Source: Candidatus Nealsonbacteria bacterium DGGOD1a (GTDB taxonomy: Bacteria; Patescibacteriota; Minisyncoccia; Minisyncoccales; UBA5738). Taken from it: DNA of 64,000 nucleotides. The DNA is taken from positions 753,931 to 817,930 of the forward strand of contig CP092821.1 in assembly GCA_022530585.1 (NCBI GenBank), read 5' to 3'. Both the position numbers and the translations under genes were made by a program. The notes under the pieces are model-generated. The model saw nothing but the letters and a program-made list of their open reading frames with translations, made no database searches and was not told where the DNA came from. Positions 1 to 64,000 of the stretch are shown piece after piece (positions within the stretch are counted from its first letter, which is position 1; each line of letters starts with the position of its first letter).

Positions 1-65
1 TCTCTCAATCTTTCGGGATTCCTTAATGTTGTTGTAATTGACCAAGGTTTTTTCATATTTTTAAC

Positions 66-1874
66 TTAACTGGCTATTTTACAATAAAAAACTCTTTCAG
101 TATGGCCGTTTGTTTCACTCTTTCCCGCTGTAAATGCTTTATAGTCTCGTTCAAAAATATCAACATCGCCACGGCTCTTTAATGTATTAATAATTTGCGT
201 ATCACTAATTCTTGCATTTGACCTTCCATCTTTTGATTCCCCTGTATTGTTGTATGAAACTAAAATATGCTTACAATTTGCGTTTCCAATTAGATCGGCG
301 AAAGAGCTGGCAGCTGATTTTAGGCAATAATTACTCTTTAGCTGGGCCCTGTCCATTTTTTTTGCTTTTCCAAAAACTGGCGGCTTTCCCCAGTTCGCAA
401 GATTTTCTAATAAATGGTAAGCATCGGCATATTGACGAGAATTATATGGCGGATCCAAATATAGAACATCGCAACTTAATTTTCTTATGAGCTGATTCGC
501 ATCTGTTTGGTAAATTTCATTATTTAAATTATTTTCAACTTTCAAATCTGGCATTAGGAGGCGTAATGGTTGAATCATGTCTAAATCCTTCCTGTAGGCA
601 TCGTAATGACCAACGGTATTCGCCACCTTATCTACCGCATATATTAGTGAAGTTATTAAAACTGTTTTTTCAACTTCATCTTTCGCAATTTCATCAATCT
701 TTTCGCGGATAACCCCTATTTTTTTCGCATTTTCCAAAGTAAAAAAAGTGTTTCCGAAATTTTCAGAAAAATAATTATCGTATCTTGTATCTAAATTATT
801 CAATAACGCTATTTTCTTAGCTATTTCTTCGCTATTCACCTCCGTGATTCCCAAGAAAGCTTTCAATGGAAGATAATTACTTGTGAGAAGGTCGTTTGAA
901 ATAACCTTGATGTTCTTTTTATTAAATCGATTTCCTACCACGCCCGTTCCGGCGAATATGTCACAAAAAGATTCAAATCCGTTACATTTCTCATTCACAA
1001 TATCCTCGATAAATCCGACTAATTTATATTTGTTGCCCAAAAATCTTCTATTCTGTAGCTGGAAAAAACCTGATTTAATGTCGTTATTATGCGAAAAATT
1101 ATTCTTCCGTTCTTTTTTAATAATATTCGGAGAATAGATCGGTTGATCGTTTTTCAATAAACTGAACAAGGAAATTTGGTTGCCATCGGAAATATAATTT
1201 ATTTCTGATACTTGGGAATCGCTTAGGAAACTATGGGTTTCGCTTTCGCTAATGACAATAAAATCAACAATATTAATACCCATGATCTGCCCGGCTTCTA
1301 ATATTTTATTCAAAACCTCGGAATCATGTTGGCTTGCGTTAACATCTCCTGATGGATGATTATGTATTAAAACAACTCCTGCCGCCCTTAACTCAATAGC
1401 GGGGCCAAATATTTCTCGAGGATGAATTAAACTTTTATCTAAAATACCGATAGATACGATTTCCTTTTTTAAAAGTACATTCCGAGCATTTAGATATAGA
1501 CATACTAGATGCTCCTTTTTCTTATCTCTTATATCAGCTACCAGAGCAACTGCCTCTCGCGCAGATTGAATAATGTTGTCTTTAGGATTTAACTCATCAA
1601 CGCAACGCTTTACTAATGCAACAGCTGAAACAATTTGTAAAGCTTTTGCTTTTCCGATTCCCGGAATTTCTAAAAGATCGGCAACGCTTATATTTAAAAA
1701 ATTTTTACCAAATTTCTTGATTATTTGCCCGGAAAGCTCCTTAACGTTTTTCCCTTTAATTCCGCTGCCAATCATGATAGCTAAAAGCTCACTCTTAGAA
1801 AGAGCATCTGACCCCCTTTCGAGGAATCTTTCTCTAGGTCGATCAATTTTTGGGATGTCCTTTAATTTTCCCAT
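66..1874 (-). CDS. RadC-like (HhH + JAB/MPN) domain fused to D12-class (Dam-like) N6-adenine DNA methyltransferase
   Basis: 602-aa ORF. The N-half has RadC hallmarks (KSELLAIMIGSG, helix-hairpin-helix IPGIGKAKA, JAB motif HNHPSG). The C-half has LGNKYKL, the SAM-binding motif FCDIFAGTGVVG and the catalytic LDPPYN (DPPY) motif of Dam-type m6A methyltransferases. Confidence 0.75.
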   Translation of the reverse strand: MGKLKDIPKIDRPRERFLERGSDALSKSELLAIMIGSGIKGKNVKELSGQIIKKFGKNFLNISVADLLEIPGIGKAKALQIVSAVALVKRCVDELNPKDNIIQSAREAVALVADIRDKKKEHLVCLYLNARNVLLKKEIVSIGILDKSLIHPREIFGPAIELRAAGVVLIHNHPSGDVNASQHDSEVLNKILEAGQIMGINIVDFIVISESETHSFLSDSQVSEINYISDGNQISLFSLLKNDQPIYSPNIIKKERKNNFSHNNDIKSGFFQLQNRRFLGNKYKLVGFIEDIVNEKCNGFESFCDIFAGTGVVGNRFNKKNIKVISNDLLTSNYLPLKAFLGITEVNSEEIAKKIALLNNLDTRYDNYFSENFGNTFFTLENAKKIGVIREKIDEIAKDEVEKTVLITSLIYAVDKVANTVGHYDAYRKDLDMIQPLRLLMPDLKVENNLNNEIYQTDANQLIRKLSCDVLYLDPPYNSRQYADAYHLLENLANWGKPPVFGKAKKMDRAQLKSNYCLKSAASSFADLIGNANCKHILVSYNNTGESKDGRSNARISDTQIINTLKSRGDVDIFERDYKAFTAGKSETNGHTERVFYCKIAS

Positions 1875-1999
1875 TTATATATACTTATTGCATTTACTTT
1901 ACTCTTTTTAAGGCATTTTTTCAATCAGCATAAGGGGGTCTGGACTCCCTAGCGCGGTTGCGTCATTAATGTACTTGTAAAGGAATAACAAGCAAATTT

Positions 2000-3313
2000 A
2001 TGGAACAAACAATATCGTCGCAAATTCATAGCTCTCCGCCACTTATTGCCGCAAATCTCAAATATTGCCTTTATGCGCGGAAATCGACCGAAGCCGAAGA
2101 TAAGCAGGCACTTTCGATTGAATCGCAGGTAAAGGAAATGCTAGAACTTGCGCGGCGAGATAATCTGAATGTGGTTGAAATCAAACGCGAGTCGCATTCT
2201 TCAAAGGAAGTTGGCCAGCGGCCTATATTTAACCAAATGCTGGGCGAAATCCGCCAAGGAAAGTATAATGCCGTATTGACATGGGCACCGGATCGATTAA
2301 GCCGGAATGCCGGCGATTTGGGATCGGTGGTTGATCTTATAGACCAAAAATTATTGCTGGAAATCAGAACTTATGGCCAAAAATTCACCAATAATCCTAA
2401 TGAGAAATTCCTACTTATGATTTTGGGATCGCAAGCCAAGCTGGAAAACGACAATAAGGCCATAAACGTGAAGCGAGGACTACGAACCCGCTGTGAGATG
2501 GGTTTGAGGCCCGGAGTGGCTCCTACGGGCTATCTGAACGAGAAACACACCGACAGGAAATGCCAAGCGCGAATCGACCCGAAACGTGCGCCGATCATCA
2601 AACAAATGTTCGAAAAAGTGGCATACGAACAATTGAGCGGCCGGAAAGTTTATCGCTGGCTTAGGGAAATTAATTTTGAAACCAAAACTGGCAAACCATT
2701 GGTTCTGGCCAACATTTACCTGATATTTAGAAACCCATTTTATTATGGAGAATTCGAATATCCGGTCGGTAGCGGTAATTGGTACACCGGAAAACATACG
2801 CCAATCATTACTAAAGAACTTTTTGATAGGGTTCAATCCACGATAAATGAAAATTTTGTACCAAAAACCGAAAGCAAAGAATTTGCCTTCACAAAACTAA
2901 TAAAATGCGGCCATTGCGGTTCGGGCATCTCGGCCGATGAAAAATTTAAAAAGCTCAAGGATGGCGGCACAAACCGCCACGTTTATTATTTCTGTACCCA
3001 CGCCAGGAACATTGACTGCAAAAACTCACCAATCAACGAGCAATCCCTAATCAGCGAACTCGTAGAACTGATGGACAAAGTCGATCTTGATGAAATCGGA
3101 ATCCGGTCAAGAATCGAGCAAGAAATCGCCAGATTCAACAAATTCAACGCCGGAGTACTTGGCAACAAACAACAAGCCAACAGCACGGAAATCGACATCA
3201 GAAATTACACCAAATACCTCCTCAAAGAAGGAACAATAATTGAGAAACGAGAATTACTCTCCTGCCTCAAAAGCAAACTGATACTTAGGGACAAAAAAAT
3301 TACTCTGGAATAA
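2000..3313 (+). CDS. large serine recombinase
   Basis: 437-aa ORF. N-terminal resolvase catalytic region (YARKSTEAEDKQALSIESQ ... WAPDRLSRN), a central recombinase domain and a Cys-rich zinc ribbon (CGHCGS ... YYFCTH). Confidence 0.85.
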   Translation: MEQTISSQIHSSPPLIAANLKYCLYARKSTEAEDKQALSIESQVKEMLELARRDNLNVVEIKRESHSSKEVGQRPIFNQMLGEIRQGKYNAVLTWAPDRLSRNAGDLGSVVDLIDQKLLLEIRTYGQKFTNNPNEKFLLMILGSQAKLENDNKAINVKRGLRTRCEMGLRPGVAPTGYLNEKHTDRKCQARIDPKRAPIIKQMFEKVAYEQLSGRKVYRWLREINFETKTGKPLVLANIYLIFRNPFYYGEFEYPVGSGNWYTGKHTPIITKELFDRVQSTINENFVPKTESKEFAFTKLIKCGHCGSGISADEKFKKLKDGGTNRHVYYFCTHARNIDCKNSPINEQSLISELVELMDKVDLDEIGIRSRIEQEIARFNKFNAGVLGNKQQANSTEIDIRNYTKYLLKEGTIIEKRELLSCLKSKLILRDKKITLE

Positions 3314-3460
3314 TCAAAAAGCCAAAACCGCAAAAAATGCAGTTTTGGGCTTCTGAATACGGCACTCAACCGGTATGGCTTAACTGGGTAAGGGATATAC
3401 CACTCGGTCACCCGACTTAACATAGGCTGGCTGGCCATCTGGGGCGAAGTTGGAACATTA
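3313..3460 (-). repeat. copy 1 of a ~120-nt structured direct repeat (candidate small RNA with its own terminator), plus a weak tRNA-3'-end-like remnant at 3434-3460
   Basis: Aligns by eye with 4968-5088 (offset 1655 bp). Shared blocks are CTTCTGAATACGGC.CTCA.CCGGTATG.CTTAACTGGGTA and ACTCGGTCACCCGACTTA.CATAGGCT.GCTG, separated by a ~13-nt divergent patch. The flanking GGGGCGAAGTTGGAACA weakly resembles the tRNA-Gln 3' half. Confidence 0.6.
3321..3350 (-). terminator. intrinsic-terminator-like hairpin at the end of repeat copy 1; also sits 8 nt after the recombinase stop
   Basis: GCCAAAACCGCA-loop-TGCAGTTTTGGGC. Read on the minus strand it is followed by a U-run (the plus-strand AAAAA at 3316-3320). 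Confidence 0.5.
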
Positions 3461-3483
3461 TTCAAAAAATAATACGTTTTAAA

Positions 3484-4809
3484 TTACGTATTTATAAGTG
3501 TATTAAGTTGATTTATTATCATATCTCTAATTATTGGCAAATCACGGGAAGAATAACAGCTATTGTCAAAATAAAAATGTTCATCAAACATCTTGCATAG
3601 TTGATCCTCTATCACATGTTCCAAACCAACTAATAAATCTAATTGATTTCCATTTTTTTCACTATCTCCCACATGTCTGAACATCTCCGCCCAATCATAT
3701 GACCAATAATTCTTTAAATTACCCCTAATAGCAAAATTCTGGATAAAAATTTCTCTCTCTTCTATGTCGCTATATAACTTAATAGTTTCTGGCGAAAGCT
3801 TTTTCTGCTCCTCAATAAAATTAACAAGAGCATTGTATAGATTTTGTTCGAACTTTTGACGGCTGTAATCGGGATAGGCTTTAAGCATATAATCCATTAC
3901 AACGACATTCTGTCGCAAGGTACTTATAGTAATATGGCAATATGTCTCTAGCTGATCTTGTGGTTTATCTTTAGGAGATTCTAGTTGAACGGGATCGGCT
4001 TTTTTCTCAATACTTTCAATCCAGCTCTCAAGTAATTCGCACCACTCTGTCCAATTGCTCATTTCCTCAAGCTTCGGTAAAAGCTCAGAATCTAAGTCTT
4101 TCAAAATTGCGTCATCATTGTAATGCCAATGTCGGCGCAAAGTAATAATATATCTATTTAAGAGTATTGCGTGTCGACGAGAATCGTAATAATTAAATGA
4201 ATTTTTCGCTTTATTTTTAATAAATGCTAATTTTTGATCAATTGGTTTAAGTCGACGATTAAATAAGATGCCTCCAATTTTGTTTAAAAATATTTCGGCA
4301 CTTGTTTGATCCAGCTTGCCATCATTTAAAAATTTAAGATAAGTTGTCGCTGACACATCTATGGCCTCCAATACTTCATTTGCGCCGTATCTTCGCAAAA
4401 GATTACCCAATATGGCTTTACCGCTCTCATTAATGGAATAGGGATTTATTTTTGCATCAGCATATTCTTTGATCATTCCTAAAGTTTTATCATCAAGCTT
4501 AGATAAAGATTTTTTCCATTCAAACATCAATTCGATTTGCTCTCGGCGTTCTTGCAACATTTCCAATTGCTTTCGCTGTTTTTCGACGACTGCATTATCG
4601 CTTAATGGCCTATCGCTTTTACCAATATTACACTCATAACAGCTTGTAATAAGATTTGCGATATCGTTTTCCCCACCTTTGGCAACAGGTTCAATGTGGT
4701 CAACCTGTAAAACAACATCGGGCGCTTTACGTCCGCAATAATTACAAGTAAATTTATCCCGCTTAAACACCTCAAAGCGTATTTTTTTGGTTAATGCAAT
4801 CCTTTCCAT
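3484..4809 (-). CDS. HNH endonuclease-domain protein with an uncharacterised ~370-aa C-terminal region
   Basis: 441-aa ORF. The N-terminus CNYCGRKAPDVVLQVDHIEPVAKGGENDIANLITSCYECNIGK is an HNH (beta-beta-alpha-Me) finger with CxxC...CxxC. I recognise no motif in the rest. Confidence 0.7.
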   Translation of the reverse strand: MERIALTKKIRFEVFKRDKFTCNYCGRKAPDVVLQVDHIEPVAKGGENDIANLITSCYECNIGKSDRPLSDNAVVEKQRKQLEMLQERREQIELMFEWKKSLSKLDDKTLGMIKEYADAKINPYSINESGKAILGNLLRRYGANEVLEAIDVSATTYLKFLNDGKLDQTSAEIFLNKIGGILFNRRLKPIDQKLAFIKNKAKNSFNYYDSRRHAILLNRYIITLRRHWHYNDDAILKDLDSELLPKLEEMSNWTEWCELLESWIESIEKKADPVQLESPKDKPQDQLETYCHITISTLRQNVVVMDYMLKAYPDYSRQKFEQNLYNALVNFIEEQKKLSPETIKLYSDIEEREIFIQNFAIRGNLKNYWSYDWAEMFRHVGDSEKNGNQLDLLVGLEHVIEDQLCKMFDEHFYFDNSCYSSRDLPIIRDMIINQLNTLINT

Positions 4810-4967
4810 GTAATATTAACTATCTAATTATCTCAACCTCGATATTTTCACAAAATAACAAAAAAATCAATAAATACAGTTTTATTGGGATGGAATTTTA
4901 AAAATCAAAATGGCCGAGGCGTCTCGGTTACTTGATTTAGCGTATGAAACTTGCCGAAGCAATTGTA

Positions 4968-5088
4968 ATTGAAAAGCCAAAAACCGCAAAAGATGCGGTT
5001 TTTGGCTTCTGAATACGGCGCTCAGCCGGTATGACTTAACTGGGTAGAGTAACTATGCGACTCGGTCACCCGACTTAGCATAGGCTAG
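4968..5088 (-). repeat. copy 2 of the ~120-nt structured direct repeat, immediately 3' of tRNA-Gln
   Basis: Same blocks as 3313-3433. Substitutions inside the predicted stems keep pairing (for example CGGU...GCCG in copy 1 versus CGGC...GCCG in copy 2), and the terminator stem is perfect in this copy. Confidence 0.6.
4976..5006 (-). terminator. intrinsic terminator of repeat copy 2 and the tRNA-Gln transcript
   Basis: Perfect 13-bp stem GCCAAAAACCGCA / TGCGGTTTTTGGC with a 5-nt loop, followed on the minus strand by UUUUC. Confidence 0.6.
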
Positions 5089-5159
5089 CTGCGGGACATG
5101 GATTCGAACCATGATAAACGGATTCAGAGTCCGTTGTCCTACCATTAGACGATCCCGCA
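5089..5159 (-). tRNA. tRNA-Gln (anticodon CUG)
   Basis: Hand-folded cloverleaf. 7-bp acceptor stem UGCGGGA/UCCCGCA with U1:A72 and G73 (typical of tRNA-Gln), D-loop AAUGGUA, anticodon stem ACGGA/UCCGU with loop CUCUGAA, T-arm CAUGG-UUCGAAU-CCAUG. No encoded CCA. Confidence 0.85.
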
Positions 5160-5171
5160 ATTTATAATGCC

Positions 5172-5256
5172 TGATTTAAGATATAAGATTTATGATTTAC
5201 GAATAACTCAAAATTACGGATTCTTCTTAAATCTTGAATCCTAAATCTTAAATCAA
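5172..5256. repeat. AT-rich palindromic intergenic element, family F (GATTTAAGAT arms)
   Basis: Arms TGATTTAAGAT...ATCTTAAATCA. A sibling copy lies at 9184-9258. Confidence 0.7.
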
Positions 5257-5281
5257 ACAATTCGCATTATAGCGGATTGTG

Positions 5282-6220
5282 TCAGACTTTCAAGTAGCGG
5301 GTAATGGCGATCATACTGGAAAAAATTCCCAGTCCGGCGCCGATACCGATCTGGATTCCGATCAGAGTCCAAATTCCGCCAAAGAAATTCTGCCACAAAC
5401 TCATCCCGGGAAGAATTGCGGCCAGCATCGGGCTCAAATACCAGCAAATCGTCGCCGCGATTAAAAATGAAAACACCGCGCCCAAAATGCCGAAAATCAA
5501 CCCTTCAACCAAAAACTGCCCGCGCACAAACCATCGCGACGCGCCCACAAGCCGCTGGATGGCAATCTCGCGGCCGCGGCTCAAAATAGCCGTCCGGATA
5601 GTGTTATAAGTGACAATCACCGATATAAAGCCGAGAATGGCGAACAATATCAACCCGACCTTCTTGGTGTTTTCGGTGATCGCGAAAATCTTTTGGATTA
5701 CTTCTTTTTTTTCGTTATAATTCACGCGGTTCACCATATCCTTATATTCATCCTGCGCCAGCAACGCGGAAACTTCGTCAAACTTCACCGTTGATACCGC
5801 GCTCACATTCAATAACGAAACAAGCGGATTGCCGTTGATCTCATTGAGCGATTCCAACAAAACCGCGTCATTTTGGTGGCGAATCTTGAAATCTTCCAAC
5901 GCCTGGTCTTTGGACACATACTGCACATTTTCAATGCCCGGGATTTGATTGATTTTGTCCTTAACTCTCAAAATGTCGTTTTCGGAAACGCTCTCGTTGA
6001 AATAAACCGAAATATCCGCCTTGGATTGGAATTCTCTGATCAAAAAAGCGCTCACATCCTTCATCTCGAACAACAGCGAAGTGAGCAAAATCGGAATCAT
6101 TATTATGAAAATATTGGCTATCGCGATTCCGCCGTCGCGGCTCAAATTGTGCCAACCCAAACCGATTATTCTTTTGATGGAAGTAAACATAGAGTTCCTT
6201 GAATAATTTTTAATTGCCAA
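5282..6220 (-). CDS. ftsX: cell-division ABC transporter permease FtsX
   Basis: 312-aa ORF with one N-terminal TM segment, a periplasmic loop and three C-terminal TM segments. It lies immediately downstream of ftsE. The true start may be the internal Met (MFTSIKR). Confidence 0.75.
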   Translation of the reverse strand: MAIKNYSRNSMFTSIKRIIGLGWHNLSRDGGIAIANIFIIMIPILLTSLLFEMKDVSAFLIREFQSKADISVYFNESVSENDILRVKDKINQIPGIENVQYVSKDQALEDFKIRHQNDAVLLESLNEINGNPLVSLLNVSAVSTVKFDEVSALLAQDEYKDMVNRVNYNEKKEVIQKIFAITENTKKVGLILFAILGFISVIVTYNTIRTAILSRGREIAIQRLVGASRWFVRGQFLVEGLIFGILGAVFSFLIAATICWYLSPMLAAILPGMSLWQNFFGGIWTLIGIQIGIGAGLGIFSSMIAITRYLKV

Positions 6221-6343
6221 TTTTCAATTTTCAATGAATGATCAATTGCCCAATTTTCAAACAAATACAAAATTTTGCATTCCGTTTGAACTATTGCAAC
6301 ATTGAAAATTCAATGAAAATTAGAAATTGAAAATTGAAAATTT
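6221..6343. repeat. AT-rich palindromic intergenic element, family D (GAAAATTGAAAAT arms)
   Basis: The right arm CATTGAAAATTCAATGAAAATTAGAAATTGAAAATTGAAAAT is the exact reverse complement of 56050-56091. It fills the ftsE-ftsX spacer. Confidence 0.8.
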
Positions 6344-7042
6344 TTAGAGAGCGAACCTTCCCTTCTCTTCGTCGCGGATAACCTTGCCTTTTTCCAGAGT
6401 CACTACGCGTCTTTTAAGTTTATTGACAATCTCGCGGTTATGCGTGGCCAGCACCACGGTCGTGCCCATCTCATTGATTTTGAGCAGAAGCTTTAAAATA
6501 TCCAAAGTGTGATAAGGGTCAAGATTGCCGGTGGGTTCATCGGCCAGCACCACTTCGGGCCGGTGGATCAGCGCGCGCGCAATGGCTACCCGCTGGCGTT
6601 CGCCGCCGGAAAGCTCGGCCGGAAAATTTTTCTCGCGGTCGGACAATTCCACGATCTCCAATATCCGCGGCACATCCCGCCTAATTTCAGTGTCGCTGGC
6701 GCCGATAACTTTCATCACATAGGCGATATTGTCGCGCACGGTCATATTTGGCAAAAGTTTGTAATCTTGAAAAACCGCGCCAATGCTGCGGCGCAAACCA
6801 TTGAGATTCCCTTGCTTCAATTTGTAAATGTTCTGGTCTTTGAATAAAATACTGCCGTTGGTCGGTTTTTCTTCAACCAGCATCAGCTTGAAAAGCGTGG
6901 TTTTGCCCGCGCCCGACCGACCCACCACCGACACAAATTCGCCCGGCATTATGCCAAACGAAACTCCATCCAGCGCCACGATATTGTTGGCGCCCGCGGT
7001 TCGCGAATCATAAACTTTCGTGATGTCGTTAAATTTAATCAT
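6344..7042 (-). CDS. ftsE: cell-division ABC transporter ATPase FtsE
   Basis: 232 aa. Walker [13 protein letters not shown] signature LSGGERQR, Walker [13 protein letters not shown]. Confidence 0.85.
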
Positions 7043-7074
7043 TTGATTGAAACCAATTTACAAATCGCGATTCG

Positions 7075-8143
7075 TTATGCCAGCTTGATTTCCGCTTCGA
7101 TAAATTTGTCCAATTCTCCGTCAAGGACTTCGTCCACTTGCGTCGTTTCCACTCCGGTGCGCGTATCTTTCACCAGCTTGTAGGGATCAAGCACATAGTT
7201 GCGGATCTGGTTGCTCCAACTGGCCGAAACCCGCTCGCCTTTGATCTTCGACAGTTCGGTCTCGCGCGTTTCCCGCATCAGCTGGAACAGCTTCATTTTT
7301 AACAATTCCATGGCCCGGTCGCGGTTTTGCCCCTGCACGCGCTCGGTCTGGCAAGTGGTGAATATCCCTGTCGGGATATGGGTAATGCGCACCGCCGACT
7401 CGCGTTTATTCACATATTGTCCGCCCGGACCGGACGACCGGTAGAAATCAATCCTCAAATCTTCGGGCTTCAATTCCAAATTTTTCAATTCGCTTTTCGG
7501 AAATTCGGGATAAACTTCCACCAGCGCGAATGATGTCTGGCGCAAATGTTTGGCGTTGAACGGAGACAACCTCACCAAACGATGAACGCCGGTTTCTTTT
7601 TTCAAATAACCGTATGCCGTCAATCCTTTAATATATACCGAAACTTCTTTATAGCCAACCCGTCCGTCGGTAACGCCATCGCCAAACGACTCGTGCAAAA
7701 TGGCGGTTTTAAATCCTTTACGCTCGCAATAACGATTGTACATCCGCAAAAGCATCGCGCCCCAATCCTGCGCGTCCTGGCCCCCCGCGCCGGAATGAAT
7801 TGTCAGTATCGCGTTTTCGCGGTCATATTTGCCCGACAAAAAAACAATTTGTTCGATTGCCTCAAGTTTTTTGAGAGCTTGGGCGATCGCTTCGTTGTCC
7901 CCCGCGTCAACCAATAATTCCAGTTCCACTTCCAGATTCTCGAAATCTTCAACCGTTTTTTTCAAACTGGCCAGCTCTTCGCTGACTCGCGACGCCGCAT
8001 CGGGAGAACTCCAAAAATCCGGCCGGGAAGTTTCGATCTCCAATTCTTTTATCTTCTCTTTTTTGGCGCGAAAGTCAAAGACGGTCCATCAAAAGATGGA
8101 GCTTATCCCGCAATTCGTTGATCCGCGAATTTGTGTCCGCCAT
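7075..8143 (-). CDS. prfB: peptide chain release factor 2, requiring a programmed +1 frameshift
   Basis: ORF0 runs from ATG 8143 (MADTNSRINELRDKLHLLMDRL) and ends at CTT TGA C (8080-8074). The +1 frame continues DFRAKKEKIKELEIETS... into the 322-aa ORF, which carries the SPF motif (RLSPFNA) and the GGQ motif (SGPGGQYVNK). Confidence 0.9.
8074..8080 (-). promoter_or_regulatory. RF2 autoregulatory +1 frameshift site CTT-TGA-C
   Basis: The plus-strand GTCAAAG at 8074-8080 is CTTTGAC on the coding strand. Codon 22 of ORF0 is CTT, followed by an in-frame TGA. Confidence 0.85.
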
Positions 8144-8300
8144 AATGGTTTATACAATCCCCACTGCCAATTTACCACACAAAAAACCAAAAGTGAAGCT
8201 TGGTTTTTGATAATTGTGAAATTGAAAATTGATTGTAAATCAAAAATTGATAATCGAAAATTGCAGAAACAACCTTTTGGGTTGTTTTTGCGAATTTGGG

Positions 8301-8373
8301 AGCCGAGAAGAGGGGTCGAACCTCCGACCTGCGGTTTACGATACCGCCGCTCTGCCAACTGAGCTATCTCGGC
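8301..8373 (-). tRNA. tRNA-Thr (anticodon CGU)
   Basis: Hand-folded: acceptor GCCGAGA/UCUCGGC, D-arm GCUC-AGUUGGCA-GAGC, anticodon stem GCGGU/ACCGC with loop AUCGUAA, T-arm GGAGG-UUCGACC-CCUCU, discriminator U. Confidence 0.85.
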
Positions 8374-8475
8374 TTGATAACGGGTTTGCCGCCACGACAA
8401 AATCTTATCACAAGTAAAAGTTTGAAGCAATAAGCCTTATTAAAAAATGCCCTCACGGGCAAGATTTAAAAACTT

Positions 8476-8631
8476 GAGAGGATGATGGGGACGATCGGGT
8501 TTACATCCGGCGCTGTAATTTTTATATACTCACCGGGAAACCCTTTGGACAGCGCTTTCGGAAACTGTCCCGGAGGCGAAGCCTGAAGGACGGTAACCGG
8601 CAACTGTCATATTCTTCCTCATCATTCTCCC
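8476..8631. ncRNA. unassigned ~155-nt structured RNA candidate (multi-helix, GC-richer than its surroundings)
   Basis: A long closing helix pairs GAGAGGATGATGGGG (8476-8490) with CCTCATCATTCTCCC (8617-8631). Nested helices are GGGTTT 8497-8502 / GAAACCC 8537-8543, CCGG 8507-8510 / CCGG 8533-8536, and GGACAG 8547-8552 / CTGTCC 8565-8570. CTGTCA at 8604-8609 is an alternative partner for the last one. No ORF; strand and family are undetermined. Confidence 0.45.
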
Positions 8632-8745
8632 AACTTTCACTTTTTCTCGGTAAAACGCTTATCGTCTTACACCTACATTATACAATACTTTTCTATTATT
8701 TGTCAATAGCAAAACCCGTAACCCCTCACCGGGGTATTTGTATCT

Positions 8746-8783
8746 GGGGTCTAACCCCTGTGTAATCGCAGGGGTTAGACCCC
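8746..8783. repeat. GGGTCTAACCC-type hairpin element (family H)
   Basis: GGGGTCTAACCCCTG-TGTAATCG-CAGGGGTTAGACCCC, with perfect 15-nt arms. Its reverse complement is near-identical to 40471-40508. Confidence 0.85.
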
Positions 8784-8946
8784 TTTAATGGCATTATGAA
8801 TTTAAATTCGAATACTGTTACAGGGGTCGCGCTAAAGCTTCGCAGGGGAACGACCCCAAATGCAAAAAGCGCTACCCCGGTAAGTGGTTACAAAAACCGG
8901 TGGAAACCGAAAATCGGCTTGCCGCCGGCCAAGTTCCCGGGGAAAA

Positions 8947-9177
8947 TCATGGCTGCGGGTTTTGGTTTCCCGGCGTTTCCTTTTCGTAATCCGGCCGTAT
9001 CTTTTTTCCGGGAATGCCCAGAGCCAGAAAAAAACCGCCCGCGATCAAGCTCATAACTGTCGCCACCTCGAATTGCGTTGCGGACAAAACCGAATTCTTG
9101 TGCGCCATTATCCCCAACCCGAACCCGATCAAGATTCCGCCCAGGATTGTAAAAATAAATTTAATGAATCTGTTCAT
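8947..9177 (-). CDS. small hypothetical membrane protein (2 predicted TM helices)
   Basis: 76-aa ORF with two hydrophobic stretches (FIFTILGGILIGFGLGIM, VMSLIAGGFFLALGI). No recognisable family. Confidence 0.4.
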   Translation of the reverse strand: MNRFIKFIFTILGGILIGFGLGIMAHKNSVLSATQFEVATVMSLIAGGFFLALGIPGKKIRPDYEKETPGNQNPQP

Positions 9178-9183
9178 AAATTC

Positions 9184-9258
9184 ATGATTTAAGATTTATG
9201 ATTTAAGGTTCAAGAATGAATTAAAAATCATAAATCATATCTCTTAAATCTTAAATCA
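9184..9258. repeat. AT-rich palindromic intergenic element, family F
   Basis: ATGATTTAAGATTTATGATTTAAG...CTCTTAAATCTTAAATCA; a sibling of 5172-5256. Confidence 0.7.
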
Positions 9259-9317
9259 AAGCGACAAAAAAACGAGATTACTCTATTTTATCACAAACAA
9301 AGATAAAGTCAGGCAAA

Positions 9318-12158
9318 TTAATGTTTTTTGGAAAAATCACAGATGGCTTTGAACTCGCACCACTCGCACTGCCAACCCGGCTTGGCGCGGAAATCGCTTT
9401 TGCTGATTTCCTTGATTATGGAAGCGATCTTGTCGCGCTCGTCAACCACATCTTGCCCGCTCGGAGAAAATGATAACGGCTTGCATTCGTTTAAATAAAA
9501 ATAAGTCAATTTCTCCGCGTTCAAGTCGAATACTTCCTTGGCCGCAATCTGGTAAATCATCAACTGCATCTTGTCTTCGGGCCGCAACCGCTCCTTGGCG
9601 GCGCCGGTTTTGTAATCAATGATTTCAATCCCGCGTCCGCTTTCATCAATGCGGTCAATCTTGCCCGTGATGGAATAGCCGTCGATTTTCAGATTGAAAT
9701 CCTGCTCCAGCGCCGGCACGCCATTGATGGTGTGTATCCTCGGCCGGCGGACCGAAAAATCTTTCCAAAAATTTTTTAACGATTCCAGCCCTTGTTTGTA
9801 ATATGTTTCTTTTTCGCTCTTGCCGTCGTACCATTCGTCGATCCAATTTTTTTTGTAAATATCCGCCAGCTGTTTGAAACTCCCTTTTTTGTTTCCCATT
9901 TCAAACAAGAATTCGTAAAGCGCGTTATGCATTGTTTTGCCATAGCTGAAAAACGCTTTACCGCGCGTGGGAATCCGCAAAATATGGGCAAATTTGTATT
10001 GCATCGGACACTTCTCGAACGCCGCCAACTGCGTGAACGAAAAGTGGCCCGGCAAAACTCCGCGCGCTTGCGGCTTGCGGTAGTTGTTGGCAACGCGCAC
10101 CGTACGCACTTCATCTTCATGGTTGTCGCCGTTATAACCCATTTCATGCAAAAACCGCGAAATCTTTTTGGGTCTTATCCCGCCATAGTCCGCGGCCGAG
10201 GTCAAATACAATCCGCGCCGCGCCCGAGTCATTGCCACATAAAATAAACGCCTTTCTTCTTCCAAATGCGCGTCGCCGGCCGGAACCGGATCGTTTGCCA
10301 ATTCCTCGGGAATTTCGATTTCGTCGCCGCGCGCGCCGGTCGGAAATTTCCGATCAACAAGATTGGCGATGAAAACATACTCGAATTCCAGCCCTTTGGC
10401 GGAATGAATCGTCATGATCTGCACCGCGTCCGGAGTTTTAATCGGATCGAAATTCAATTTGCCTTCCTCTCCGGATTCGATTTCCATATCAAGTTCATCA
10501 ACAAATTTTTTCAAATTGGGATCGATATTGGCCGCTTCAAAATCCTTGATTTTGCCATAAAATTGGCCTATAAAATCAATCTCGCCGCGGCGATCCTGGC
10601 GCACCAATTGCTCCAGATAACCCGAATCTTCCAAAAATGACAGCATCAATTCGGAAACTTTTCTTTCCCGCACGATCGCGCCGTGCTTTGACGCCATTTC
10701 CAGCAATTTGTTGATGCCCGCGATGCCGTGCTCGGTCAGTCCGCTTATCAACGGCAGTTCGTTTAACGACTCATAAATCGATTGGGATTTTTTATACCCG
10801 TACTGGGTAATTTTAACGATATCCGCGTTGGGAATCATCAAAAACGGCATATTGATCACCCGCCACACCGCCGAACTTTCGTGGTAATTGTTTAAAAACT
10901 TCAGGTAGGAAATGATGTCCAGCACCGCGGGCTTGGAATATAAACCTTTTAACGCCATAAATTGCGCCGGCACGCCCGACCGCTCGCACGCGCGCGCGAA
11001 TTGGCCGGCGCTCTCGTTGGCCCGCAGTAAAATCGCGAAATCGCCGTAACCGCAATTTTTTTCCTCCTTTAGAATTTTAATGATTTCATTGACCACGCCC
11101 TGCACTTCCTGCTCCACGCTTTTAAAATGCAAATGCCTGATGACGCCATCGCAATCCGCGTCAGCGATCAAACGCTTGTCTATTTTATCAATAAATTCTA
11201 AACGCCGCGGATTGTTGGCCTGGATAAAATTATAAGCCTGATCCAAAATATTCTGGCATGAACGGTAATTGCGCGTCAGCACCACGCTCTCCGCTTCGGG
11301 AAAATCTCTCTTAAACTGGACGATATTGCCAAAACTGGCGCCGCGCCAGCGATAAATCGCCTGGTCGTCGTCGGCGCATACGGTAAGATTGTTGTTCGGG
11401 GCGGCGATAAGCTTAACCAGCTCGTATTGTATCCAATTGGTGTCTTGAAACTCATCCACCAGAATATATTTGAATTGCTTGCGGAATTTTTCCAGAACCG
11501 CGGGCCGTTTTTTAAAAAGATCAACCGCGTAATTAAGCAAATCGCCGAAATCCAGCAAATTATTTTCCATTAATAAATTCCGATAATGTTCATAAGCGCG
11601 GACCAGTTCAAGCAACCTTTCTTTTTCTTCAACCGCGCCTTTGGCATACTTTAAATAATCCGCGGGAAATATTCCCTGGTCTTTGCACCGCGAGAAATGA
11701 TTGAGTAGGGCGTGGATGAACTTTGCCGGATTGCCCAGCGGTTTGTAATATTTCAACTTCAAGCGGTCAAGATTGTTCCGCACCAAAAGCCACGCCGCGG
11801 TTTGGTCAACCAGCTTGAAATTTCCCGGAATACCGATATCCAGCCCGTTTTGGCGCAAAACCCGCTCGCAAAACGAATGGAAAGTGCATATCCAAAGATC
11901 GGCATAGGCAAGCGACAACAGATCGTCCACGCGGTCTTCCATTTCGCCCGCGGCTTTGTCGGTGAAAGTAAGCGCCAAAATCTCCTCGGGCTTGGCCAAT
12001 CCTTGCTCAACAAGCCAGGCGATCCGGTGCGTGATTGCCCTGGTCTTCCCGGTCCCCGCCCCCGCCACGATCAAAAGCGGCCCCTCGCCATGGGTAACGG
12101 CGGTTTTTTGCTCCTTATTTAACTTTTCCAAATCAATCGCCATACAAAAACTTGACAA
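9318..12158 (-). CDS. UvrD/PcrA-type superfamily-1 helicase fused to a C-terminal PD-(D/E)XK (Cas4/AddB-like, Cys4) nuclease domain
   Basis: 946 aa. The N-terminus has Walker A AGAGTGKT plus ILVDEFQDTN, TRNYRS and the TIHSAKGLEF helicase motifs. The C-terminus has FEKCPMQYKF ... IIDYKTG ... WQCEWCEFKAICD, a C...CxxCx5C cluster typical of iron-sulfur RecB-family nucleases. The start may be the Met at 12143 (MAIDLEKL). Confidence 0.8.
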   Translation of the reverse strand: MSSFCMAIDLEKLNKEQKTAVTHGEGPLLIVAGAGTGKTRAITHRIAWLVEQGLAKPEEILALTFTDKAAGEMEDRVDDLLSLAYADLWICTFHSFCERVLRQNGLDIGIPGNFKLVDQTAAWLLVRNNLDRLKLKYYKPLGNPAKFIHALLNHFSRCKDQGIFPADYLKYAKGAVEEKERLLELVRAYEHYRNLLMENNLLDFGDLLNYAVDLFKKRPAVLEKFRKQFKYILVDEFQDTNWIQYELVKLIAAPNNNLTVCADDDQAIYRWRGASFGNIVQFKRDFPEAESVVLTRNYRSCQNILDQAYNFIQANNPRRLEFIDKIDKRLIADADCDGVIRHLHFKSVEQEVQGVVNEIIKILKEEKNCGYGDFAILLRANESAGQFARACERSGVPAQFMALKGLYSKPAVLDIISYLKFLNNYHESSAVWRVINMPFLMIPNADIVKITQYGYKKSQSIYESLNELPLISGLTEHGIAGINKLLEMASKHGAIVRERKVSELMLSFLEDSGYLEQLVRQDRRGEIDFIGQFYGKIKDFEAANIDPNLKKFVDELDMEIESGEEGKLNFDPIKTPDAVQIMTIHSAKGLEFEYVFIANLVDRKFPTGARGDEIEIPEELANDPVPAGDAHLEEERRLFYVAMTRARRGLYLTSAADYGGIRPKKISRFLHEMGYNGDNHEDEVRTVRVANNYRKPQARGVLPGHFSFTQLAAFEKCPMQYKFAHILRIPTRGKAFFSYGKTMHNALYEFLFEMGNKKGSFKQLADIYKKNWIDEWYDGKSEKETYYKQGLESLKNFWKDFSVRRPRIHTINGVPALEQDFNLKIDGYSITGKIDRIDESGRGIEIIDYKTGAAKERLRPEDKMQLMIYQIAAKEVFDLNAEKLTYFYLNECKPLSFSPSGQDVVDERDKIASIIKEISKSDFRAKPGWQCEWCEFKAICDFSKKH

Positions 12159-12185
12159 AAAAATTATCTATGTTAAACGCTTGTT

Positions 12186-12284
12186 ATGGATATCGGAGAT
12201 TTTATTTTGGGTGTGATAACAGGAATGATGATCGAAATACTGATAATAATGATGGCGATCATCATATATTATGTTCCAAATTAA
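12186..12284 (+). CDS. possible 32-aa hydrophobic peptide (very tentative)
   Basis: ATG at 12186 to TAA at 12282-12284, encoding MDIGDFILGVITGMMIEILIIMMAIIIYYVPN. A TTGACA hexamer lies ~30 nt upstream and a terminator hairpin downstream. Too short to support by composition alone. Confidence 0.2.
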   Translation: MDIGDFILGVITGMMIEILIIMMAIIIYYVPN

Positions 12285-12341
12285 AAGATATCCCTTTTTT
12301 TAAATCCCACTTTTGCATTTTAGCGTAAAATCAAAAAATTT

Positions 12342-12378
12342 AAAAACGCCTCTTACGATTGTCAGGGCGTTTTTGTTT
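12342..12378. terminator. bidirectional intrinsic terminator downstream of the Fe-S operon
   Basis: AAAAACGCC-loop-GGGCGTTTTTG, with A- and T-runs on either side; 23 nt beyond the iscU-like stop. Confidence 0.6.
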
Positions 12379-12400
12379 TATTGTTCGTCAATGTTCAATT

Positions 12401-12994
12401 TTATTGATTATGAATTTCTTCTTCTTTTTGCGTCCAATCTTTGTATTTTTCTTCCACAATATCTTTTTCTTTTTTGATCCGATGATGTTTTTCCTCCAAT
12501 TCTTTGGGAATCGCGCGGTTTTGCTTGGCGTAATAATCAAAAATCGCTTCCGCCAGCGCGTCGGCGGCCAAAACCGAACAATGCAATTTAATCGGCGGCA
12601 GGCCGCCCAAACTTTGCACGATCTCTTGCTTGTCAATGGCAATCGCCTCTTCTAAAGTTTTTTCTTTTGCCAAATCCGTAATCGCGCTGGAAGTGGCAAT
12701 CGCCGCCACGCACCCGAAAGTTTCAAATTTAATGTCTTTGATGATTTCTTTTCCCGCTTTATTCTTGCCCACTTTGATATACAGCCACATCACATCGCCG
12801 CAGACCAAGTTACCCACTTTGCCGACGCCGTCAGGGTTCTTGATCTTGCCATAGTTGTGTGGCCGGGAAAAATGTTCCATCACATCGGCGGTATAAGGAC
12901 CGCTGGCGGCGGTTCTTCCTTTCGGACATACGCCGCATTTGGGTTCGCAAACCGCGCGACTTTTTGTCGTTTTTTTTGTAATTTTCTTAGTCAT
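12401..12994 (-). CDS. iscU: Fe-S cluster assembly scaffold, IscU/NifU N-domain type with N- and C-terminal extensions
   Basis: 197 aa. Three conserved scaffold cysteines in their usual contexts (LVCGDVM, FGCVAAIATSS, LHCSVLA). Overlaps the desulfurase gene by 8 nt. Confidence 0.8.
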   Translation of the reverse strand: MTKKITKKTTKSRAVCEPKCGVCPKGRTAASGPYTADVMEHFSRPHNYGKIKNPDGVGKVGNLVCGDVMWLYIKVGKNKAGKEIIKDIKFETFGCVAAIATSSAITDLAKEKTLEEAIAIDKQEIVQSLGGLPPIKLHCSVLAADALAEAIFDYYAKQNRAIPKELEEKHHRIKKEKDIVEEKYKDWTQKEEEIHNQ

Positions 12995-14204
12995 TGGCTT
13001 TAAACGGCGAAATTTCTCTCAACCTCGTTATTATTTTGGGCAAGGTTTTCAAAACATAATTTACATCCGAATCCTTGGTCTGGCGCCCTATCGACAACCG
13101 GAGCGAGCCGTGCGCCTCCTGGGGCTTTAAACCGATGGCGGTAAGCACATGGCTGGCGGTCAGTTTGGCCGATGAGCAGGCCGAACCGGTCGACGCGGCA
13201 ATGCCGTTGATGTCCATCTGGATGATCATCGACTCGCCCTCCACAAACTCAAACCAAATGTTGGCGTTGCCCGGCAAGCGTTTGGCCGGATGGCCGTTTA
13301 AATGGGAACGAGGAATGTTTTTTAATATCCCGGCGATCAATTTATCGCGCAATTTTATCTGGCGCGCCGATTCTTTGGCCATTTCTTTTTTGGCGATCAA
13401 CGCCGCCTGCGCGAAACCATAGATCGCCGGCACATTCACCGTGGATGAACGCATTCCCGATTCCTGGCCGCCGCCGTGCAATATCGGTTCGATTTTCACT
13501 CCTTGGCGAACGAACAAACAAGCCGCGCCTTTCGGTCCGTAAATTTTTTGCGAACTGGCGGTCAATAAATCAATGTTCATTTTGGAAACATCAATTTCAA
13601 TTTTGCCGAATGATTGCGCCGCGTCGGTGTGAAAATACGCGCCTTTATCGCGGCATATCTTGCCGATTTCGGCAATCGGCTCAATCGTGCCGATTTCATT
13701 GTTGGCGTGCATCACCGAAACCAGCACCGTGTCGGAACGGATTGCCGCGGCGACATCGTCGGGATTTGCCAAGCCGTATTTGTCAACTTTGAGGCGCGTC
13801 ACTTCAAATCCCTGCTTTTCCAGCCACGCCGCGCTTTCCATCACGCACGCGTGCTCAATCGGCGAGATGATCAGATGTTTTCCTTTTTGGCGATTGGCAA
13901 ACATCACGCCCTTCAACGCCAAATTATTGCTTTCGGTGGCCGATCCGGTAAAAATAATTTCTTTCGCCGGCGCGCCGATAACCGACGCGACATCTTGGCG
14001 GCTTTGTTCCAAAACCGCGCGGGCATCCTGGCCGAAAGAATGAAACGACATTGAATTGGCAAAAATTTCCGGCAAAATACCGGCGGCAAGTTTGGCCGCC
14101 CGCGGATCAACCGGAGTGGCCGCGCCATAATCCATATATATCCGCTTGGGTTGCAACTGACGATCGCTTTTATTTTTCTTAACAATTATTTTTTTAACCA
14201 TCAT
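12987..14204 (-). CDS. iscS: cysteine desulfurase (NifS/IscS family)
   Basis: PLP-lysine context SSQKIYGPKG and active-site loop STGSACSS. Start moved to the ATG-ATG at 14204, because the first 8 codons of the track ORF (MHFKFLNN) read into a repeat element. Confidence 0.85.
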   Translation of the reverse strand: MMVKKIIVKKNKSDRQLQPKRIYMDYGAATPVDPRAAKLAAGILPEIFANSMSFHSFGQDARAVLEQSRQDVASVIGAPAKEIIFTGSATESNNLALKGVMFANRQKGKHLIISPIEHACVMESAAWLEKQGFEVTRLKVDKYGLANPDDVAAAIRSDTVLVSVMHANNEIGTIEPIAEIGKICRDKGAYFHTDAAQSFGKIEIDVSKMNIDLLTASSQKIYGPKGAACLFVRQGVKIEPILHGGGQESGMRSSTVNVPAIYGFAQAALIAKKEMAKESARQIKLRDKLIAGILKNIPRSHLNGHPAKRLPGNANIWFEFVEGESMIIQMDINGIAASTGSACSSAKLTASHVLTAIGLKPQEAHGSLRLSIGRQTKDSDVNYVLKTLPKIITRLREISPFKAND

Positions 14205-14228
14205 ATTGTTTAAAAATTTAAAATGCAA

Positions 14229-14306
14229 AAATCAAAATGAAAAGTTAAAATGAAGAAACGACATTTTTAATTTTAAACTGTCATTTTTCATTTTGATTTT
14301 TACATT
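14229..14306. repeat. AT-rich palindromic intergenic element, family E (CAAAATGA.../...TCATTTTG arms)
   Basis: AAAATGCAAAAATCAAAATGAAAAG...CTGTCATTTTTCATTTTGATTTTTACATTTT. Siblings at 14712-14830, 39058-39190, 60336-60458 and 61785-61905. Confidence 0.75.
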
Positions 14307-14711
14307 TTAAATTTTTTTGTTAATTAAATCATCCAAACTCACGGAATCGAGAAAATCGCTGACCGCGGCTTGCATTTTGATCCACAGGCATTTGGTTAAA
14401 CAATCGTTTTGGCGCGGACATTTGCCGTCGATGCACTTAACTTTCGTGGCCGGATTTTCAATGGCGTTAAAAATCTCTCCGATCTTAATTTTGTCCGCGC
14501 TTTTGCCCATAATATATCCGCCGCGCACGCCCTTTTTGGCCGCCACCAAATTCGCTTTCAAAAGCTTGGCGAAAATTTTTTCCAAATAATCCGCGGGCAT
14601 TTTCTCGCGGATGGCAATCTCGCGCACCGACACCGCGCGGTTATCAATTGAATTTTGCGCCAAATAAGCCATCGCCCGCAACCCGTATTGCACCTTGGTG
14701 GATATCTTCAT
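14307..14711 (-). CDS. Rrf2-family transcriptional regulator (IscR-like)
   Basis: 134 aa. N-terminal winged-helix signature MKISTKVQYGLRAMAYLA; first gene of the Fe-S operon. Confidence 0.8.
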   Translation of the reverse strand: MKISTKVQYGLRAMAYLAQNSIDNRAVSVREIAIREKMPADYLEKIFAKLLKANLVAAKKGVRGGYIMGKSADKIKIGEIFNAIENPATKVKCIDGKCPRQNDCLTKCLWIKMQAAVSDFLDSVSLDDLINKKI

Positions 14712-14830
14712 CGTAAATGTAAAATGTAAATATCAAAGATAAAAATGACAATTTAAAAATTAAAAATTACAATTAAACAATTTTAAATTTTACTCTGTCG
14801 CTTTCCATTTTGATTTTTTAACTTCAAATT
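14712..14830. repeat. AT-rich palindromic intergenic element, family E
   Basis: TGTAAAATGTAAATATCAAAGATAAAAATGACAAT...GTCGCTTTCCATTTTGATTTTTTAAC. Confidence 0.7.
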
Positions 14831-14906
14831 ATATTAAAGCCGACTCTTTTCGTCGGCTTTAATATATCATCATTGAACCGCGCCTGTCAAATTGAAAATA
14901 GTTCCT

Positions 14907-15030
14907 TTGAATTGCGAAGCCGTTAAATTCAAACGCTTTAAAGGGGTCTAACCCTTGCGATTATCCCTCGCAAAAGCCTCGGGACAGGCGCGAGGGATAG
15001 ACCCCAAATACAAAGCGTTTCGCAACTCAA
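14907..15030 (+). mobile_element. MITE-like element, family G (TIR TTGAATTGCGAA...; GC-rich GGGGTCTAACCC core), copy A
   Basis: Left TIR TTGAATTGCGAAGCC and right TIR GCGTTTCGCAACTCAA, with core GGGGTCTAACCCTTGCGATTATCCCTCGCAAAAGCCTCGGGACAGGCGCGAGGGATAGACCCC. Near-identical to the reverse complement of 16860-16984. Confidence 0.8.
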
Positions 15031-15035
15031 GATAA

Positions 15036-15668
15036 TTAAGTTTTCTTTTTAAATTCCAAATACGAATAAACAACCAGATAGAAAGACAAAATTATTATCA
15101 AGCCCGTAAAGATTATAAATCCCCATTCACCCAAAAAGATCGTTGCCAAACTTAAAATAGCGATAATCTTAAAAATTTTCGCGCCCAATTTGTTGGTTTT
15201 GTCCCAGACCTTTTCGCTCGACAGAGTCCATGGAGTGCGGATGCCGATGAACCAATTTTGTTTTGTGTTTTCCAAGATCGTAGCGATAAAATAGAAAAGG
15301 ATGGCCATTGCCGGCATAATCGCCGCGGTCATATTAAATTCGATGCCGTTGTTGAACAGAACGGTAAGCGCGTAAATATAGGCCATAAACGCCACGAACG
15401 CGGATATGAATTTATCATAATAATTACCGAACTTCGCGTAATTCTCTTTCAAGGGATCAATCTTGGGCAAGACTAAAAATAATAAAAACATCGCCAAAGT
15501 GATTATGGGCATCAAAAACAACGCCCAAAATTTAGGCATATAACCGTTGGCGTTCCCGTCGCTTCCCCAATGGCTGGCCATCAATTCCGGCATTGCCGCA
15601 TAGAAATACGCGCCCGCGGCAAAACACAAAACTATTGCCGCAAAATCAATTTTTTCAATGTTCTTCAT
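15036..15668 (-). CDS. SdpI/DUF1648-like integral membrane protein
   Basis: Start reset to MKNIEKIDFAAIVL. The MASHWGSDGNANGYMPKFWALF motif and about six TM helices resemble the SdpI/YhfL family. Confidence 0.55.
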   Translation of the reverse strand: MKNIEKIDFAAIVLCFAAGAYFYAAMPELMASHWGSDGNANGYMPKFWALFLMPIITLAMFLLFLVLPKIDPLKENYAKFGNYYDKFISAFVAFMAYIYALTVLFNNGIEFNMTAAIMPAMAILFYFIATILENTKQNWFIGIRTPWTLSSEKVWDKTNKLGAKIFKIIAILSLATIFLGEWGFIIFTGLIIILSFYLVVYSYLEFKKKT

Positions 15669-15672
15669 GAAT

Positions 15673-16829
15673 TTACGGCCTATCGGCAATCCCCTTGTTT
15701 TTGGAGAAAAGATAACGCATGCCGCCCAAACCCCAGACGATCGCGGCAAACGAGAATATGCCGCCGATCACCGGTATGGCGAATAAAATCCAAAGAACGG
15801 CAACGCCGACCAGCGCTTGGGCGGCCGGTGAATCCTGCTTGCTTTTCCAATAGTCTTTGGTAATTTTTCTGCCCACCGCGATCGCGGCCAAAACTCTTGA
15901 CAGAAACAGCGCGGCGATAAAAAGCAAGACTGCCAGTATCGCCACCGGAATGCCGATGATTGTAATCGCCAGCGCAATCGCGGCAATCGGAACCGCGATC
16001 ATAATTATCAATCCCCAGCCAAACGACCGGCCGGGTTTTTTCAAGATCGCCCCGGCAATCTTTGATGTGAGATTTTTAAATAAAAACACCAGCGCCAGCG
16101 CAACCGCCAGATTGATAATAAGACCCATCGCTTTGTCCGCGGCATTTTGCCAAACTGTTTTTCGCGCCTTCGAAAAAACCGTGCCGTCCTTGACCGCGGG
16201 AACGGTTCGATTGACGCCGCCCAAAATCTGCCCGCCCTGATTTGCCAATTCGTTGTCGCTGGTATAGTTCAGCTCGCCGCCAATACGGCTGTCTTTTCGC
16301 AAAGTCAGATTTTTATCGTAAAAATCGGCATTGCCGGCGATATCGCCGTTAATGGATATTCTGTTGCCGGCGCCGGCGATATTGCCGGCGATCCGGCCGC
16401 CGATATCGGCTTGCTGGCCGGCAAAAAGCATTTCTCCGGCGATCGCCGAACCGGCCGATATTGTTTGCGCCGCCACGGTTACATTTCTCCCGCCGCGCCG
16501 CTGATTTTCACAATCTGGCCAACGCACCGCACGCTTCCGCTCACGGCGCCGGTGATCGTGATATTTTGACCGGCGCAAATGATATCGCCGTCGACGGCGC
16601 CGTTAATATCGATATTCTGTCCGGCGCAAATGATATCGCCTTTAATATCGCCGTCAATCATGACCGTTTGGCCGGAAGCTAAAAGCGTTCCATCGACAAC
16701 CTCGCTTTTGGGCACGACAACCTGCGATCCGGTTCTTGCCGCGAAAGCAAGCGCGTCCTTTGGAAACACGAAATTCAGAATCAAAAAAACCGCGAAAAAG
16801 AAACGCGCGAACAAGCGTTTTGTGTTCAT
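15673..16829 (-). pseudogene. secreted bactofilin-like beta-helix repeat protein with a C-terminal multi-TM domain, interrupted by a frameshift
   Basis: ORF 16829-16479 has a signal peptide plus GDIxGDIICAGQNIxIxGAV repeats. ORF 16578-15673 continues the same repeat type (NVTVAAQTISAGSAIAGEMLFAG...) and then 4-5 TM helices. The frames meet at GGA GAA ATG TAA (16490-16479), and the first ~30 codons of the second ORF look out of frame. Confidence 0.6.
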
Positions 16830-16859
16830 ATGTGGTTATTCACCGGTTATTATTTTACT

Positions 16860-16984
16860 TTGAATTATGAAACGCTTTACATTCTGGGGTCTATCCCTTG
16901 CGCCTGTCCCGAGGCTTTTGCGAGGGATAATCGCAAGGGTTAGACCCCTTCAAAGCATTTGAATTTAATGGTTTCGTAATCCAA
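16860..16984 (-). mobile_element. MITE-like element, family G, copy B (inverted relative to copy A)
   Basis: The reverse complement reads TTGGATTACGAAACCATTAAATTCAAATGCTTTGAAGGGGTCTAACCCTTGCGATTATCCCTCGCAAAAGCCTCGGGACAGGCGCAAGGGATAGACCCC...AAAGCGTTTCATAATTCA. It matches copy A almost base for base in the core. Confidence 0.8.
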
Positions 16985-16994
16985 GATATTTTAA

Positions 16995-17726
16995 TCATTT
17001 TACCATTGATGGATGTTTTAAAGAAGCCCGCTTCATATAATGTTCCCTTCTTTCGCCGCTGAATTTCTCGATCGCGTAACGCAACATCATGCGCGGCATC
17101 GTCTTGTAATGCTTGTTCAAAAAATCTTCCTCGGTTTCCCGCCCGCAACGATTGCCGATTTCCCGCAACGCCCAACCAACCGCTTTGTGAATCAAATCTT
17201 CTTTATCGCCAAGCAGAAGCTCGGCAATTTCCAACGCGGCGCGGCAATCGCCATTTTTTATAAAGAAAAATGTCGCCAGTATCGCGATCCGCCGCTCCCA
17301 CAAGCTTTTTGACCTCGCCAGCTTGAAAAGAATGCTTTTGTCTTTGCCCTCCAAATATCCGCCGACGATTTGCGGCGCGGTCAAATCCACCAAATCCCAA
17401 TTATTGACATATTTCGTATTTTTCAAATACAGATCGAAAATTTTTCGTTTTGTTTTATCGTCCCCTTTTTGAAATTTCTTCACCAAAATCAAAAGCGCGG
17501 CCATACGCTCCTCATGAAATTCGCTTTCCAGCAGTTTTCGCGCTTCGTCGGGCGTAATTTCTTCCCAACATTTTTTAATCGCCGCCCGTATTTGCGGCAC
17601 CATCGCGCCCAAAAACTTGTCGCCCTCGGCATATTCTCCCGGCCCGGTCTTAAAAAACCTCTGCAACTCCCGAGCCTTTTCCTTGCTCGCTCCAATTCGC
17701 AATTCTCTTTGTATTTTTTCTATCAT
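16995..17726 (-). CDS. DNA alkylation repair protein (AlkC/AlkD-like HEAT-repeat glycosylase family)
   Basis: Start reset to MIEKIQRELR. The ELQRFFKTGPGEYAEGDKFLG and NNWDLVD motifs are typical of this family. Confidence 0.65.
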   Translation of the reverse strand: MIEKIQRELRIGASKEKARELQRFFKTGPGEYAEGDKFLGAMVPQIRAAIKKCWEEITPDEARKLLESEFHEERMAALLILVKKFQKGDDKTKRKIFDLYLKNTKYVNNWDLVDLTAPQIVGGYLEGKDKSILFKLARSKSLWERRIAILATFFFIKNGDCRAALEIAELLLGDKEDLIHKAVGWALREIGNRCGRETEEDFLNKHYKTMPRMMLRYAIEKFSGERREHYMKRASLKHPSMVK

Positions 17727-17795
17727 ATTTTCCTTTCTTTTGAATTTTAATGTTGATAAATTGCATGAGCCCATCACAATTTATCAACATTAAAA

Positions 17796-18311
17796 TTATT
17801 TTCCCCACTTACAGCCGGTTTTAGACTCAATCGCTTTTGTTTCCGCCGCGGCGATTTCGGTTTTGTATTTTTGATTTTCCGGGTAAAAGCGCGCGATTGC
17901 CAAGCCCTCGGCAACCATCTTTTGATTGATGTTTTCGCTGTCCAAAAATATATAACGCAGTTGCCGGCCATATTGGTCCGAATCTTCGCTGTCCGCTTCC
18001 AGCGATACGGTTTTCCCCAAAATCAATTCCTCCAACCGCAAGCGGCCCGCGTCATAGCACGGATATCCTTTTTCATCCGCGTCGATTCCCAGCAAACGCA
18101 CATGATCGCCGCCCGAAACCACAATTGTATCGCCGTCAAGAACCTTGGTGACAATCGCTTTTTGGACTCGCGCCGGCGCGTTTGAGACCGCATTTTCGTT
18201 TTGCGCGGGAAAAACGGCGATTTGATCGCGGCCAAACCAAGCCGCGGCCGATAAAACCAGAACAAACAGGGCGGCGATTATTGATTTATTTTGTCCGGGA
18301 GTAATTTTCAT
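17796..18311 (-). CDS. secreted or anchored thermonuclease (SNase-like)
   Basis: 171 aa. N-terminal hydrophobic anchor IIAALFVLVLSAAAWF and SNase core VLDGDTIVV...VRLLGIDADE...GRQLRYIF. Its start ATG overlaps the patatin stop (ATGA at 18311-18308). Confidence 0.75.
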   Translation of the reverse strand: MKITPGQNKSIIAALFVLVLSAAAWFGRDQIAVFPAQNENAVSNAPARVQKAIVTKVLDGDTIVVSGGDHVRLLGIDADEKGYPCYDAGRLRLEELILGKTVSLEADSEDSDQYGRQLRYIFLDSENINQKMVAEGLAIARFYPENQKYKTEIAAAETKAIESKTGCKWGK

Positions 18312-19093
18312 TTTTTTATCGCGAGCAAAAGATTTTGAATCTGTTTTGCCGCGTTTTCCCGGCCTTGGGCCGCGATCTTTTCCATTATGAAAAAATCAAA
18401 CCACTTAAACGATGCCACTGCCGGTTTGAAGCAAAAATCGCATTGCCTTTCCTCGAACCCGCTCAATTCTTTCTGGATGATATCCATCGCGCGCGCGGCG
18501 ATCTCGATGCGGTTAATCTTGCCGGCTTTTTCATCGTCGATCCGGTCAACCGCGTAAATCGACGAACCGATCACGAATTCCGCGCCCGCGGCGCGCGCTT
18601 CTCCGGCCGGCAAATTGCGCGTCGCGCCGCCATCGATATAAAATTTGCCGCCGATCTCGCGCGCGGCGAACACTCCCGGATAAGCCGACGATGCCATTAC
18701 CGCGGCCACCGGGTCGCCGGAATTAAAAACTTCCCGCTCACCCGTGGCAAGATTGGTGGCGCAACAAGAAAAAGGAATCGCCAATTGGTCGAATTTTTTG
18801 CCTTTGCACAACTCCGCCAGCGCCAGCTGGATGTATTCCAACGCGCCGTCCGCGCCTTTGGCAAACAGCAGTTTGTTTTTCTTGCCGAAATTACCGATCG
18901 CGTCATCGTAAAATCTATGCAATGTCTCCAAACCGCCGATCGCGTACGCCAATCCGATAATCGCGCCCGCGGAAGTTCCGCAAACGAAATTGATTTTTAT
19001 CCCGGATTTTTCGATTTCTTCAATCGCCCCGATATGCGCCACCCCCAGCGCCCCGCCGCCGCTCAAAGCAAGTCCGATTTTTTTATTGGTCAT
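18308..19093 (-). CDS. patatin-like phospholipase
   Basis: 261 aa. Oxyanion motif LSGGGALG, nucleophile elbow GTSAGA, and a catalytic Asp in YIDGG. Confidence 0.8.
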   Translation of the reverse strand: MTNKKIGLALSGGGALGVAHIGAIEEIEKSGIKINFVCGTSAGAIIGLAYAIGGLETLHRFYDDAIGNFGKKNKLLFAKGADGALEYIQLALAELCKGKKFDQLAIPFSCCATNLATGEREVFNSGDPVAAVMASSAYPGVFAAREIGGKFYIDGGATRNLPAGEARAAGAEFVIGSSIYAVDRIDDEKAGKINRIEIAARAMDIIQKELSGFEERQCDFCFKPAVASFKWFDFFIMEKIAAQGRENAAKQIQNLLLAIKK

Positions 19094-19116
19094 AATGATA
19101 AAGCCGCGAAATAGGT

Positions 19117-20157
19117 TTATTGCGCGCGCAAATACTCGGCGGCGGATTCGGGAGTAATGGTGGAAATTTCGATACGGGCTCCGAATTCAAAACCGGCCAT
19201 AGTGCTGGTTTTGGGCATTATAGTCCAATGGTAATGATAGAAAGAATAATCGCCGCCATCGCTGGGCGCGGTGTGCAAATAGAAATTATACGGCGGATCG
19301 CCCAACCCTTTATATATTTTTTTCATCACCGCGGAAAATATATCGGCCAGACTTTTTATCAAGGCCGGAGTGATCTTTTCAAAATAGGGCGAATGTTTTT
19401 TGGGCGCGATAATCACTTGAAAAGCCGATTTGGGCGCGAACGGGCAAGTGGCGATAAAATCTTTGTTTTCATAAACAATGCGCGCTTTGTCTTTGCGCTC
19501 CCAAGCCGTCATTTCGCAACTGATGCATTTTTTGTTCCTTTGATAATATCTTTTTGAATTGGCCAAAGCATTGCGCACATCGACATCGATCAAGGGGCTG
19601 GTAATAATCTGTGAATGCGGATGCGGCTGGGACGCGCCCGCTTCCACTCCGTGATTGTGAAAAATTGAAATGTATTTCACGAAGTCGCGCTTTTTGAGAT
19701 CCAAATAGCGCGTCCGATAAGCGGCAATCAATTCTTCCACCGCCGCGACATCCATTAGCGCGATATGTTTTTCGTGGCTGCGCGTAACCACCACTTCGCA
19801 AAAACCCGCCGCGTCCATCGAATGATAAAGCGGCCCCACGCGCTGTTTGCAAATTTTGGCGCCCTCAACCGCGCAAAACGCCGGAAATTTATTGGGAATT
19901 ACAGCCAGCGTCCAATCGGCCGGCAACAAAGCCGCGTCGACTTTTTTTCCGTTGGCCAGCGCCATAATCGGCGGCGCCTGCTTTTCCAAATTGCAAAAAA
20001 TACAATCCTGCGGCGTTATGGGCGAATGTATCCGCTCGCGTTTGAACGCCTCGGGCCGCTTGCCGCGGCCGGGCGCGATCACCACCCAGTCCCGGGAAAC
20101 TTCGTCGTAACGCAACTGCGATGGACAGCATTTATTGTTGTTTTCTGTTTGTTCCAT
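19117..20157 (-). CDS. galT: galactose-1-phosphate uridylyltransferase family (HIT-like) protein
   Basis: 346 aa. Zinc motif DCIFCN and active-site motif PHPHSQI (HxHxQ). Confidence 0.7.
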   Translation of the reverse strand: MEQTENNNKCCPSQLRYDEVSRDWVVIAPGRGKRPEAFKRERIHSPITPQDCIFCNLEKQAPPIMALANGKKVDAALLPADWTLAVIPNKFPAFCAVEGAKICKQRVGPLYHSMDAAGFCEVVVTRSHEKHIALMDVAAVEELIAAYRTRYLDLKKRDFVKYISIFHNHGVEAGASQPHPHSQIITSPLIDVDVRNALANSKRYYQRNKKCISCEMTAWERKDKARIVYENKDFIATCPFAPKSAFQVIIAPKKHSPYFEKITPALIKSLADIFSAVMKKIYKGLGDPPYNFYLHTAPSDGGDYSFYHYHWTIMPKTSTMAGFEFGARIEISTITPESAAEYLRAQ

Positions 20158-21007
20158 ATACTCCTTTGATAAGATTTAAACGAATGCGCATCAAATCCTG
20201 GAACATCTTCACCATCGAGCCGACTTTGACGGTACTGCGCGTGTCATTCTTCCACAATATGCCGACTTCCTTGATCCGCAACTTGGCCCGTCGAACAAGC
20301 GCCAGGATTTCCGGATCAAACGCAAACCGGTCGATTTTGCATTTCGGCAAAATTTCCCGCGCGGCCATGGCGGTCATTGCTTTGAAACCGCACTGCGTAT
20401 CTTTGATCGCCCAAGTGCCAACCATGATATTGGTTAATAATCCCCAACCCTCCCCCAAAAACCGCCGGATCATCGGCTGGGGCGGCTCAAGCTTCGCGCC
20501 TTTGGCATCGCGCGAACCGATTACCACATCATAACCTTCTTTGAAATATGGCAGGAGTTTTTCCACCTGTTCGATTGGCGTGGAATTATCCGAATCGGTG
20601 AATAATCTGACCTGGCCCTTGGCCGCCAACATTCCCTGCCGCACCACATAACCCTTGCCGTGGTTTGCCCGGTTATCAATCAATTTCAAATTGCCCACCT
20701 TGCCGATCAGCGCCTCCACCGCGGCCGCGGTCCCGTCTTTTGACCCGTCATTGACTACGATAATCTCGTAAGCATACGGTTGTTTTTTTAAATAATCGCC
20801 GATCGCGGTCAAAGTCCGCGGCAAACGCTGTTCTTCATTGTATGCCGGCACCACCACCGAAAGATAGACATCCCGATTGGCGGCGGATCGAAACGATCTT
20901 GGCGCTCCGCCGGCCGCCCGGCCGCGGCCGCGCGCGCCTCCCCTGCCGCTTAGATTGCCCTTGCTTCTTCCATTCACCTTATTGATTTCACCATTGTTGC
21001 TGATCAT
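20132..21007 (-). CDS. family-2 glycosyltransferase (dolichyl/polyprenyl-phosphate sugar synthase-like) with an RG-rich N-terminal tail
   Basis: 291 aa. VVVPAYNEE, VVNDGSKDGT and DSDNSTP (DxD) motifs. Overlaps the galT start by 26 nt. Confidence 0.75.
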   Translation of the reverse strand: MISNNGEINKVNGRSKGNLSGRGGARGRGRAAGGAPRSFRSAANRDVYLSVVVPAYNEEQRLPRTLTAIGDYLKKQPYAYEIIVVNDGSKDGTAAAVEALIGKVGNLKLIDNRANHGKGYVVRQGMLAAKGQVRLFTDSDNSTPIEQVEKLLPYFKEGYDVVIGSRDAKGAKLEPPQPMIRRFLGEGWGLLTNIMVGTWAIKDTQCGFKAMTAMAAREILPKCKIDRFAFDPEILALVRRAKLRIKEVGILWKNDTRSTVKVGSMVKMFQDLMRIRLNLIKGVYGTNRKQQ

Positions 21008-21120
21008 TATTTTGCGTTATTGTTCGTTATTGCTTTTCGTCCCTTTTTATAATCTACCACAAAACCCGGTTCCAAACAAAAACGGAAGCCTTGTCTCTGT
21101 TTTTTCAAAAATTATATTAC

Positions 21121-21276
21121 TTTGAATCGCGAAATAGCGAATTTTGAAATCAATTTTTTTGCGTAATCGCCAGAAATTTGATTTCAAAATTAGCGCGGTA
21201 ACCGCCGCGTTCGGTGAAAATTGACTTCCCAAAAGCTGAAGTCAAATTTCCCCAAACGCTAGTTTCGCAATTCAAA
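21121..21276. mobile_element. MITE-like element, family G variant (same TIRs, different core)
   Basis: Left TIR TTTGAATCGCGAAATAGCG and right TIR CGCTAGTTTCGCAATTCAAA. The core contains the nested inverted repeats AATTTTGAAATCAA/TTGATTTCAAAATT and AATTGACTTC/GAAGTCAAATT. Confidence 0.65.
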
Positions 21277-21294
21277 GGAAATCAATTGGCTGAA

Positions 21295-22095
21295 TTAGTT
21301 TTTAAATTCGTCTTCATTTGGCGATTCGGGTTCATCGATTTTTGTCAGAATACGGGCGCCGTCGGGAAAAATCGCGATAGTGTGTTCAAAGTGCGCCGCC
21401 CAGCCGCCGTCTTTAACGCGGTAAGTCCAGCCGTTCTTGTCGCGGTAAATATCCGGATTCCCGGCGGTCACCATCGGCTCCGGACAAAAAACCATACCGA
21501 CTTTAATCGCCGGCCCTTTGTGCCGCCGGCCGTAATTCATAACTTGAGGATCCTCGTGCAGGCTTTTGCCAATGCCGTGTCCGCACAAATCCGAAATCAC
21601 ATGAAATCCTTGGCTTTCCACATAGCGTTCAATGGTGTTGCCCACATCGCCGAAAGTATTGCCGGCGCGGGATTTTTTTATGGCGTATTTCAGCGCTTTT
21701 TTGGTAATGCGCAGCATGCGCCGTGTTTCCGGCGCGGCCTCGCCCACCGCCACCGACAGCGCGGTATCGGTGTGGAATCCTTTATAAACCATACCCACAT
21801 CGACCGTGACCAAATCTCCGTCTTTAACAATTCTTTCGGAAGGAATCCCGTGCACCACCTCGTCGTTGATGGAGACGCAGGTCGCGGCCGGAAAACCGCC
21901 GCCGCCCGAATTCTCGGGCAAACTGAAAGATGGTTTCCCGCCGCACTCGAAAATCAATTTCTCCGCCAGATTATCAATCTCTTTGGTGGCAATGCCGATT
22001 TTCACTTCATCTTTCAAGCGCGCCAAAACCGAGGCCAACAGCTTGCCTCCTTGAGCGATTATTTCCAAATCTTTGGGTGTTTTAATGTAAATCAT
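21295..22095 (-). CDS. map: methionine aminopeptidase type I
   Basis: 266 aa. Metal-ligand contexts VVHGIP, DVGMVYKGFHTD, CGHGIG and FCPEP...EHT. Last gene of the spc-type cluster. Confidence 0.85.
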   Translation of the reverse strand: MIYIKTPKDLEIIAQGGKLLASVLARLKDEVKIGIATKEIDNLAEKLIFECGGKPSFSLPENSGGGGFPAATCVSINDEVVHGIPSERIVKDGDLVTVDVGMVYKGFHTDTALSVAVGEAAPETRRMLRITKKALKYAIKKSRAGNTFGDVGNTIERYVESQGFHVISDLCGHGIGKSLHEDPQVMNYGRRHKGPAIKVGMVFCPEPMVTAGNPDIYRDKNGWTYRVKDGGWAAHFEHTIAIFPDGARILTKIDEPESPNEDEFKN

Positions 22096-22143
22096 TTTTT
22101 GACAAAACTGTCCCGCCTTGGCGGGACAGCAGATATCCTGGCA

Positions 22144-22932
22144 TTAAATTTCGTAAACTTTAAAACACGGCCCCAGCGCGTCCAAAATGTCGGAAAAAAC
22201 ATTTTCCACATATTGGTCGGCATTGATCTTTTTCAAATTAAAATTCCGGCTGCGGTAATAATCTTCAAGCGGCGCCATAGTTTGGTCATATTCTTCCAAG
22301 CGCAATTTTATGGTTTCCACATTATCCAAATCGCGATGAATCAACCGCGATCCGTCGAGCGGACAGCGCCTCAAATTGGCATTTTCCGGAATATAAAGTA
22401 TGGAATGGCGCATCAATTCGCAAATTCGGCGGTTGCTGTTGCGAAAAATCGTCTGTTCCCGCGGCAGATCAAGAAAGAAGATATGAATGTTTTCCTTGCC
22501 GTAGAGTTTTTCCAAAAAAGGAATTTCGATTTCAGCTTCCGGCAATGACCGGGGAGATCCGGATAATATGAGCGACTTGCCCAGGCTGTGTATCTCGGCC
22601 ATTCTTTTATTCATCAGGCAAGCCGTGAATTCCACCGAGCACAACACGCCTTTGCGCCTCTTCTCAAGTTCGACATCGATAGGATATCTCTTGCCCTCGA
22701 TTTCAATCGCTTCGCCGGATTTCGCGTTCTTGAATTTTTCCTCAAGCACGCGGCTGGTATCCAGATTGTAGAAATAGAATTTAGACGCCAACAATTCCGA
22801 CTGCGTGCCTTTGCCCGCGCCCGGAGGGCCGAAAAGCAATATCACTTTCTTGATATGGTTGCCGGAGAGATTGTTGGAAGATGCGTTGCCGCCTTCGGCG
22901 GACTTGGAAATTTCTTTGTTAAAAAGTTTCAT
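22144..22932 (-). CDS. adk: adenylate kinase with a ~30-aa N-terminal extension
   Basis: 262 aa. P-loop LFGPPGAGKGTQ, in the canonical secY-adk-map position. Overlaps the secY stop by 14 nt. Confidence 0.7.
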   Translation of the reverse strand: MKLFNKEISKSAEGGNASSNNLSGNHIKKVILLFGPPGAGKGTQSELLASKFYFYNLDTSRVLEEKFKNAKSGEAIEIEGKRYPIDVELEKRRKGVLCSVEFTACLMNKRMAEIHSLGKSLILSGSPRSLPEAEIEIPFLEKLYGKENIHIFFLDLPREQTIFRNSNRRICELMRHSILYIPENANLRRCPLDGSRLIHRDLDNVETIKLRLEEYDQTMAPLEDYYRSRNFNLKKINADQYVENVFSDILDALGPCFKVYEI

Positions 22933-24199
22933 ATTCGCGCATTTGAAGCTGGGCCCTGATTTGTCGCACAGTTTCCAGAATAACGCTAACCGCGATCAAA
23001 AGCGATGTGCCGCCGATCAAAAAACTGAATGAATTGATGCCCGTAAACGATCCGATCACCTGCGGCATAATCGCGATTATTCCCAAGAACACCGCGCCCA
23101 CAAGAAGCACCCGATTCAAAATATAATGCAGAAAATCGGCGGTCGGGGTTCCGGGACGAATGCCGGGAACAAACCCGCCCATCTTTTGCAAATTATTCGA
23201 TATTTGTTTAGGGTCGAATGTCACCGCGGTATAAAAATAAGTGAAGAGCACCACCAACAGGAAATAAGAAGCCATATAGAACGCGCTGTCGGCCTGGAAA
23301 AGATTGACGGTCGCCTGCGCGACACTGCCCACCCATCCGGGCGAAGAAACCAGAAAATTGGCGATCATCGACGGAAACAGCAATATCGAAAGCGCGAAGA
23401 TAATCGGAATCACGCCCGCCGGATTGATATTCAACGGCAAATAGGTTGATACCCCGCCCACCATTTTCATCCCCCGCACGCGTTTGGCGTACGACACGGG
23501 AATGTTGCGCCGCGCTTCATTGACCAATACCACCGCGGCCACCATCGCGATCGCCATCACGAAAAACGCGATGTAGCCGGGAATCATCGACGGATCATAA
23601 GCGGACGCCATTTGTTGGACATTCTTCGGAAAATCGGCCACGATGCCGGCAAAGATCAAAAGCGAAACGCCATTGCCGATCCCCTTTTCGGTTATCAATT
23701 CGCCCATCCACATCAAAAGCATCGATCCGGCCGTGATCGTCAGAAGCGCCGCGACCATTACCAAGGGCGAGGAAAACTCCACCACATTCTGGCGTTGCAG
23801 CAATATCATCATCGCGTAACCTTGCAATAATGCCAGAGGAACCGTAGCGACGCGCGCATATTGGTTAAATTTGGTCCGGCCCGCTTCGCCTTCTTCTTTA
23901 TACATCTTTTCCAGCGTCGGGAAAATCATTGTCAACAACTGCAAAATAATGATTGCCGTAATGTAAGGCCCGAGCCCGAGCATCGCGATCGAAAGCCGGT
24001 CCATTGATCCGCCCGTAAACGCGCCTAAAAGCTGGAACATTTGGAATTGGCCGAAAAATATTTTCAGCTGGTTGACATCGATTCCGGGAATCGGGATATT
24101 GCACATCATCCGGAACAGCGCGAAAGCTCCCAGCACAAAAATGATCTTGTTGCGCAAGTCCTTGATCTTAAAAGCCTGAATTACAGTTTGGTACCACAT
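22919..24199 (-). CDS. secY: preprotein translocase subunit SecY
   Basis: Start reset to MWYQTVIQAFKIKDLRNKI, because the upstream 31 codons of the track ORF read into a repeat. Ten TM helices, in the canonical position after rplO. Confidence 0.9.
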   Translation of the reverse strand: MWYQTVIQAFKIKDLRNKIIFVLGAFALFRMMCNIPIPGIDVNQLKIFFGQFQMFQLLGAFTGGSMDRLSIAMLGLGPYITAIIILQLLTMIFPTLEKMYKEEGEAGRTKFNQYARVATVPLALLQGYAMMILLQRQNVVEFSSPLVMVAALLTITAGSMLLMWMGELITEKGIGNGVSLLIFAGIVADFPKNVQQMASAYDPSMIPGYIAFFVMAIAMVAAVVLVNEARRNIPVSYAKRVRGMKMVGGVSTYLPLNINPAGVIPIIFALSILLFPSMIANFLVSSPGWVGSVAQATVNLFQADSAFYMASYFLLVVLFTYFYTAVTFDPKQISNNLQKMGGFVPGIRPGTPTADFLHYILNRVLLVGAVFLGIIAIMPQVIGSFTGINSFSFLIGGTSLLIAVSVILETVRQIRAQLQMREYETF

Positions 24200-24202
24200 C
24201 TC

Positions 24203-24338
24203 AAAATTTAAAATGCAAAAATCAAAGATCAAAATTAAGGAAAATATGTCGTTGAAATTTTCTTCAAAAATTTTAACTCCAAAATTTTTCATTTTCCCGC
24301 CAGAGGCGGATGCGCCTCAGGTGCAGATCTTTCAATTT
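24203..24338. repeat. palindromic intergenic element, family A (AT-rich arms plus the GC double hairpin CCCGCCAGAGGCGG.TGCGCCTCAGG.GCA)
   Basis: Fills the rplO-secY spacer. Siblings at 25559, 26092, 26789 (inverted), 31176 (inverted) and 31653 (inverted). Confidence 0.85.
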
Positions 24339-24773
24339 TTAATTTTTTACGCTGCCTCCCGCTTTCTCTATCTTCTCCTTCGCCGATTTGGAAACTTCGC
24401 AATCCTCGACAATCAAATTCTTGGTAATTTCTCCCGTACCCAGTATCTTTATTTCGGGATATCGACCCGAAACCCGGGGCGCCAAATTCATTTCCACCAA
24501 AGTTCTGGGATTGACTTTCTGGCCGTTTTCAAATTTTGATTCAAGCTCCTTGATATTCACAATTTCCGCCTTAACGCCAACTCTATGGTTTTTATAACCC
24601 CTCAATTTGGGATAACGCTTCAAAACATCCCTGATGATGGGACGAAAATTGCGGCCCGATCTTGCGGTCTGGCCCTTGCCGCCGTGGCCCGAATAAGTGC
24701 CGCGCTTGCCTCCGCGGCCGACGCGCTTCCGGGATTTGACGGCGATTTTAGCGGCTAATTGATGTGTCTGCAT
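24339..24773 (-). CDS. rplO: 50S ribosomal protein L15
   Basis: 144 aa; KSRKRVGRGGKRGTYSGHGGKGQTARSG. Directly follows rpsE with no L30 gene between them. Confidence 0.9.
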   Translation of the reverse strand: MQTHQLAAKIAVKSRKRVGRGGKRGTYSGHGGKGQTARSGRNFRPIIRDVLKRYPKLRGYKNHRVGVKAEIVNIKELESKFENGQKVNPRTLVEMNLAPRVSGRYPEIKILGTGEITKNLIVEDCEVSKSAKEKIEKAGGSVKN

Positions 24774-24856
24774 GATAACCTTGAATAATTTTCAATTTCC
24801 AATTTTCAATTTTCAATTAAAAATCCGGAAATCGAAATTCAGTATAAATTTAAAAA
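24774..24856. repeat. partial family D element (TTTTCAATTT arms) filling the rpsE-rplO spacer
   Basis: AATAATTTTCAATTTCCAATTTTCAATTTTCAATTAAAAATCCGGAAATCGAAATTCAG. At 83 bp the spacer is too short to hide an L30 gene. Confidence 0.6.
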
Positions 24857-25558
24857 TTATTTTTCCGGGACGACTTTTTCTTCAGCAATCGGCGTGATGA
24901 TTTCCGATTTTTTGGAAGTTTGAAGTTTCAGATATTCAAAAGCTTTTAAAGTCGCGCGCGCGTTGTTCAATTTATTTTTAGTCGTACCCAACATTTTGGA
25001 AGAAATGTCTTTTATCCCGGCCAACTGGCAAATCAAGCGCACCACGCCGCCCGCCATCAAACCGCGCCCTTTGCGCTGGGGTTTGATGATAACCTGGGCG
25101 GGACCGACTTTGGCAACCGCTTCGTGGGAAATCGTTCCCTTGACCACCGGCACGATCACCATATTCTTTTTTGACTGAATGGTCGCTTTTTCGACCGCTT
25201 GAGCCACATCCAAACCGGAAGCGACTCCCAAGCCAACTTTGCCCGCCTTATTGCCGCTGATCACAATCGCGCGAAAACGCAACCGCCGCCCTCCGGCGCG
25301 GGTATGGGAAACTCTCGACAAATCAAGCAGTTTGGAATCCATACCGTCGCGATCCTTCTCTTCGCGCTTGCCGTAACCTCCCCGCGATCTGCCGCCGCCG
25401 AAACGGCTGTCGCCTTTGGGCCGCGAAAACCGATTGTCCTGGCCGCGAAAACCGCTCCGGTCGTTCCGGGGCGCAGTTTGCGCCGCCGGCGGCGTTGCCG
25501 GAACAGCCGCAACCTGCGGCGCCGTTCCTTTTTGTATTGTTTGTTGTGTTGCTTCCAT
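24857..25558 (-). CDS. rpsE: 30S ribosomal protein S5 with a ~75-aa low-complexity RG-rich N-terminal extension
   Basis: 233 aa. The conserved S5 core starts near LLDLSRVSHTRAGGRRLRFRAIVISGN. Confidence 0.9.
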   Translation of the reverse strand: MEATQQTIQKGTAPQVAAVPATPPAAQTAPRNDRSGFRGQDNRFSRPKGDSRFGGGRSRGGYGKREEKDRDGMDSKLLDLSRVSHTRAGGRRLRFRAIVISGNKAGKVGLGVASGLDVAQAVEKATIQSKKNMVIVPVVKGTISHEAVAKVGPAQVIIKPQRKGRGLMAGGVVRLICQLAGIKDISSKMLGTTKNKLNNARATLKAFEYLKLQTSKKSEIITPIAEEKVVPEK

Positions 25559-25707
25559 GTTTCAAATTTAAAATGCAAATATCAAAGATCAAAATTAAGG
25601 AAAATATATATCGTTGAAATTTTCTTCAAAAATTTCAACTCCAAAATTTTTAACTTTCCCGCCAGAGGCGGGTGCGCCTCAGGCGCAAATCTTTCAATTT
25701 TGATTTT
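25559..25707. repeat. family A palindromic element (rplR-rpsE spacer)
   Basis: TTTAAAATGCAAATATCAAAGATCAAAATTAAGG...CCCGCCAGAGGCGGGTGCGCCTCAGGCGCAAATC... Confidence 0.85.
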
Positions 25708-26091
25708 TTAGAATTCCAATCCTCCTTTGCGCGCGCCTTCCGCCAAACTCTTCACTCGGCCGTGATAACGGTAAGCTCCCCGATCAAACACAACTTGTTT
25801 GGCTTTCAATTCCTGCGCGGCTTTGGCGATCGACTCGCCAACCGTAAACGCCAACGCGCATTTCTCGGACAACTCGCCTTTCCGACCGGCCGCTTTTACC
25901 GCCTTCAAATCGCTGCTGACCGCCAATGTCACTCCTTTTTGGTCGTCAATCAACTGGGCCAGAATGTGCTTGTTTGACCTGAATACGCACAACCGAGGTT
26001 TTGCCGCCGTACCCGAAATCCGGGCGCGAACGCGGCGATGCCGATCCGTTTTCCGCTGTATTTTATGCTTGATTTTATTTCTGATGCTCAT
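25708..26091 (-). CDS. rplR: 50S ribosomal protein L18
   Basis: Start reset to [14 protein letters not shown]. The [19 protein letters not shown] motif is present. Confidence 0.9.
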
Positions 26092-26242
26092 CGTACCTAA
26101 TTTAAAATGCAAATATCAAAGATCAAAATTAAGGAAAATATATCGTTGAAATTTTCTTCAAAAATTTCAACTCCAAAATTTTTAACTTTCCCGCCAGAGG
26201 CGGATGCGCCTCGGGCGCAGATATTTCAATTTTCAATTATCT
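26092..26242. repeat. family A palindromic element (rplF-rplR spacer)
   Basis: Same consensus as 25559-25707, including CCCGCCAGAGGCGGATGCGCCTCGGGCGCAGAT. Confidence 0.85.
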
Positions 26243-26788
26243 TTATTTCGCGCCGGCGGCCGCTTTCTTGCCAACCTTCTTGCGCACCTTTTCGCCGACA
26301 TAACGGATTCCTTTGCCTTTATAGGGCTCCGGCGGCCGAACCCGGCGAATCTGCGCCGCCACCTTGGAAACCAGTTCTTTGTCGCAACCCGACACGCTGA
26401 TAATATTTTTTTCAACTTTAAAAACAACTCCCGGTTCGGCATTGATCGCGACCGGATGGGAAAATCCCATATTCAAAACCAAACCCTTGCCTTCAATCGC
26501 CGCGCGGTACCCGATTCCCTCAATTTGCAATTGTTTGACGAAATCCTGCGTTACTCCCTGAACCATATTTGCCAAATGCATTCTGACCGTACCCCACATC
26601 GCGCGCGCAACCTTGCTTTCATTGGCGGGATTCACCGTTAAAACCGACGCTTCCTTGGTAATTAAAACCTCCGAACCGAAATCACGCGATAATTGCCCTT
26701 TCGGACCTTTTACCGTAATGTTCGCGCCGTCAATGGCGACATCGACTCCGGAAGGTATGATTATTGGTTTCTTGCCTATTCTGCTCAT
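26243..26788 (-). CDS. rplF: 50S ribosomal protein L6
   Basis: Start reset to MSRIGKKPIIIPSGV; the MRLRRRYFNFKLSK prefix of the track ORF is translated repeat. Confidence 0.9.
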   Translation of the reverse strand: MSRIGKKPIIIPSGVDVAIDGANITVKGPKGQLSRDFGSEVLITKEASVLTVNPANESKVARAMWGTVRMHLANMVQGVTQDFVKQLQIEGIGYRAAIEGKGLVLNMGFSHPVAINAEPGVVFKVEKNIISVSGCDKELVSKVAAQIRRVRPPEPYKGKGIRYVGEKVRKKVGKKAAAGAK

Positions 26789-26942
26789 TTTACTTAATTT
26801 AAAATTGAAATATCTGCGCCTGAGGCGCACCCGCCTCTGGCGGGAAAATGAAAATTTTTGGAATTGAAATTTTCAAAGAAAATTCCAACGACATATATCT
26901 TCCTTGATTTTGATCTTTGATTTTTAAACTTTTAATTTTCTA
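26789..26942. repeat. family A palindromic element, inverted orientation (rpsH-rplF spacer)
   Basis: ATCTGCGCCTGAGGCGCACCCGCCTCTGGCGGG...CTTCCTTGATTTTGATCTTTGATTTTTAAAC is the reverse complement of the 26092 copy. Confidence 0.85.
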
Positions 26943-27347
26943 TTACCAGATCTCGCAAAGCATTTCTCCGCCGATGTTCTGTTTCTTGGCTTCATATTCG
27001 GTCATCAATCCCTTGGAAGTCGTGATTATTCCTATGCCATGGCCCTGTTTCACTCTTTTGATATCGCTCGCGGCCACATAAACCCTCAAACCCGGCTTGG
27101 AAACCTTTTTGTAACCCGAAATTGCCGGAATTTTATTCGTGTATTTCAACGAAATCTCCAGGCAAGGATGCGTTTTGCCGGTCTTTTTTATTTTCCGGCT
27201 CTTTTTTTCCACGCCCGCGACAAGCCCTTTTCTTTCCAGAATTTTGGCAATGGCGTATTTTATGCTCGAATACGGCACCGCCACCAACGGCTTTTCCACC
27301 GCCTGCGCGTTGCGGATCATTGTTAACATATTTGCGACTGTATCCAT
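26943..27347 (-). CDS. rpsH: 30S ribosomal protein S8
   Basis: 134 aa; MDTVANMLTMIRNAQAV. Confidence 0.9.
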   Translation of the reverse strand: MDTVANMLTMIRNAQAVEKPLVAVPYSSIKYAIAKILERKGLVAGVEKKSRKIKKTGKTHPCLEISLKYTNKIPAISGYKKVSKPGLRVYVAASDIKRVKQGHGIGIITTSKGLMTEYEAKKQNIGGEMLCEIW

Positions 27348-27381
27348 GTTTCAAATTTAAAATTTAACTTTTAATTTTTTA

Positions 27382-27567
27382 TTACCAGCTGCTTTTCGTC
27401 ACCCCCGGAATCAAACCTTTGTTGGCCGCCTCGCGGAAACAAATCCGGCATAAACCGAATTTCCTCATATAGCCGTGCTTTCTGCCGCACTTAAAACATC
27501 TGCGCACGACCCTTGATTTGAATTTGGGAGTCCTTTTTGATTTGGCGATTTGTGCTTTTGTTGCCAT
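27382..27567 (-). CDS. rpsN: 30S ribosomal protein S14, zinc-ribbon (type Z) form
   Basis: 61 aa; [23 protein letters not shown] (CxxC...CxxC). Confidence 0.9.
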
Positions 27568-27605
27568 ATTAATAATTCAAAATGTAAAATTTGATTTTTC
27601 AACTT

Positions 27606-28166
27606 TTAACTTTCTCTGATCGGGAATTTAAGAAGTTTGAACAGAGCCGCGCCTTCTTCCTTGGTTTCCGCGGTCGTCACTACCGTAATTTCAAAACTGA
27701 AAATAAAATTTATTTTTTCCGGCGAAATCTCCGGAAACGCGATATGTTCTTTTATGCCAAAGGTCAAATTGCCGGCCTGATCGATCCCTTTCGGGGGAAT
27801 ACCCTGAAAATCGCGCGACCGGGGCAAGGCCACCGTGATCACTCTTTCCAAAAAATCATACATTTTACCGCGCCGCAAAGTCGATTTGGCGCCGATATTC
27901 TGGCCTTCGCGGATCTTAAAACTCGAAATTGAGTTCTTCGCCTGCGTTACCATCGCTTTCTGGCCGCAAATTTGGGTAAGGTCGCGGGCAACCGCTTCCT
28001 GAATTTTTTTCTGTTCATCCTTGGTTTTGCCCGAAACCAAACGGCCAAAACCGCAGTTGACCACAACTTTTTCAATCTTGGGAACCTCCATTTCGTTGCG
28101 ATAGCCGAACTGCTTCATCATTGCCGGCACCGCTTCCTTTTTATATTTTTCCAATAAATAAGCCAT
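27606..28166 (-). CDS. rplE: 50S ribosomal protein L5
   Basis: 186 aa; in the canonical position, with the SFKIREGQNIGAKSTLRR motif. Confidence 0.9.
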   Translation of the reverse strand: MAYLLEKYKKEAVPAMMKQFGYRNEMEVPKIEKVVVNCGFGRLVSGKTKDEQKKIQEAVARDLTQICGQKAMVTQAKNSISSFKIREGQNIGAKSTLRRGKMYDFLERVITVALPRSRDFQGIPPKGIDQAGNLTFGIKEHIAFPEISPEKINFIFSFEITVVTTAETKEEGAALFKLLKFPIRES

Positions 28167-28323
28167 AAACTCTAATAAAATCCGAAATACGAATTACGAA
28201 ATCCGAAACAAATTTAAATTTTCAAAATTATAATGTTCAAAACGGATAATTAGATTCGTTTTGAAATTTGAAAATTCGTGCTTGTTTCGAATTTCGAATT
28301 TCGATATTCGATATTTGCATCTT
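28167..28323. repeat. palindromic intergenic element, family B (CGAAATCCGAAAC / GTTTCGAATTTCG arms)
   Basis: ACGAAATCCGAAACAAATTTAAATTTTCAAAATTATAATGTTCAAAACGG...GAAAATTCGTGCTTGTTTCGAATTTCGA. Siblings at 32097, 34202, 36800 and 39707. Confidence 0.85.
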
Positions 28324-28647
28324 CTATATCTCGGCCAGGCACTTTCTGCAAATCCTGACCGTCTTTTTGCCGCCATTCTCGCCGCCTTCGATCACTTTAT
28401 ATCCGACTCTCGCCGCCTTGCCGCATTTGGGACAAATAAGCTTCACATTGGACGCGTCGATGGATTTTGGCAAGGAAACGATCTGGCCCTTTTGCCCCTG
28501 TTGTCTCGGTTTTTGGCTTTTTTTGGCGATATTCACGCCCTCCACCACGATCCGCCCGTTCTTGGGCAACGCCGTCAAAACCTTTCCGGTCTTGGCGCGG
28601 TCTTTCCCGGATATCACCAACACATTGTCGCCTTTAATTATCTTCAT
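28324..28647 (-). CDS. rplX: 50S ribosomal protein L24
   Basis: 107 aa; MKIIKGDNVLVISGKDRAKTGKV (KOW motif). The C-terminal CPKCGK...CRKC zinc-ribbon-like tail is noteworthy. Confidence 0.9.
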   Translation of the reverse strand: MKIIKGDNVLVISGKDRAKTGKVLTALPKNGRIVVEGVNIAKKSQKPRQQGQKGQIVSLPKSIDASNVKLICPKCGKAARVGYKVIEGGENGGKKTVRICRKCLAEI

Positions 28648-28737
28648 ATATAAACTTTAAGCGTAAGGCGAAAAGTGTAAAGTAAGAATTCGAACCCGTA
28701 TTTTTACTTTGCACTTTGCGCTTTTAACTTTGCACTT
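28648..28737. repeat. palindromic intergenic element, family C (AAGCGTAAGG / CTTTGCGCTT arms)
   Basis: AAGCGTAAGGCGAAAAGTGTAAAGTAAGAATTCGAACCCGTATTTTTACTTTGCACTTTGCGCTTTTAAC; sibling at 32984-33062. Confidence 0.75.
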
Positions 28738-29109
28738 TTATACCAGTTCTTCGGCCAACGCCGCCACTTTATCGTAACCCTTCTCTTTTAATTCCTTGGC
28801 AACCGGTCCAAAAATCCTTCCGCCTTTGGGTTCCATTGTCTTGCCTTCCAAAACCACGCAGGCGTTGTCGTCGAAGCGCACATATGTGCCGTCTTGGCGT
28901 TTGTACTCTTTTTTCTGCCGAATGATCACCACCCGCACTTTTTCGTGTTTCTTAACCATCTTGCGCGGATCGGCTTCTTTGACCGCGGCCATTACCACAT
29001 CGCCCACCGCCGCGTACCGCCGGCGCGTACCGCCGGACACATGAAAACACTGGACGATCCTTGCCCCTGTGTTATCCGCGACCTTAAGCATTGTTCGAAG
29101 TTGAATCAT
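28738..29109 (-). CDS. rplN: 50S ribosomal protein L14
   Basis: Start reset to MIQLRTMLKVADNTGAR. Confidence 0.9.
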   Translation of the reverse strand: MIQLRTMLKVADNTGARIVQCFHVSGGTRRRYAAVGDVVMAAVKEADPRKMVKKHEKVRVVIIRQKKEYKRQDGTYVRFDDNACVVLEGKTMEPKGGRIFGPVAKELKEKGYDKVAALAEELV

Positions 29110-29196
29110 ATTAATATCGCCTCTTTTCGGCGTCTGAATAATCAAAGTTTAAAACGGAGTAATTGTACTATAAAAATTAAAAAAATGCAACCCTGC

Positions 29197-29469
29197 CTAC
29201 TCGGCGGTTTTAACTTCTTTTTCTTCCGCCTTGGCCGCGGCGATCTTTCCGGCCACTTTCCAGCGCTTATCGGCCGACATCGGACGGCATTCCTCGATCA
29301 CCACCGCGTCGCCAATCTTGTATTCGCCGGTCTCGCAATGAGCTTTATATTTCTTGCTCACCTTATACCGTTTGTGGTATTTCGGATGTTCCTTTAAACG
29401 CTCGACCAAAACCACCACGGTTTTAGCCATTTTGTCGGACACGACTTTTCCTGTTAATTGATGCTTCAT
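29197..29469 (-). CDS. rpsQ: 30S ribosomal protein S17
   Basis: 90 aa; [20 protein letters not shown]. Confidence 0.9.
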
Positions 29470-29577
29470 ATCTAATTCAAAATTTAAATATCAAAATGTA
29501 AAATTGTTGTGTTGAAATTTTCCTTGAAAATTTTAACTATATATCTTCCTTGATTTTGATCTTTGATTTTTTAACTT
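29470..29577. repeat. family A variant lacking the GC double hairpin (rpmC-rpsQ spacer)
   Basis: AATTCAAAATTTAAATATCAAAATGTAAAATTGTTGTGTTGAAATT...CTTCCTTGATTTTGATCTTTGATTTTTTAAC; nearly the same as 30396-30512. Confidence 0.75.
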
Positions 29578-29769
29578 TTAATTTTCTATGGTTTCGTTTT
29601 GCAAAGTTTTTATTCGCGCGACATCCAGCTTTATCTGCCGGACTTCTTTCAAATTCTTCACTTTGCCCGCCGACAAATCAAATCTCAACTCGGCCAGCTT
29701 GGCAAGTTTTTCATCCAGTATCACGGCTAATTCTTGTTTATTTTTTTGGCGCAATTCGGAAGTTTTCAT
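29578..29769 (-). CDS. rpmC: 50S ribosomal protein L29
   Basis: Start reset to MKTSELRQKNKQELAVILDEKLAKLAELRF. The upstream 38 codons of the track ORF lie in a palindrome. Confidence 0.85.
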   Translation of the reverse strand: MKTSELRQKNKQELAVILDEKLAKLAELRFDLSAGKVKNLKEVRQIKLDVARIKTLQNETIEN

Positions 29770-29972
29770 TTTATGTGATTTCAATATGCTTAGGGCTCTT
29801 CCACAAATAAGTTCCTTAGATTGGTTATCAGATTTGTCCCAGATTTCGTTTTTTCCGACCGAGCAAGATTTGAGATGTAGCAATGGCTACATTGAAAATC
29901 TTGCGACCGAAGAAAAACGAAAGATGGGGCGAATATGGAAGCAAGATGGGGAAGTTATTTGTGGAAAAGACC
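29770..29972. repeat. single-copy ~200-nt long imperfect palindrome filling the rplP-rpmC spacer
   Basis: On the coding strand the outer arms CTTTTCCACAAATAACTTCC / GGAACTTATTTGTGGAAGAG pair. The inner arms TTTCGTTTTTCTTCGGTCGCAAGATTTTCAATGTAGC / GCTACATCTCAAATCTTGCTCGGTCGGAAAAAACGAAA pair around a CATT loop. Confidence 0.8.
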
Positions 29973-30395
29973 TTAGAATTCTTTTTTGACAAATCTGGTT
30001 TTGATCGGCAATTTATCGCCGGCTTTCTCAAGCGCCTCGCGGGCGATATCTTCTTTAACGCCATCCAGCTCGAACATCAAGCGTCCGGGTTTCACCACAA
30101 AAGCGTAATGGTCGACTCCTCCCTTGCCGCCGCCCAAAGGCACTTCTTCGCCTTTGCTGGTTACCGGCTTGTCCGGGAATATTCTGATCCAAAGCTTGCC
30201 GCCCTTCTTCAAATATCTTAAAATCGCCCGGCGGCCCGCCTCGATCTGGCGCGAAGAAATCCATTTTTCCTCAAGCGCTTTCAAACCGAAACTGCCGTAA
30301 TTCAACTCGGCTCCGCGGTACGAAAGACCGATACCGCGGCGGCGGCCCTTCTGCCATTTGCGATGCTTAACTTTTTTCGGCATTAAAATCGACAT
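29973..30395 (-). CDS. rplP: 50S ribosomal protein L16
   Basis: 140 aa; [17 protein letters not shown]. Confidence 0.9.
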
Positions 30396-30512
30396 ACTGA
30401 TAATTCAAAATTTAAATATCAAAATGCAAGATTGTTGTGTTGAAATTGTTTACAATTTCAACGATATATATTTTCCTTAATTTTGATCTTTGATTTTTTA
30501 ACTTTTAATTTT
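30396..30512. repeat. family A variant lacking the GC double hairpin (rpsC-rplP spacer)
   Basis: AATTCAAAATTTAAATATCAAAATGCAAGATTGTTGTGTTGAAATTG...TTTTCCTTAATTTTGATCTTTGATTTTTTAAC. Confidence 0.75.
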
Positions 30513-31175
30513 TTACAGCTTTTCCCCTTTGTACACCCACACTTTTATTCCGATAACGCCGTAGGTGCAATGCGCTTCGGTCAGCTCGTAATCAATATCG
30601 GCCCTAATGGTTTGCCGCGGCAAACGCCCCTTGCCAAGCCACGCCGTGCGCGCGATTTCAACACCGTTCAACCTTCCCGCCACCTGAACCCTCACTCCCT
30701 GCACATCCCGCGAACCCATAGCCTTCTCTATCGATTGTTTCAGAACCTTCAAATAAGGCATCCGCTTCTCGATTTGCGCCGCGATTGATTGGCCGATATA
30801 AGCCGCCGACGCCCAAGGATTCGTGATTTCTCTGATTTCAACGCGCAAATCCGCGCCGTTCTTTTTTGTTTTGCCGGTTTTCGCGCCCTTGAAAATCAAT
30901 TTCTCCAATTTCTTCCGCAACTCCTCGATCCCTTGCCCCTGGCGGCCGATAATAAGACCCGGGCGCACGCATGAAATTATCACATTCATTTTGCCGGGAA
31001 ACCGGTCGATCTCGACCTCGGAAATGCCGATGCCCGCGAGGCGCTTGTGAAGGAATTGGCGTATCAGAAAATCTTCTTCCAACATCGCGGGAAATTTCTT
31101 TTCGTAATAACCGCGGGAATACCATCCCGAGCTATCTTTTATTCTGAATCCTTTTGGGTGAACCTTGTGAGCCAT
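30513..31175 (-). CDS. rpsC: 30S ribosomal protein S3
   Basis: Start reset to MAHKVHPKGFRIK; the MRLRRRYLNFKFAI prefix of the track ORF is translated repeat. Confidence 0.9.
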   Translation of the reverse strand: MAHKVHPKGFRIKDSSGWYSRGYYEKKFPAMLEEDFLIRQFLHKRLAGIGISEVEIDRFPGKMNVIISCVRPGLIIGRQGQGIEELRKKLEKLIFKGAKTGKTKKNGADLRVEIREITNPWASAAYIGQSIAAQIEKRMPYLKVLKQSIEKAMGSRDVQGVRVQVAGRLNGVEIARTAWLGKGRLPRQTIRADIDYELTEAHCTYGVIGIKVWVYKGEKL

Positions 31176-31283
31176 AATAGCAAATTTAAAATTTAAATAT
31201 CTGCGCCTGAGGCGCACCCGCCTCTGGCGGGAAAATAAAAATTATCGATTTAAAATTTTTCTTTGAAAAATTTCGATATATAA
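31176..31283. repeat. family A palindromic element, inverted orientation (rplV-rpsC spacer)
   Basis: ATCTGCGCCTGAGGCGCACCCGCCTCTGGCGGGAAAATAAAAATT...TTGATTTTGATTTTTGATTTTTCAAC. Confidence 0.85.
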
Positions 31284-31652
31284 TTATTCTTTGATTTTGA
31301 TTTTTGATTTTTCAACTTTTAACTTTTCTTTAAGTATCATCGTGATATGGGCCGTTCTTTTTTGCAGTTTGTCGGCGCGGCCGCGCGATCTGGGAAAAAC
31401 TCTTTCCGACATCGGGCCGTCGTTGACCATCAATCGATCAATATAAAAATTATTCGGATCCAATTTATAAGTATTCTTCGCCGTCGCCATTGCCGATTGC
31501 AAAAGCTTCAATATCGGCAAACTGGCCTTCTTGGCGGTAAATCTCAAAATCGCTTCGGCCTCGGTCGTCGATTTATATCTCACCAGATCCGCCACCATCC
31601 TCACTTTCCGGGCGGTGATCTTTAAATTTCGTAATTTTACCGTGATTGCCAT
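31284..31652 (-). CDS. rplV: 50S ribosomal protein L22
   Basis: 122 aa; LKITARKVRMVADLVRYKSTTEAEAILRF. Confidence 0.9.
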   Translation of the reverse strand: MAITVKLRNLKITARKVRMVADLVRYKSTTEAEAILRFTAKKASLPILKLLQSAMATAKNTYKLDPNNFYIDRLMVNDGPMSERVFPRSRGRADKLQKRTAHITMILKEKLKVEKSKIKIKE

Positions 31653-31775
31653 ATTAATAAATCAAAATTTAAATATCTGCGCCTGAGGCGCACCCGCCTC
31701 TGGCGGGAAAATGAAAATTTTAACGATATATTATTCCTTGATTTTGATTTTTCAGCTTTTAGCTTCGCGCTTTCT
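31653..31775. repeat. family A palindromic element, inverted orientation (rpsS-rplV spacer)
   Basis: ATCTGCGCCTGAGGCGCACCCGCCTCTGGCGGGAAAATGAAAATTTTAACGATATATT... Confidence 0.85.
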
Positions 31776-32096
31776 CTATTTCTTCTTTGTCGATGCCGCG
31801 ACGGTTGCCGCTCCGGCGCTCGCCTGCTTGGCTTCAAGATCCTTTTGCATCTTCCCGCCGTGGCGATGGAATTTGGTCGTCGGAGAAAATTCTCCCAGCT
31901 TATGCCCCACCATTTCTTCATTGGGCTTGACCGAAATGAATTCTTTGCCGTTATGAACCGCGAACGCCAGCCCGATCATTTCGGGAACAATCGTGCTCCG
32001 GCGCGACCAAGTCTTAATAACCGCGATGCCGCCCTTTTTGACTTTTTCCATTAACTTCTCGTCCACGAAAGGACCTTTTTTTAAGCTTCGTGCCAT
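31776..32096 (-). CDS. rpsS: 30S ribosomal protein S19 with a short Ala/Lys-rich C-terminal tail
   Basis: 106 aa; [15 protein letters not shown]. Confidence 0.9.
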
Positions 32097-32209
32097 ATTT
32101 TTTCTAAATTTGAATATCGAATATCGAAATTCGAAATATGAAATTCAGTTTGATTATTTGAAAATTCGGGTTTGTTTCGGATTTCGTGCTTCGGATTTCG
32201 TGCTTTTAT
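32097..32209. repeat. family B palindromic element (rplB-rpsS spacer)
   Basis: GAATATCGAATATCGAAATTCGAAATATG...GAAAATTCGGGTTTGTTTCGGATTTCGTGCTTCGGATTTCG. Confidence 0.75.
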
Positions 32210-32983
32210 TTATTTCGCTCTTCGTTTAACAATTAACTTGCTGGTCCACTTTCTCGGATTGCGGGTCCGGACGCCCATTGCCGGTTTGCCCCACGGAGTC
32301 TTGGGATGCCTCAATCCGATACCCGTCCGTCCCTCGCCGCCGCCATGCGGATGGTCGCAGGGATTCATCACCGAACCGCGCACCGTCGGCCGCCATCCTT
32401 TCCTTCTCATCGCGCCCGCGGTATGATAATTCTCGAATCGGTATTCCGGATGCGAAGCCTTGCCGATCGACGCGTAACATTCCGCCGGCACTTTCCTCAC
32501 TTCTTTGGAAGGCATCTGCAATTGGACGAATTGGCCTTCGGTGGCCATCACCCGCGCCGCCGATCCGGCGGACCTTACCATCTTCCCGCCTTTTCCGGGC
32601 TGTAATTCGATATTAAAAACTTCGGTGCCGACCGGAATATTTTTCAACATTACGCGATTGCCGGTTTTAATCGCCGCGGTTTCGCCGCAAATGATGTCTG
32701 CCCCCGCCGCCAATTCGTCGGCCGCCAAAATATAGCGCCGGTCCCCGTCATCGTATTTCACCAATGCCAGATACGCGGTGCGGTTCGGATCGTATTCCAT
32801 GGCGATCACTTTTCCCGCGATTCCGAATTTTTCCTGTCCAAAATCAACCACGCGGTACATCCTTTTGACGCCGCTGCCGCGATGGCGAACCGTGATCCGA
32901 CCGGAAAAATTCCTGCCGGCCTTGCTTTTTAACGGCCTCAGCAAATGCTTTTCCGGCCTTTTTTTGGATAATTGGGTTTTCAT
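32210..32983 (-). CDS. rplB: 50S ribosomal protein L2
   Basis: 257 aa; GRITVRHRGSGVKRMYR ... MNPCDHPHGGGEGRT. Confidence 0.9.
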   Translation of the reverse strand: MKTQLSKKRPEKHLLRPLKSKAGRNFSGRITVRHRGSGVKRMYRVVDFGQEKFGIAGKVIAMEYDPNRTAYLALVKYDDGDRRYILAADELAAGADIICGETAAIKTGNRVMLKNIPVGTEVFNIELQPGKGGKMVRSAGSAARVMATEGQFVQLQMPSKEVRKVPAECYASIGKASHPEYRFENYHTAGAMRRKGWRPTVRGSVMNPCDHPHGGGEGRTGIGLRHPKTPWGKPAMGVRTRNPRKWTSKLIVKRRAK

Positions 32984-33062
32984 ATATAAACTTTAAGCGT
33001 AAAGGAAGAATTCGAATTCGTATTTTCACTTCGCGCTTTTCGCTTTTAGCTTCGCGCTTTTT
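32984..33062. repeat. family C palindromic element (rplW-rplB spacer)
   Basis: AAGCGTAAAGGAAGAATTCGAATTCGTATTTTCACTTCGCGCTTTTCGCTTTTAGCTTCGCGC. Confidence 0.7.
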
Positions 33063-33479
33063 CTATTTGGGCAAAACTTCAATGCTCTGGCCTTCCTTGA
33101 TTTTCACGATCGCCTTGCGATAGCCCGGTTCCGTGACAATTCCGCGGCCGCGCCGGCGCCGCTTGCCGGGGACATTCACCACATTCACGCCCGTGACTTC
33201 CACTCCGTAATAATTCCCAACCGCGCGGGCAACTTCTTTTTTGTTCGCGCCGCTTGCCACCTTGAAAACATACTGGTTGATTTTCACAAGCTTTGAAGCC
33301 TTTTCGGTCACATGCGCGTGTTCCAAAACCCGCATTGCCTGTCCGCTGACCTTGCGAACGGTTTTAACGCTCTCGCCCGTTTTGGCGGCGACGGCTTTTT
33401 TTTCTTTTTTTACCGCCGCGCCTTTTTTAACGCCGGAATATTTGCCGCCCTCTTTTTTGAATATGTCGGTGATTGCCAT
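33063..33479 (-). CDS. rplW: 50S ribosomal protein L23 with a ~40-aa Lys/Ala-rich N-terminal extension
   Basis: 138 aa. The core is HVTEKASKLVKINQYVFKVASGANKKEVARAV. Confidence 0.85.
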   Translation of the reverse strand: MAITDIFKKEGGKYSGVKKGAAVKKEKKAVAAKTGESVKTVRKVSGQAMRVLEHAHVTEKASKLVKINQYVFKVASGANKKEVARAVGNYYGVEVTGVNVVNVPGKRRRRGRGIVTEPGYRKAIVKIKEGQSIEVLPK

Positions 33480-33481
33480 AA

Positions 33482-34201
33482 CTATTTCTTTTTATTCACG
33501 GGTTTCTTCACGGTTTTGACGATCTTTACCGCTTCCTTTTTCTTGCTTTCGGCCGGCTTTTTGGCCGCGATCGCGCCAATATCGCTGATCGCTCCCACCG
33601 GCATCAACAAACATTTGGTATTCAACAAATCAAGAACATTGAGCTTGGCCGCTTCAATCGTTTTCACATCGGCAAGATTGCGGCTCGCCAAAATTTCGTT
33701 TTTGGCCGCCGCGGGCAATGCGATCATTATCTTTCCCTTTTTGAAATTATCGTTGACTTTTCTGACGCTTTCCAAAACTCGGAGCATTTCTTTGGTTTTG
33801 GGCTGGCTGACCGCCAAACTTTCCAAAAAGAACAGCGAATTGGCCGAAACTTTGGCCGTCAATATCATCGCCAAGGCTTTTCGTCTCATTTTCTTGTTGA
33901 TTTTTCCGCCGTAAATCTTTTCATTGGTCGGGCCAAAAACCACTCCTCCATGGCGCCATTGCGGCGATCTGATCGATCCCTGGCGCGCGCGGCCGGTACC
34001 CTTCTGCCTCCACGGTTTCTTGCCGCCGCCGGATACTTGGCCCCTGCCTTTCGTATGCGCCGTTGACTGCCGCCGGTTATTCATCTGGGTCGTCGCCACC
34101 TGATAAACCAAATCCCGGTTCATCTTGACTTCGAACAAATCTTTCGGAAGTTCAATCGTCCCCGCGGCTTCCCCTTTTTGATTGTATGTCGTAACTTGCA
34201 T
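33482..34201 (-). CDS. rplD: 50S ribosomal protein L4 with a Lys-rich C-terminal tail
   Basis: Start reset to MQVTTYNQKGEAAGTIELP; the upstream 44 codons of the track ORF lie in a family B repeat. Confidence 0.9.
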   Translation of the reverse strand: MQVTTYNQKGEAAGTIELPKDLFEVKMNRDLVYQVATTQMNNRRQSTAHTKGRGQVSGGGKKPWRQKGTGRARQGSIRSPQWRHGGVVFGPTNEKIYGGKINKKMRRKALAMILTAKVSANSLFFLESLAVSQPKTKEMLRVLESVRKVNDNFKKGKIMIALPAAAKNEILASRNLADVKTIEAAKLNVLDLLNTKCLLMPVGAISDIGAIAAKKPAESKKKEAVKIVKTVKKPVNKKK

Positions 34202-34354
34202 AAAACTTAATAATTTCGAATATCGAATGTTCGAAATCCGAAACAATTTTCTAATTTTCAAAATTCGAATGTTTAAAACTGGAATTCCGTTTCGGTCATT
34301 CGATATTTGAAAATTCGAATTTGTTTCGAACATTCGAATTTCGTGCTTCGGATT
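34202..34354. repeat. family B palindromic element (rplC-rplD spacer)
   Basis: TTCGAATATCGAATGTTCGAAATCCGAAACAATTTTC...GAAAATTCGAATTTGTTTCGAACATTCGAATTTCGTGCTTCGG. Confidence 0.8.
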
Positions 34355-34951
34355 TTATCCGCGTATTTCCAATAATGTTCCTTTTCTTCCCGGAACCGCG
34401 CCCAAAATTGCCATCAAATTCTTTTCCGCGTCAACCATCACGATTTTCAAATTTTTCACGGTAACCCGGTCAACGCCCATCCGTCCCGGCATCTTCTTCC
34501 CTTTGCGGATCGCCGCGCCGCCCATTCCCACCGAACCGACATTGCGCAATTCGTGCTTGGTACCGTGCGTGCAGGAAAGTCTTCCTTTAAAACCATGCTT
34601 TTTAACCGCCCCCTGGAAACCCTTGCCTTTGGAAAGGCCGGAAACTTTAATGACATCTCCCTCTTTGAAACTGTCCACCTTGACCGAATCGCCGGCTTTC
34701 AAATCCAAACCGCCGTCAACGCCCCGATATTCTTTAATGGTCCGAAACGGCTTTCCCGCCTGGCTCTTTTTGACGCGCTTTGAATCAATATCGCCAAATC
34801 CCAACTGCACCGCCGCGTAACCGTCGTTTTCCTTGGTCTTTAATTGCGTCACCCGGCAAGGTCCGGCCTCGATCATCGTAACCGGCATCCTTTTGCCGCC
34901 GGCGGCGAAGATCTCCGTCATTCCGATTTTTTTTCCTAAAATGAATTTCAT
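34355..34951 (-). CDS. rplC: 50S ribosomal protein L3
   Basis: 198 aa; MKFILGKKIGMTEIF ... KGKGFQGAVKKHGF. Confidence 0.9.
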   Translation of the reverse strand: MKFILGKKIGMTEIFAAGGKRMPVTMIEAGPCRVTQLKTKENDGYAAVQLGFGDIDSKRVKKSQAGKPFRTIKEYRGVDGGLDLKAGDSVKVDSFKEGDVIKVSGLSKGKGFQGAVKKHGFKGRLSCTHGTKHELRNVGSVGMGGAAIRKGKKMPGRMGVDRVTVKNLKIVMVDAEKNLMAILGAVPGRKGTLLEIRG

Positions 34952-35055
34952 GTTGGCAGTTTAACAATGGAAAACCGGGCATAGCCCGGTCCCAACTATG
35001 GCTATTTCTTTAATATTTGATTTCAATATACCGAATCCAAAAGCGATTATTACGA

Positions 35056-35406
35056 TTACATTTTAATCTCAATATCCACGCCCGCCGGCAAAGTGAGATT
35101 CCGAAGCGAATCAATGACCTTGGGCGTCGGATTCACGATGTCCAGCAAACGCTTGTGCACCCGAATCTCGAATTGCTCCCGCGCGTCTTTATGGACAAAT
35201 GTCGACCGGTTCACGGTGTATTTGTGAATCTCGATCGGAAGCGGTATCGGCCCAAGAATCTCGGCGCCATAACGATTTATCGTCTCAATGATCTGCTTGG
35301 TGCAATTATCAACCACCTTGTGATCGTATGCCCGAAGCTTAATCCTCAATTTGGGCCTGGAAGTTTCCTTGATCTCTTTATTTTTCTTTGTAATCGTTGA
35401 TGCCAT
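35056..35406 (-). CDS. rpsJ: 30S ribosomal protein S10
   Basis: 116 aa; LRIKLRAYDHKVVDNCTKQIIE ... RSTFVHKDAREQFE. Confidence 0.9.
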   Translation of the reverse strand: MASTITKKNKEIKETSRPKLRIKLRAYDHKVVDNCTKQIIETINRYGAEILGPIPLPIEIHKYTVNRSTFVHKDAREQFEIRVHKRLLDIVNPTPKVIDSLRNLTLPAGVDIEIKM

Positions 35407-35497
35407 TTGTCTGCAATTCCATTAAATTTGCTTTTGGAATTTCCTTTTAAAAGTTTTGTTAATCGCGAGATTAATCATACGCGATACCGGCTTTGGC

Positions 35498-36697
35498 TTA
35501 CTTTACTATCTTGGTTACCACGCCCGCACCCACGGTTTTGCCGCCTTCGCGGATGGCGAATTTGGATTTCTCTTCCAGCGCGATCGGATTGATCAATTTC
35601 ACATTGAAAGTGACCGTATCGCCGGGCATCACCATTTCAACTCCGGGATTCAAAGTTACCTCGCCGGTCACATCGCAGGTGCGAACATAAAACTGTGGCT
35701 TGTAACCGCTGAAGAACGGAGTGTGGCGGCCGCCTTCTTCCTTGGTCAAAATGTAAACTTCGGAAGCGAATTCGGTGTGGGGAGTGATCGAGCCGGTCTT
35801 GGCAAGCACCTGGCCGCGTTCAACATCTTCCTTTTTCAATCCGCGCAACAAAATACCCACATTGTCGCCCGCCCGGCCCTCATCCAAAATTTTCTGGAAC
35901 ATTTCGATCGAAACCGCCGTGCTCTTGGAGGTGGGTTTGATGCCAACCAATTCAATTTCTTCGTTGGCATGCACGATGCCGCGTTCGATTCTGCCCGTTG
36001 CCACGGTTCCGCGGCCGGCGATCGAAAACACATCTTCCACGGCCATCAGGAAAGGCTTGTCGGTGTCGCGCACCGGCTCGGGGATATACTCGTCAACTTT
36101 ATTCATTAAATCAAGGATCGGTTTCACCGCCGGATCATCAACGGTTTTCGCGTCAAGCGCTTTCAGCGCGGACCCGCGCACGAAAGGAATTTCATCTCCG
36201 GGGAAATGGTATTTCTTCAATAATTCACGCACTTCGGATTCCACCAAATCAATCATTTCCGGATCATCCACCATATCGCATTTGTTCAGAAACACCACCA
36301 AGGACGGCAAACCGACTTGGTGCGCCAGCAAAATGTGCTCGCGGGTTTGCGGCATCGCGCCGTCATTGGCGGAAACCACCAAAATACCGCCATCCATCTG
36401 CGCCGCGCCGGTGATCATATTTTTGATGTAATCGGCATGTCCCGGGCAATCAATGTGGGCATAGTGTCTTTTGTCGGTCTCATACTCCAAATGCGCGATG
36501 TTAATCGTCACGCCGCGCTGTTTCTCTTCGGGAGCCGAATCGATCTGATCGATTGACTTCATCGCCACCTTGTTTCCTTTCAAGTTTAAGGAATGCAAAA
36601 TCGCCGCGCTCAAAGTGGTCTTGCCATGGTCGACATGGCCGATGGTGCCAATGTTCAAATGAGATTTGCCTCTGACGAATTTTTCTTTTTCTGCCAT
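35498..36697 (-). CDS. tuf: elongation factor Tu
   Basis: 399 aa; [27 protein letters not shown]. Confidence 0.95.
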
Positions 36698-36799
36698 AGG
36701 TTTTTTGTTATAAATATAGTTAAAAACTTAAATTAAAAAATACAAAAAATCGCAACAATCTTATTTTACTCATTTTCGGGAAAAAGTCAAATCCCTTGC

Positions 36800-36948
36800 G
36801 AAAAATCCGAAACCCGAAGCACGAAATCCGAAACAAATCCGAATTTTCAAAATTATAATGCTCAAAACGGGCATTAAATTCGTTTTGAAAATTTAAAAAT
36901 TCGTGCTTGTTTCGAATTTCGATATTCGATATTCGAAATTGTTTTAAT
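36800..36948. repeat. family B palindromic element within the 251-bp fusA-tuf spacer
   Basis: ACGAAATCCGAAACAAATCCGAATTTTCAAAATTATAATGCTCAAAACGGG...GTGCTTGTTTCGAATTTCGATATTCGATATTCGAAAT. Confidence 0.85.
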
Positions 36949-39057
36949 TTACTTCCTCTTCCCCGAAATAACTTCTTGGGCGACATTGCCGGGAACTTCT
37001 TCGTAATGGTCGAATTCCATCGTGAATGTTCCCCGGCCCTGCGTCAGCGAACGCAGATTCGTGGCATAACCGAACATTTCCGCCAGCGGCACTTTCACAT
37101 TGATGATTTTGCTTTCCATCTGGTCGTCGGAATTTTCAATCTTGCCGCGGCGCGACGACAGATCGCCGATCACATCTCCGAAAAATTCTTCGGGAATCGT
37201 CACCTCCAATTTCATTATCGGTTCAAGCAATATCGGATTGGCTTTTCTGGCCGCGGTTTGCAACGCCATCGAGCCGGCAATCTTAAACGCCATTTCCGAC
37301 GAATCAACTTCGTGGAACGAACCGTCGTATAGCGTCGCTTTCATATCCACCATCGGATAACCGGCCACCACGCCCTTGGCCATGGCTTCCTCAATGCCTT
37401 TCTCGGTCGGTTTGATATATTCTTTGGGAATGACGCCGCCTTTGATCTCGTCCGCGAATTCAAATCCTTCGCCGCGTTCCTTGGGCTCGAGCCTGATCCA
37501 TACATCGCCGTACTGGCCGCGGCCGCCGGATTGCTTGACGAATTTACCCTGCGCTTCGGAATTGGTTTTGATGGTTTCTTTGTATGCCACCTGCGGGCGT
37601 CCCACATTGGCTTCAACTTTAAATTCGCGGCGCATCCGATCAACCAAAATATCCAGATGCAATTCGCCCATGCCGCGGATAATAATCTCGTTTGTTTCCT
37701 GGTCGGTTTCCACGCGGAAAGTCGGATCCTCATCGGACAGCTTCTTCAACGCGAAACCCATCTTCTCCTGATCGGCTTTGGTTTTGGGCTCGATGCGAAT
37801 CGAAATAACCGGCTCCGGAAAAGTAATCTTTTCAAGAATGATCGGATGGTTTTCGTCGGAAAGGGTGTGCCCGGTGGAAGTGTTTTTCAAGCCAACGGTC
37901 GCGGCAATATCGCCGGCATACACATCATCGATCTCGGTACGGTCATTGGCATACATCCGCAACAAACGGCCGATCCTTTCCTTCTCTCCCGTGGTCGTGT
38001 TTAAAACATAGGACCCTTTTTTCAAATAACCCGAATAAACCCGGAAGAATGTCAGCGTCCCGACATACGGATCCGCCGCCACTTTAAACGCCAGCGCCGT
38101 GAACGGTTCATCGTCGGAAGGTCCGCGCAAAACTTCGGCCTCGCCCTTCACCTCCATACCTTTCACCGGCGGCAAATCCAAAGGACTGGGCAAGTAATGG
38201 CAAACCGCGTCAAGCACCGGCTGAACGCCGGTGTTTTTCAGGGACGAACCATAAAATACCGGAATGATCGTTCCCTTCATCGTGGCCGCGCGCAAAACCC
38301 GGCGCAGATCGTTCAAAGCGATTTCTTCCCCGGCCAGATAGCTGTTCATTAAAGTTTCATCTTCCGCCACGATCTTTTCAATCAATTTGGCGCGCCATTC
38401 ATTGGCCATTTCCACCATATCCGCCGGAATTTCTTCCTCAACCACATCTTGGCCGTTATCGCCGTTAAAACGCACCGCTTTCATCGTCAGCAGATCAACC
38501 ACGCCGCTCAACGCGCTTTCTTCTCCGATCGGAATATTCGCGGCCACGGCGTTTTTGTTCAATTTTTTCCAAATGGACTGCAAACTGCGTTCAAAGCTGG
38601 CGCCTGTCCTATCCATCTTATTGATGAAACAGATGCGCGGCACGGAATATTTGTCTGCCTGGCGCCATACGGTCTCGGATTGCGGCTGGACACCCGCGAC
38701 GCCGTCAAACACCACCACCGCGCCGTCCAGAACGCGCAAAGCGCGCTGCACTTCGGCGGTAAAGTCGATGTGTCCGGGGGTATCGATAATATTAAAACGG
38801 TGTTCGTTGGTTTTCTGCTTGCTTAAATATTCGCCCGGAGACCAGAAACAGGTCGTTGCCGCCGAAGTGATGGTAATGCCGCGCTCGCGCTCCTGCGCCA
38901 TCCAGTCCATAATGGCCGCGCCTTCGTGCACCTCGCCGATCTTGTGCGACAAGCCGGTGTAAAACAAAATCCGCTCGGATGTGGTGGTTTTGCCGGCATC
39001 GATATGAGCGATTACGCCGAAATTGCGATATTTTTCAATTGGAGCAAGTCTTGCCAT
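36949..39057 (-). CDS. fusA: elongation factor G
   Basis: Start reset to [25 protein letters not shown] (the upstream 8 codons of the track ORF lie in a repeat). About 702 aa. Confidence 0.95.
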
Positions 39058-39190
39058 AAAAATACAAAATGTAAAAATCAAAAATCAAAATGACAATGCA
39101 AAATTTAAAAATGCCGCGATATGGACATTTTACAACTCTGCGTTGTCATTTTCCATTTTGATTTTTCAATTTTAAATTTAATAATATTCC
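39058..39190. repeat. family E palindromic element (rpsG-fusA spacer)
   Basis: AAAATGTAAAAATCAAAAATCAAAATGACAATGCAAAATTTAAAAATGCCGCGATATGGACATTTTACAAC...GTTGTCATTTTCCATTTTGATTTTTCAATTTT. Confidence 0.8.
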
Positions 39191-39238
39191 GCAAAAAACG
39201 GAAAGGCGATGTCCGCCTTTCCGTTTTTTCTTTTAAAA

Positions 39239-39706
39239 TTAAAACTTGAAATGTGCGAACGCTCGGTTTGCCTCGGCCATACGGTGCGTATCCTCTTTTT
39301 TCTTGATGGCCACGCCCGTGTTATTGGCCGCGCCGATCAGCTCCTCGGCCAATTTGATCTTCATCGGCTGGCCCTTCTTTTTGCGCGCCGATTCAAGCAG
39401 CCAGCGAACCGCCAGCGCCTGTCCCCTTTCCTTGACCACCGGTTTGGGCACTTGATAGGTCGCGCCGCCGACGCGCTGGGATTTAACTTCCAAAAGCGGG
39501 CGGGCGTTTTCCAAAGCCAAATTGAAAACTTCCAGCGGATCTTTCTGGGTTTTCTCTTTCATTATATCCAAAGCGCCGTAAACGATCTTCTTGGCCGCGT
39601 TCTTCTTGCCCTTTTTCATTATGTGATTAATGATCTGGGAAATTAAAACGCTGTTATAAATCGCGTCCGGAGCAATTTCTTTTTTTGTATTTTTCTTGCC
39701 GCTCAT
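39239..39706 (-). CDS. rpsG: 30S ribosomal protein S7
   Basis: 155 aa; [23 protein letters not shown] ... AHFKF. Confidence 0.9.
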
Positions 39707-39859
39707 AATAAGCTAAATTCGAAACACGAAGCTCGAAATCCGAAACAAATCCGAATGTTCAAAATTATAATGTTCAAAACGGGTATTGAATTCGTTTCGA
39801 AATTTGAAAATTCGTGCTTGTTTCGAGTTTCGATATTCGAGATTCGAAATTAGAAATTT
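39707..39859. repeat. family B palindromic element (rpsL-rpsG spacer)
   Basis: CTCGAAATCCGAAACAAATCCGAATGTTCAAAATTATAATGTTCAAAACGGG...GTGCTTGTTTCGAGTTTCGATATTCGAGATTCGAAAT. Confidence 0.85.
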
Positions 39860-40270
39860 TTACTTGCCCTTTTTGACTCCGTACTTGGAACGCTCCTGCT
39901 TGCGTTTTTCCACTCCGGTGCAATCAAGCTTGCCGCGCACGATATGGTAGCGCACGCCCGGCAAATCTTTCACGCGGCCGCCGCGAATCAAAACGATGGA
40001 ATGTTCTTGCAATTTGTGGCCTTCGCCCGGGATATAAGCCGTGACTTCCATGCCGTTGGTGAGCTTCACCCTGGCCACCTTGCGCAACGCCGAATTCGGT
40101 TTCTTGGGAGTCGAAGTAAACACTTTGGTGCAAATGCCGCGCTTCAAAGGCGAACTGTAATTCCGGCCCCGATTTTTCAAAGTGTTGAAACCAAACGCCA
40201 GCGCCGGCGATTTGGTTTTATGCACGCGCTTCGTCCTTTTGTGTTTTATCAGTTGATGAATGGTTGCCAT
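39860..40270 (-). CDS. rpsL: 30S ribosomal protein S12
   Basis: 136 aa; [12 protein letters not shown] ... [19 protein letters not shown]. Confidence 0.95.
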
Positions 40271-40404
40271 CTTAACAAATTTAAAATTAAAAAATCAAAA
40301 TTAAAAATTTTGGAGTTATATATCCCCCAAACAGAATATAATTACCACATTAAAAAACAAAAGTCAAACTTTCCCGGAGCAATCCCTCACTGGGAACGGA
40401 ATTT

Positions 40405-40508
40405 CAAGGGTCTATCCCTCGTTAATGCGAGGGTTAGACCCTTGAAATTCACCCCGAATGCTTTCTTGCCAGGGTCTAACCCCTGCGATTACACAGGGGA
40501 TAGACCCT
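40405..40508. repeat. two tandem family H hairpins (GGGTCTA.CCC / GGG.TAGACCC)
   Basis: 40405-40444 is CAAGGGTCTATCCCTCG-TTAAT-GCGAGGGTTAGACCCTTG. 40471-40508 is AGGGTCTAACCCCTGCGATTACACAGGGGATAGACCCT, which matches the reverse complement of 8746-8783. Confidence 0.85.
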
Positions 40509-40571
40509 TAAAATACAAACCCCAGTGAGGGGTTACTTCCCGGAAACAACCGCTTCGCCAGATCTAAAATT

Positions 40572-40614
40572 AAAGGGGTCTAACCCTCGCGGTAACGAGG
40601 GATAGACCCCTTTA
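40572..40614 (-). terminator. family H hairpin acting as the probable terminator of the giant fibre gene
   Basis: AAAGGGGTCTAACCCTCG-CGGTAA-CGAGGGATAGACCCCTTT; on the minus strand it is followed by TTTAATTTTAG. A further 8-bp hairpin CGAAGGTT/AACCTTCG lies at 40626-40651, right after the stop. Confidence 0.5.
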
Positions 40615-40659
40615 ATTTTGTGGCGCGAAGGTTAGACCTTTGAAACCTTCGAAATCGCG

Positions 40660-43600
40660 TTAAAGGCTTTCCCCGCTTTCGGAGACATCTTCGCTCCCTC
40701 CGACAGATTCGGATATTTCTTCTTCGGATACTTCTTCTCCAGATACTTCTTCTCCAGATACTTCTTCCGAAACTGTATCGTCCGCGGTTTCCTCCTCTTC
40801 CAACTCTTCGCCGTCCGCGGCGGGATCAATCGTTTCTTGCGCCGCTTCGCTTGCCGCATCGCTTTTGTCATTTTCGTCTTCCGCCGCGCCTTCCTCGTCA
40901 TCGGCGCTATCGGAAGACCCCGTGTTCTCGACAGAATCGCCAGCGGGCGCAGGATCGCCTTCGTTTGAAGATTGGCCATTGTTATTTTCCAAATTTCCGG
41001 CGGCGGAACCTGTCTCCGGCGATTCGCTTGATCCCGTATTTTGGGCCGGTTCGTCGCCGCAAGCCCCCTCGGTTTTTTCCCAAACGCCATTCTCGATCCA
41101 AGTGCAATAGACTTCTCCGGTCGCTTTATCCACCATTTCCAATTGCTCGACCCGCGCGGTCTTGGCGCTGAAAGTTTCCACCACCACCCTTCGCAAGCTG
41201 GCCGCGCCATCATAAATCGCCAGCCCCAAAGATTCCAAGATATTTCTCACCTTGGCCAGCAAACTGTTTTCGGATTCTTCCGCCGAATCAACAGTCGTGG
41301 TGGAATTTATCAACCCTTGTTCGGTCAACTGCAAACTTATATTGTCAATCCGCGATTGCTGGGCTTTGGCCACTTCCAACAGATAGGCGGTGAATTTGGG
41401 ATAATCAAGCGACAGATAGCCGCTGGCGTTTTGGCCGACAAGTTCGGGCATCACCGCCTGCACTTCCTGCGCGATCATACCGATCTCGCGCTGGGCACCA
41501 AGATTCTTGGCCGCGTCCAGAGAAGTGTCCCAGTTATAATAAATGCCGCGCAGTTTGCTCAAATTTCCGATCACATCCATCTCGTCGGCAATCGATCCGA
41601 TATTGATTTTCAGCCGGATATCCGACGATGAATTGGTCAATACGCCGTCGGCATCCGAATACACCGCGCGATTGCCCTCGCCGGCAAGCGTCCCAATCCC
41701 CACATTGCCGGCCCCGTCGATGCGCAGGCGTTCGGCAATCGCCGCCCCGCCCGTTCTGGTCCAGAAAGTCAATGCCGATGTTTCACTCCCCGATGTTGCC
41801 GTGGTCAAAAGATTGCCAATCCGGCCCGTGAGCTCATCCGTCCCCGCGCTGTCTTCGGCGTAAAAATTAATTAACCCGCCAATGCCGTCCGCCGCCGTGC
41901 CCGAAGTTTGCCGCCGCAAGCGCAAAACCTCCGCCACGGTATCGGTGGTAGCGGGATTGATGGACAGATACCCGGCAATGCCATTCGTGGAACCGCCGTA
42001 AACACCAAAGCTGTTCGTGGAATTGCCGTAAACGCCATAGCCATTCGTGGAACCGCCGTAAACACCAACATTGTTCGCGGAAAGGCCATAAATGCCATAG
42101 TTGTTCGTAGAACTGCCATAAATGCCATAGCTGTTCGTGGAATTGCCGTAAACGCCAAAGCTGTTCGTGGAACCGCCACGGACACCATAGCTGTTCGTGG
42201 AAAAGAAATTACCCGCGTAATAGGTTCTTCCCCGAATCACATAGCGCAGGCGAACATCGGTATTCGTCCAGCTGGCGCCGTCGGCAGAAGTCGCGCCCAT
42301 ATTTGACGACGCATCCGAATCCAAAATAATGTTCCCGCCCGTCGGCGCGGCGCTATATTTCAACACCAGCCAGTATTTTGTCCCGCTTACCATCGTGTAG
42401 CTCGTGCCCATCGACAAGATTTGATAACTTGTTGTGAGCGTGCCGAATTTAACGCTATTGCCTGTCGCCAGCGCGGCCCCGGTTGGTTTTGACGGCGAAC
42501 CGCCGTCATCGGCGTAAATGTAGCCGGTGAGAGTTGCCGTGGTATTGGTAATATCCGCGCTTTCCTTAACCCTGACGGTGAAATCACCCATTGTGTGCGC
42601 GTCGCTGGCGGTAAATTGCACCGCCTGATACATTGTCGCCATTGTCGCGTCCGTGCCGGTGAACGCCGAACCGTCCTGCAAATCAGACGCGGTTTGCGAC
42701 GCGTTAATCGACGGATAGGTTTCCTGATTAACCGTCTGCGCCGAATTGATATTCCCGGCCACATCCAACTTATACCCCGCCGCCGGACTCGTCGTGCCGA
42801 TGCCGACATTGCCGTTACCTAAAAGAGTCATTACCGTTGTTTGCCCAGTAAAAGGCGCAACACCTCCATCATGTACCCTAAATTGCATATTATTTGCCGC
42901 ACCTCCACCGCCCTGAAGACCGTTTGAATAGATTGAATTATAGCGAACATCGGAGTCCGATCTTCCCATACGAATCTGTTCAACTGTTTGGCCAATAGTT
43001 GTTGCCGCGCGTGAATATATAGTTCCTACTACATCAAGTTTCTGCACTGGACTCGTCGTCCCAATCCCGACATTGCCGGAAGAATCAATGCGCAGGCGTT
43101 CGTCCCAGCTTCCCGCGTTTCTTGTCGCGAATGCCAGCGCGCCGCTTTGCGCTCCATCCGCATGGCTCACGCCCACCAAATCAATGCCGGCAACGGTTTG
43201 CACCGCGCCGCTTAAATTCGCCTGCCCGAAAGCAAGACCGATGGTATTGTTGGCGGTGGTATCGGTATTCACGATCCCCAGCAAACTCGCGTCGCCGATA
43301 TCCGTGCTGGAATTTGCCCCGGCAACATTAAACTTGTAATTCGGCGTTGTCGTGCCGATGCCCAGGCGGCTGTTGGTATCATCCCAATACATTCCGTCAA
43401 ACGCGGTCCACGCGCCGGCGTTGTTGTAGAGCAGTTGGCCTTCCGCGCCCGAAGGCAGAGCGCCGCCCGCGGTAAGATTGACGCCGTTCCAAACCAAATT
43501 GCCCGAAACATTGTAGAGCCTGTCGACAATCGTTTCCGGCGCGGTGGTCTGCGCCAACCGCAACCGCCCGTTCACATCCAACAACTCCGCCGGCGTTGTC

Positions 43601-46600
43601 GTGCCGATGCCAATATTGCCTTTCAATATTGTTTTAGTGATTGAATCATTACCCAGCACTACGCTGTCAGAACCGGCTCCCGTAGCATTATAACCAATAA
43701 CAATTTCATTAGTATCGCCATCGGCCAACGCTTTAGTGTTTGTTCCCAAGTAAATTGAATAACCAGATGTTTTATTATTATCAGAACCATCGGAAATATA
43801 TCTGCCGGCATTATTGCCAAAAGCCGAATTATACGCGCCAGTAGTGTTGTTTAGCAAGGAGTTGGTTCCAAGCGCAGTATTATAATATCCCGAAGTATTA
43901 TAGCGAAGGGAATAGCGTCCGACGGCAATGTTATTATAACCGGTAGTATTATCCCTAAGAGAACTGCTTCCTATACCAACAAGAAAAGATGACTGATTAA
44001 CATTCGACGCGGTGCTCCCTGTCGTTAAATTACCGGCACCTGACCCCAAAAAAAGATTATCGCCGCTGGGCGTAACTATTCCATTATTGCCATACTCAAA
44101 ATTGTGCAAAAATATTGCACCGTTTTTGGTGATCATCCCGAACTGGTTGGTATTGGTAGTGTTATCCAAATCCAAATTCCCCGCGGCAACATCCAACTTG
44201 TCCCCCGGCGCGGTCGTGCCGATGCCCAGCCTGTTGGTGGCATTATCCCAATACATTCCATCAAACGCGGTCCACGCGCCGGCGTTGTTGTAGAGCAGTT
44301 GGCCTTCCGCGCCCGAAGGCAGGGCGCCGCCCGCGGTGAGATTAACCCCGTTCCAAACCAAATTGCCCGAAACATTGTAGAGCTTGTCGGTTGTCGTTGC
44401 CGGCGCGGTGGTTTGCGCCAAGCGCAGGCGCCCATTCACATCCAGCAACTCCGCCGGACTCGTCGTGCCGATGCCGACATTACCGGTGCTTCCGTCCATT
44501 CTTACAATTTCGCTTGTTATACCCGAATCACCCCCACCAAAAAATGCCAGTGATCCCTTTCCGCTCGCGCTAATATAATTCCTAATCGCCCCATAAGAAA
44601 AGCCATTAACAACTTTAAATAACAATTGATTATACTCACCTACATTATTAATATCGGATTCCAAAGTTAAAAGCGTTGTATCTGTTACGGCGGTATTATT
44701 AACATGTAGCGTTGATCCCGGCGTCGTCGTCCCAATGCCGACATTGCCGCCTAATGGTTGTAAGGCAATATCCCGAGTAGTATTACCGCTGGTGCGCGCT
44801 TGTATCCAATAAGGGTAAGGGCTGGCATTTAACAACCCCATGGCTAGTTCAGATCCCTCTGATCTAAATATAGTTCCAGCAGTCGCACCCCAAGTTAAAG
44901 AAGCAGCTGTAGTACTAGGAGCTGCCACATGAAGCGTTGCGGCAGGACTCGTGATCCCGATACCCACATTGCCCTGAATTATCATTGACCCTGCCCCCGG
45001 ATCAGTACCAACATAACCATTACCCAAAGAAAGACCACCCGTAGAATTTAATCGCAATTTCTCCGTCCTTGATGTGCTTCCCAAAGCTGTGGTTTCAAAA
45101 CCAATATATACCCCGTGAGCGCTGGTAGTAAATGATTCGGCGGCATAACCAAATATCCCTGCGTTATTAGCCAACGCTGTGCCATCCCAACCGCCCCAGC
45201 CAAAGAACCCCATTCTGTCCCCAGTGCTCAAAGCCAAAGGTTCTGAAACAGTACCTCCATAACGGCGGAAAAAAAATTGCGATCCAGCTGAGGCGATATT
45301 GCTGTATGTATCAACCCCGATTTGCGCGGTGGTACCATTATTAACTACATGAAGTTGACCTAACGGTTCCGTCGTGCCGATGCCCAGGCGCGAGTTGGTA
45401 TCATCCCAATACAAGCCGGAAAACGCGGTCCACGCGCCGGCGTTGTTGTAGAGCAGTTGGCCTTCCGCGCCCGAAGGCAAAGCGCCGCCCGCGGTAAGAT
45501 TGACGCCGTTCCAAACCAAATTGCCCGAAACATTGTAGAGCCTGTCGACAATCGTTTCCGGCGCGGTGGTCTGCGCCAACCGCAACCGCCCGTTCACATC
45601 CAACATTTCCGCCGGACTGGTCGTCCCAATGCCAACATTTCCGCTATTATCTATTCTTAACCTTTCACTCATTGAGCCATCAGTTTTCCCAGTCTTCAAC
45701 ATAAATACAGTTCCGCCACCAGACTCTCTTAATGAAGTTAGCTCGGAAGAACCGTAACCCGCACCAGTTGTGGCGCTGTTAGTAAATTTCAGAGTCGTGG
45801 CTGTATTCGCTGTTGCAAAGTTAGAACGCAACTGGAGAATAGTCGTTTCTGCACCCGCAGCACCTCTAACAACCTCAAGTGGGTTCCCCGGACTCGTCGT
45901 CCCGATGCCGACATTGCCGGCACTCGAAATTCGCATTGCTTCGGTGCTACTGGCCGAAAAAGAAAGGTCTCCATTAGACTGACGAGCGATTATTACATCA
46001 GCCAATGCTGACCCCGAACCAAGCTGTAATTGGCCAGTTAAAAGTTGCGCACCAGCAAAACCCCCCAGCGACGAAGTCTTTGCCGTTATAGCGCCCACCA
46101 CATTTATGCTCCCCGTAGCACCTGCAGCGAACCCGGTACCGACCTGCAATGTATACTCCGGACTCGTCGTACCAATACCTAGCCGGCTGTTGGTATCATC
46201 CCAATGCAGGCCGGAGAACGCGGTCCACGCGCCGGCGTTGTTGTAGAGCAGTTGGCCTTCCGCGCCCGAAGGCAGGGCGCCGCCCGCGGTGAGATTGACG
46301 CCGTTCCAAACCAAATTGCCCGAAACATTGTAGAGCTTGTCGGCAATCGTTTCCGGCGCGGTGGTCTGCGCCAACCGCAACCGCCCGTTCACATCCAGCA
46401 ACTCCGCCGGACTCGTCGTGCCGATGCCGACATTACCGAGATTATCTATGGTCATTCTTGTCGCAGCACTTTCACCGTTGTTTCGTGTGCCAAATTTCAA
46501 ACCAAAACTATAATCTCCATCTGTCGCGTTAACTTTGTATCCTCTAATATAAGGAGCGCCGTCCAAGAAAGACCCGCCGCTAGTATATTTTCCAGTAAAA

Positions 46601-49600
46601 GTAATCATCCCGCCAACACCAGCGGCGTAAGCCGTATCATCGCTCGCAACAATACTTGAACCGCTCGCGCCACTGGTCACCGTAGCGTGAGAATCAAGCC
46701 TACCAAGGGGTCCCGTCGTGCCAATGCCCACATTGCCGGTACTTGAAATTCTCATCCATTCTGTATTACCAGCATACAATTTAAAATCACCCGAAGCATA
46801 TGTGCTCCCAACTTGAAAACCATTAGAACCTATCCCCATAACGCCAGATGAATTTAAGTAGGCACCACCTCCCGTAGCATAAACAGCGGCAGAAGCCATA
46901 ATAGCTCCCACTACATCTAATTCACGTGTCGGTGCCGTCGTGCCGATGCCCACTCTTCCCGCGAAGGTGGAAGTGGCGCTGGCGTTAAATGTGCCGTTCA
47001 CATCCAGCGTGTATCCCGGCGCGGTCGTCCCGATACCTACATTGCCGGTGCTCGGGTCAAACACAATGCCCGCGGTTGAGGTGGCATTCCCGACACGGAA
47101 CCCTCCGTTCACATCCAGCGTGTATCCCGGCGCAATCGTCCCGATACCGACATTGCCCGTACTATCGATTCGTACTTGTTCCACCCCCTTAGGCAAGAAA
47201 CTTATATATCCGTCTGTTGCTGAACTATGTGTTTTAAGGCTCAATTTATTATAACCTTGCGCAGTCAATTCATTATTTACATCACTGCCAATATAAGTAT
47301 TTACTGTGTTGTAATACACTTTATTCGTACTACCCCCCACTCTAACATCTCCGACTACCTGTAAAGCTGTGACCGGCGTCGTCGTCCCGATACCCACTCT
47401 TCCCGCGAAGGTGGAAGTGGCACTGGCGTTAAATGTGCCGTTCACATCCAATGTGTATCCGGGACTGGTCGTGCCGATCCCCACATTGCCGGAACTGTCA
47501 ATGCGCACCTGTTCCGTATTGTTTGACACAAGAGAAAAATAACCATTCGCCGCAAGATTTCCAACTTTGAGATTTGTTAAAACACCGCTCCCAGAGTTTG
47601 TATAAACACTTCCCGTTGTTCTTATAGTCCCAGCGACATCCAACGCTTGGCTTGGCGTTGTCGTGCCGATGCCCAGCCGGCTGTTTTCGTCATCCCAATA
47701 CATTCCGTTAAACGCGGTCCACGCGCCGTTGTTGTTGTAGAGCAGTTGGCCTTCGGTACCGACGGGCAAAGTGCCGCCCGCGGTAAGATTGACGCCGTTC
47801 CAAACCAAATTGCCCGAAACATTGTAGAGCTTGTTGGCGATATCCGCGGGCGCGGTGGTCTGCGCCAAGCGCAACCGCCCGTTCACATCCAACAGCTCCG
47901 CCGGACTGGTTGTTCCAACCCCGAAATAACCGGCGGTAACATATGTATTTCCGGTTCCGTTGGGCGTAATGGCAATACCGCCATTTAAAACCGTGGTTGT
48001 AATGCTTGGCGTTGAAATTCCGTCCGATAAAATCACCGGCGAATTATCGGTAGTTCTAAATGTCTTTTCTCCCGTAAGAATAATATTGCCTTTAAGACGA
48101 ATCTGCCCCCCGCCGGACGGCGTCGGATTAAGTTCGATATCTCCGTCACCGGTAGTTTGTAAAATTAAATTTTGGTCGATATCGGCCGAAACCACAACAC
48201 TGTCGGCCAAATCGGTTTGCAATACTTTTTGCCCATCCACATAAATAGAGCCCGGTCCGACATATATGCTTTCCCAAAAATTTGTTGGGGAGCCAAGGGA
48301 ATAAGTGTCATCGGCCGACGGTACGATATTGCCTGATATAGCCATGTTTCCGGCAACATCAAGCTTTTCCGCCGGACTCGCTGTCCCGATGCCCACATTG
48401 CCGGTGCTCGGGTCAAACACAATGCCCGCGGTTGAAGTGGCATTGCCCGCCCGGAACCCGCCGTTCACATCCAAAGTGTATCCCGGGCTGGCCGTACTAA
48501 TGCCCACATTACCGCTACTATTTTGGATATATAACCTATCTGCCGCTCCAGCATAAAGGCTCAAATCTTTTGCCGCTGTAGTACCAACAGCTATGGCTGA
48601 CCCTGATGCCGAAAGAACATAATTTCCATTGACTCTATAATTAGAGGAGTTTGTTGTTCCACTAACATCAAGCGCATACCCCGGACTCGTCGTGCCGATA
48701 CCTAACCGGCTGTTGGTATCATCCCAATGCAGGCCGGAGAACGCGGTCCACGCGCCGGCGTTGTTGTAGAGCAGTTGGCCTTCCGCGCCCGAAGGCAGGG
48801 CGCCGCCCGCGGTGAGGTTAACGCCGTTCCATAAGAGGTTGCCCGAAACATTGTAGAGCTTGTCGGCAATCGTTTCCGGCGCGGTGGTCTGCGCCAACCG
48901 CAACCGCCCATTCACATCCAACAACTCCACCGGACTCGTCGTGCCAATCCCCACATTGCCGGCACTATTGATAGTTACACCTGAAGATAATGAACCCGCC
49001 GTCCCAAGGTACATTCTGTCATCAAGATTATAATAAAATATATTTCCTCTTGCTATGACATCTTTGTCACCAAATTGAATACCCGCAACACCAGCCGTCC
49101 CAGCGCTAGAACCTTCACCTGCAAGTATTGCAAATATAGAATTAGAATCAGCTGTAGCATTACTTTGGAATATACCAACTTGACTTCCAAGAGTCGGAAT
49201 AGTGCCTGAAGTTAAAACCGCATGGAATGGGCGTTGTGGCGCAGTTGTTCCAACACCAACATTGCCATTGTTCAAAACCACCAAGCCTGTTCCGGACGAA
49301 CCCCCGATCTGCGCGACGGTTGAGGTGGAAGTATCCGCCCCGACCACATGCAATCTCGAAGACGGGCTCGTCGTGCCGATGCCCACATTGCCAGTGCTAT
49401 CAATTCTCATTCCCTCCACCAAACTTCCAGAAGAATTGCCATAAGATAATTGGAGATAACCTGCCGGATTGCCGGATGTAGAGTTTTCCTTGCGGCCCGC
49501 AATCGCGCCGAAACCGGCCAGAGTAGTCCCAAAATAAGATCCACCCATAGTTAACGAACCGCCTTTATTGATACCCATGGCGCCGTTGGAAGTTAACAAC

Positions 49601-50217
49601 GCGGTTCCCCATGAATCGGTAACTTGGTTTTGGCCGTTAACATGCAACAGGCTTAGGGGTGCGCCCGGATAGCTGTTCGGCGCGGCCGTGCCGATACCCA
49701 CATTGCCGGAAGGATCAATGCGCAGGCGTTCGGCCCAGCTTCCCGCGTTCCTTGTTGAAAACGCCAGCGCGCCGCTTTGCGCTCCATCCGCATGGCTCAC
49801 GCCCACCAAATCAATGCCGGCGACGGTTTGCACCGCGCCGCTTAAATTCGCCTGCCCGAAAGCAAGGCCAATGGTATTGTTGGCGGTGGTATCGGTATTC
49901 ACGATCCCCAGCAAACTCGCGTCGCCCACATCCGTGCTGGAATTTGCCCCGGCAACATTAAACTTGTAATTCGGCGTCGTCGTCCCAATCCCCAGACGGC
50001 TGGTGGCATCGTCCCAATACATTCCGTCAAACGCGGTCCACGCGCCGGCGTTGTTGTAGAGCAGTTGACCCTCCGCGCCCGAAGGCAAAGCGCCGCCCGC
50101 GGTGAGATTAACGCCGTTCCAAACCAAATTGCCCGAAACATTGTAGAGCTTGTCGGCAATCGTTTCCGGCGCGGTGGTCTGCGCCAACCGCAACCGCCCG
50201 TTCACACGCCGTTCCAA
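40660..50217 (-). CDS. C-terminal 3,185-codon part of a giant tail-fibre-like surface protein (GNVGIGTT-repeat fibre, Hep_Hag-like stretch, S74 intramolecular chaperone domain, acidic tail)
   Basis: There is no ATG start: the first start-like codon is the TTG at 50217, inside the duplicated 95-bp segment. The ORF contains 7 copies of the ~95-aa module ...AELLDVNGRLRLAQTTAPETIADKLYNVSGNLVWNGVNLTAGGALPSGAEGQLLYNNAGAWTAF..WDD..SRLGIGTT.P. It ends with the SSDIRLKINIG...GMIAQEVQAVMPELV signature. Confidence 0.85.
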   Translation of the reverse strand: MERRVNGRLRLAQTTAPETIADKLYNVSGNLVWNGVNLTAGGALPSGAEGQLLYNNAGAWTAFDGMYWDDATSRLGIGTTTPNYKFNVAGANSSTDVGDASLLGIVNTDTTANNTIGLAFGQANLSGAVQTVAGIDLVGVSHADGAQSGALAFSTRNAGSWAERLRIDPSGNVGIGTAAPNSYPGAPLSLLHVNGQNQVTDSWGTALLTSNGAMGINKGGSLTMGGSYFGTTLAGFGAIAGRKENSTSGNPAGYLQLSYGNSSGSLVEGMRIDSTGNVGIGTTSPSSRLHVVGADTSTSTVAQIGGSSGTGLVVLNNGNVGVGTTAPQRPFHAVLTSGTIPTLGSQVGIFQSNATADSNSIFAILAGEGSSAGTAGVAGIQFGDKDVIARGNIFYYNLDDRMYLGTAGSLSSGVTINSAGNVGIGTTSPVELLDVNGRLRLAQTTAPETIADKLYNVSGNLLWNGVNLTAGGALPSGAEGQLLYNNAGAWTAFSGLHWDDTNSRLGIGTTSPGYALDVSGTTNSSNYRVNGNYVLSASGSAIAVGTTAAKDLSLYAGAADRLYIQNSSGNVGISTASPGYTLDVNGGFRAGNATSTAGIVFDPSTGNVGIGTASPAEKLDVAGNMAISGNIVPSADDTYSLGSPTNFWESIYVGPGSIYVDGQKVLQTDLADSVVVSADIDQNLILQTTGDGDIELNPTPSGGGQIRLKGNIILTGEKTFRTTDNSPVILSDGISTPSITTTVLNGGIAITPNGTGNTYVTAGYFGVGTTSPAELLDVNGRLRLAQTTAPADIANKLYNVSGNLVWNGVNLTAGGTLPVGTEGQLLYNNNGAWTAFNGMYWDDENSRLGIGTTTPSQALDVAGTIRTTGSVYTNSGSGVLTNLKVGNLAANGYFSLVSNNTEQVRIDSSGNVGIGTTSPGYTLDVNGTFNASATSTFAGRVGIGTTTPVTALQVVGDVRVGGSTNKVYYNTVNTYIGSDVNNELTAQGYNKLSLKTHSSATDGYISFLPKGVEQVRIDSTGNVGIGTIAPGYTLDVNGGFRVGNATSTAGIVFDPSTGNVGIGTTAPGYTLDVNGTFNASATSTFAGRVGIGTTAPTRELDVVGAIMASAAVYATGGGAYLNSSGVMGIGSNGFQVGSTYASGDFKLYAGNTEWMRISSTGNVGIGTTGPLGRLDSHATVTSGASGSSIVASDDTAYAAGVGGMITFTGKYTSGGSFLDGAPYIRGYKVNATDGDYSFGLKFGTRNNGESAATRMTIDNLGNVGIGTTSPAELLDVNGRLRLAQTTAPETIADKLYNVSGNLVWNGVNLTAGGALPSGAEGQLLYNNAGAWTAFSGLHWDDTNSRLGIGTTSPEYTLQVGTGFAAGATGSINVVGAITAKTSSLGGFAGAQLLTGQLQLGSGSALADVIIARQSNGDLSFSASSTEAMRISSAGNVGIGTTSPGNPLEVVRGAAGAETTILQLRSNFATANTATTLKFTNSATTGAGYGSSELTSLRESGGGTVFMLKTGKTDGSMSERLRIDNSGNVGIGTTSPAEMLDVNGRLRLAQTTAPETIVDRLYNVSGNLVWNGVNLTAGGALPSGAEGQLLYNNAGAWTAFSGLYWDDTNSRLGIGTTEPLGQLHVVNNGTTAQIGVDTYSNIASAGSQFFFRRYGGTVSEPLALSTGDRMGFFGWGGWDGTALANNAGIFGYAAESFTTSAHGVYIGFETTALGSTSRTEKLRLNSTGGLSLGNGYVGTDPGAGSMIIQGNVGIGITSPAATLHVAAPSTTAASLTWGATAGTIFRSEGSELAMGLLNASPYPYWIQARTSGNTTRDIALQPLGGNVGIGTTTPGSTLHVNNTAVTDTTLLTLESDINNVGEYNQLLFKVVNGFSYGAIRNYISASGKGSLAFFGGGDSGITSEIVRMDGSTGNVGIGTTSPAELLDVNGRLRLAQTTAPATTTDKLYNVSGNLVWNGVNLTAGGALPSGAEGQLLYNNAGAWTAFDGMYWDNATNRLGIGTTAPGDKLDVAAGNLDLDNTTNTNQFGMITKNGAIFLHNFEYGNNGIVTPSGDNLFLGSGAGNLTTGSTASNVNQSSFLVGIGSSSLRDNTTGYNNIAVGRYSLRYNTSGYYNTALGTNSLLNNTTGAYNSAFGNNAGRYISDGSDNNKTSGYSIYLGTNTKALADGDTNEIVIGYNATGAGSDSVVLGNDSITKTILKGNIGIGTTTPAELLDVNGRLRLAQTTAPETIVDRLYNVSGNLVWNGVNLTAGGALPSGAEGQLLYNNAGAWTAFDGMYWDDTNSRLGIGTTTPNYKFNVAGANSSTDIGDASLLGIVNTDTTANNTIGLAFGQANLSGAVQTVAGIDLVGVSHADGAQSGALAFATRNAGSWDERLRIDSSGNVGIGTTSPVQKLDVVGTIYSRAATTIGQTVEQIRMGRSDSDVRYNSIYSNGLQGGGGAANNMQFRVHDGGVAPFTGQTTVMTLLGNGNVGIGTTSPAAGYKLDVAGNINSAQTVNQETYPSINASQTASDLQDGSAFTGTDATMATMYQAVQFTASDAHTMGDFTVRVKESADITNTTATLTGYIYADDGGSPSKPTGAALATGNSVKFGTLTTSYQILSMGTSYTMVSGTKYWLVLKYSAAPTGGNIILDSDASSNMGATSADGASWTNTDVRLRYVIRGRTYYAGNFFSTNSYGVRGGSTNSFGVYGNSTNSYGIYGSSTNNYGIYGLSANNVGVYGGSTNGYGVYGNSTNSFGVYGGSTNGIAGYLSINPATTDTVAEVLRLRRQTSGTAADGIGGLINFYAEDSAGTDELTGRIGNLLTTATSGSETSALTFWTRTGGAAIAERLRIDGAGNVGIGTLAGEGNRAVYSDADGVLTNSSSDIRLKINIGSIADEMDVIGNLSKLRGIYYNWDTSLDAAKNLGAQREIGMIAQEVQAVMPELVGQNASGYLSLDYPKFTAYLLEVAKAQQSRIDNISLQLTEQGLINSTTTVDSAEESENSLLAKVRNILESLGLAIYDGAASLRRVVVETFSAKTARVEQLEMVDKATGEVYCTWIENGVWEKTEGACGDEPAQNTGSSESPETGSAAGNLENNNGQSSNEGDPAPAGDSVENTGSSDSADDEEGAAEDENDKSDAASEAAQETIDPAADGEELEEEETADDTVSEEVSGEEVSGEEVSEEEISESVGGSEDVSESGESL
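41329..41628 (-). other. peptidase-S74 / intramolecular-chaperone auto-cleavage domain coding region
   Basis: SSDIRLKINIGSIADEMDVIGNLSKLRGIYYNWDTSLDAAKNLGAQREIGMIAQEVQAVMPELVGQNASGYLSLDYPKFTAYLLEVAKAQQSRI. This matches the S-D-x-R-x-K ... G-x-I-A-Q-E-V ... P-E-L-V pattern of endosialidase and tail-spike C-terminal chaperones. Confidence 0.8.
41978..42207 (-). repeat. ~9.5 tandem 24-bp units encoding the octapeptide repeat (S/N)STN(S/G/N)(Y/F)GVYG
   Basis: Protein: STNSYGVRGGSTNSFGVYGNSTNSYGIYGSSTNNYGIYGLSANNVGVYGGSTNGYGVYGNSTNSFGVYGGSTNG. The plus-strand DNA unit is GTTCGTGGAA..GCCGTAAACGCC.AAGCT. Confidence 0.85.
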
Positions 50218-50300
50218 ACCAAATTGCCCGAAACATTGTAGAGCTTGTCGGCAATCGTTTCCGGCGCGGTGGTCTGCGCCAACCGCAACCGCCCGTTCAC
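50111..50300 (-). repeat. perfect 95-bp tandem duplication (50111-50205 = 50206-50300) at the junction of the two giant ORFs
   Basis: Both copies read ACGCCGTTCCAAACCAAATTGCCCGAAACATTGTAGAGCTTGTCGGCAATCGTTTCCGGCGCGGTGGTCTGCGCCAACCGCAACCGCCCGTTCAC. AC dinucleotide microhomology lies at the boundaries. Confidence 0.95.
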
Positions 50301-53300
50301 ATCCAACAGCTCCGCCGGACTCGTCGTGCCGATGCCCACATTGCCGGTGCTATCAACACGCACCCGTTCATTGCCGGCGGTGCTTAAAGTAATATAGCCA
50401 TCAGTATGGGTTGCCGCATTGCCAGATGACAGAGTTAAAGGATAGGCACCGGTGGCGGTGGCAGAACCAAAGCTATATTTAGCTCTATTAAAATTGGTCA
50501 TATAAACCCCCCTGTTCGTTCCGCTCATCACCAGATCATTAGTTACTATATAAGCATTAGAACTTATCGTACCAGCAACATCTAATTTCACAGAAGGCGC
50601 CGTCGTGCCGATGCCGACATTGCCGGTGCTTGGGTCAAACACAATGCCCGCGGTTGAAGTGGCGTTCCCGACGCGAAACCCGCCGTTCACATCCAGCGTG
50701 TATCCCGGACTCGTCGTGCCGATGCCGACATTGCCGGCACTATTAATTCTCATACGCTCAGCATTGCCTGCCGCAACACCTATCGTTGGCGTAGTGACAA
50801 AAGAAATCAAAGTCGGAGCTGGAAGCGACCCACCCACCGTACCACCAAAATAAAGTTCATCTCTTGACGCATCGCGACTATCAGCGGATAAAACGGAAAT
50901 ATTGTAAGTATTGTCATAAGAAGGAATTGCAATACGCCCAAGTTTTCTAACATTTGCCGATAAAGTAGTCGTATTCAAATCCGCCCCAATTAAAATGCCA
51001 CCGGTAGCGCTTCCAGATTGCAAAGTAGTAATACCAAGCACATTTAACTTTGAAGAGGGTTCCGTCGTCCCGATGCCCACATTGCCGGTGCTCGGGTCAA
51101 ACACAATGCCCGCGGTTGAAGTGGCGTTCCCGACGCGGAAACCGCCGTTCACATCCAGCGCATACCCGGGACTGGTCGTGCCAATGCCCAGGCGCGAGTT
51201 GGTATCATCCCAATACATTCCGGAGAACGCGGTCCACGCGCCATTGTTGTTGTAGAGCAGTTGGCCTTCCGCGCCCGAAGGCAGGGCGCCGCCCGCGGTG
51301 AGATTCACGCCGTTCCAAACCAAATTGCCCGAAACATTATAGAGCTTGTCGGCAATCGTTTCCGGCGCGGTGGTCTGCGCCAACCGCAACCGCCCGTTCA
51401 CATCCAGCAACTCCGCCGGACTCGTCGTCCCGATCCCGACATTGCCGGAATTTGATACGATAAATTTCACGGCATTGGCCGAATTATCCAATCTGAAAAT
51501 GCTTTTGGCGACCGCCATCGCGGCGCCGGCGTTATCGTTTGAAAAAACAGAATCCACCGTTAACGACGAATTGCTTGCTATCGAAACAACGGTTTTGGTT
51601 TCTCCACCAACGGTAATGTTGTCTCCGATACCAACTTGCGTTGTAAAATATGAACTCGTTCCGGCAACAATAGCGGAGCCCGCGCTGGTCGCCACCGTTC
51701 CGGAAGCGTTAAAACCGGCGGGAGCTTTAGCCGTCAATCTTGATAATTTTGTTGAAATCCCCCCAATGCCGATACTGCCGTCATCGCCAATAAATAATCT
51801 GGAAGTATTTGCGGTTGATCCGCTTGGAGTGGTGTAAATATTATACGAAGTTCCATGGCCGGCGGCAGTCCAATCTTCAGTAGTTTTGGCAATGGCAAAC
51901 GCGCCCCGGCCGTAAGCGGAACCATCCCAGCCGTAGAAATTATGATAACCCAGCTCCGCGCCGGTAAGCGCCGCGCCATCTATATCGCTTGGGTTCCCTC
52001 GTTTATATGTGTTAAGACCATTGGCATAATTACTCTGCGTCCAAAAATATAAATTGAGATATCCGTTGGAATTTTTTGATCCGAATTTTCCTCTGGAAGC
52101 GACTTGAAGCTCGCCGCCGCTCGTGATCTTGAATCTTTCGTTGTCTTCGCCGTCGTCAGCCACAAACAAATCCGCGCTGTCAAAATAAGCGGTCAGGCCG
52201 GAAGCGGTTTCCCCCAAATATCTGCCGGAAATATAAAGATGGGTATCGTCGGTAATTGAAGCAACTCCGAATGTTTCCGTCCCGATTTTAATCGCGTCCC
52301 CTTCCTCCAATTCGCTGGTGAACAATGTTCCGGTTCCCGTCACCAACGCTTGCCCGGTCCCTATCGCCACCGTGCCGGTAAGAGTGGAAAATGATTTTCC
52401 CTTAAGGTTGAGAATCGTCTTCGGACTGCTCGTGCCAATCCCCACATTGCCGGCGAAATAGCCATTGCCGTCGCGGTCAACGAAAAACTTCTGAACTCCG
52501 GCGACGCCAACGCCCAAAAGCGGCGCGCCGGCAATGGCGCTGGAAGGATTTATCAAAACGCTGGATTGGGCAAAATCGGTCGACAGCGGCTGGTAAGTGA
52601 ACACCGCCTGCCCCGAAGTTGACATTCCGGAAGTGTTGATGTTGGCGACATAGATATCGTTGAAGCGGTGCGCGGCGTCGCCCAAACTCGCGCCCAAATC
52701 GGTTGCCGGAGAAATATCCCCTGAAGATGATATTCCGGCCAGCACCGCTTTGCCGTCGGAATCAATCGAAGACACCACATTACCCCCCGAATCCGCGATC
52801 TGGAATTGGTAGGTGCCGGCGTCATCGCCAAGAACCACCCGGGCGCCGCCGCCGGTGGTGAGTTTCAAAAGATTCGCGGTTTCATTGTCGATCGATTCCG
52901 CGCCGGCGCCGAAATTCAGCCGGCCGCCGGAAACCGTGATGTCGCCGGACAACCGGATGTCGCCGGTCGCGTCAACCGCGTATGTCCCATCGGCCAGTTT
53001 GGCCGCGGTGGCGCCGTTCACCGCGTATAATGCTTGCGTCCCATCGGCGATATCCACCGTGGTCGTGCCGTCGGTAATTTGAGTTTTTCCGCCCGCGCCG
53101 GCTTGCAAAATTAAATCTTTGCTCGCGCCCGTGGTAATCCGGCCGGCATCGACAAACGACAGTTGGCCGCTTTCCAAAGTCGTGGACGCCACATCCAGCT
53201 TGCCCGCGGCGTAGATGTCATACCATCTTTGAGACGAGCTTCCCAAATCATAACCCAATGTTGAATCAACGAACGGAACGATGCTGGCGGCGTTGTCCGT

Positions 53301-54707
53301 ATCGCCCACCACCAGATTGCCGGTGCCGTTGGGCGCGAAAACCAGATTGCCGTTGTCGGTGGTGTAGAATGTGCCGCCGCTCGTCAAAGTGATGTCGCCG
53401 TCCAATACCAGATTGCCGGTTGAATCAATATAGTTGGTATCGGTATGAAATTGCACCGCGCCCGTGCCGTTGGGATTGACGAGCAAATTCGTGTCGGCAT
53501 CGCGGGTGGAAATGGTGGAAGACTTGATGGCGATGTTGTCGGCTTGCAAAGCAACCCCCGATCCGCCTTGGATCACGGACAATACCGCGGCCGTGGTGGT
53601 CGCCGAAAAAGCCGCCGCGCCCGAATAGGTCTGGCTGCCGGACACCGTGAAATTGCCGCGCACGACCGCGTCGCCGCCGGCGCTAACCGTGAAATTGCCG
53701 CTCCCGATATCCAGCGAACCGCCGGTGATCGCGCCATGGCGGTTCACCGTGAAACTGCCGCCGCCGATATCCAAAGTGTTGGCGCCCAAATTATCCGGCG
53801 GATTGTAACTCTGTCCCAGCGAATAATTGGGCCGGTCCGAATCCATCTGGCGCAGAATTTGATTAACTCGCGCTTTGGTGCCCTCATCGGCGACAACGGT
53901 ATTGACTTGAGTTTGTATTTCTTTGGTATGAATGGTTTGAATCTCCTTGGTTTGCACTTCCTTAGTCTGTATTTCTTTTTCCGGATAAATGTTTTGGACG
54001 ATTGGCGCCGGCTGATTTTCAGAGGGTCTAACCCTCTGATCATCTTCCAAAAATTCTTGATCGTTGGAAATTTGGCCATTCATCGACAATTGATCATTGC
54101 CCGGAGAATCTTCTATTCCCAGCCAGCGGCGCGCCGTGTCGCGAATATGGTTTTTGATTCCGTCGAAAAATGAGGACAACGACGCTTGCCCCGCCTGCGC
54201 CAAATTTTTAGTGGAATAAAGCCCGTTTTGCAAAGATCCGGCCGCGGCGCTTCCGGCCGCGGAAACTCCGCTTCCGGTCGAATGAACGCCGCGCGCCAAA
54301 GACCGCGCCGCGGTTTCGCCCAACCCCGCGGTTTGTTTGGCCGAATTTTCAACAAGGCCGCCCGCGGCAACGGCAACGGCGGTCGCGTTATTTTCTGTTT
54401 TTACCGCGAAATTTTGAGCAAAATCAACCGCGGCTGATTTCGCGTCCGAAACAAACTCCAGCGCGGCGGGAAACACCTCGTTTTCAACCGCGGCAATTCC
54501 TTGGACAAACTGGCGCGGCGCCATTTGCGCGGCATCCCGGAAAAAATCGGCAAAACCAAAAGCGCGGTCCCGCAAGGAATCGGACGGATAAAATTCAACC
54601 GCGGCCCAAACGATTTGATACGCGCCCGCGCAACACAAAAATACCAAAAATGCGAACGCAATTTTCGTGAAAATTTGCGGTTTTTGATTATTTGGCTTTC
54701 TCTCCAT
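50202..54707 (-). CDS. N-terminal 1,501-codon part of the giant tail-fibre-like surface protein (signal-anchor, Ala/Ser-rich linker, KEIQT repeats, beta-helix-like segments, GNVGIGTT repeats)
   Basis: ATG at 54707. MERKPNNQKPQ plus a hydrophobic helix IFTKIAFAFLVFLCCAGAYQIVWAAV. It ends inside a conserved module (...LYNVSGNLVWNGV*) only because of the 95-bp duplication. Confidence 0.85.
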   Translation of the reverse strand: MERKPNNQKPQIFTKIAFAFLVFLCCAGAYQIVWAAVEFYPSDSLRDRAFGFADFFRDAAQMAPRQFVQGIAAVENEVFPAALEFVSDAKSAAVDFAQNFAVKTENNATAVAVAAGGLVENSAKQTAGLGETAARSLARGVHSTGSGVSAAGSAAAGSLQNGLYSTKNLAQAGQASLSSFFDGIKNHIRDTARRWLGIEDSPGNDQLSMNGQISNDQEFLEDDQRVRPSENQPAPIVQNIYPEKEIQTKEVQTKEIQTIHTKEIQTQVNTVVADEGTKARVNQILRQMDSDRPNYSLGQSYNPPDNLGANTLDIGGGSFTVNRHGAITGGSLDIGSGNFTVSAGGDAVVRGNFTVSGSQTYSGAAAFSATTTAAVLSVIQGGSGVALQADNIAIKSSTISTRDADTNLLVNPNGTGAVQFHTDTNYIDSTGNLVLDGDITLTSGGTFYTTDNGNLVFAPNGTGNLVVGDTDNAASIVPFVDSTLGYDLGSSSQRWYDIYAAGKLDVASTTLESGQLSFVDAGRITTGASKDLILQAGAGGKTQITDGTTTVDIADGTQALYAVNGATAAKLADGTYAVDATGDIRLSGDITVSGGRLNFGAGAESIDNETANLLKLTTGGGARVVLGDDAGTYQFQIADSGGNVVSSIDSDGKAVLAGISSSGDISPATDLGASLGDAAHRFNDIYVANINTSGMSTSGQAVFTYQPLSTDFAQSSVLINPSSAIAGAPLLGVGVAGVQKFFVDRDGNGYFAGNVGIGTSSPKTILNLKGKSFSTLTGTVAIGTGQALVTGTGTLFTSELEEGDAIKIGTETFGVASITDDTHLYISGRYLGETASGLTAYFDSADLFVADDGEDNERFKITSGGELQVASRGKFGSKNSNGYLNLYFWTQSNYANGLNTYKRGNPSDIDGAALTGAELGYHNFYGWDGSAYGRGAFAIAKTTEDWTAAGHGTSYNIYTTPSGSTANTSRLFIGDDGSIGIGGISTKLSRLTAKAPAGFNASGTVATSAGSAIVAGTSSYFTTQVGIGDNITVGGETKTVVSIASNSSLTVDSVFSNDNAGAAMAVAKSIFRLDNSANAVKFIVSNSGNVGIGTTSPAELLDVNGRLRLAQTTAPETIADKLYNVSGNLVWNGVNLTAGGALPSGAEGQLLYNNNGAWTAFSGMYWDDTNSRLGIGTTSPGYALDVNGGFRVGNATSTAGIVFDPSTGNVGIGTTEPSSKLNVLGITTLQSGSATGGILIGADLNTTTLSANVRKLGRIAIPSYDNTYNISVLSADSRDASRDELYFGGTVGGSLPAPTLISFVTTPTIGVAAGNAERMRINSAGNVGIGTTSPGYTLDVNGGFRVGNATSTAGIVFDPSTGNVGIGTTAPSVKLDVAGTISSNAYIVTNDLVMSGTNRGVYMTNFNRAKYSFGSATATGAYPLTLSSGNAATHTDGYITLSTAGNERVRVDSTGNVGIGTTSPAELLDVNGRLRLAQTTAPETIADKLYNVSGNLVWNGV

Positions 54708-54872
54708 AACCCATTTCCAAGCACAACTTTCCTTATCTTAAATTATACTCTAAATACGCCGCGCGCGCCACTGTGGATAACCGGCGATTTTAAAGCGGAA
54801 AAACAAACGCTTTTCACCGCCGAGCCGTTACCGGCAAAACAACCTCCCGCGACCCCTGTAATCAAAAAGGCC

Positions 54873-54911
54873 AAAAGGGTCCGACCCTTTTTAAAAGGGT
54901 CGGACCCTTTT
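54873..54911. terminator. 39-nt perfect palindrome; a bidirectional terminator-like hairpin between the M50 protease gene and the giant gene
   Basis: AAAAGGGTCCGACCCTTTT-T-AAAAGGGTCGGACCCTTTT; 40 nt downstream of the M50 stop. Confidence 0.55.
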
Positions 54912-54952
54912 GATTAACAAAACGCGCATCCCGGCGAACGATTGCGGCGCAA

Positions 54953-55585
54953 TTATTCCAACGCGACTCCGGTGATTATCTGATATAAAAACGCGATAAT
55001 CGGCCAGATAACGGGCAAAAAGAAAAATATAAACACCAACAAAAAAACCGGTCCGTATTTCTGCAAAAAGATTTTGAAATCCGTTTGCGACGGCGGCAAA
55101 AACGCGAACAAAATATGCGAGCCGTCCAGCGGCGGAATCGGAATGAGGTTGAAAACCGCCAACCCCAAATTAATGATCACCACCGACTGCGCCAAAGTGT
55201 AAAAACCGGCGCTCACCGGGTCCAAAATTACCGGCCAAAACCTTAATATCAAACCGAAAATCGCCGCCAGAGCGAAATTCGCGGCCACGCCCGCGACCGC
55301 CACCTTGACTTGGCCGTATTTTTGGTCGCGGAAATTATAAGGATTGATCGGCACGGGCTTGGCCCATCCGAAAATGAACGGCGACCGCAGCAAGGTCAAC
55401 AGCAAAGGCAAAAAAAACGACCCGACCCAATCAAAATGCTTCAACGGATTTAAAGTTAAACGGCCGGCGTATTTTGCCGTGGGATCGCCCAGCGAATTTG
55501 CCACCGCGCCGTGCGCCACCTCGTGGATAACCACCGAAAAAATCAGCGCGATAATTGAAAAGATTAAAATTAAAATTTCAGCCAT
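54953..55585 (-). CDS. site-2 protease family (peptidase M50) membrane metalloprotease
   Basis: 210 aa; HEVAH (HExxH) in TM1 and NLIPIPPLDGSH (the LDG motif). Confidence 0.75.
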   Translation of the reverse strand: MAEILILIFSIIALIFSVVIHEVAHGAVANSLGDPTAKYAGRLTLNPLKHFDWVGSFFLPLLLTLLRSPFIFGWAKPVPINPYNFRDQKYGQVKVAVAGVAANFALAAIFGLILRFWPVILDPVSAGFYTLAQSVVIINLGLAVFNLIPIPPLDGSHILFAFLPPSQTDFKIFLQKYGPVFLLVFIFFFLPVIWPIIAFLYQIITGVALE

Positions 55586-55596
55586 GGAATCCCCGA

Positions 55597-55700
55597 ATAA
55601 TTTTCAATTTTCAATTTCTAATTTTCATTGAATTTTCAAATAAATTCAAATAAAGATTAGAAATTTAATAGAAATTATGAATTAGAAATTAGAAATTTAT
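55597..55700. repeat. family D palindromic element
   Basis: AATAATTTTCAATTTTCAATTTCTAATTTTCATTGAATTTTCAAAT...ATTAGAAATTAGAAATTT. Confidence 0.75.
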
Positions 55701-55780
55701 TCGCTTGTATATTAGCACAAGCGCCAAGTCTTGCCAATTTCCGATAAATAGCATATAATTGCTTTGTTAACAAAATATCC

Positions 55781-55978
55781 ATGTCAAAAATTTGCGCATT
55801 GTGCGGAAAACAAGGAATGATGACCTGGTCGCGCGTCCGCTTGAGGGCAACCAAGTTCAACCCCACCGCCAAAAGAAAACAATATCCCAATTTGCAATCG
55901 ACAACTTTGCCCACCGGGGAAAAAGTAACCGCTTGCGCCAAATGCATCAAAGCATTGAACAAAACCAACGCCAAGTAA
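55781..55978 (+). CDS. rpmB: 50S ribosomal protein L28
   Basis: 65 aa; the MSKICALCGKQ...R..T.....YPNLQ pattern is typical of L28. Confidence 0.7.
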   Translation: MSKICALCGKQGMMTWSRVRLRATKFNPTAKRKQYPNLQSTTLPTGEKVTACAKCIKALNKTNAK

Positions 55979-56049
55979 AACCACGAGGTTTATTCGGTGT
56001 TGATTGCAAACCCGTTACAAAGCGGGTTTGTTATGTAATCAGTTGAGTT

Positions 56050-56177
56050 AATTTTCAATTTTCAATTTCTAATTTTCATTGAATTTTCAATGTATCGATG
56101 AACCAAACGAAACACAATGCGGCATTTTGTTTGAAAATTGGAACATTGGATATTTTTTGAAAATTGAAAATTGAAGA
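56050..56177. repeat. family D palindromic element
   Basis: ATTTTCAATTTTCAATTTCTAATTTTCATTGAATTTTCAATG...TTTGAAAATTGAAAATTGAAG. Its left arm is the reverse complement of 6302-6343. Confidence 0.8.
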
Positions 56178-56191
56178 TTGTTTTCAGGAAT

Positions 56192-56262
56192 CGGGTTGTA
56201 TTACAACGGCAGTATGTGCCCTTGGGGTGGGTACGATCCGGGTTCAATTCCCGGCAGCCCGA
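56192..56262 (+). tRNA. tRNA-Pro (anticodon GGG)
   Basis: Hand-folded: acceptor CGGGUUG/CAGCCCG, anticodon stem UGCCC/GGGUA with loop UUGGGGU (G37), T-arm CCGGG-UUCAAUU-CCCGG, discriminator A. The D-stem has one mismatch. Confidence 0.75.
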
Positions 56263-56310
56263 CAAACAAAACGAGCCGCATTTGAAAGAATTTTAAAGAC
56301 TGGCGCGGCG

Positions 56311-56341
56311 CCGGCGAAGTCCGGCTTCGCCGGATTTTTTG
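56311..56341 (+). terminator. intrinsic terminator after tRNA-Pro
   Basis: CCGGCGAAG-TCCGG-CTTCGCCGG followed by ATTTTTTG. Confidence 0.7.
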
Positions 56342-56406
56342 TTGTTTTCCCAAAACCGTTGATTGGGCGTTTGAAGGCGCGGAAAAAATTCAATATACTT
56401 GATTTA

Positions 56407-58932
56407 ATGGATATTTTTTCTTACTCGACAAAAACAACGGATGAGATTCTTTCAAAATCGGGCGCCGATTTAAAAAACGGCCTTGACGCGCAAACCGTCG
56501 CGCGGCGGCGAAAAAAATACGGCAAAAACAACATTGCCTTGAAAGAAACCGCGGGGTGGCATATTTTTTTCCGCCAATTCAAGTCGGCGTTCGTTTATCT
56601 CTTGATCGCGGCCATAGCCATCACCTTTTTCCTGGGCGAATGGGTCGACGCGCTGATGATCTTGATCTTTCTGGCGATCAACGGCGGTTTGGGATTCTAC
56701 CAAGAATTCAGCTCGGAAAAAACCGCCCAGCTATTGAATAAATTCGCGTTGCCCCGGGCTAAAGTGTTAAGAAACGGAAAAACGGAACAAATAACCGCCG
56801 ATGCCTTGGTTCCCGGAGACATAGTGATACTTGAAACCGGCAACCGGGTACCGGCCGATTTGCGGTTGATCGAAACGGACAATATGATTATTGACGAAAC
56901 GATTTTGACCGGCGAATCGGCTCCGGTTCATAAAAATTCCACAACCCTGAAAACAAAACCTGCCTCTTACGGTCAAGCCGCCAACTTGGCGTTTTCGGGC
57001 ACCGACATCCTTAAAGGCGAAGCGCGCGGCATAGTAATCGCCACGGGCGAGGATACGGCTTTCGGCCAAATCGCCAAACTGGCCGGTGAAACAATAAAAG
57101 AAAGCGATTTCGAAAAAGGCATCCGGCGTTTTTCGCAATTCATTTTGAAACTGGTCGGAATAACGCTTTTGGCGGTTTTCTCCGCCCATTTGCTTATCAG
57201 CCGCGACGGCATCGATATTTTTGAACTGGTAATTTTTTTGGTGGCTTTGACCGTAAGCGTCATTCCCGAAGCCCTGCCGCTGGTAACCACCTTTTCCCTG
57301 TCTCGAGGCGCCAAACGGCTGGCAAAGAAAAAAGTCATCGTCAAGCGACTGTCCGCGATTGAAGATTTGGGAAGCATGGAAATCCTGTGCAGCGACAAAA
57401 CAGGCACATTGACGGAAAACCGCCTGGCGATCGCCGATGTTTATTCGCAAAACCGCGATCAAACAATATGGATGGCCAATCTGGCGTCTTCATTTGAATT
57501 GGAATCGAGAATTGAACCGTTTGACATCGCACTGGAAAAAGGATTGTCCATCGAACAAAAAAATAAAATCAAAGCGGCGGTTAAAATATCGGAAAATACT
57601 TTCGATCCCGAATCAAGGTTGAATTCGGCGGCGGTTTCGGTCGATGGCAAGATTTTTCTGATCAAAAGAGGCTCTTCGGAAGCGATTATCGCGTCGTGCG
57701 CAAGGTTGGCGAAAACCGAGAAAGAGAATATCAATGAATGGATAATCCGGCAGGGCAAACAAGGCCGCCGGGTTTTGGCCGTTGCCTGCCGGGAATTCGA
57801 AACCGGCGGCAAAAAAAACTTCGACTATGACCGCCGGCTTTCCCGGCGCGATTTTATATTTGCCGGAGTTATTTCCTTTGTTGATCCGATCAAAAAAAGC
57901 TCGTTTGCCACCGTCAAACAAGCGGAAAAACTCGGCGTCAAGATAATCATTATAACCGGCGACAGTCCCGAAGTCGCCGGAGCGGTCGCTTGCGAGATTG
58001 GTTTGATCGAAACGCCGGGAAAAGTGATAACCGAAGAGCAGTGGCGCCGGGCAAACGCCGAAAAACGCCGTTATTTTTTGGAAAATTACCGCGTGTTCGC
58101 CCGCGTCACGCCCGAAGGAAAATTCGCGATCATTGAGGCGTTGCGCGGCGCGCATACGATCGGCTTCTTGGGAGAAGGCATCAATGACGCCGCGGCGTTG
58201 AAAATCGCCGGCGTATCGATGGCGGTCAACAGCGCCTCCGATATCGCGCGCGAAGCCTCGGATATTATTTTGTTGGAAAAGAATTTGAATGTCGTCATCG
58301 AAGGCATCAGAGAAGGCCGCCGAATATTTGCCAATACCGCCAAATACATAAAATCAACGCTGGCATCCAATTTTGGAAATTTCTTCGCCGTGGCTATCGC
58401 TTCCTTGATAGTCGATTTCCTGCCAATGCTTCCGATCCAAATACTGCTGGTCAATTTGCTGTCCGACGCCCCGATGATCTCGATTTCCACCGATACGGTT
58501 CAGGAAAATGAACTCAAAGCGCCCAAAAAATATCAAACCAACGAAATTATCATCATTTCCATGATCCTGGGTATGGTCAGCACGGTTTTCGACTTTATAT
58601 TTTTCTCGTCTTTTTACCGCGTCTCCCCGGAAATCCTGCGAACCAATTGGTTCATCGGCAGTATTTTGACGGAATTGGCGCTGTTGTTTTCCATCCGCAC
58701 CACAACAAATTTTTTGAAAGCAAAACGCCCTTCGCCGCCGATAATCGCCTTGAGCGCCGCCACTTTAATTCTGACCGTCGGCCTTCCCTATACGGCTTTC
58801 GGACAGGAAGTCTTCCGATTCGTCGCGCCGGCGCCGGCTCATCTGGGATGGATATTTTTGCTGGTGTTCGCGTATTTCGCCGTTTCCGAAGCGGTAAAAT
58901 TGCTTTATTACAGAAACCGGGCAAAAGCTTAA
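56407..58932 (+). CDS. cation-transporting P-type ATPase (MgtA/Ca-ATPase-like)
   Basis: Start reset to MDIFSYSTKTTDEIL, because the track ORF runs through the tRNA-Pro gene. TGES, CSDKTGTLT, ITGDS and GEGINDAAAL motifs are present. Confidence 0.85.
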   Translation: MDIFSYSTKTTDEILSKSGADLKNGLDAQTVARRRKKYGKNNIALKETAGWHIFFRQFKSAFVYLLIAAIAITFFLGEWVDALMILIFLAINGGLGFYQEFSSEKTAQLLNKFALPRAKVLRNGKTEQITADALVPGDIVILETGNRVPADLRLIETDNMIIDETILTGESAPVHKNSTTLKTKPASYGQAANLAFSGTDILKGEARGIVIATGEDTAFGQIAKLAGETIKESDFEKGIRRFSQFILKLVGITLLAVFSAHLLISRDGIDIFELVIFLVALTVSVIPEALPLVTTFSLSRGAKRLAKKKVIVKRLSAIEDLGSMEILCSDKTGTLTENRLAIADVYSQNRDQTIWMANLASSFELESRIEPFDIALEKGLSIEQKNKIKAAVKISENTFDPESRLNSAAVSVDGKIFLIKRGSSEAIIASCARLAKTEKENINEWIIRQGKQGRRVLAVACREFETGGKKNFDYDRRLSRRDFIFAGVISFVDPIKKSSFATVKQAEKLGVKIIIITGDSPEVAGAVACEIGLIETPGKVITEEQWRRANAEKRRYFLENYRVFARVTPEGKFAIIEALRGAHTIGFLGEGINDAAALKIAGVSMAVNSASDIAREASDIILLEKNLNVVIEGIREGRRIFANTAKYIKSTLASNFGNFFAVAIASLIVDFLPMLPIQILLVNLLSDAPMISISTDTVQENELKAPKKYQTNEIIIISMILGMVSTVFDFIFFSSFYRVSPEILRTNWFIGSILTELALLFSIRTTTNFLKAKRPSPPIIALSAATLILTVGLPYTAFGQEVFRFVAPAPAHLGWIFLLVFAYFAVSEAVKLLYYRNRAKA

Positions 58933-58951
58933 AAGGCTTTCATAAATCTCC

Positions 58952-59005
58952 TTTAAATTGCGAAACTTTAAATTCAAATACCTTAAAGCGTTTCGTGATT
59001 CAAAG
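58952..59005. mobile_element. core-less family G MITE remnant (TIRs only)
   Basis: TTTAAATTGCGAAACTTTAAATTCAAATACCTTAAAGCGTTTCGTGATTCAAAG. Confidence 0.6.
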
Positions 59006-59051
59006 AAATTTCTGAAATTACGCGGCGCGTTATGGCGATGTTTCGCCAAGA

Positions 59052-59103
59052 CAGGGTTACTAAAAAATCCCTCGACAAGCTCGGGATTCTTTAGTAACCC
59101 TGT
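59052..59103. terminator. bidirectional hairpin between the convergent ATPase and Adk-like genes
   Basis: CAGGGTTACTAAAAAATCCC-TCGACAAGCTC-GGGATTCTTTAGTAACCCTG. Confidence 0.5.
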
Positions 59104-59261
59104 GAAAAAGTAATTCCACAAATATAGGTGGGTGCCAAGGCCTCCGCCACGGCGAAGAACCATTTCAAGCTCCCGTGGATGTTGTGTTGGAAAACTTTTA
59201 TTACAGGGTTGATATGAGTATACCCCGCCCCAATCCCCTGTCAAACAAAGTTATCAACAGC

Positions 59262-60335
59262 CTAAAGGCCAAGAGTTTGCACCAGTTGTTTGATCAGCGA
59301 GACGGCCACGGCCGGGGCTTGGAGGCTCACGGAAAGGCGGCCTTCGTCGTCTTTCACGGTCCAGGGGCTTTCTTTGACAACCACCTTCTTGTTGGCGGCA
59401 TCCCACTCGTAAGTGTAACCCGAAGTCAATTCATAGTCGTCGACATAATCCTTGGCGGCTTCAACCGGTATGGCATTGCGCAAAAACATTTTGGGGAGGC
59501 CGTGCAATTCCATGGCTTTTTCCATTAATTTCTGGTCGGTCTCCAAACGCTGGCGGATGGGCTCGATCCCCAACTCGTCGCCTTCCTTGGCCACCAATTT
59601 TTGCTTGCCGAAACCGGAACACGCCGGATTGTCGCAAATCAAATAAAATTCTTCCGTTTTTTCATCGTAATCGACATTAGCCGTGGGCAACAATCCTAAA
59701 TTGCGCGATGTGTTGCAGGCCGGACAAATCCGGCGGCCGGCGATGCGGCCGGCGATCACATTGGTCGGCACATCGATAAACGCCATAATATCCGCATCGT
59801 CGCGGGCGCCGATAAGCTCGCGGAAAAACAGCGAATAAGACACTTGGTCCATATCGCGCGGAAATCCGTCGATGAAAATCGTTTTCTTTGATTTCTTGGC
59901 GATCTCCATTTTAATCAGGGCCAGGATCAATTCGGTCGGCAAAAGCGTTTTTGTGTCGCGGCCTTCAATGGCCGGGATCAATTTTTCCACCGCGATCCAG
60001 CCGCGATAATTTTTCTTAAGGTATTCGGTAATTTCCCGTTTCTTGGATTCATCTTGAATATCCTTGGAAATCGCGCGGATCATATCGCCCACGGAAAAAT
60101 GCTCAAGTTTGTCGGCGCCCAGCAATTCGGCCAGCATTTTGGAATAAGTGCCTTTGCCGGAATTTTTTTTGCCCAAAAGATAAACAATAAAAGTGTTATC
60201 CTTGACATATTCCTTCAACTTTTCGATTTCCTCCCCGGCCTTGTAATAAAAATAATCCTTGCGCTCCTTGGCGTCGGTTAAATTGAATTTTTGCTCCTTG
60301 CCTTCCATTTTGGTTTTGAATATTGGGAAATCCAT
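59262..60335 (-). CDS. atypical long adenylate-kinase-family protein (second Adk-like paralogue)
   Basis: 357 aa; P-loop LLGKKNSGKGTYS, a LID-like zinc knuckle RRICPACNTSRN...CDNPACSG, and a unique ~110-aa C-terminal region. Confidence 0.55.
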   Translation of the reverse strand: MDFPIFKTKMEGKEQKFNLTDAKERKDYFYYKAGEEIEKLKEYVKDNTFIVYLLGKKNSGKGTYSKMLAELLGADKLEHFSVGDMIRAISKDIQDESKKREITEYLKKNYRGWIAVEKLIPAIEGRDTKTLLPTELILALIKMEIAKKSKKTIFIDGFPRDMDQVSYSLFFRELIGARDDADIMAFIDVPTNVIAGRIAGRRICPACNTSRNLGLLPTANVDYDEKTEEFYLICDNPACSGFGKQKLVAKEGDELGIEPIRQRLETDQKLMEKAMELHGLPKMFLRNAIPVEAAKDYVDDYELTSGYTYEWDAANKKVVVKESPWTVKDDEGRLSVSLQAPAVAVSLIKQLVQTLGL

Positions 60336-60458
60336 GAATTTAGTTAAAAATTAAAAAACCAAAGATCAAAATGACAATGCAAAATGTTAAAATGTCGCGA
60401 TTTAAACATTTTTCAACTTTAAATTGTCATTTTCCATTTTGATTTTTGCATTTTACAT
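60336..60458. repeat. family E palindromic element
   Basis: GATCAAAATGACAATGCAAAATGTTAAAATGTCGCGATTTAAACATTTTTCAACTTTAAATTGTCATTTTCCATTTTGATTTTTGCATTTTACATTT; it is the reverse complement of 61785-61905. Confidence 0.85.
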
Positions 60459-61361
60459 TTACTTTTCCGTTTTAAGAAAAAGGAGATTGCCATCGGTTTT
60501 AAACATAATATCGCCGTTTTGGTCGGTTCTCAATGTTTTAATATCATACTTTGCCAACAAATCCAAGGTCTCTTGATGCGGATGTCCGTAAGAGTTGTTC
60601 GATCCCGCGGAAATCACGGCCGCGGCGGGAAACAGCGCCGCGGTAAACGCCTCGTCGGCCGAAGTCTTGCTTCCGTGGTGCGCCACTTTCAAAACATCGG
60701 CCGGTTCGGGATCGACCGAAAGCGCGGCTTTTTCTCCCTTAACGGTGGCATCGCCCGTGAATAAAAACGATCTCCGGCCGTAAACCAAGCGCGCCACCAC
60801 CGAAGAATTATTGGCGCTTTGGCCGGAATTTAAATCGCCCGCCGCCGGCGCCAGAATTTTCAAAACGCAATCGGGATCAGCCCCGAGAACAAGCATCCGG
60901 CCCGGCCGCGCGATCACCACATTGGCGCCTTCCCCGACGATCAAATCGCTCCATTCTTCGCTTTCCGCGTTATCTTTGGCGACTCCCGACCAAATGATAT
61001 TGCGCACTTGATAATTCTTAAGCACCGCCAGCAATCCGGACAGATGATCGCGATCGGCATGGGATAAGACCACCCAATCAATATCGCGGTCATAAAATGG
61101 CATCGCGGACCCCAACTTCTCCAACACCGCGCCGCCGGGTCCGCCATCAATCAAAATCTGAACTCCGTTGGGCAATTGAGCGAAAGCCGCGTCTCCCTGG
61201 CCCACATCAAAAAATTTCACTTCAAGATACCGCCTCTGCGAATTGCCAATCACCGCCAGCCAAACAAACAAATTGGCCAGCGCCAATCCCAAAACCAGCC
61301 ATTTTATCCATTGATCTTGTTTTTCGCCCGCTTTTCGCGAATTTTCGCCCGGTTTCTCCAT
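60459..61361 (-). CDS. ComEC/Rec2-related metallo-beta-lactamase-fold protein with an N-terminal TM anchor
   Basis: 300 aa; FFDVGQGDAAF, LSHADRDHLSG, VAHHGSKTS. Confidence 0.7.
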   Translation of the reverse strand: MEKPGENSRKAGEKQDQWIKWLVLGLALANLFVWLAVIGNSQRRYLEVKFFDVGQGDAAFAQLPNGVQILIDGGPGGAVLEKLGSAMPFYDRDIDWVVLSHADRDHLSGLLAVLKNYQVRNIIWSGVAKDNAESEEWSDLIVGEGANVVIARPGRMLVLGADPDCVLKILAPAAGDLNSGQSANNSSVVARLVYGRRSFLFTGDATVKGEKAALSVDPEPADVLKVAHHGSKTSADEAFTAALFPAAAVISAGSNNSYGHPHQETLDLLAKYDIKTLRTDQNGDIMFKTDGNLLFLKTEK

Positions 61362-61441
61362 TCGACTATTCTAACACATCGCCCAAATTTAAAGCGCCGG
61401 CTTTAAGCCCGCGCTTTAAAATTTGATTTATTTTTTAAAAA

Positions 61442-61627
61442 CTATGCCGCGGCCGCGGCTTCCGCCTCCGCCTTGCCCATAATTTTAAACATCTTGGTGC
61501 CGCAAACCGGGCATTCGCCGGTCATCGCCTGGCGCACCATTCCGCCCTTGCCCTTCATCTCCACGGGTTTCTCGTTCTTCATTTCCTGTTTGGCCTTGCA
61601 CTTAACGCAATATCCGATTGTTGCCAT
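61442..61627 (-). CDS. small zinc-ribbon protein (DUF5679-like)
   Basis: 61 aa; CVKCK...CPVCGTKMF. Confidence 0.5.
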   Translation of the reverse strand: MATIGYCVKCKAKQEMKNEKPVEMKGKGGMVRQAMTGECPVCGTKMFKIMGKAEAEAAAAA

Positions 61628-61784
61628 GATATTATTTATTATTTATTATTTTTACTTATTCGAACTTATCCAAAATAAATCCGATATGCCGGTTTGATTG
61701 AAACGACCTTTAACCGGCCTAGATTGCTTTGCTTTATATAGAGTAATTGAGCTTAAAAATTAAGTCAAGGGCGATAAATTAATT

Positions 61785-61905
61785 AAAAATGCAAAAATCA
61801 AAATGAAAAATGACAATTTAAAGTTGAAAAATGTTCAAATCGCGACATTTTAACATTTTGCATTGTCATTTTGATCTTTGATTTTTACATTTTACATTTT
61901 ACATC
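61785..61905. repeat. family E palindromic element
   Basis: AAAATGCAAAAATCAAAATGAAAAATGACAATTTAAAGTTGAAAAATGTTCAAATCGCGACATTTTAACATTTTGCATTGTCATTTTGATCTTTGATTTTTACATTTT. Confidence 0.85.
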
Positions 61906-61951
61906 GAACGCGGTTTATTCTAATATGAAGCCATCTTAATCCCAATTTAAG

Positions 61952-62111
61952 GGGTCTGTCGCCGAATTAGCTTCAGAACGAAATTTTCAGTTTTCGAGCG
62001 AAAAGAATGAAGAATGAGGAGGCATATTTAAGCTAAATCCGGCGACGAATGATGAATTCTTTGCAGCCGAAAAATGGAAATTGCAGTTGAAGCTAATTCG
62101 GCGACAGACCC
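61952..62111. repeat. perfect 24-bp inverted repeat enclosing 112 bp, ending 8 nt before the ppaC start
   Basis: GGGTCTGTCGCCGAATTAGCTTCA (61952-61975) and TGAAGCTAATTCGGCGACAGACCC (62088-62111). Confidence 0.85.
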
Positions 62112-62119
62112 AAAAGAAT

Positions 62120-63043
62120 ATGCCACAAGAAAAAATTTATGTTATCGGGCATAAATCGCCCGATACCGACACGGTTTGCTCGGCGATCGCCTATGCCGAA
62201 TATCTCAAAAAAAACAAGGTTAACGCGGTGGCCGCGGTTTGCGGCGATTTGAATCCGGAAACCAAATTCGTGCTGGATTATTTCAAGGTCGGCAAACCCC
62301 AAAAAATGACTTCCGCCTCGGGAAAAACCCTGGTATTGGTCGATCATAACGAAACCGGCCAGATGCCCGAAGGCGCGGATACGGCCAGGATTATCGAAGT
62401 CATCGACCATCACAAAATTTCTTTCCAAGGGAACGAACCGATAAAATTCCGCACCGAACCGGTTGGATCAACCGCGACCATTGTCGCCGGAATAATGCTG
62501 GCCGACAAATTCAAAATCACCAAGCAATTGGCCGGGATTCTGGTTTCGGCGATATTGTCCGACACCGTGGTTTTCAAATCGGCAACCACCGCCGAAATTG
62601 ACGCTAAAACCGCCAAGACGCTTGGCAAAATCGCCAAAATATCCAATTTAAAAACTTTCGGCATCGAAATCAAAAAACAAAAAGCCAGCCTGAAAGGACT
62701 TACCGCGGAACAAATTCTACATTCCGACTATAAGGAATTTGATGCTAACGGAAAGAAATTTGCCGTCGGCCAAATCGAAGTAGTGGACATAAGAGAAGCC
62801 AAAAACCGCACGGCAGAGATCCTTCGGCAAATGGAAAGCAACAATACGGAAAACAATTTGGCGTTCACCGTACTGATGGCCACCGATATCATCAATTGCG
62901 GATCCCAACTCTTAATTGCCGGCGATGCCGCGCCGATCGAAAAAGCTTTCGGCAAAACCTGCGCCAATAACGCGATTTATATGGAAAATATGATGTCTCG
63001 CAAAAAAGACCTCCTGCCGCCCGTAATGAAAGCAATCGGTTAG
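62120..63043 (+). CDS. ppaC: manganese-dependent inorganic pyrophosphatase (family II, DHH)
   Basis: Start reset to MPQEKIYVIGHKSPDTDTVCSAIAYAEY; DHNE and DHHK motifs present. Confidence 0.85.
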   Translation: MPQEKIYVIGHKSPDTDTVCSAIAYAEYLKKNKVNAVAAVCGDLNPETKFVLDYFKVGKPQKMTSASGKTLVLVDHNETGQMPEGADTARIIEVIDHHKISFQGNEPIKFRTEPVGSTATIVAGIMLADKFKITKQLAGILVSAILSDTVVFKSATTAEIDAKTAKTLGKIAKISNLKTFGIEIKKQKASLKGLTAEQILHSDYKEFDANGKKFAVGQIEVVDIREAKNRTAEILRQMESNNTENNLAFTVLMATDIINCGSQLLIAGDAAPIEKAFGKTCANNAIYMENMMSRKKDLLPPVMKAIG

Positions 63044-63112
63044 CCGCTCAATATTGCCAAAAGCGAATTTGTTGAGGTTTGACCTCAACTTTACCTCAAC
63101 TTTAGGAATAAT

Positions 63113-63174
63113 CTTGAATTGCGAAACGCTTTTGCATTCGAGGTATTTGAATTTAATGGTTTCGTAATTTAAAG
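63113..63174. mobile_element. core-less family G MITE remnant
   Basis: CTTGAATTGCGAAACGCTTTTGC + ATTCGAGGTATTTGAATTTAATGGTTTCGTAATTTAAAG. The second part matches the long arm of 16860-16984. Confidence 0.6.
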
Positions 63175-63191
63175 CAATAAGCAATAACAAT

Positions 63192-63770
63192 ATGTTTACC
63201 GGAATAATAACAAATTTGGGCAAAATCGCGGAAATAACCACCGCGAAATTGGTTGTTGAAACCGGCGCGGATTTTTGCGCCAAGCTGGAAATCGGCGCCA
63301 GCGTCGCGATCAACGGCATTTGCCTGACGGTCACGGTTTTTGACAAAAGTTCTTTTGCCGTGGAAGTAATGCCCGAAACCGTGAAACGCACCAATTTGCA
63401 ATACCTGCGAATCGGCGGCGAAGTAAATCTGGAAATGCCGGCCACCGGAGAATCGTTTCTGGCCGGCCATATTGTCCAAGGCCACATCGACGGCATCGTC
63501 CAACTGCGGAGCATAACCGATGACGGCAACAGCCGCGTATTAAAATTTGCCGTGGATAAAACCTTAGTTAAATATATCGTCGAGAAAGGCTCAATCGCGG
63601 TCAACGGCGTTTCGTTGACCGTAATCGAAGCGGGAAACGATTATTTCACCGTCGGCATCATCCCCCACACCTGGGACGCGACCATGTTCCACAATTTCAA
63701 AACCGGAGATTTTGCCAATATCGAGGTTGATGTTCTGGCAAAATATATTGAAAAACTAATCAAAAAATAG
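63192..63770 (+). CDS. ribE: riboflavin synthase (alpha chain)
   Basis: 192 aa; MFTGIITNLGKI and the internal repeat GHIVQGHIDG. Confidence 0.85.
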   Translation: MFTGIITNLGKIAEITTAKLVVETGADFCAKLEIGASVAINGICLTVTVFDKSSFAVEVMPETVKRTNLQYLRIGGEVNLEMPATGESFLAGHIVQGHIDGIVQLRSITDDGNSRVLKFAVDKTLVKYIVEKGSIAVNGVSLTVIEAGNDYFTVGIIPHTWDATMFHNFKTGDFANIEVDVLAKYIEKLIKK

Positions 63771-64000
63771 ATGAAAGATATTAAAGACATAAAAATCGCC
63801 GTCATCAGCGCCGCTTTTCACAAAGAAGTCACCGATAACCTCGAAAAACATTGCGTTGACACCCTCAAAGAAAAAGGATTGTCCGACAGCCAAATCGAAA
63901 TCACAAAAATTCCGGGCGCGCTGGAAATACCGCTGATGGCCAAAAAAATGGCGAAGAAAAAAATTTATGACGCGATCATCGTCTTTGGCGCGATCCACAA
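63771..64000 (+). CDS. ribH: 6,7-dimethyl-8-ribityllumazine synthase, 5' part (truncated by the window end)
   Basis: The ATG at 63771 comes right after the ribE stop. Hand translation gives MKDIKDIKIAVISAAFHKEVTDNLEKHCVDTLKEKGLSDSQIEITKIPGALEIPLMAKKMAKKKIYDAIIVFGAIH. It is absent from the ORF track because there is no stop inside the window. Confidence 0.75.
   Translation, partial: MKDIKDIKIAVISAAFHKEVTDNLEKHCVDTLKEKGLSDSQIEITKIPGALEIPLMAKKMAKKKIYDAIIVFGAIH

Follow-up and report, generated by a model that had tools for sequence, protein, structure and literature searches.

The locus described here raises the question of whether a perfect 95-bp tandem duplication, which separates two large open reading frames (ORFs) of Candidatus Nealsonbacteria bacterium DGGOD1a, is a biological feature of this bacterium or a product of genome finishing. 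The window, that is, the whole 64,000-nt stretch of DNA that was analysed, and the two ORFs of 1,501 and 3,185 aa belong to the 1,159,797-bp record CP092821.1, which is the closed metagenome-assembled genome (MAG) of this bacterium. We consider, with a probability of about 93%, that the duplication is a genome-finishing artefact in which a k-1 overlap between contigs was left untrimmed.

The two copies of the 95-nt unit (50111..50205 and 50206..50300, both unstranded) are equal at 95 of 95 bases by direct comparison, and TRF gave a period of 95, 2.0 copies, 100% matches and a score of 382, which bears out the two identical copies described in an earlier note on this sequence. The unit runs from ACGCCGTTCC at its start to CCCGTTCAC at its end, and the copy-to-copy junction reads ...GCCCGTTCAC directly followed by ACGCCGTTCC... 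or, in an alternative extent, ...CAACCGCCCGTTCAC directly followed by ACGCCGTTCCAAACC.... Identity between the copies continues for one base rightward (to 50301) and for none leftward, with a junction ambiguity of 1 nt (A). The AC microhomology previously proposed for the boundaries is not located at the junction; the unit just begins and ends with AC. Because the junction ambiguity is only 1 nt, AC was rejected as a mark of a biological duplication. A scan of the 64-kb window identified no perfect 95-nt tandem repeat besides 50111-50300, and TRF found no short-unit repeat tract at the duplication site, where only 2.0 copies of the 95-nt unit are present. A perfect repeat of 95 bp is far beyond chance, yet it is no evidence of biology, and one of the two copies is surplus.

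Both ORFs lie on the minus strand and match deposited proteins exactly. The N-terminal part (50202..54707, 1,501 aa, ATG start) is UMX47582.1 (L7H18_04000), annotated as 'hypothetical protein', and the C-terminal part (40660..50217, 3,185 aa, TTG start) is UMX47581.1, annotated as 'tail fiber domain-containing protein'. These two records are the products of a split: 95 nt equals 2 modulo 3, so that the additional copy shifts the frame and the annotation cut one gene into two. The whole gene (40660..54707, minus strand) spans 14,048 nt, and the removal of one copy leaves 13,953 nt, corresponding to 4,650 codons plus a stop in one frame. The one-copy fusion of the two ORFs has zero internal stops, and the same frame is found as a gene call at JGI. 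The frame arithmetic of the earlier note, according to which deleting one copy joins both ORFs in frame, was therefore correct, as was the read-through protein that it gave: across the site the fused product reads ...AELLDVNGRLRLAQTTAPETIADKLYNVSGNLVWNGVNLTAGG..., and the module core LDVNGRLRLAQTTAP is present in eight modules. The true gene is almost certainly a single intact ORF of 4,650 codons.

What the earlier note had missed is that the 95-mer is present a third time, again perfect, at 46298-46392; three more modules hold it with 93-94 of 95 matches. Between the paralogous module at 46298..46397 (unstranded) and the 50111 module, the maximal exact match is 100 nt long. This match starts at 50111, with an offset of 0 from the first base of the duplicated unit, and the base preceding it differs between the two places (g at 46297, a at 50110). 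Three exact repeat pairs of at least 95 nt occur in the window, including the 46298/50111 modules. Since an exact stretch of 100 nt is common to two of the eight near-identical modules, a graph with k = 96 must break at the 50111 95-mer. The duplicated unit is thus placed at a branching vertex, namely the edge of an exact repeat that measures k-1 nt or more and is found elsewhere too, as is characteristic of an untrimmed overlap.

A simulated k = 96 graph of the one-copy sequence was split into 13 unitigs, linked by 12 overlaps that each measure 95 nt, in which one unitig stops at 50205 and the next begins at 50111. Copy 1 equals the last 95 nt of the unitig that ends at the branch point, and copy 2 equals the first 95 nt of the following one. 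An untrimmed join of these two unitigs, at one of the 12 overlaps, regenerated the 64,000-nt window exactly. For a duplication placed at random in the 13,953-nt gene, the chance of touching any of the 12 boundaries is roughly 2e-3, an estimate that counts a start or an end at a boundary and does not yet demand the exact length of 95. From this repeat geometry a k of 95/96 was predicted ahead of finding the published value.

According to the published description, CP092821.1 (1.16 Mb) was refined with ABySS v1.3.7 using a 'k-mer of 96', the ABySS contigs were mapped onto contigs that already existed, and a perl script from Tang et al. 2012 was used for resolving gaps (PMC10190668). Supplementary Text S4 describes a 5-contig MAG in which gaps were closed with ABySS contigs (bioRxiv 10.1101/2022.04.20.488981). 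The authors polished the finished genome and validated it by read mapping (PMC10190668; bioRxiv 10.1101/2022.04.20.488981), and the polishing as described was SNP editing, with the genome set to the clonal majority at a 90% cut-off (bioRxiv 10.1101/2022.04.20.488981). The account of the joining step stays general. The genome's depth is reported as 278x and 113x, and the reads are Illumina reads of about 150 nt and PacBio reads of about 7 kb. The unit length of 95 is k-1 of the documented finishing assembler, and the comparison of assembler k and overlap length with 95, proposed in the earlier note as a check, is positive (ABySS at k = 96 gives an overlap of 95 nt). A SPAdes-type graph with K = 95 was also considered as the source and would produce the same geometry, but the documented finisher is ABySS with k = 96.

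These records suggest how the duplication might have arisen. ABySS contigs (k = 96) were placed over the 5-contig draft and the gaps were closed semi-manually. Neighbouring contigs in a k = 96 de Bruijn graph have their terminal 95 nt (k-1) in common, and the graph breaks at any 95-mer that has two different neighbours. If a contig ending in R[1..95] were joined to a contig starting with R[1..95] and the overlap kept, the product would be x-R[1..95]-R[1..100]-y. ABySS cannot output junction k-mers that are missing from the reads, so the error must come from a later joining step. The join was presumably made by hand or by a script without trimming, and reads spanning the junction are probably missing.

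The other three assemblies that derive from this culture line all carry one copy (3/3): JGI 3300028916 Ga0310376_1000018 (494,774 bp), JARDUI010000018.1 and JGI 3300028923 Ga0310375_1000029. In each of them a single 96-nt stretch aligns to both copies of the window. The first of these contigs, in which the gene is called at 4,650 aa, differs from the window by 7 mismatches over 34,667 nt apart from the 95-nt duplication, and its protein differs from the fused window protein at 1 residue. The junction 40-mer was absent from 12 of 12 loci compared, and of the 8 proteins clustered at 90% identity, the two from CP092821.1 are the only ones with a terminus at the duplication. Scans of genome and metagenome contigs gave 0 matches for the two-copy junction and likewise 0 for a one-copy 132-nt pattern; these zero matches carry no weight because the metagenome scan misses the JGI 3300028916 contig, a known one-copy carrier. 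Low-k short-read assemblers may collapse genuine tandem duplications, and the single copy in the sister assemblies is therefore strong rather than absolute evidence. Together with the k-1 length and the branch point, the sister assemblies strongly support an uncollapsed overlap in a repeat, which was the first of three explanations offered in the earlier note.

Its second explanation, an inactivating duplication, gains no support from the three one-copy assemblies. Such a real and recent tandem duplication, fixed or dominant in the population, would inactivate the gene, of which an N-terminal fragment of 1,501 aa that lacks the chaperone domain would be left. It would account for the deposited sequence, in which the duplication is present, and for the perfect identity of the copies, which would suit a very recent event; that the authors mapped reads onto the finished genome also speaks for it. 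We nevertheless regard it as very improbable, because the three one-copy assemblies from the same culture line are otherwise virtually identical, because biology has no reason to respect either a length of k-1 or a start at a branch point, and because neither ORF has decayed apart from the frameshift. As regards the read mapping, it might have exposed an unsupported 95-nt insertion, which is a counterpoint to an artefact; the polishing described was SNP editing, and reads can be placed in either copy, both of which soften this point.

The third explanation was a reversible ON/OFF switch, in which one-copy (ON) and two-copy (OFF) alleles would interconvert by slippage or recombination and finishing would have caught the OFF state. 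Phase variation typically acts on genes for surface fibres and adhesins, a perfect tandem duplication is an unstable structure, and assemblies of the same culture line do differ at this site, all of which would fit a switch. The phase-variable tracts that are known, however, consist of short repeated units or of segments that invert, and a single 95-nt duplication in a module core is unlike them; neither a hypermutable short-unit tract nor an invertible segment was found here. Among the assemblies and deposited proteins compared, the two-copy form occurs only in one hand-finished record and no copy-number heterogeneity or coexistence of states was seen, only the CP092821.1 proteins being broken at the duplication, so that the switch found no support either. 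Because the authors edited to the clonal majority at 90%, a minority allele would be unexpected in the final sequence, and the coincidences of k-1 length and branch point weigh equally against a switch. It is accordingly highly improbable in our view, and we would hardly expect that a two-copy subpopulation exists in the benzene-degrading culture, that a switch reversibly silences the largest surface fibre of a CPR epibiont living attached to an archaeon and that the k-1 coincidence is accidental. Taken together, a real duplication and a switch have only a slim chance of being correct.

The gene is a known assembly trouble spot. Wherever the assemblies differ inside it, they do so in the repeated modules, and in two of the sister assemblies it contains N gaps. 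A cluster of 7 substitutions (48817..48838, unstranded), the sole differences from the JGI 494,774-bp contig over the 34,667 nt other than the duplication, lies within another copy of the same module core and is unique to the closed genome. The site might have been misassembled in another way, as a module-level chimera or with another number of modules instead of a simple one-copy collapse. The conflicts among the four assemblies at many repeated-module positions, the N gaps in two of them and the 7-nt cluster point in this direction, but the one-copy frame agrees in length with the independent 4,650-aa gene and is 1 residue apart from it, and we consider such a misassembly unlikely. Such an error would bear on particulars of the gene, and it does not make the duplication a biological feature after all.

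The encoded protein is of an ordinary kind, though very large: a surface protein that resembles tail fibres and carries a Peptidase_S74 chaperone domain at its C-terminus. Its N-terminus, as read from the translation, is basic and then hydrophobic (MERKPNNQKPQIFTKIAFAFLVFLCCAGAYQIVWAA; 54597..54707, minus strand) and is probably a signal peptide or membrane anchor. The Peptidase_S74 intramolecular chaperone domain (41437..41625, minus strand) covers aa 2865-2927 of the 3,185-aa ORF, begins at SSDIRLK and matches PF13884 with E = 4.8e-12 and 46.4 bits (cut-off 22) over profile positions 1-57 of 58. It can be aligned with 6f45_A, a phage long tail fiber chain, and with MYRF 7dc3_A, and the S-D-x-R-x-K motif at its N-terminal edge reads ...TNSSSDIRLK... 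against ...LNVSSDRRIK... in 6f45_A. In the Peptidase_S74 family, S-D-x-R-x-K is a cleavage motif that is conserved and contains a serine. TRF identified, just upstream of the chaperone domain, a 30-nt tandem array of 7.3 copies (41984..42202, minus strand; repeat family D5) that encodes decapeptides of the NSYGVYGxST type. PHROG tail-fibre families match along the repeat region, and NCBIfam contains no family for the 1,501-aa or the 3,185-aa ORF. From these sequence features, the 4,650-aa product is predicted to be a secreted or anchored modular fibre ending in a self-cleaving Peptidase_S74 trimerisation chaperone.

Almost certainly, neither a pseudogene nor a switch exists at this locus, so the duplication has no biological import. 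The public 'complete' CP092821.1 appears to carry a 95-nt finishing error that splits its largest gene. DGGOD1a is a Methanothrix epibiont (bioRxiv 10.1101/2022.04.20.488981), and an anchored 4,650-aa fibre with a trimerisation chaperone, both features being predicted, is an obvious candidate for host attachment. Text searches of the main text of bioRxiv 10.1101/2022.04.20.488981 found no mention of such a protein, and neither these gene lengths nor Peptidase_S74 were found in its supplementary tables. For analyses of attachment, the intact 4,650-aa model is preferable, e.g., that of JGI Ga0310376_1000018. The locus also suggests a rule for screening: a perfect internal tandem repeat of length k-1, beginning where a dispersed exact repeat has its boundary, may be presumed to be an untrimmed overlap until reads show otherwise.

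Compared with known systems, the duplication is closest to uncollapsed k-1 overlaps between de Bruijn graph contigs, a class of error to which the terminal k-mer repeat on circular contigs also belongs: it is a perfect direct repeat as long as the vertex overlap (95 = 96-1). It has in common with the class of untrimmed overlaps that it lies where an exact repeat within the gene gives rise to a branching vertex, that it is absent from independent assemblies and that it can be reproduced in silico. Different from the terminal repeats of circular contigs, it is internal to a 'closed', polished genome and away from contig ends, and it must stem from semi-manual gap closure and not from the assembler proper. 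With phase-variable contingency loci it shares a frameshifting repeat in a large surface-protein gene, the OFF state of which would be truncated; this likeness is a resemblance only, as no heterogeneity was seen among the assemblies, a short-unit tract is lacking, and length and position are set by assembler parameters.

The protein itself shares PF13884, the SSDxRxK motif, PHROG tail-fibre matches and the match to the 6f45 chaperone with phage tail fibre and endosialidase-type proteins. Unlike the genes for these, its gene is chromosomal, located directly upstream of rpsL-rpsG-fusA, and has no adjacent phage genes. Genomes of Patescibacteria annotate such chaperone-bearing proteins as 'tail fiber domain-containing protein'. 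In contrast to phage fibre proteins, the protein described here is 4,650 aa long, with an N-terminal region that would act as a signal or anchor, eight modules of ~100 aa, and a chaperone region that is followed by an acidic tail of ~120 aa.

The giant tail-fibre-like gene (window 40660..54707, minus strand) is split by a perfect tandem duplication, as an earlier note had claimed, with 50111-50205 and 50206-50300 identical at 95 of 95 bases. Tandem Repeats Finder gave period 95, 2.0 copies, 100% matches and a score of 382 at this site (50111-50300), the only period-95 repeat in the 64-kb window. Two ORFs lie on the minus strand, both identified by exact-sequence look-up as CP092821.1 proteins: an N-terminal ORF of 1,501 aa with an ATG start (50202..54707; UMX47582.1, L7H18_04000, "hypothetical protein") and a C-terminal ORF of 3,185 aa with a TTG start (40660..50217; UMX47581.1, "tail fiber domain-containing protein"). 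Once one copy is deleted, the remaining 13,953 nt hold 4,650 codons and a terminal stop, uninterrupted by any other stop, in agreement with the note's description and arithmetic; the fused protein reads through the junction as in the other modules, and the module core LDVNGRLRLAQTTAP is present in eight modules. The "AC microhomology" that the note had placed at the boundaries was not recovered: identity of the two copies extends one base rightward (50301) and none leftward, which corresponds to a junction ambiguity of 1 nt.

A third perfect copy of the 95-mer, previously overlooked, lies at 46298-46392, and near-copies were identified at 51307 (94/95) and at 43481 and 45503 (93/95 each), all within paralogous modules of the giant gene. 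Alignment of the modules in register shows that the 46298 module and the one-copy 50111 module share a maximal exact match of 100 nt; it begins exactly at 50111, the base before it being g in the former (46297) and a in the latter (50110), and stops 5 nt past the 95-nt unit, at ATCCA. On this geometry, the deposited sequence reads x-R[1..95]-R[1..100]-y, R being the 100-nt shared stretch. Such a form would arise if a de Bruijn contig ending at the branching 95-mer were butted untrimmed to the next contig, and the prediction made beforehand from the geometry was k = 95 for a SPAdes-type graph or k = 96 for an ABySS-type graph.

Neighboring ABySS contigs overlap by k-1 bases, which is reproduced by the k = 96 graph built here. 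The ABySS k-mer used in finishing was 96 (PMC10190668), giving a 95-nt contig overlap, and the comparison of k-mer and overlap length with 95 proposed in the earlier note therefore agrees. CP092821.1 is a closed MAG of 1.16 Mb (1,159,797 bp) from Candidatus Nealsonbacteria bacterium DGGOD1a (PMC10190668). It started from five contigs, with ABySS contigs used for gap closure, and was polished by read mapping with SNPs edited to the clonal majority (bioRxiv 10.1101/2022.04.20.488981, Supplementary Text S4); in the gap closure of Tang et al. 2012, whose perl script was used for CP092821.1 (PMC10190668), overlapping contigs are sought by BLAST and then merged manually in Geneious (PMC3528712). The authors' report that read mapping validated the finished genome favors a real, fixed tandem duplication, a reading that we consider very improbable, although it can be argued that SNP-level polishing would leave a 95-nt insertion in place, with reads placeable in either copy.

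For the window reduced to one copy, the node-centric k = 96 graph contains 13 unitigs and 12 junctions, and every overlap is 95 nt. A unitig ending at 50205 is followed by one starting at 50111; when the other eleven overlaps are trimmed and the 50205/50111 join is left untrimmed, every base of the 64,000-nt window is reproduced. Three exact repeat pairs of at least 95 nt exist in the one-copy window, all within the giant gene, and the chance that a random duplication in the 13,953-nt gene starts or ends at such a boundary is about 2e-3, before any demand that its length be exactly 95.

Three further assemblies of the culture line OR / DGG-B span the site, all with one copy. In Ga0310376_1000018 (JGI 3300028916; 494,774 bp; loci L007 and L001), the gene call is 4,650 aa long, and the contig differs from the one-copy window at 7 positions in 34,667 nt. 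The others are GenBank JARDUI010000018.1 (DGG-1A metagenome; L008) and Ga0310375_1000029 (JGI 3300028923; L012), a DGG0 hybrid Illumina and PacBio assembly in which the gene call is 3,920 aa because of an N gap elsewhere in the giant gene. The copy-to-copy junction 40-mer was found in none of the 12 fetched comparison loci, and in the protein cluster at 90% identity no members other than the two CP092821.1 proteins have an end or a start at the duplication. Four public-collection scans returned no matches and are uninformative, the metagenome scan also missing Ga0310376_1000018, which is known to carry the 132-nt one-copy pattern. Low-k graphs can collapse tandem duplications, and one copy in short-read assemblies falls short of absolute proof of an artefact, but PacBio reads were used in one of the one-copy assemblies. 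A reversible ON/OFF switch at this site is about as improbable as a real, fixed duplication.

The k-1 length, the start at a branch point, the exact simulation and the single copy in three sister assemblies favor an assembly artefact, one of three explanations offered in the earlier note, with a probability of about 0.93 as judged at the assembly level. Our verdict is that the duplication is not biological and represents nothing novel. The useful product is a correction of the public genome record, together with a reusable diagnostic, namely a perfect tandem repeat whose length equals k-1 and whose start coincides with the edge of a dispersed exact repeat.

The whole giant gene is an assembly trouble spot. 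N runs occur inside it in two sister assemblies (L008 18387-18468, approximately window 47023-47104; L012 4076-5944, approximately window 52574-54442), and all base differences within the gene among the four assemblies fall in repeated modules, with disagreement, for example, at window 46297, 51306, 51339 and 49927-50089. At 48817-48838, directly after a 111-nt exact repeat (48706-48816), the closed genome alone carries seven clustered substitutions (gene sense ...GGCAACCTCTTATGG...; V to L at residue 1927), where the three other assemblies carry the module consensus ...GGCAATTTGGTTTGG...; this cluster may be genuine strain variation or else another place where repeats were misresolved. The flanking genes have 99.4-100% DNA matches in L002-L004 and L010 (ENA "hydrocarbon metagenome" PRJNA183510; k141 assemblies), which indicates that other hydrocarbon-degrading cultures or samples also contain this Nealsonbacteria strain or a sister of it.

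The giant gene is flanked by a site-2 protease gene on one side and by rpsL-rpsG-fusA-tuf on the other; it shares its strand with the ribosomal operon and lies directly upstream of rpsL, rpsG and fusA (minus strand, window 36949-40270 and 40660-54707). In the JGI contig, tuf and the S10 operon come next after rpsL, rpsG and fusA. Such ribosomal-gene surroundings are unusual for a 14-kb surface-protein gene, and no phage genes were identified in the neighborhood examined. The palindromic 20-mer AAAAGGGTCCGACCCTTTTT occurs in two tandem copies (54873-54911) that closely follow the site-2 protease (M50) gene and precede the start of the giant gene, probably an intrinsic terminator.

With the error removed, the giant gene encodes a 4,650-aa protein. 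Judging from its sequence, the N-terminus, basic and then hydrophobic, is a probable signal peptide or membrane anchor. The protein contains 25 GNVGIGT-type motifs, a module of approximately 100 aa present eight times and a decapeptide repeat array encoded by 30-nt repeats (41984-42202), with matches to PHROG tail-fibre families along the repeat region. PF13884 scored 46.4 bits (cut-off 22), identifying a Peptidase_S74 intramolecular chaperone domain, whose SSDIRLK motif aligns with the chaperones of a phage long tail fibre (6f45) and MYRF (7dc3). Past the chaperone region, the C-terminal ~110 aa form a strongly acidic, Glu/Asp/Ser-rich tail (window 40660-41000), which includes a 15-nt repeat encoding (S)GEEV (window 40712-40767). 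The protein may plausibly serve as an attachment fibre in this epibiont of Methanothrix. Its kind is already known, and NCBI uses the name "tail fiber domain-containing protein" for it. Phage fibres normally carry the chaperone at or near the C-terminus; the giant protein extends beyond it into the acidic tail.
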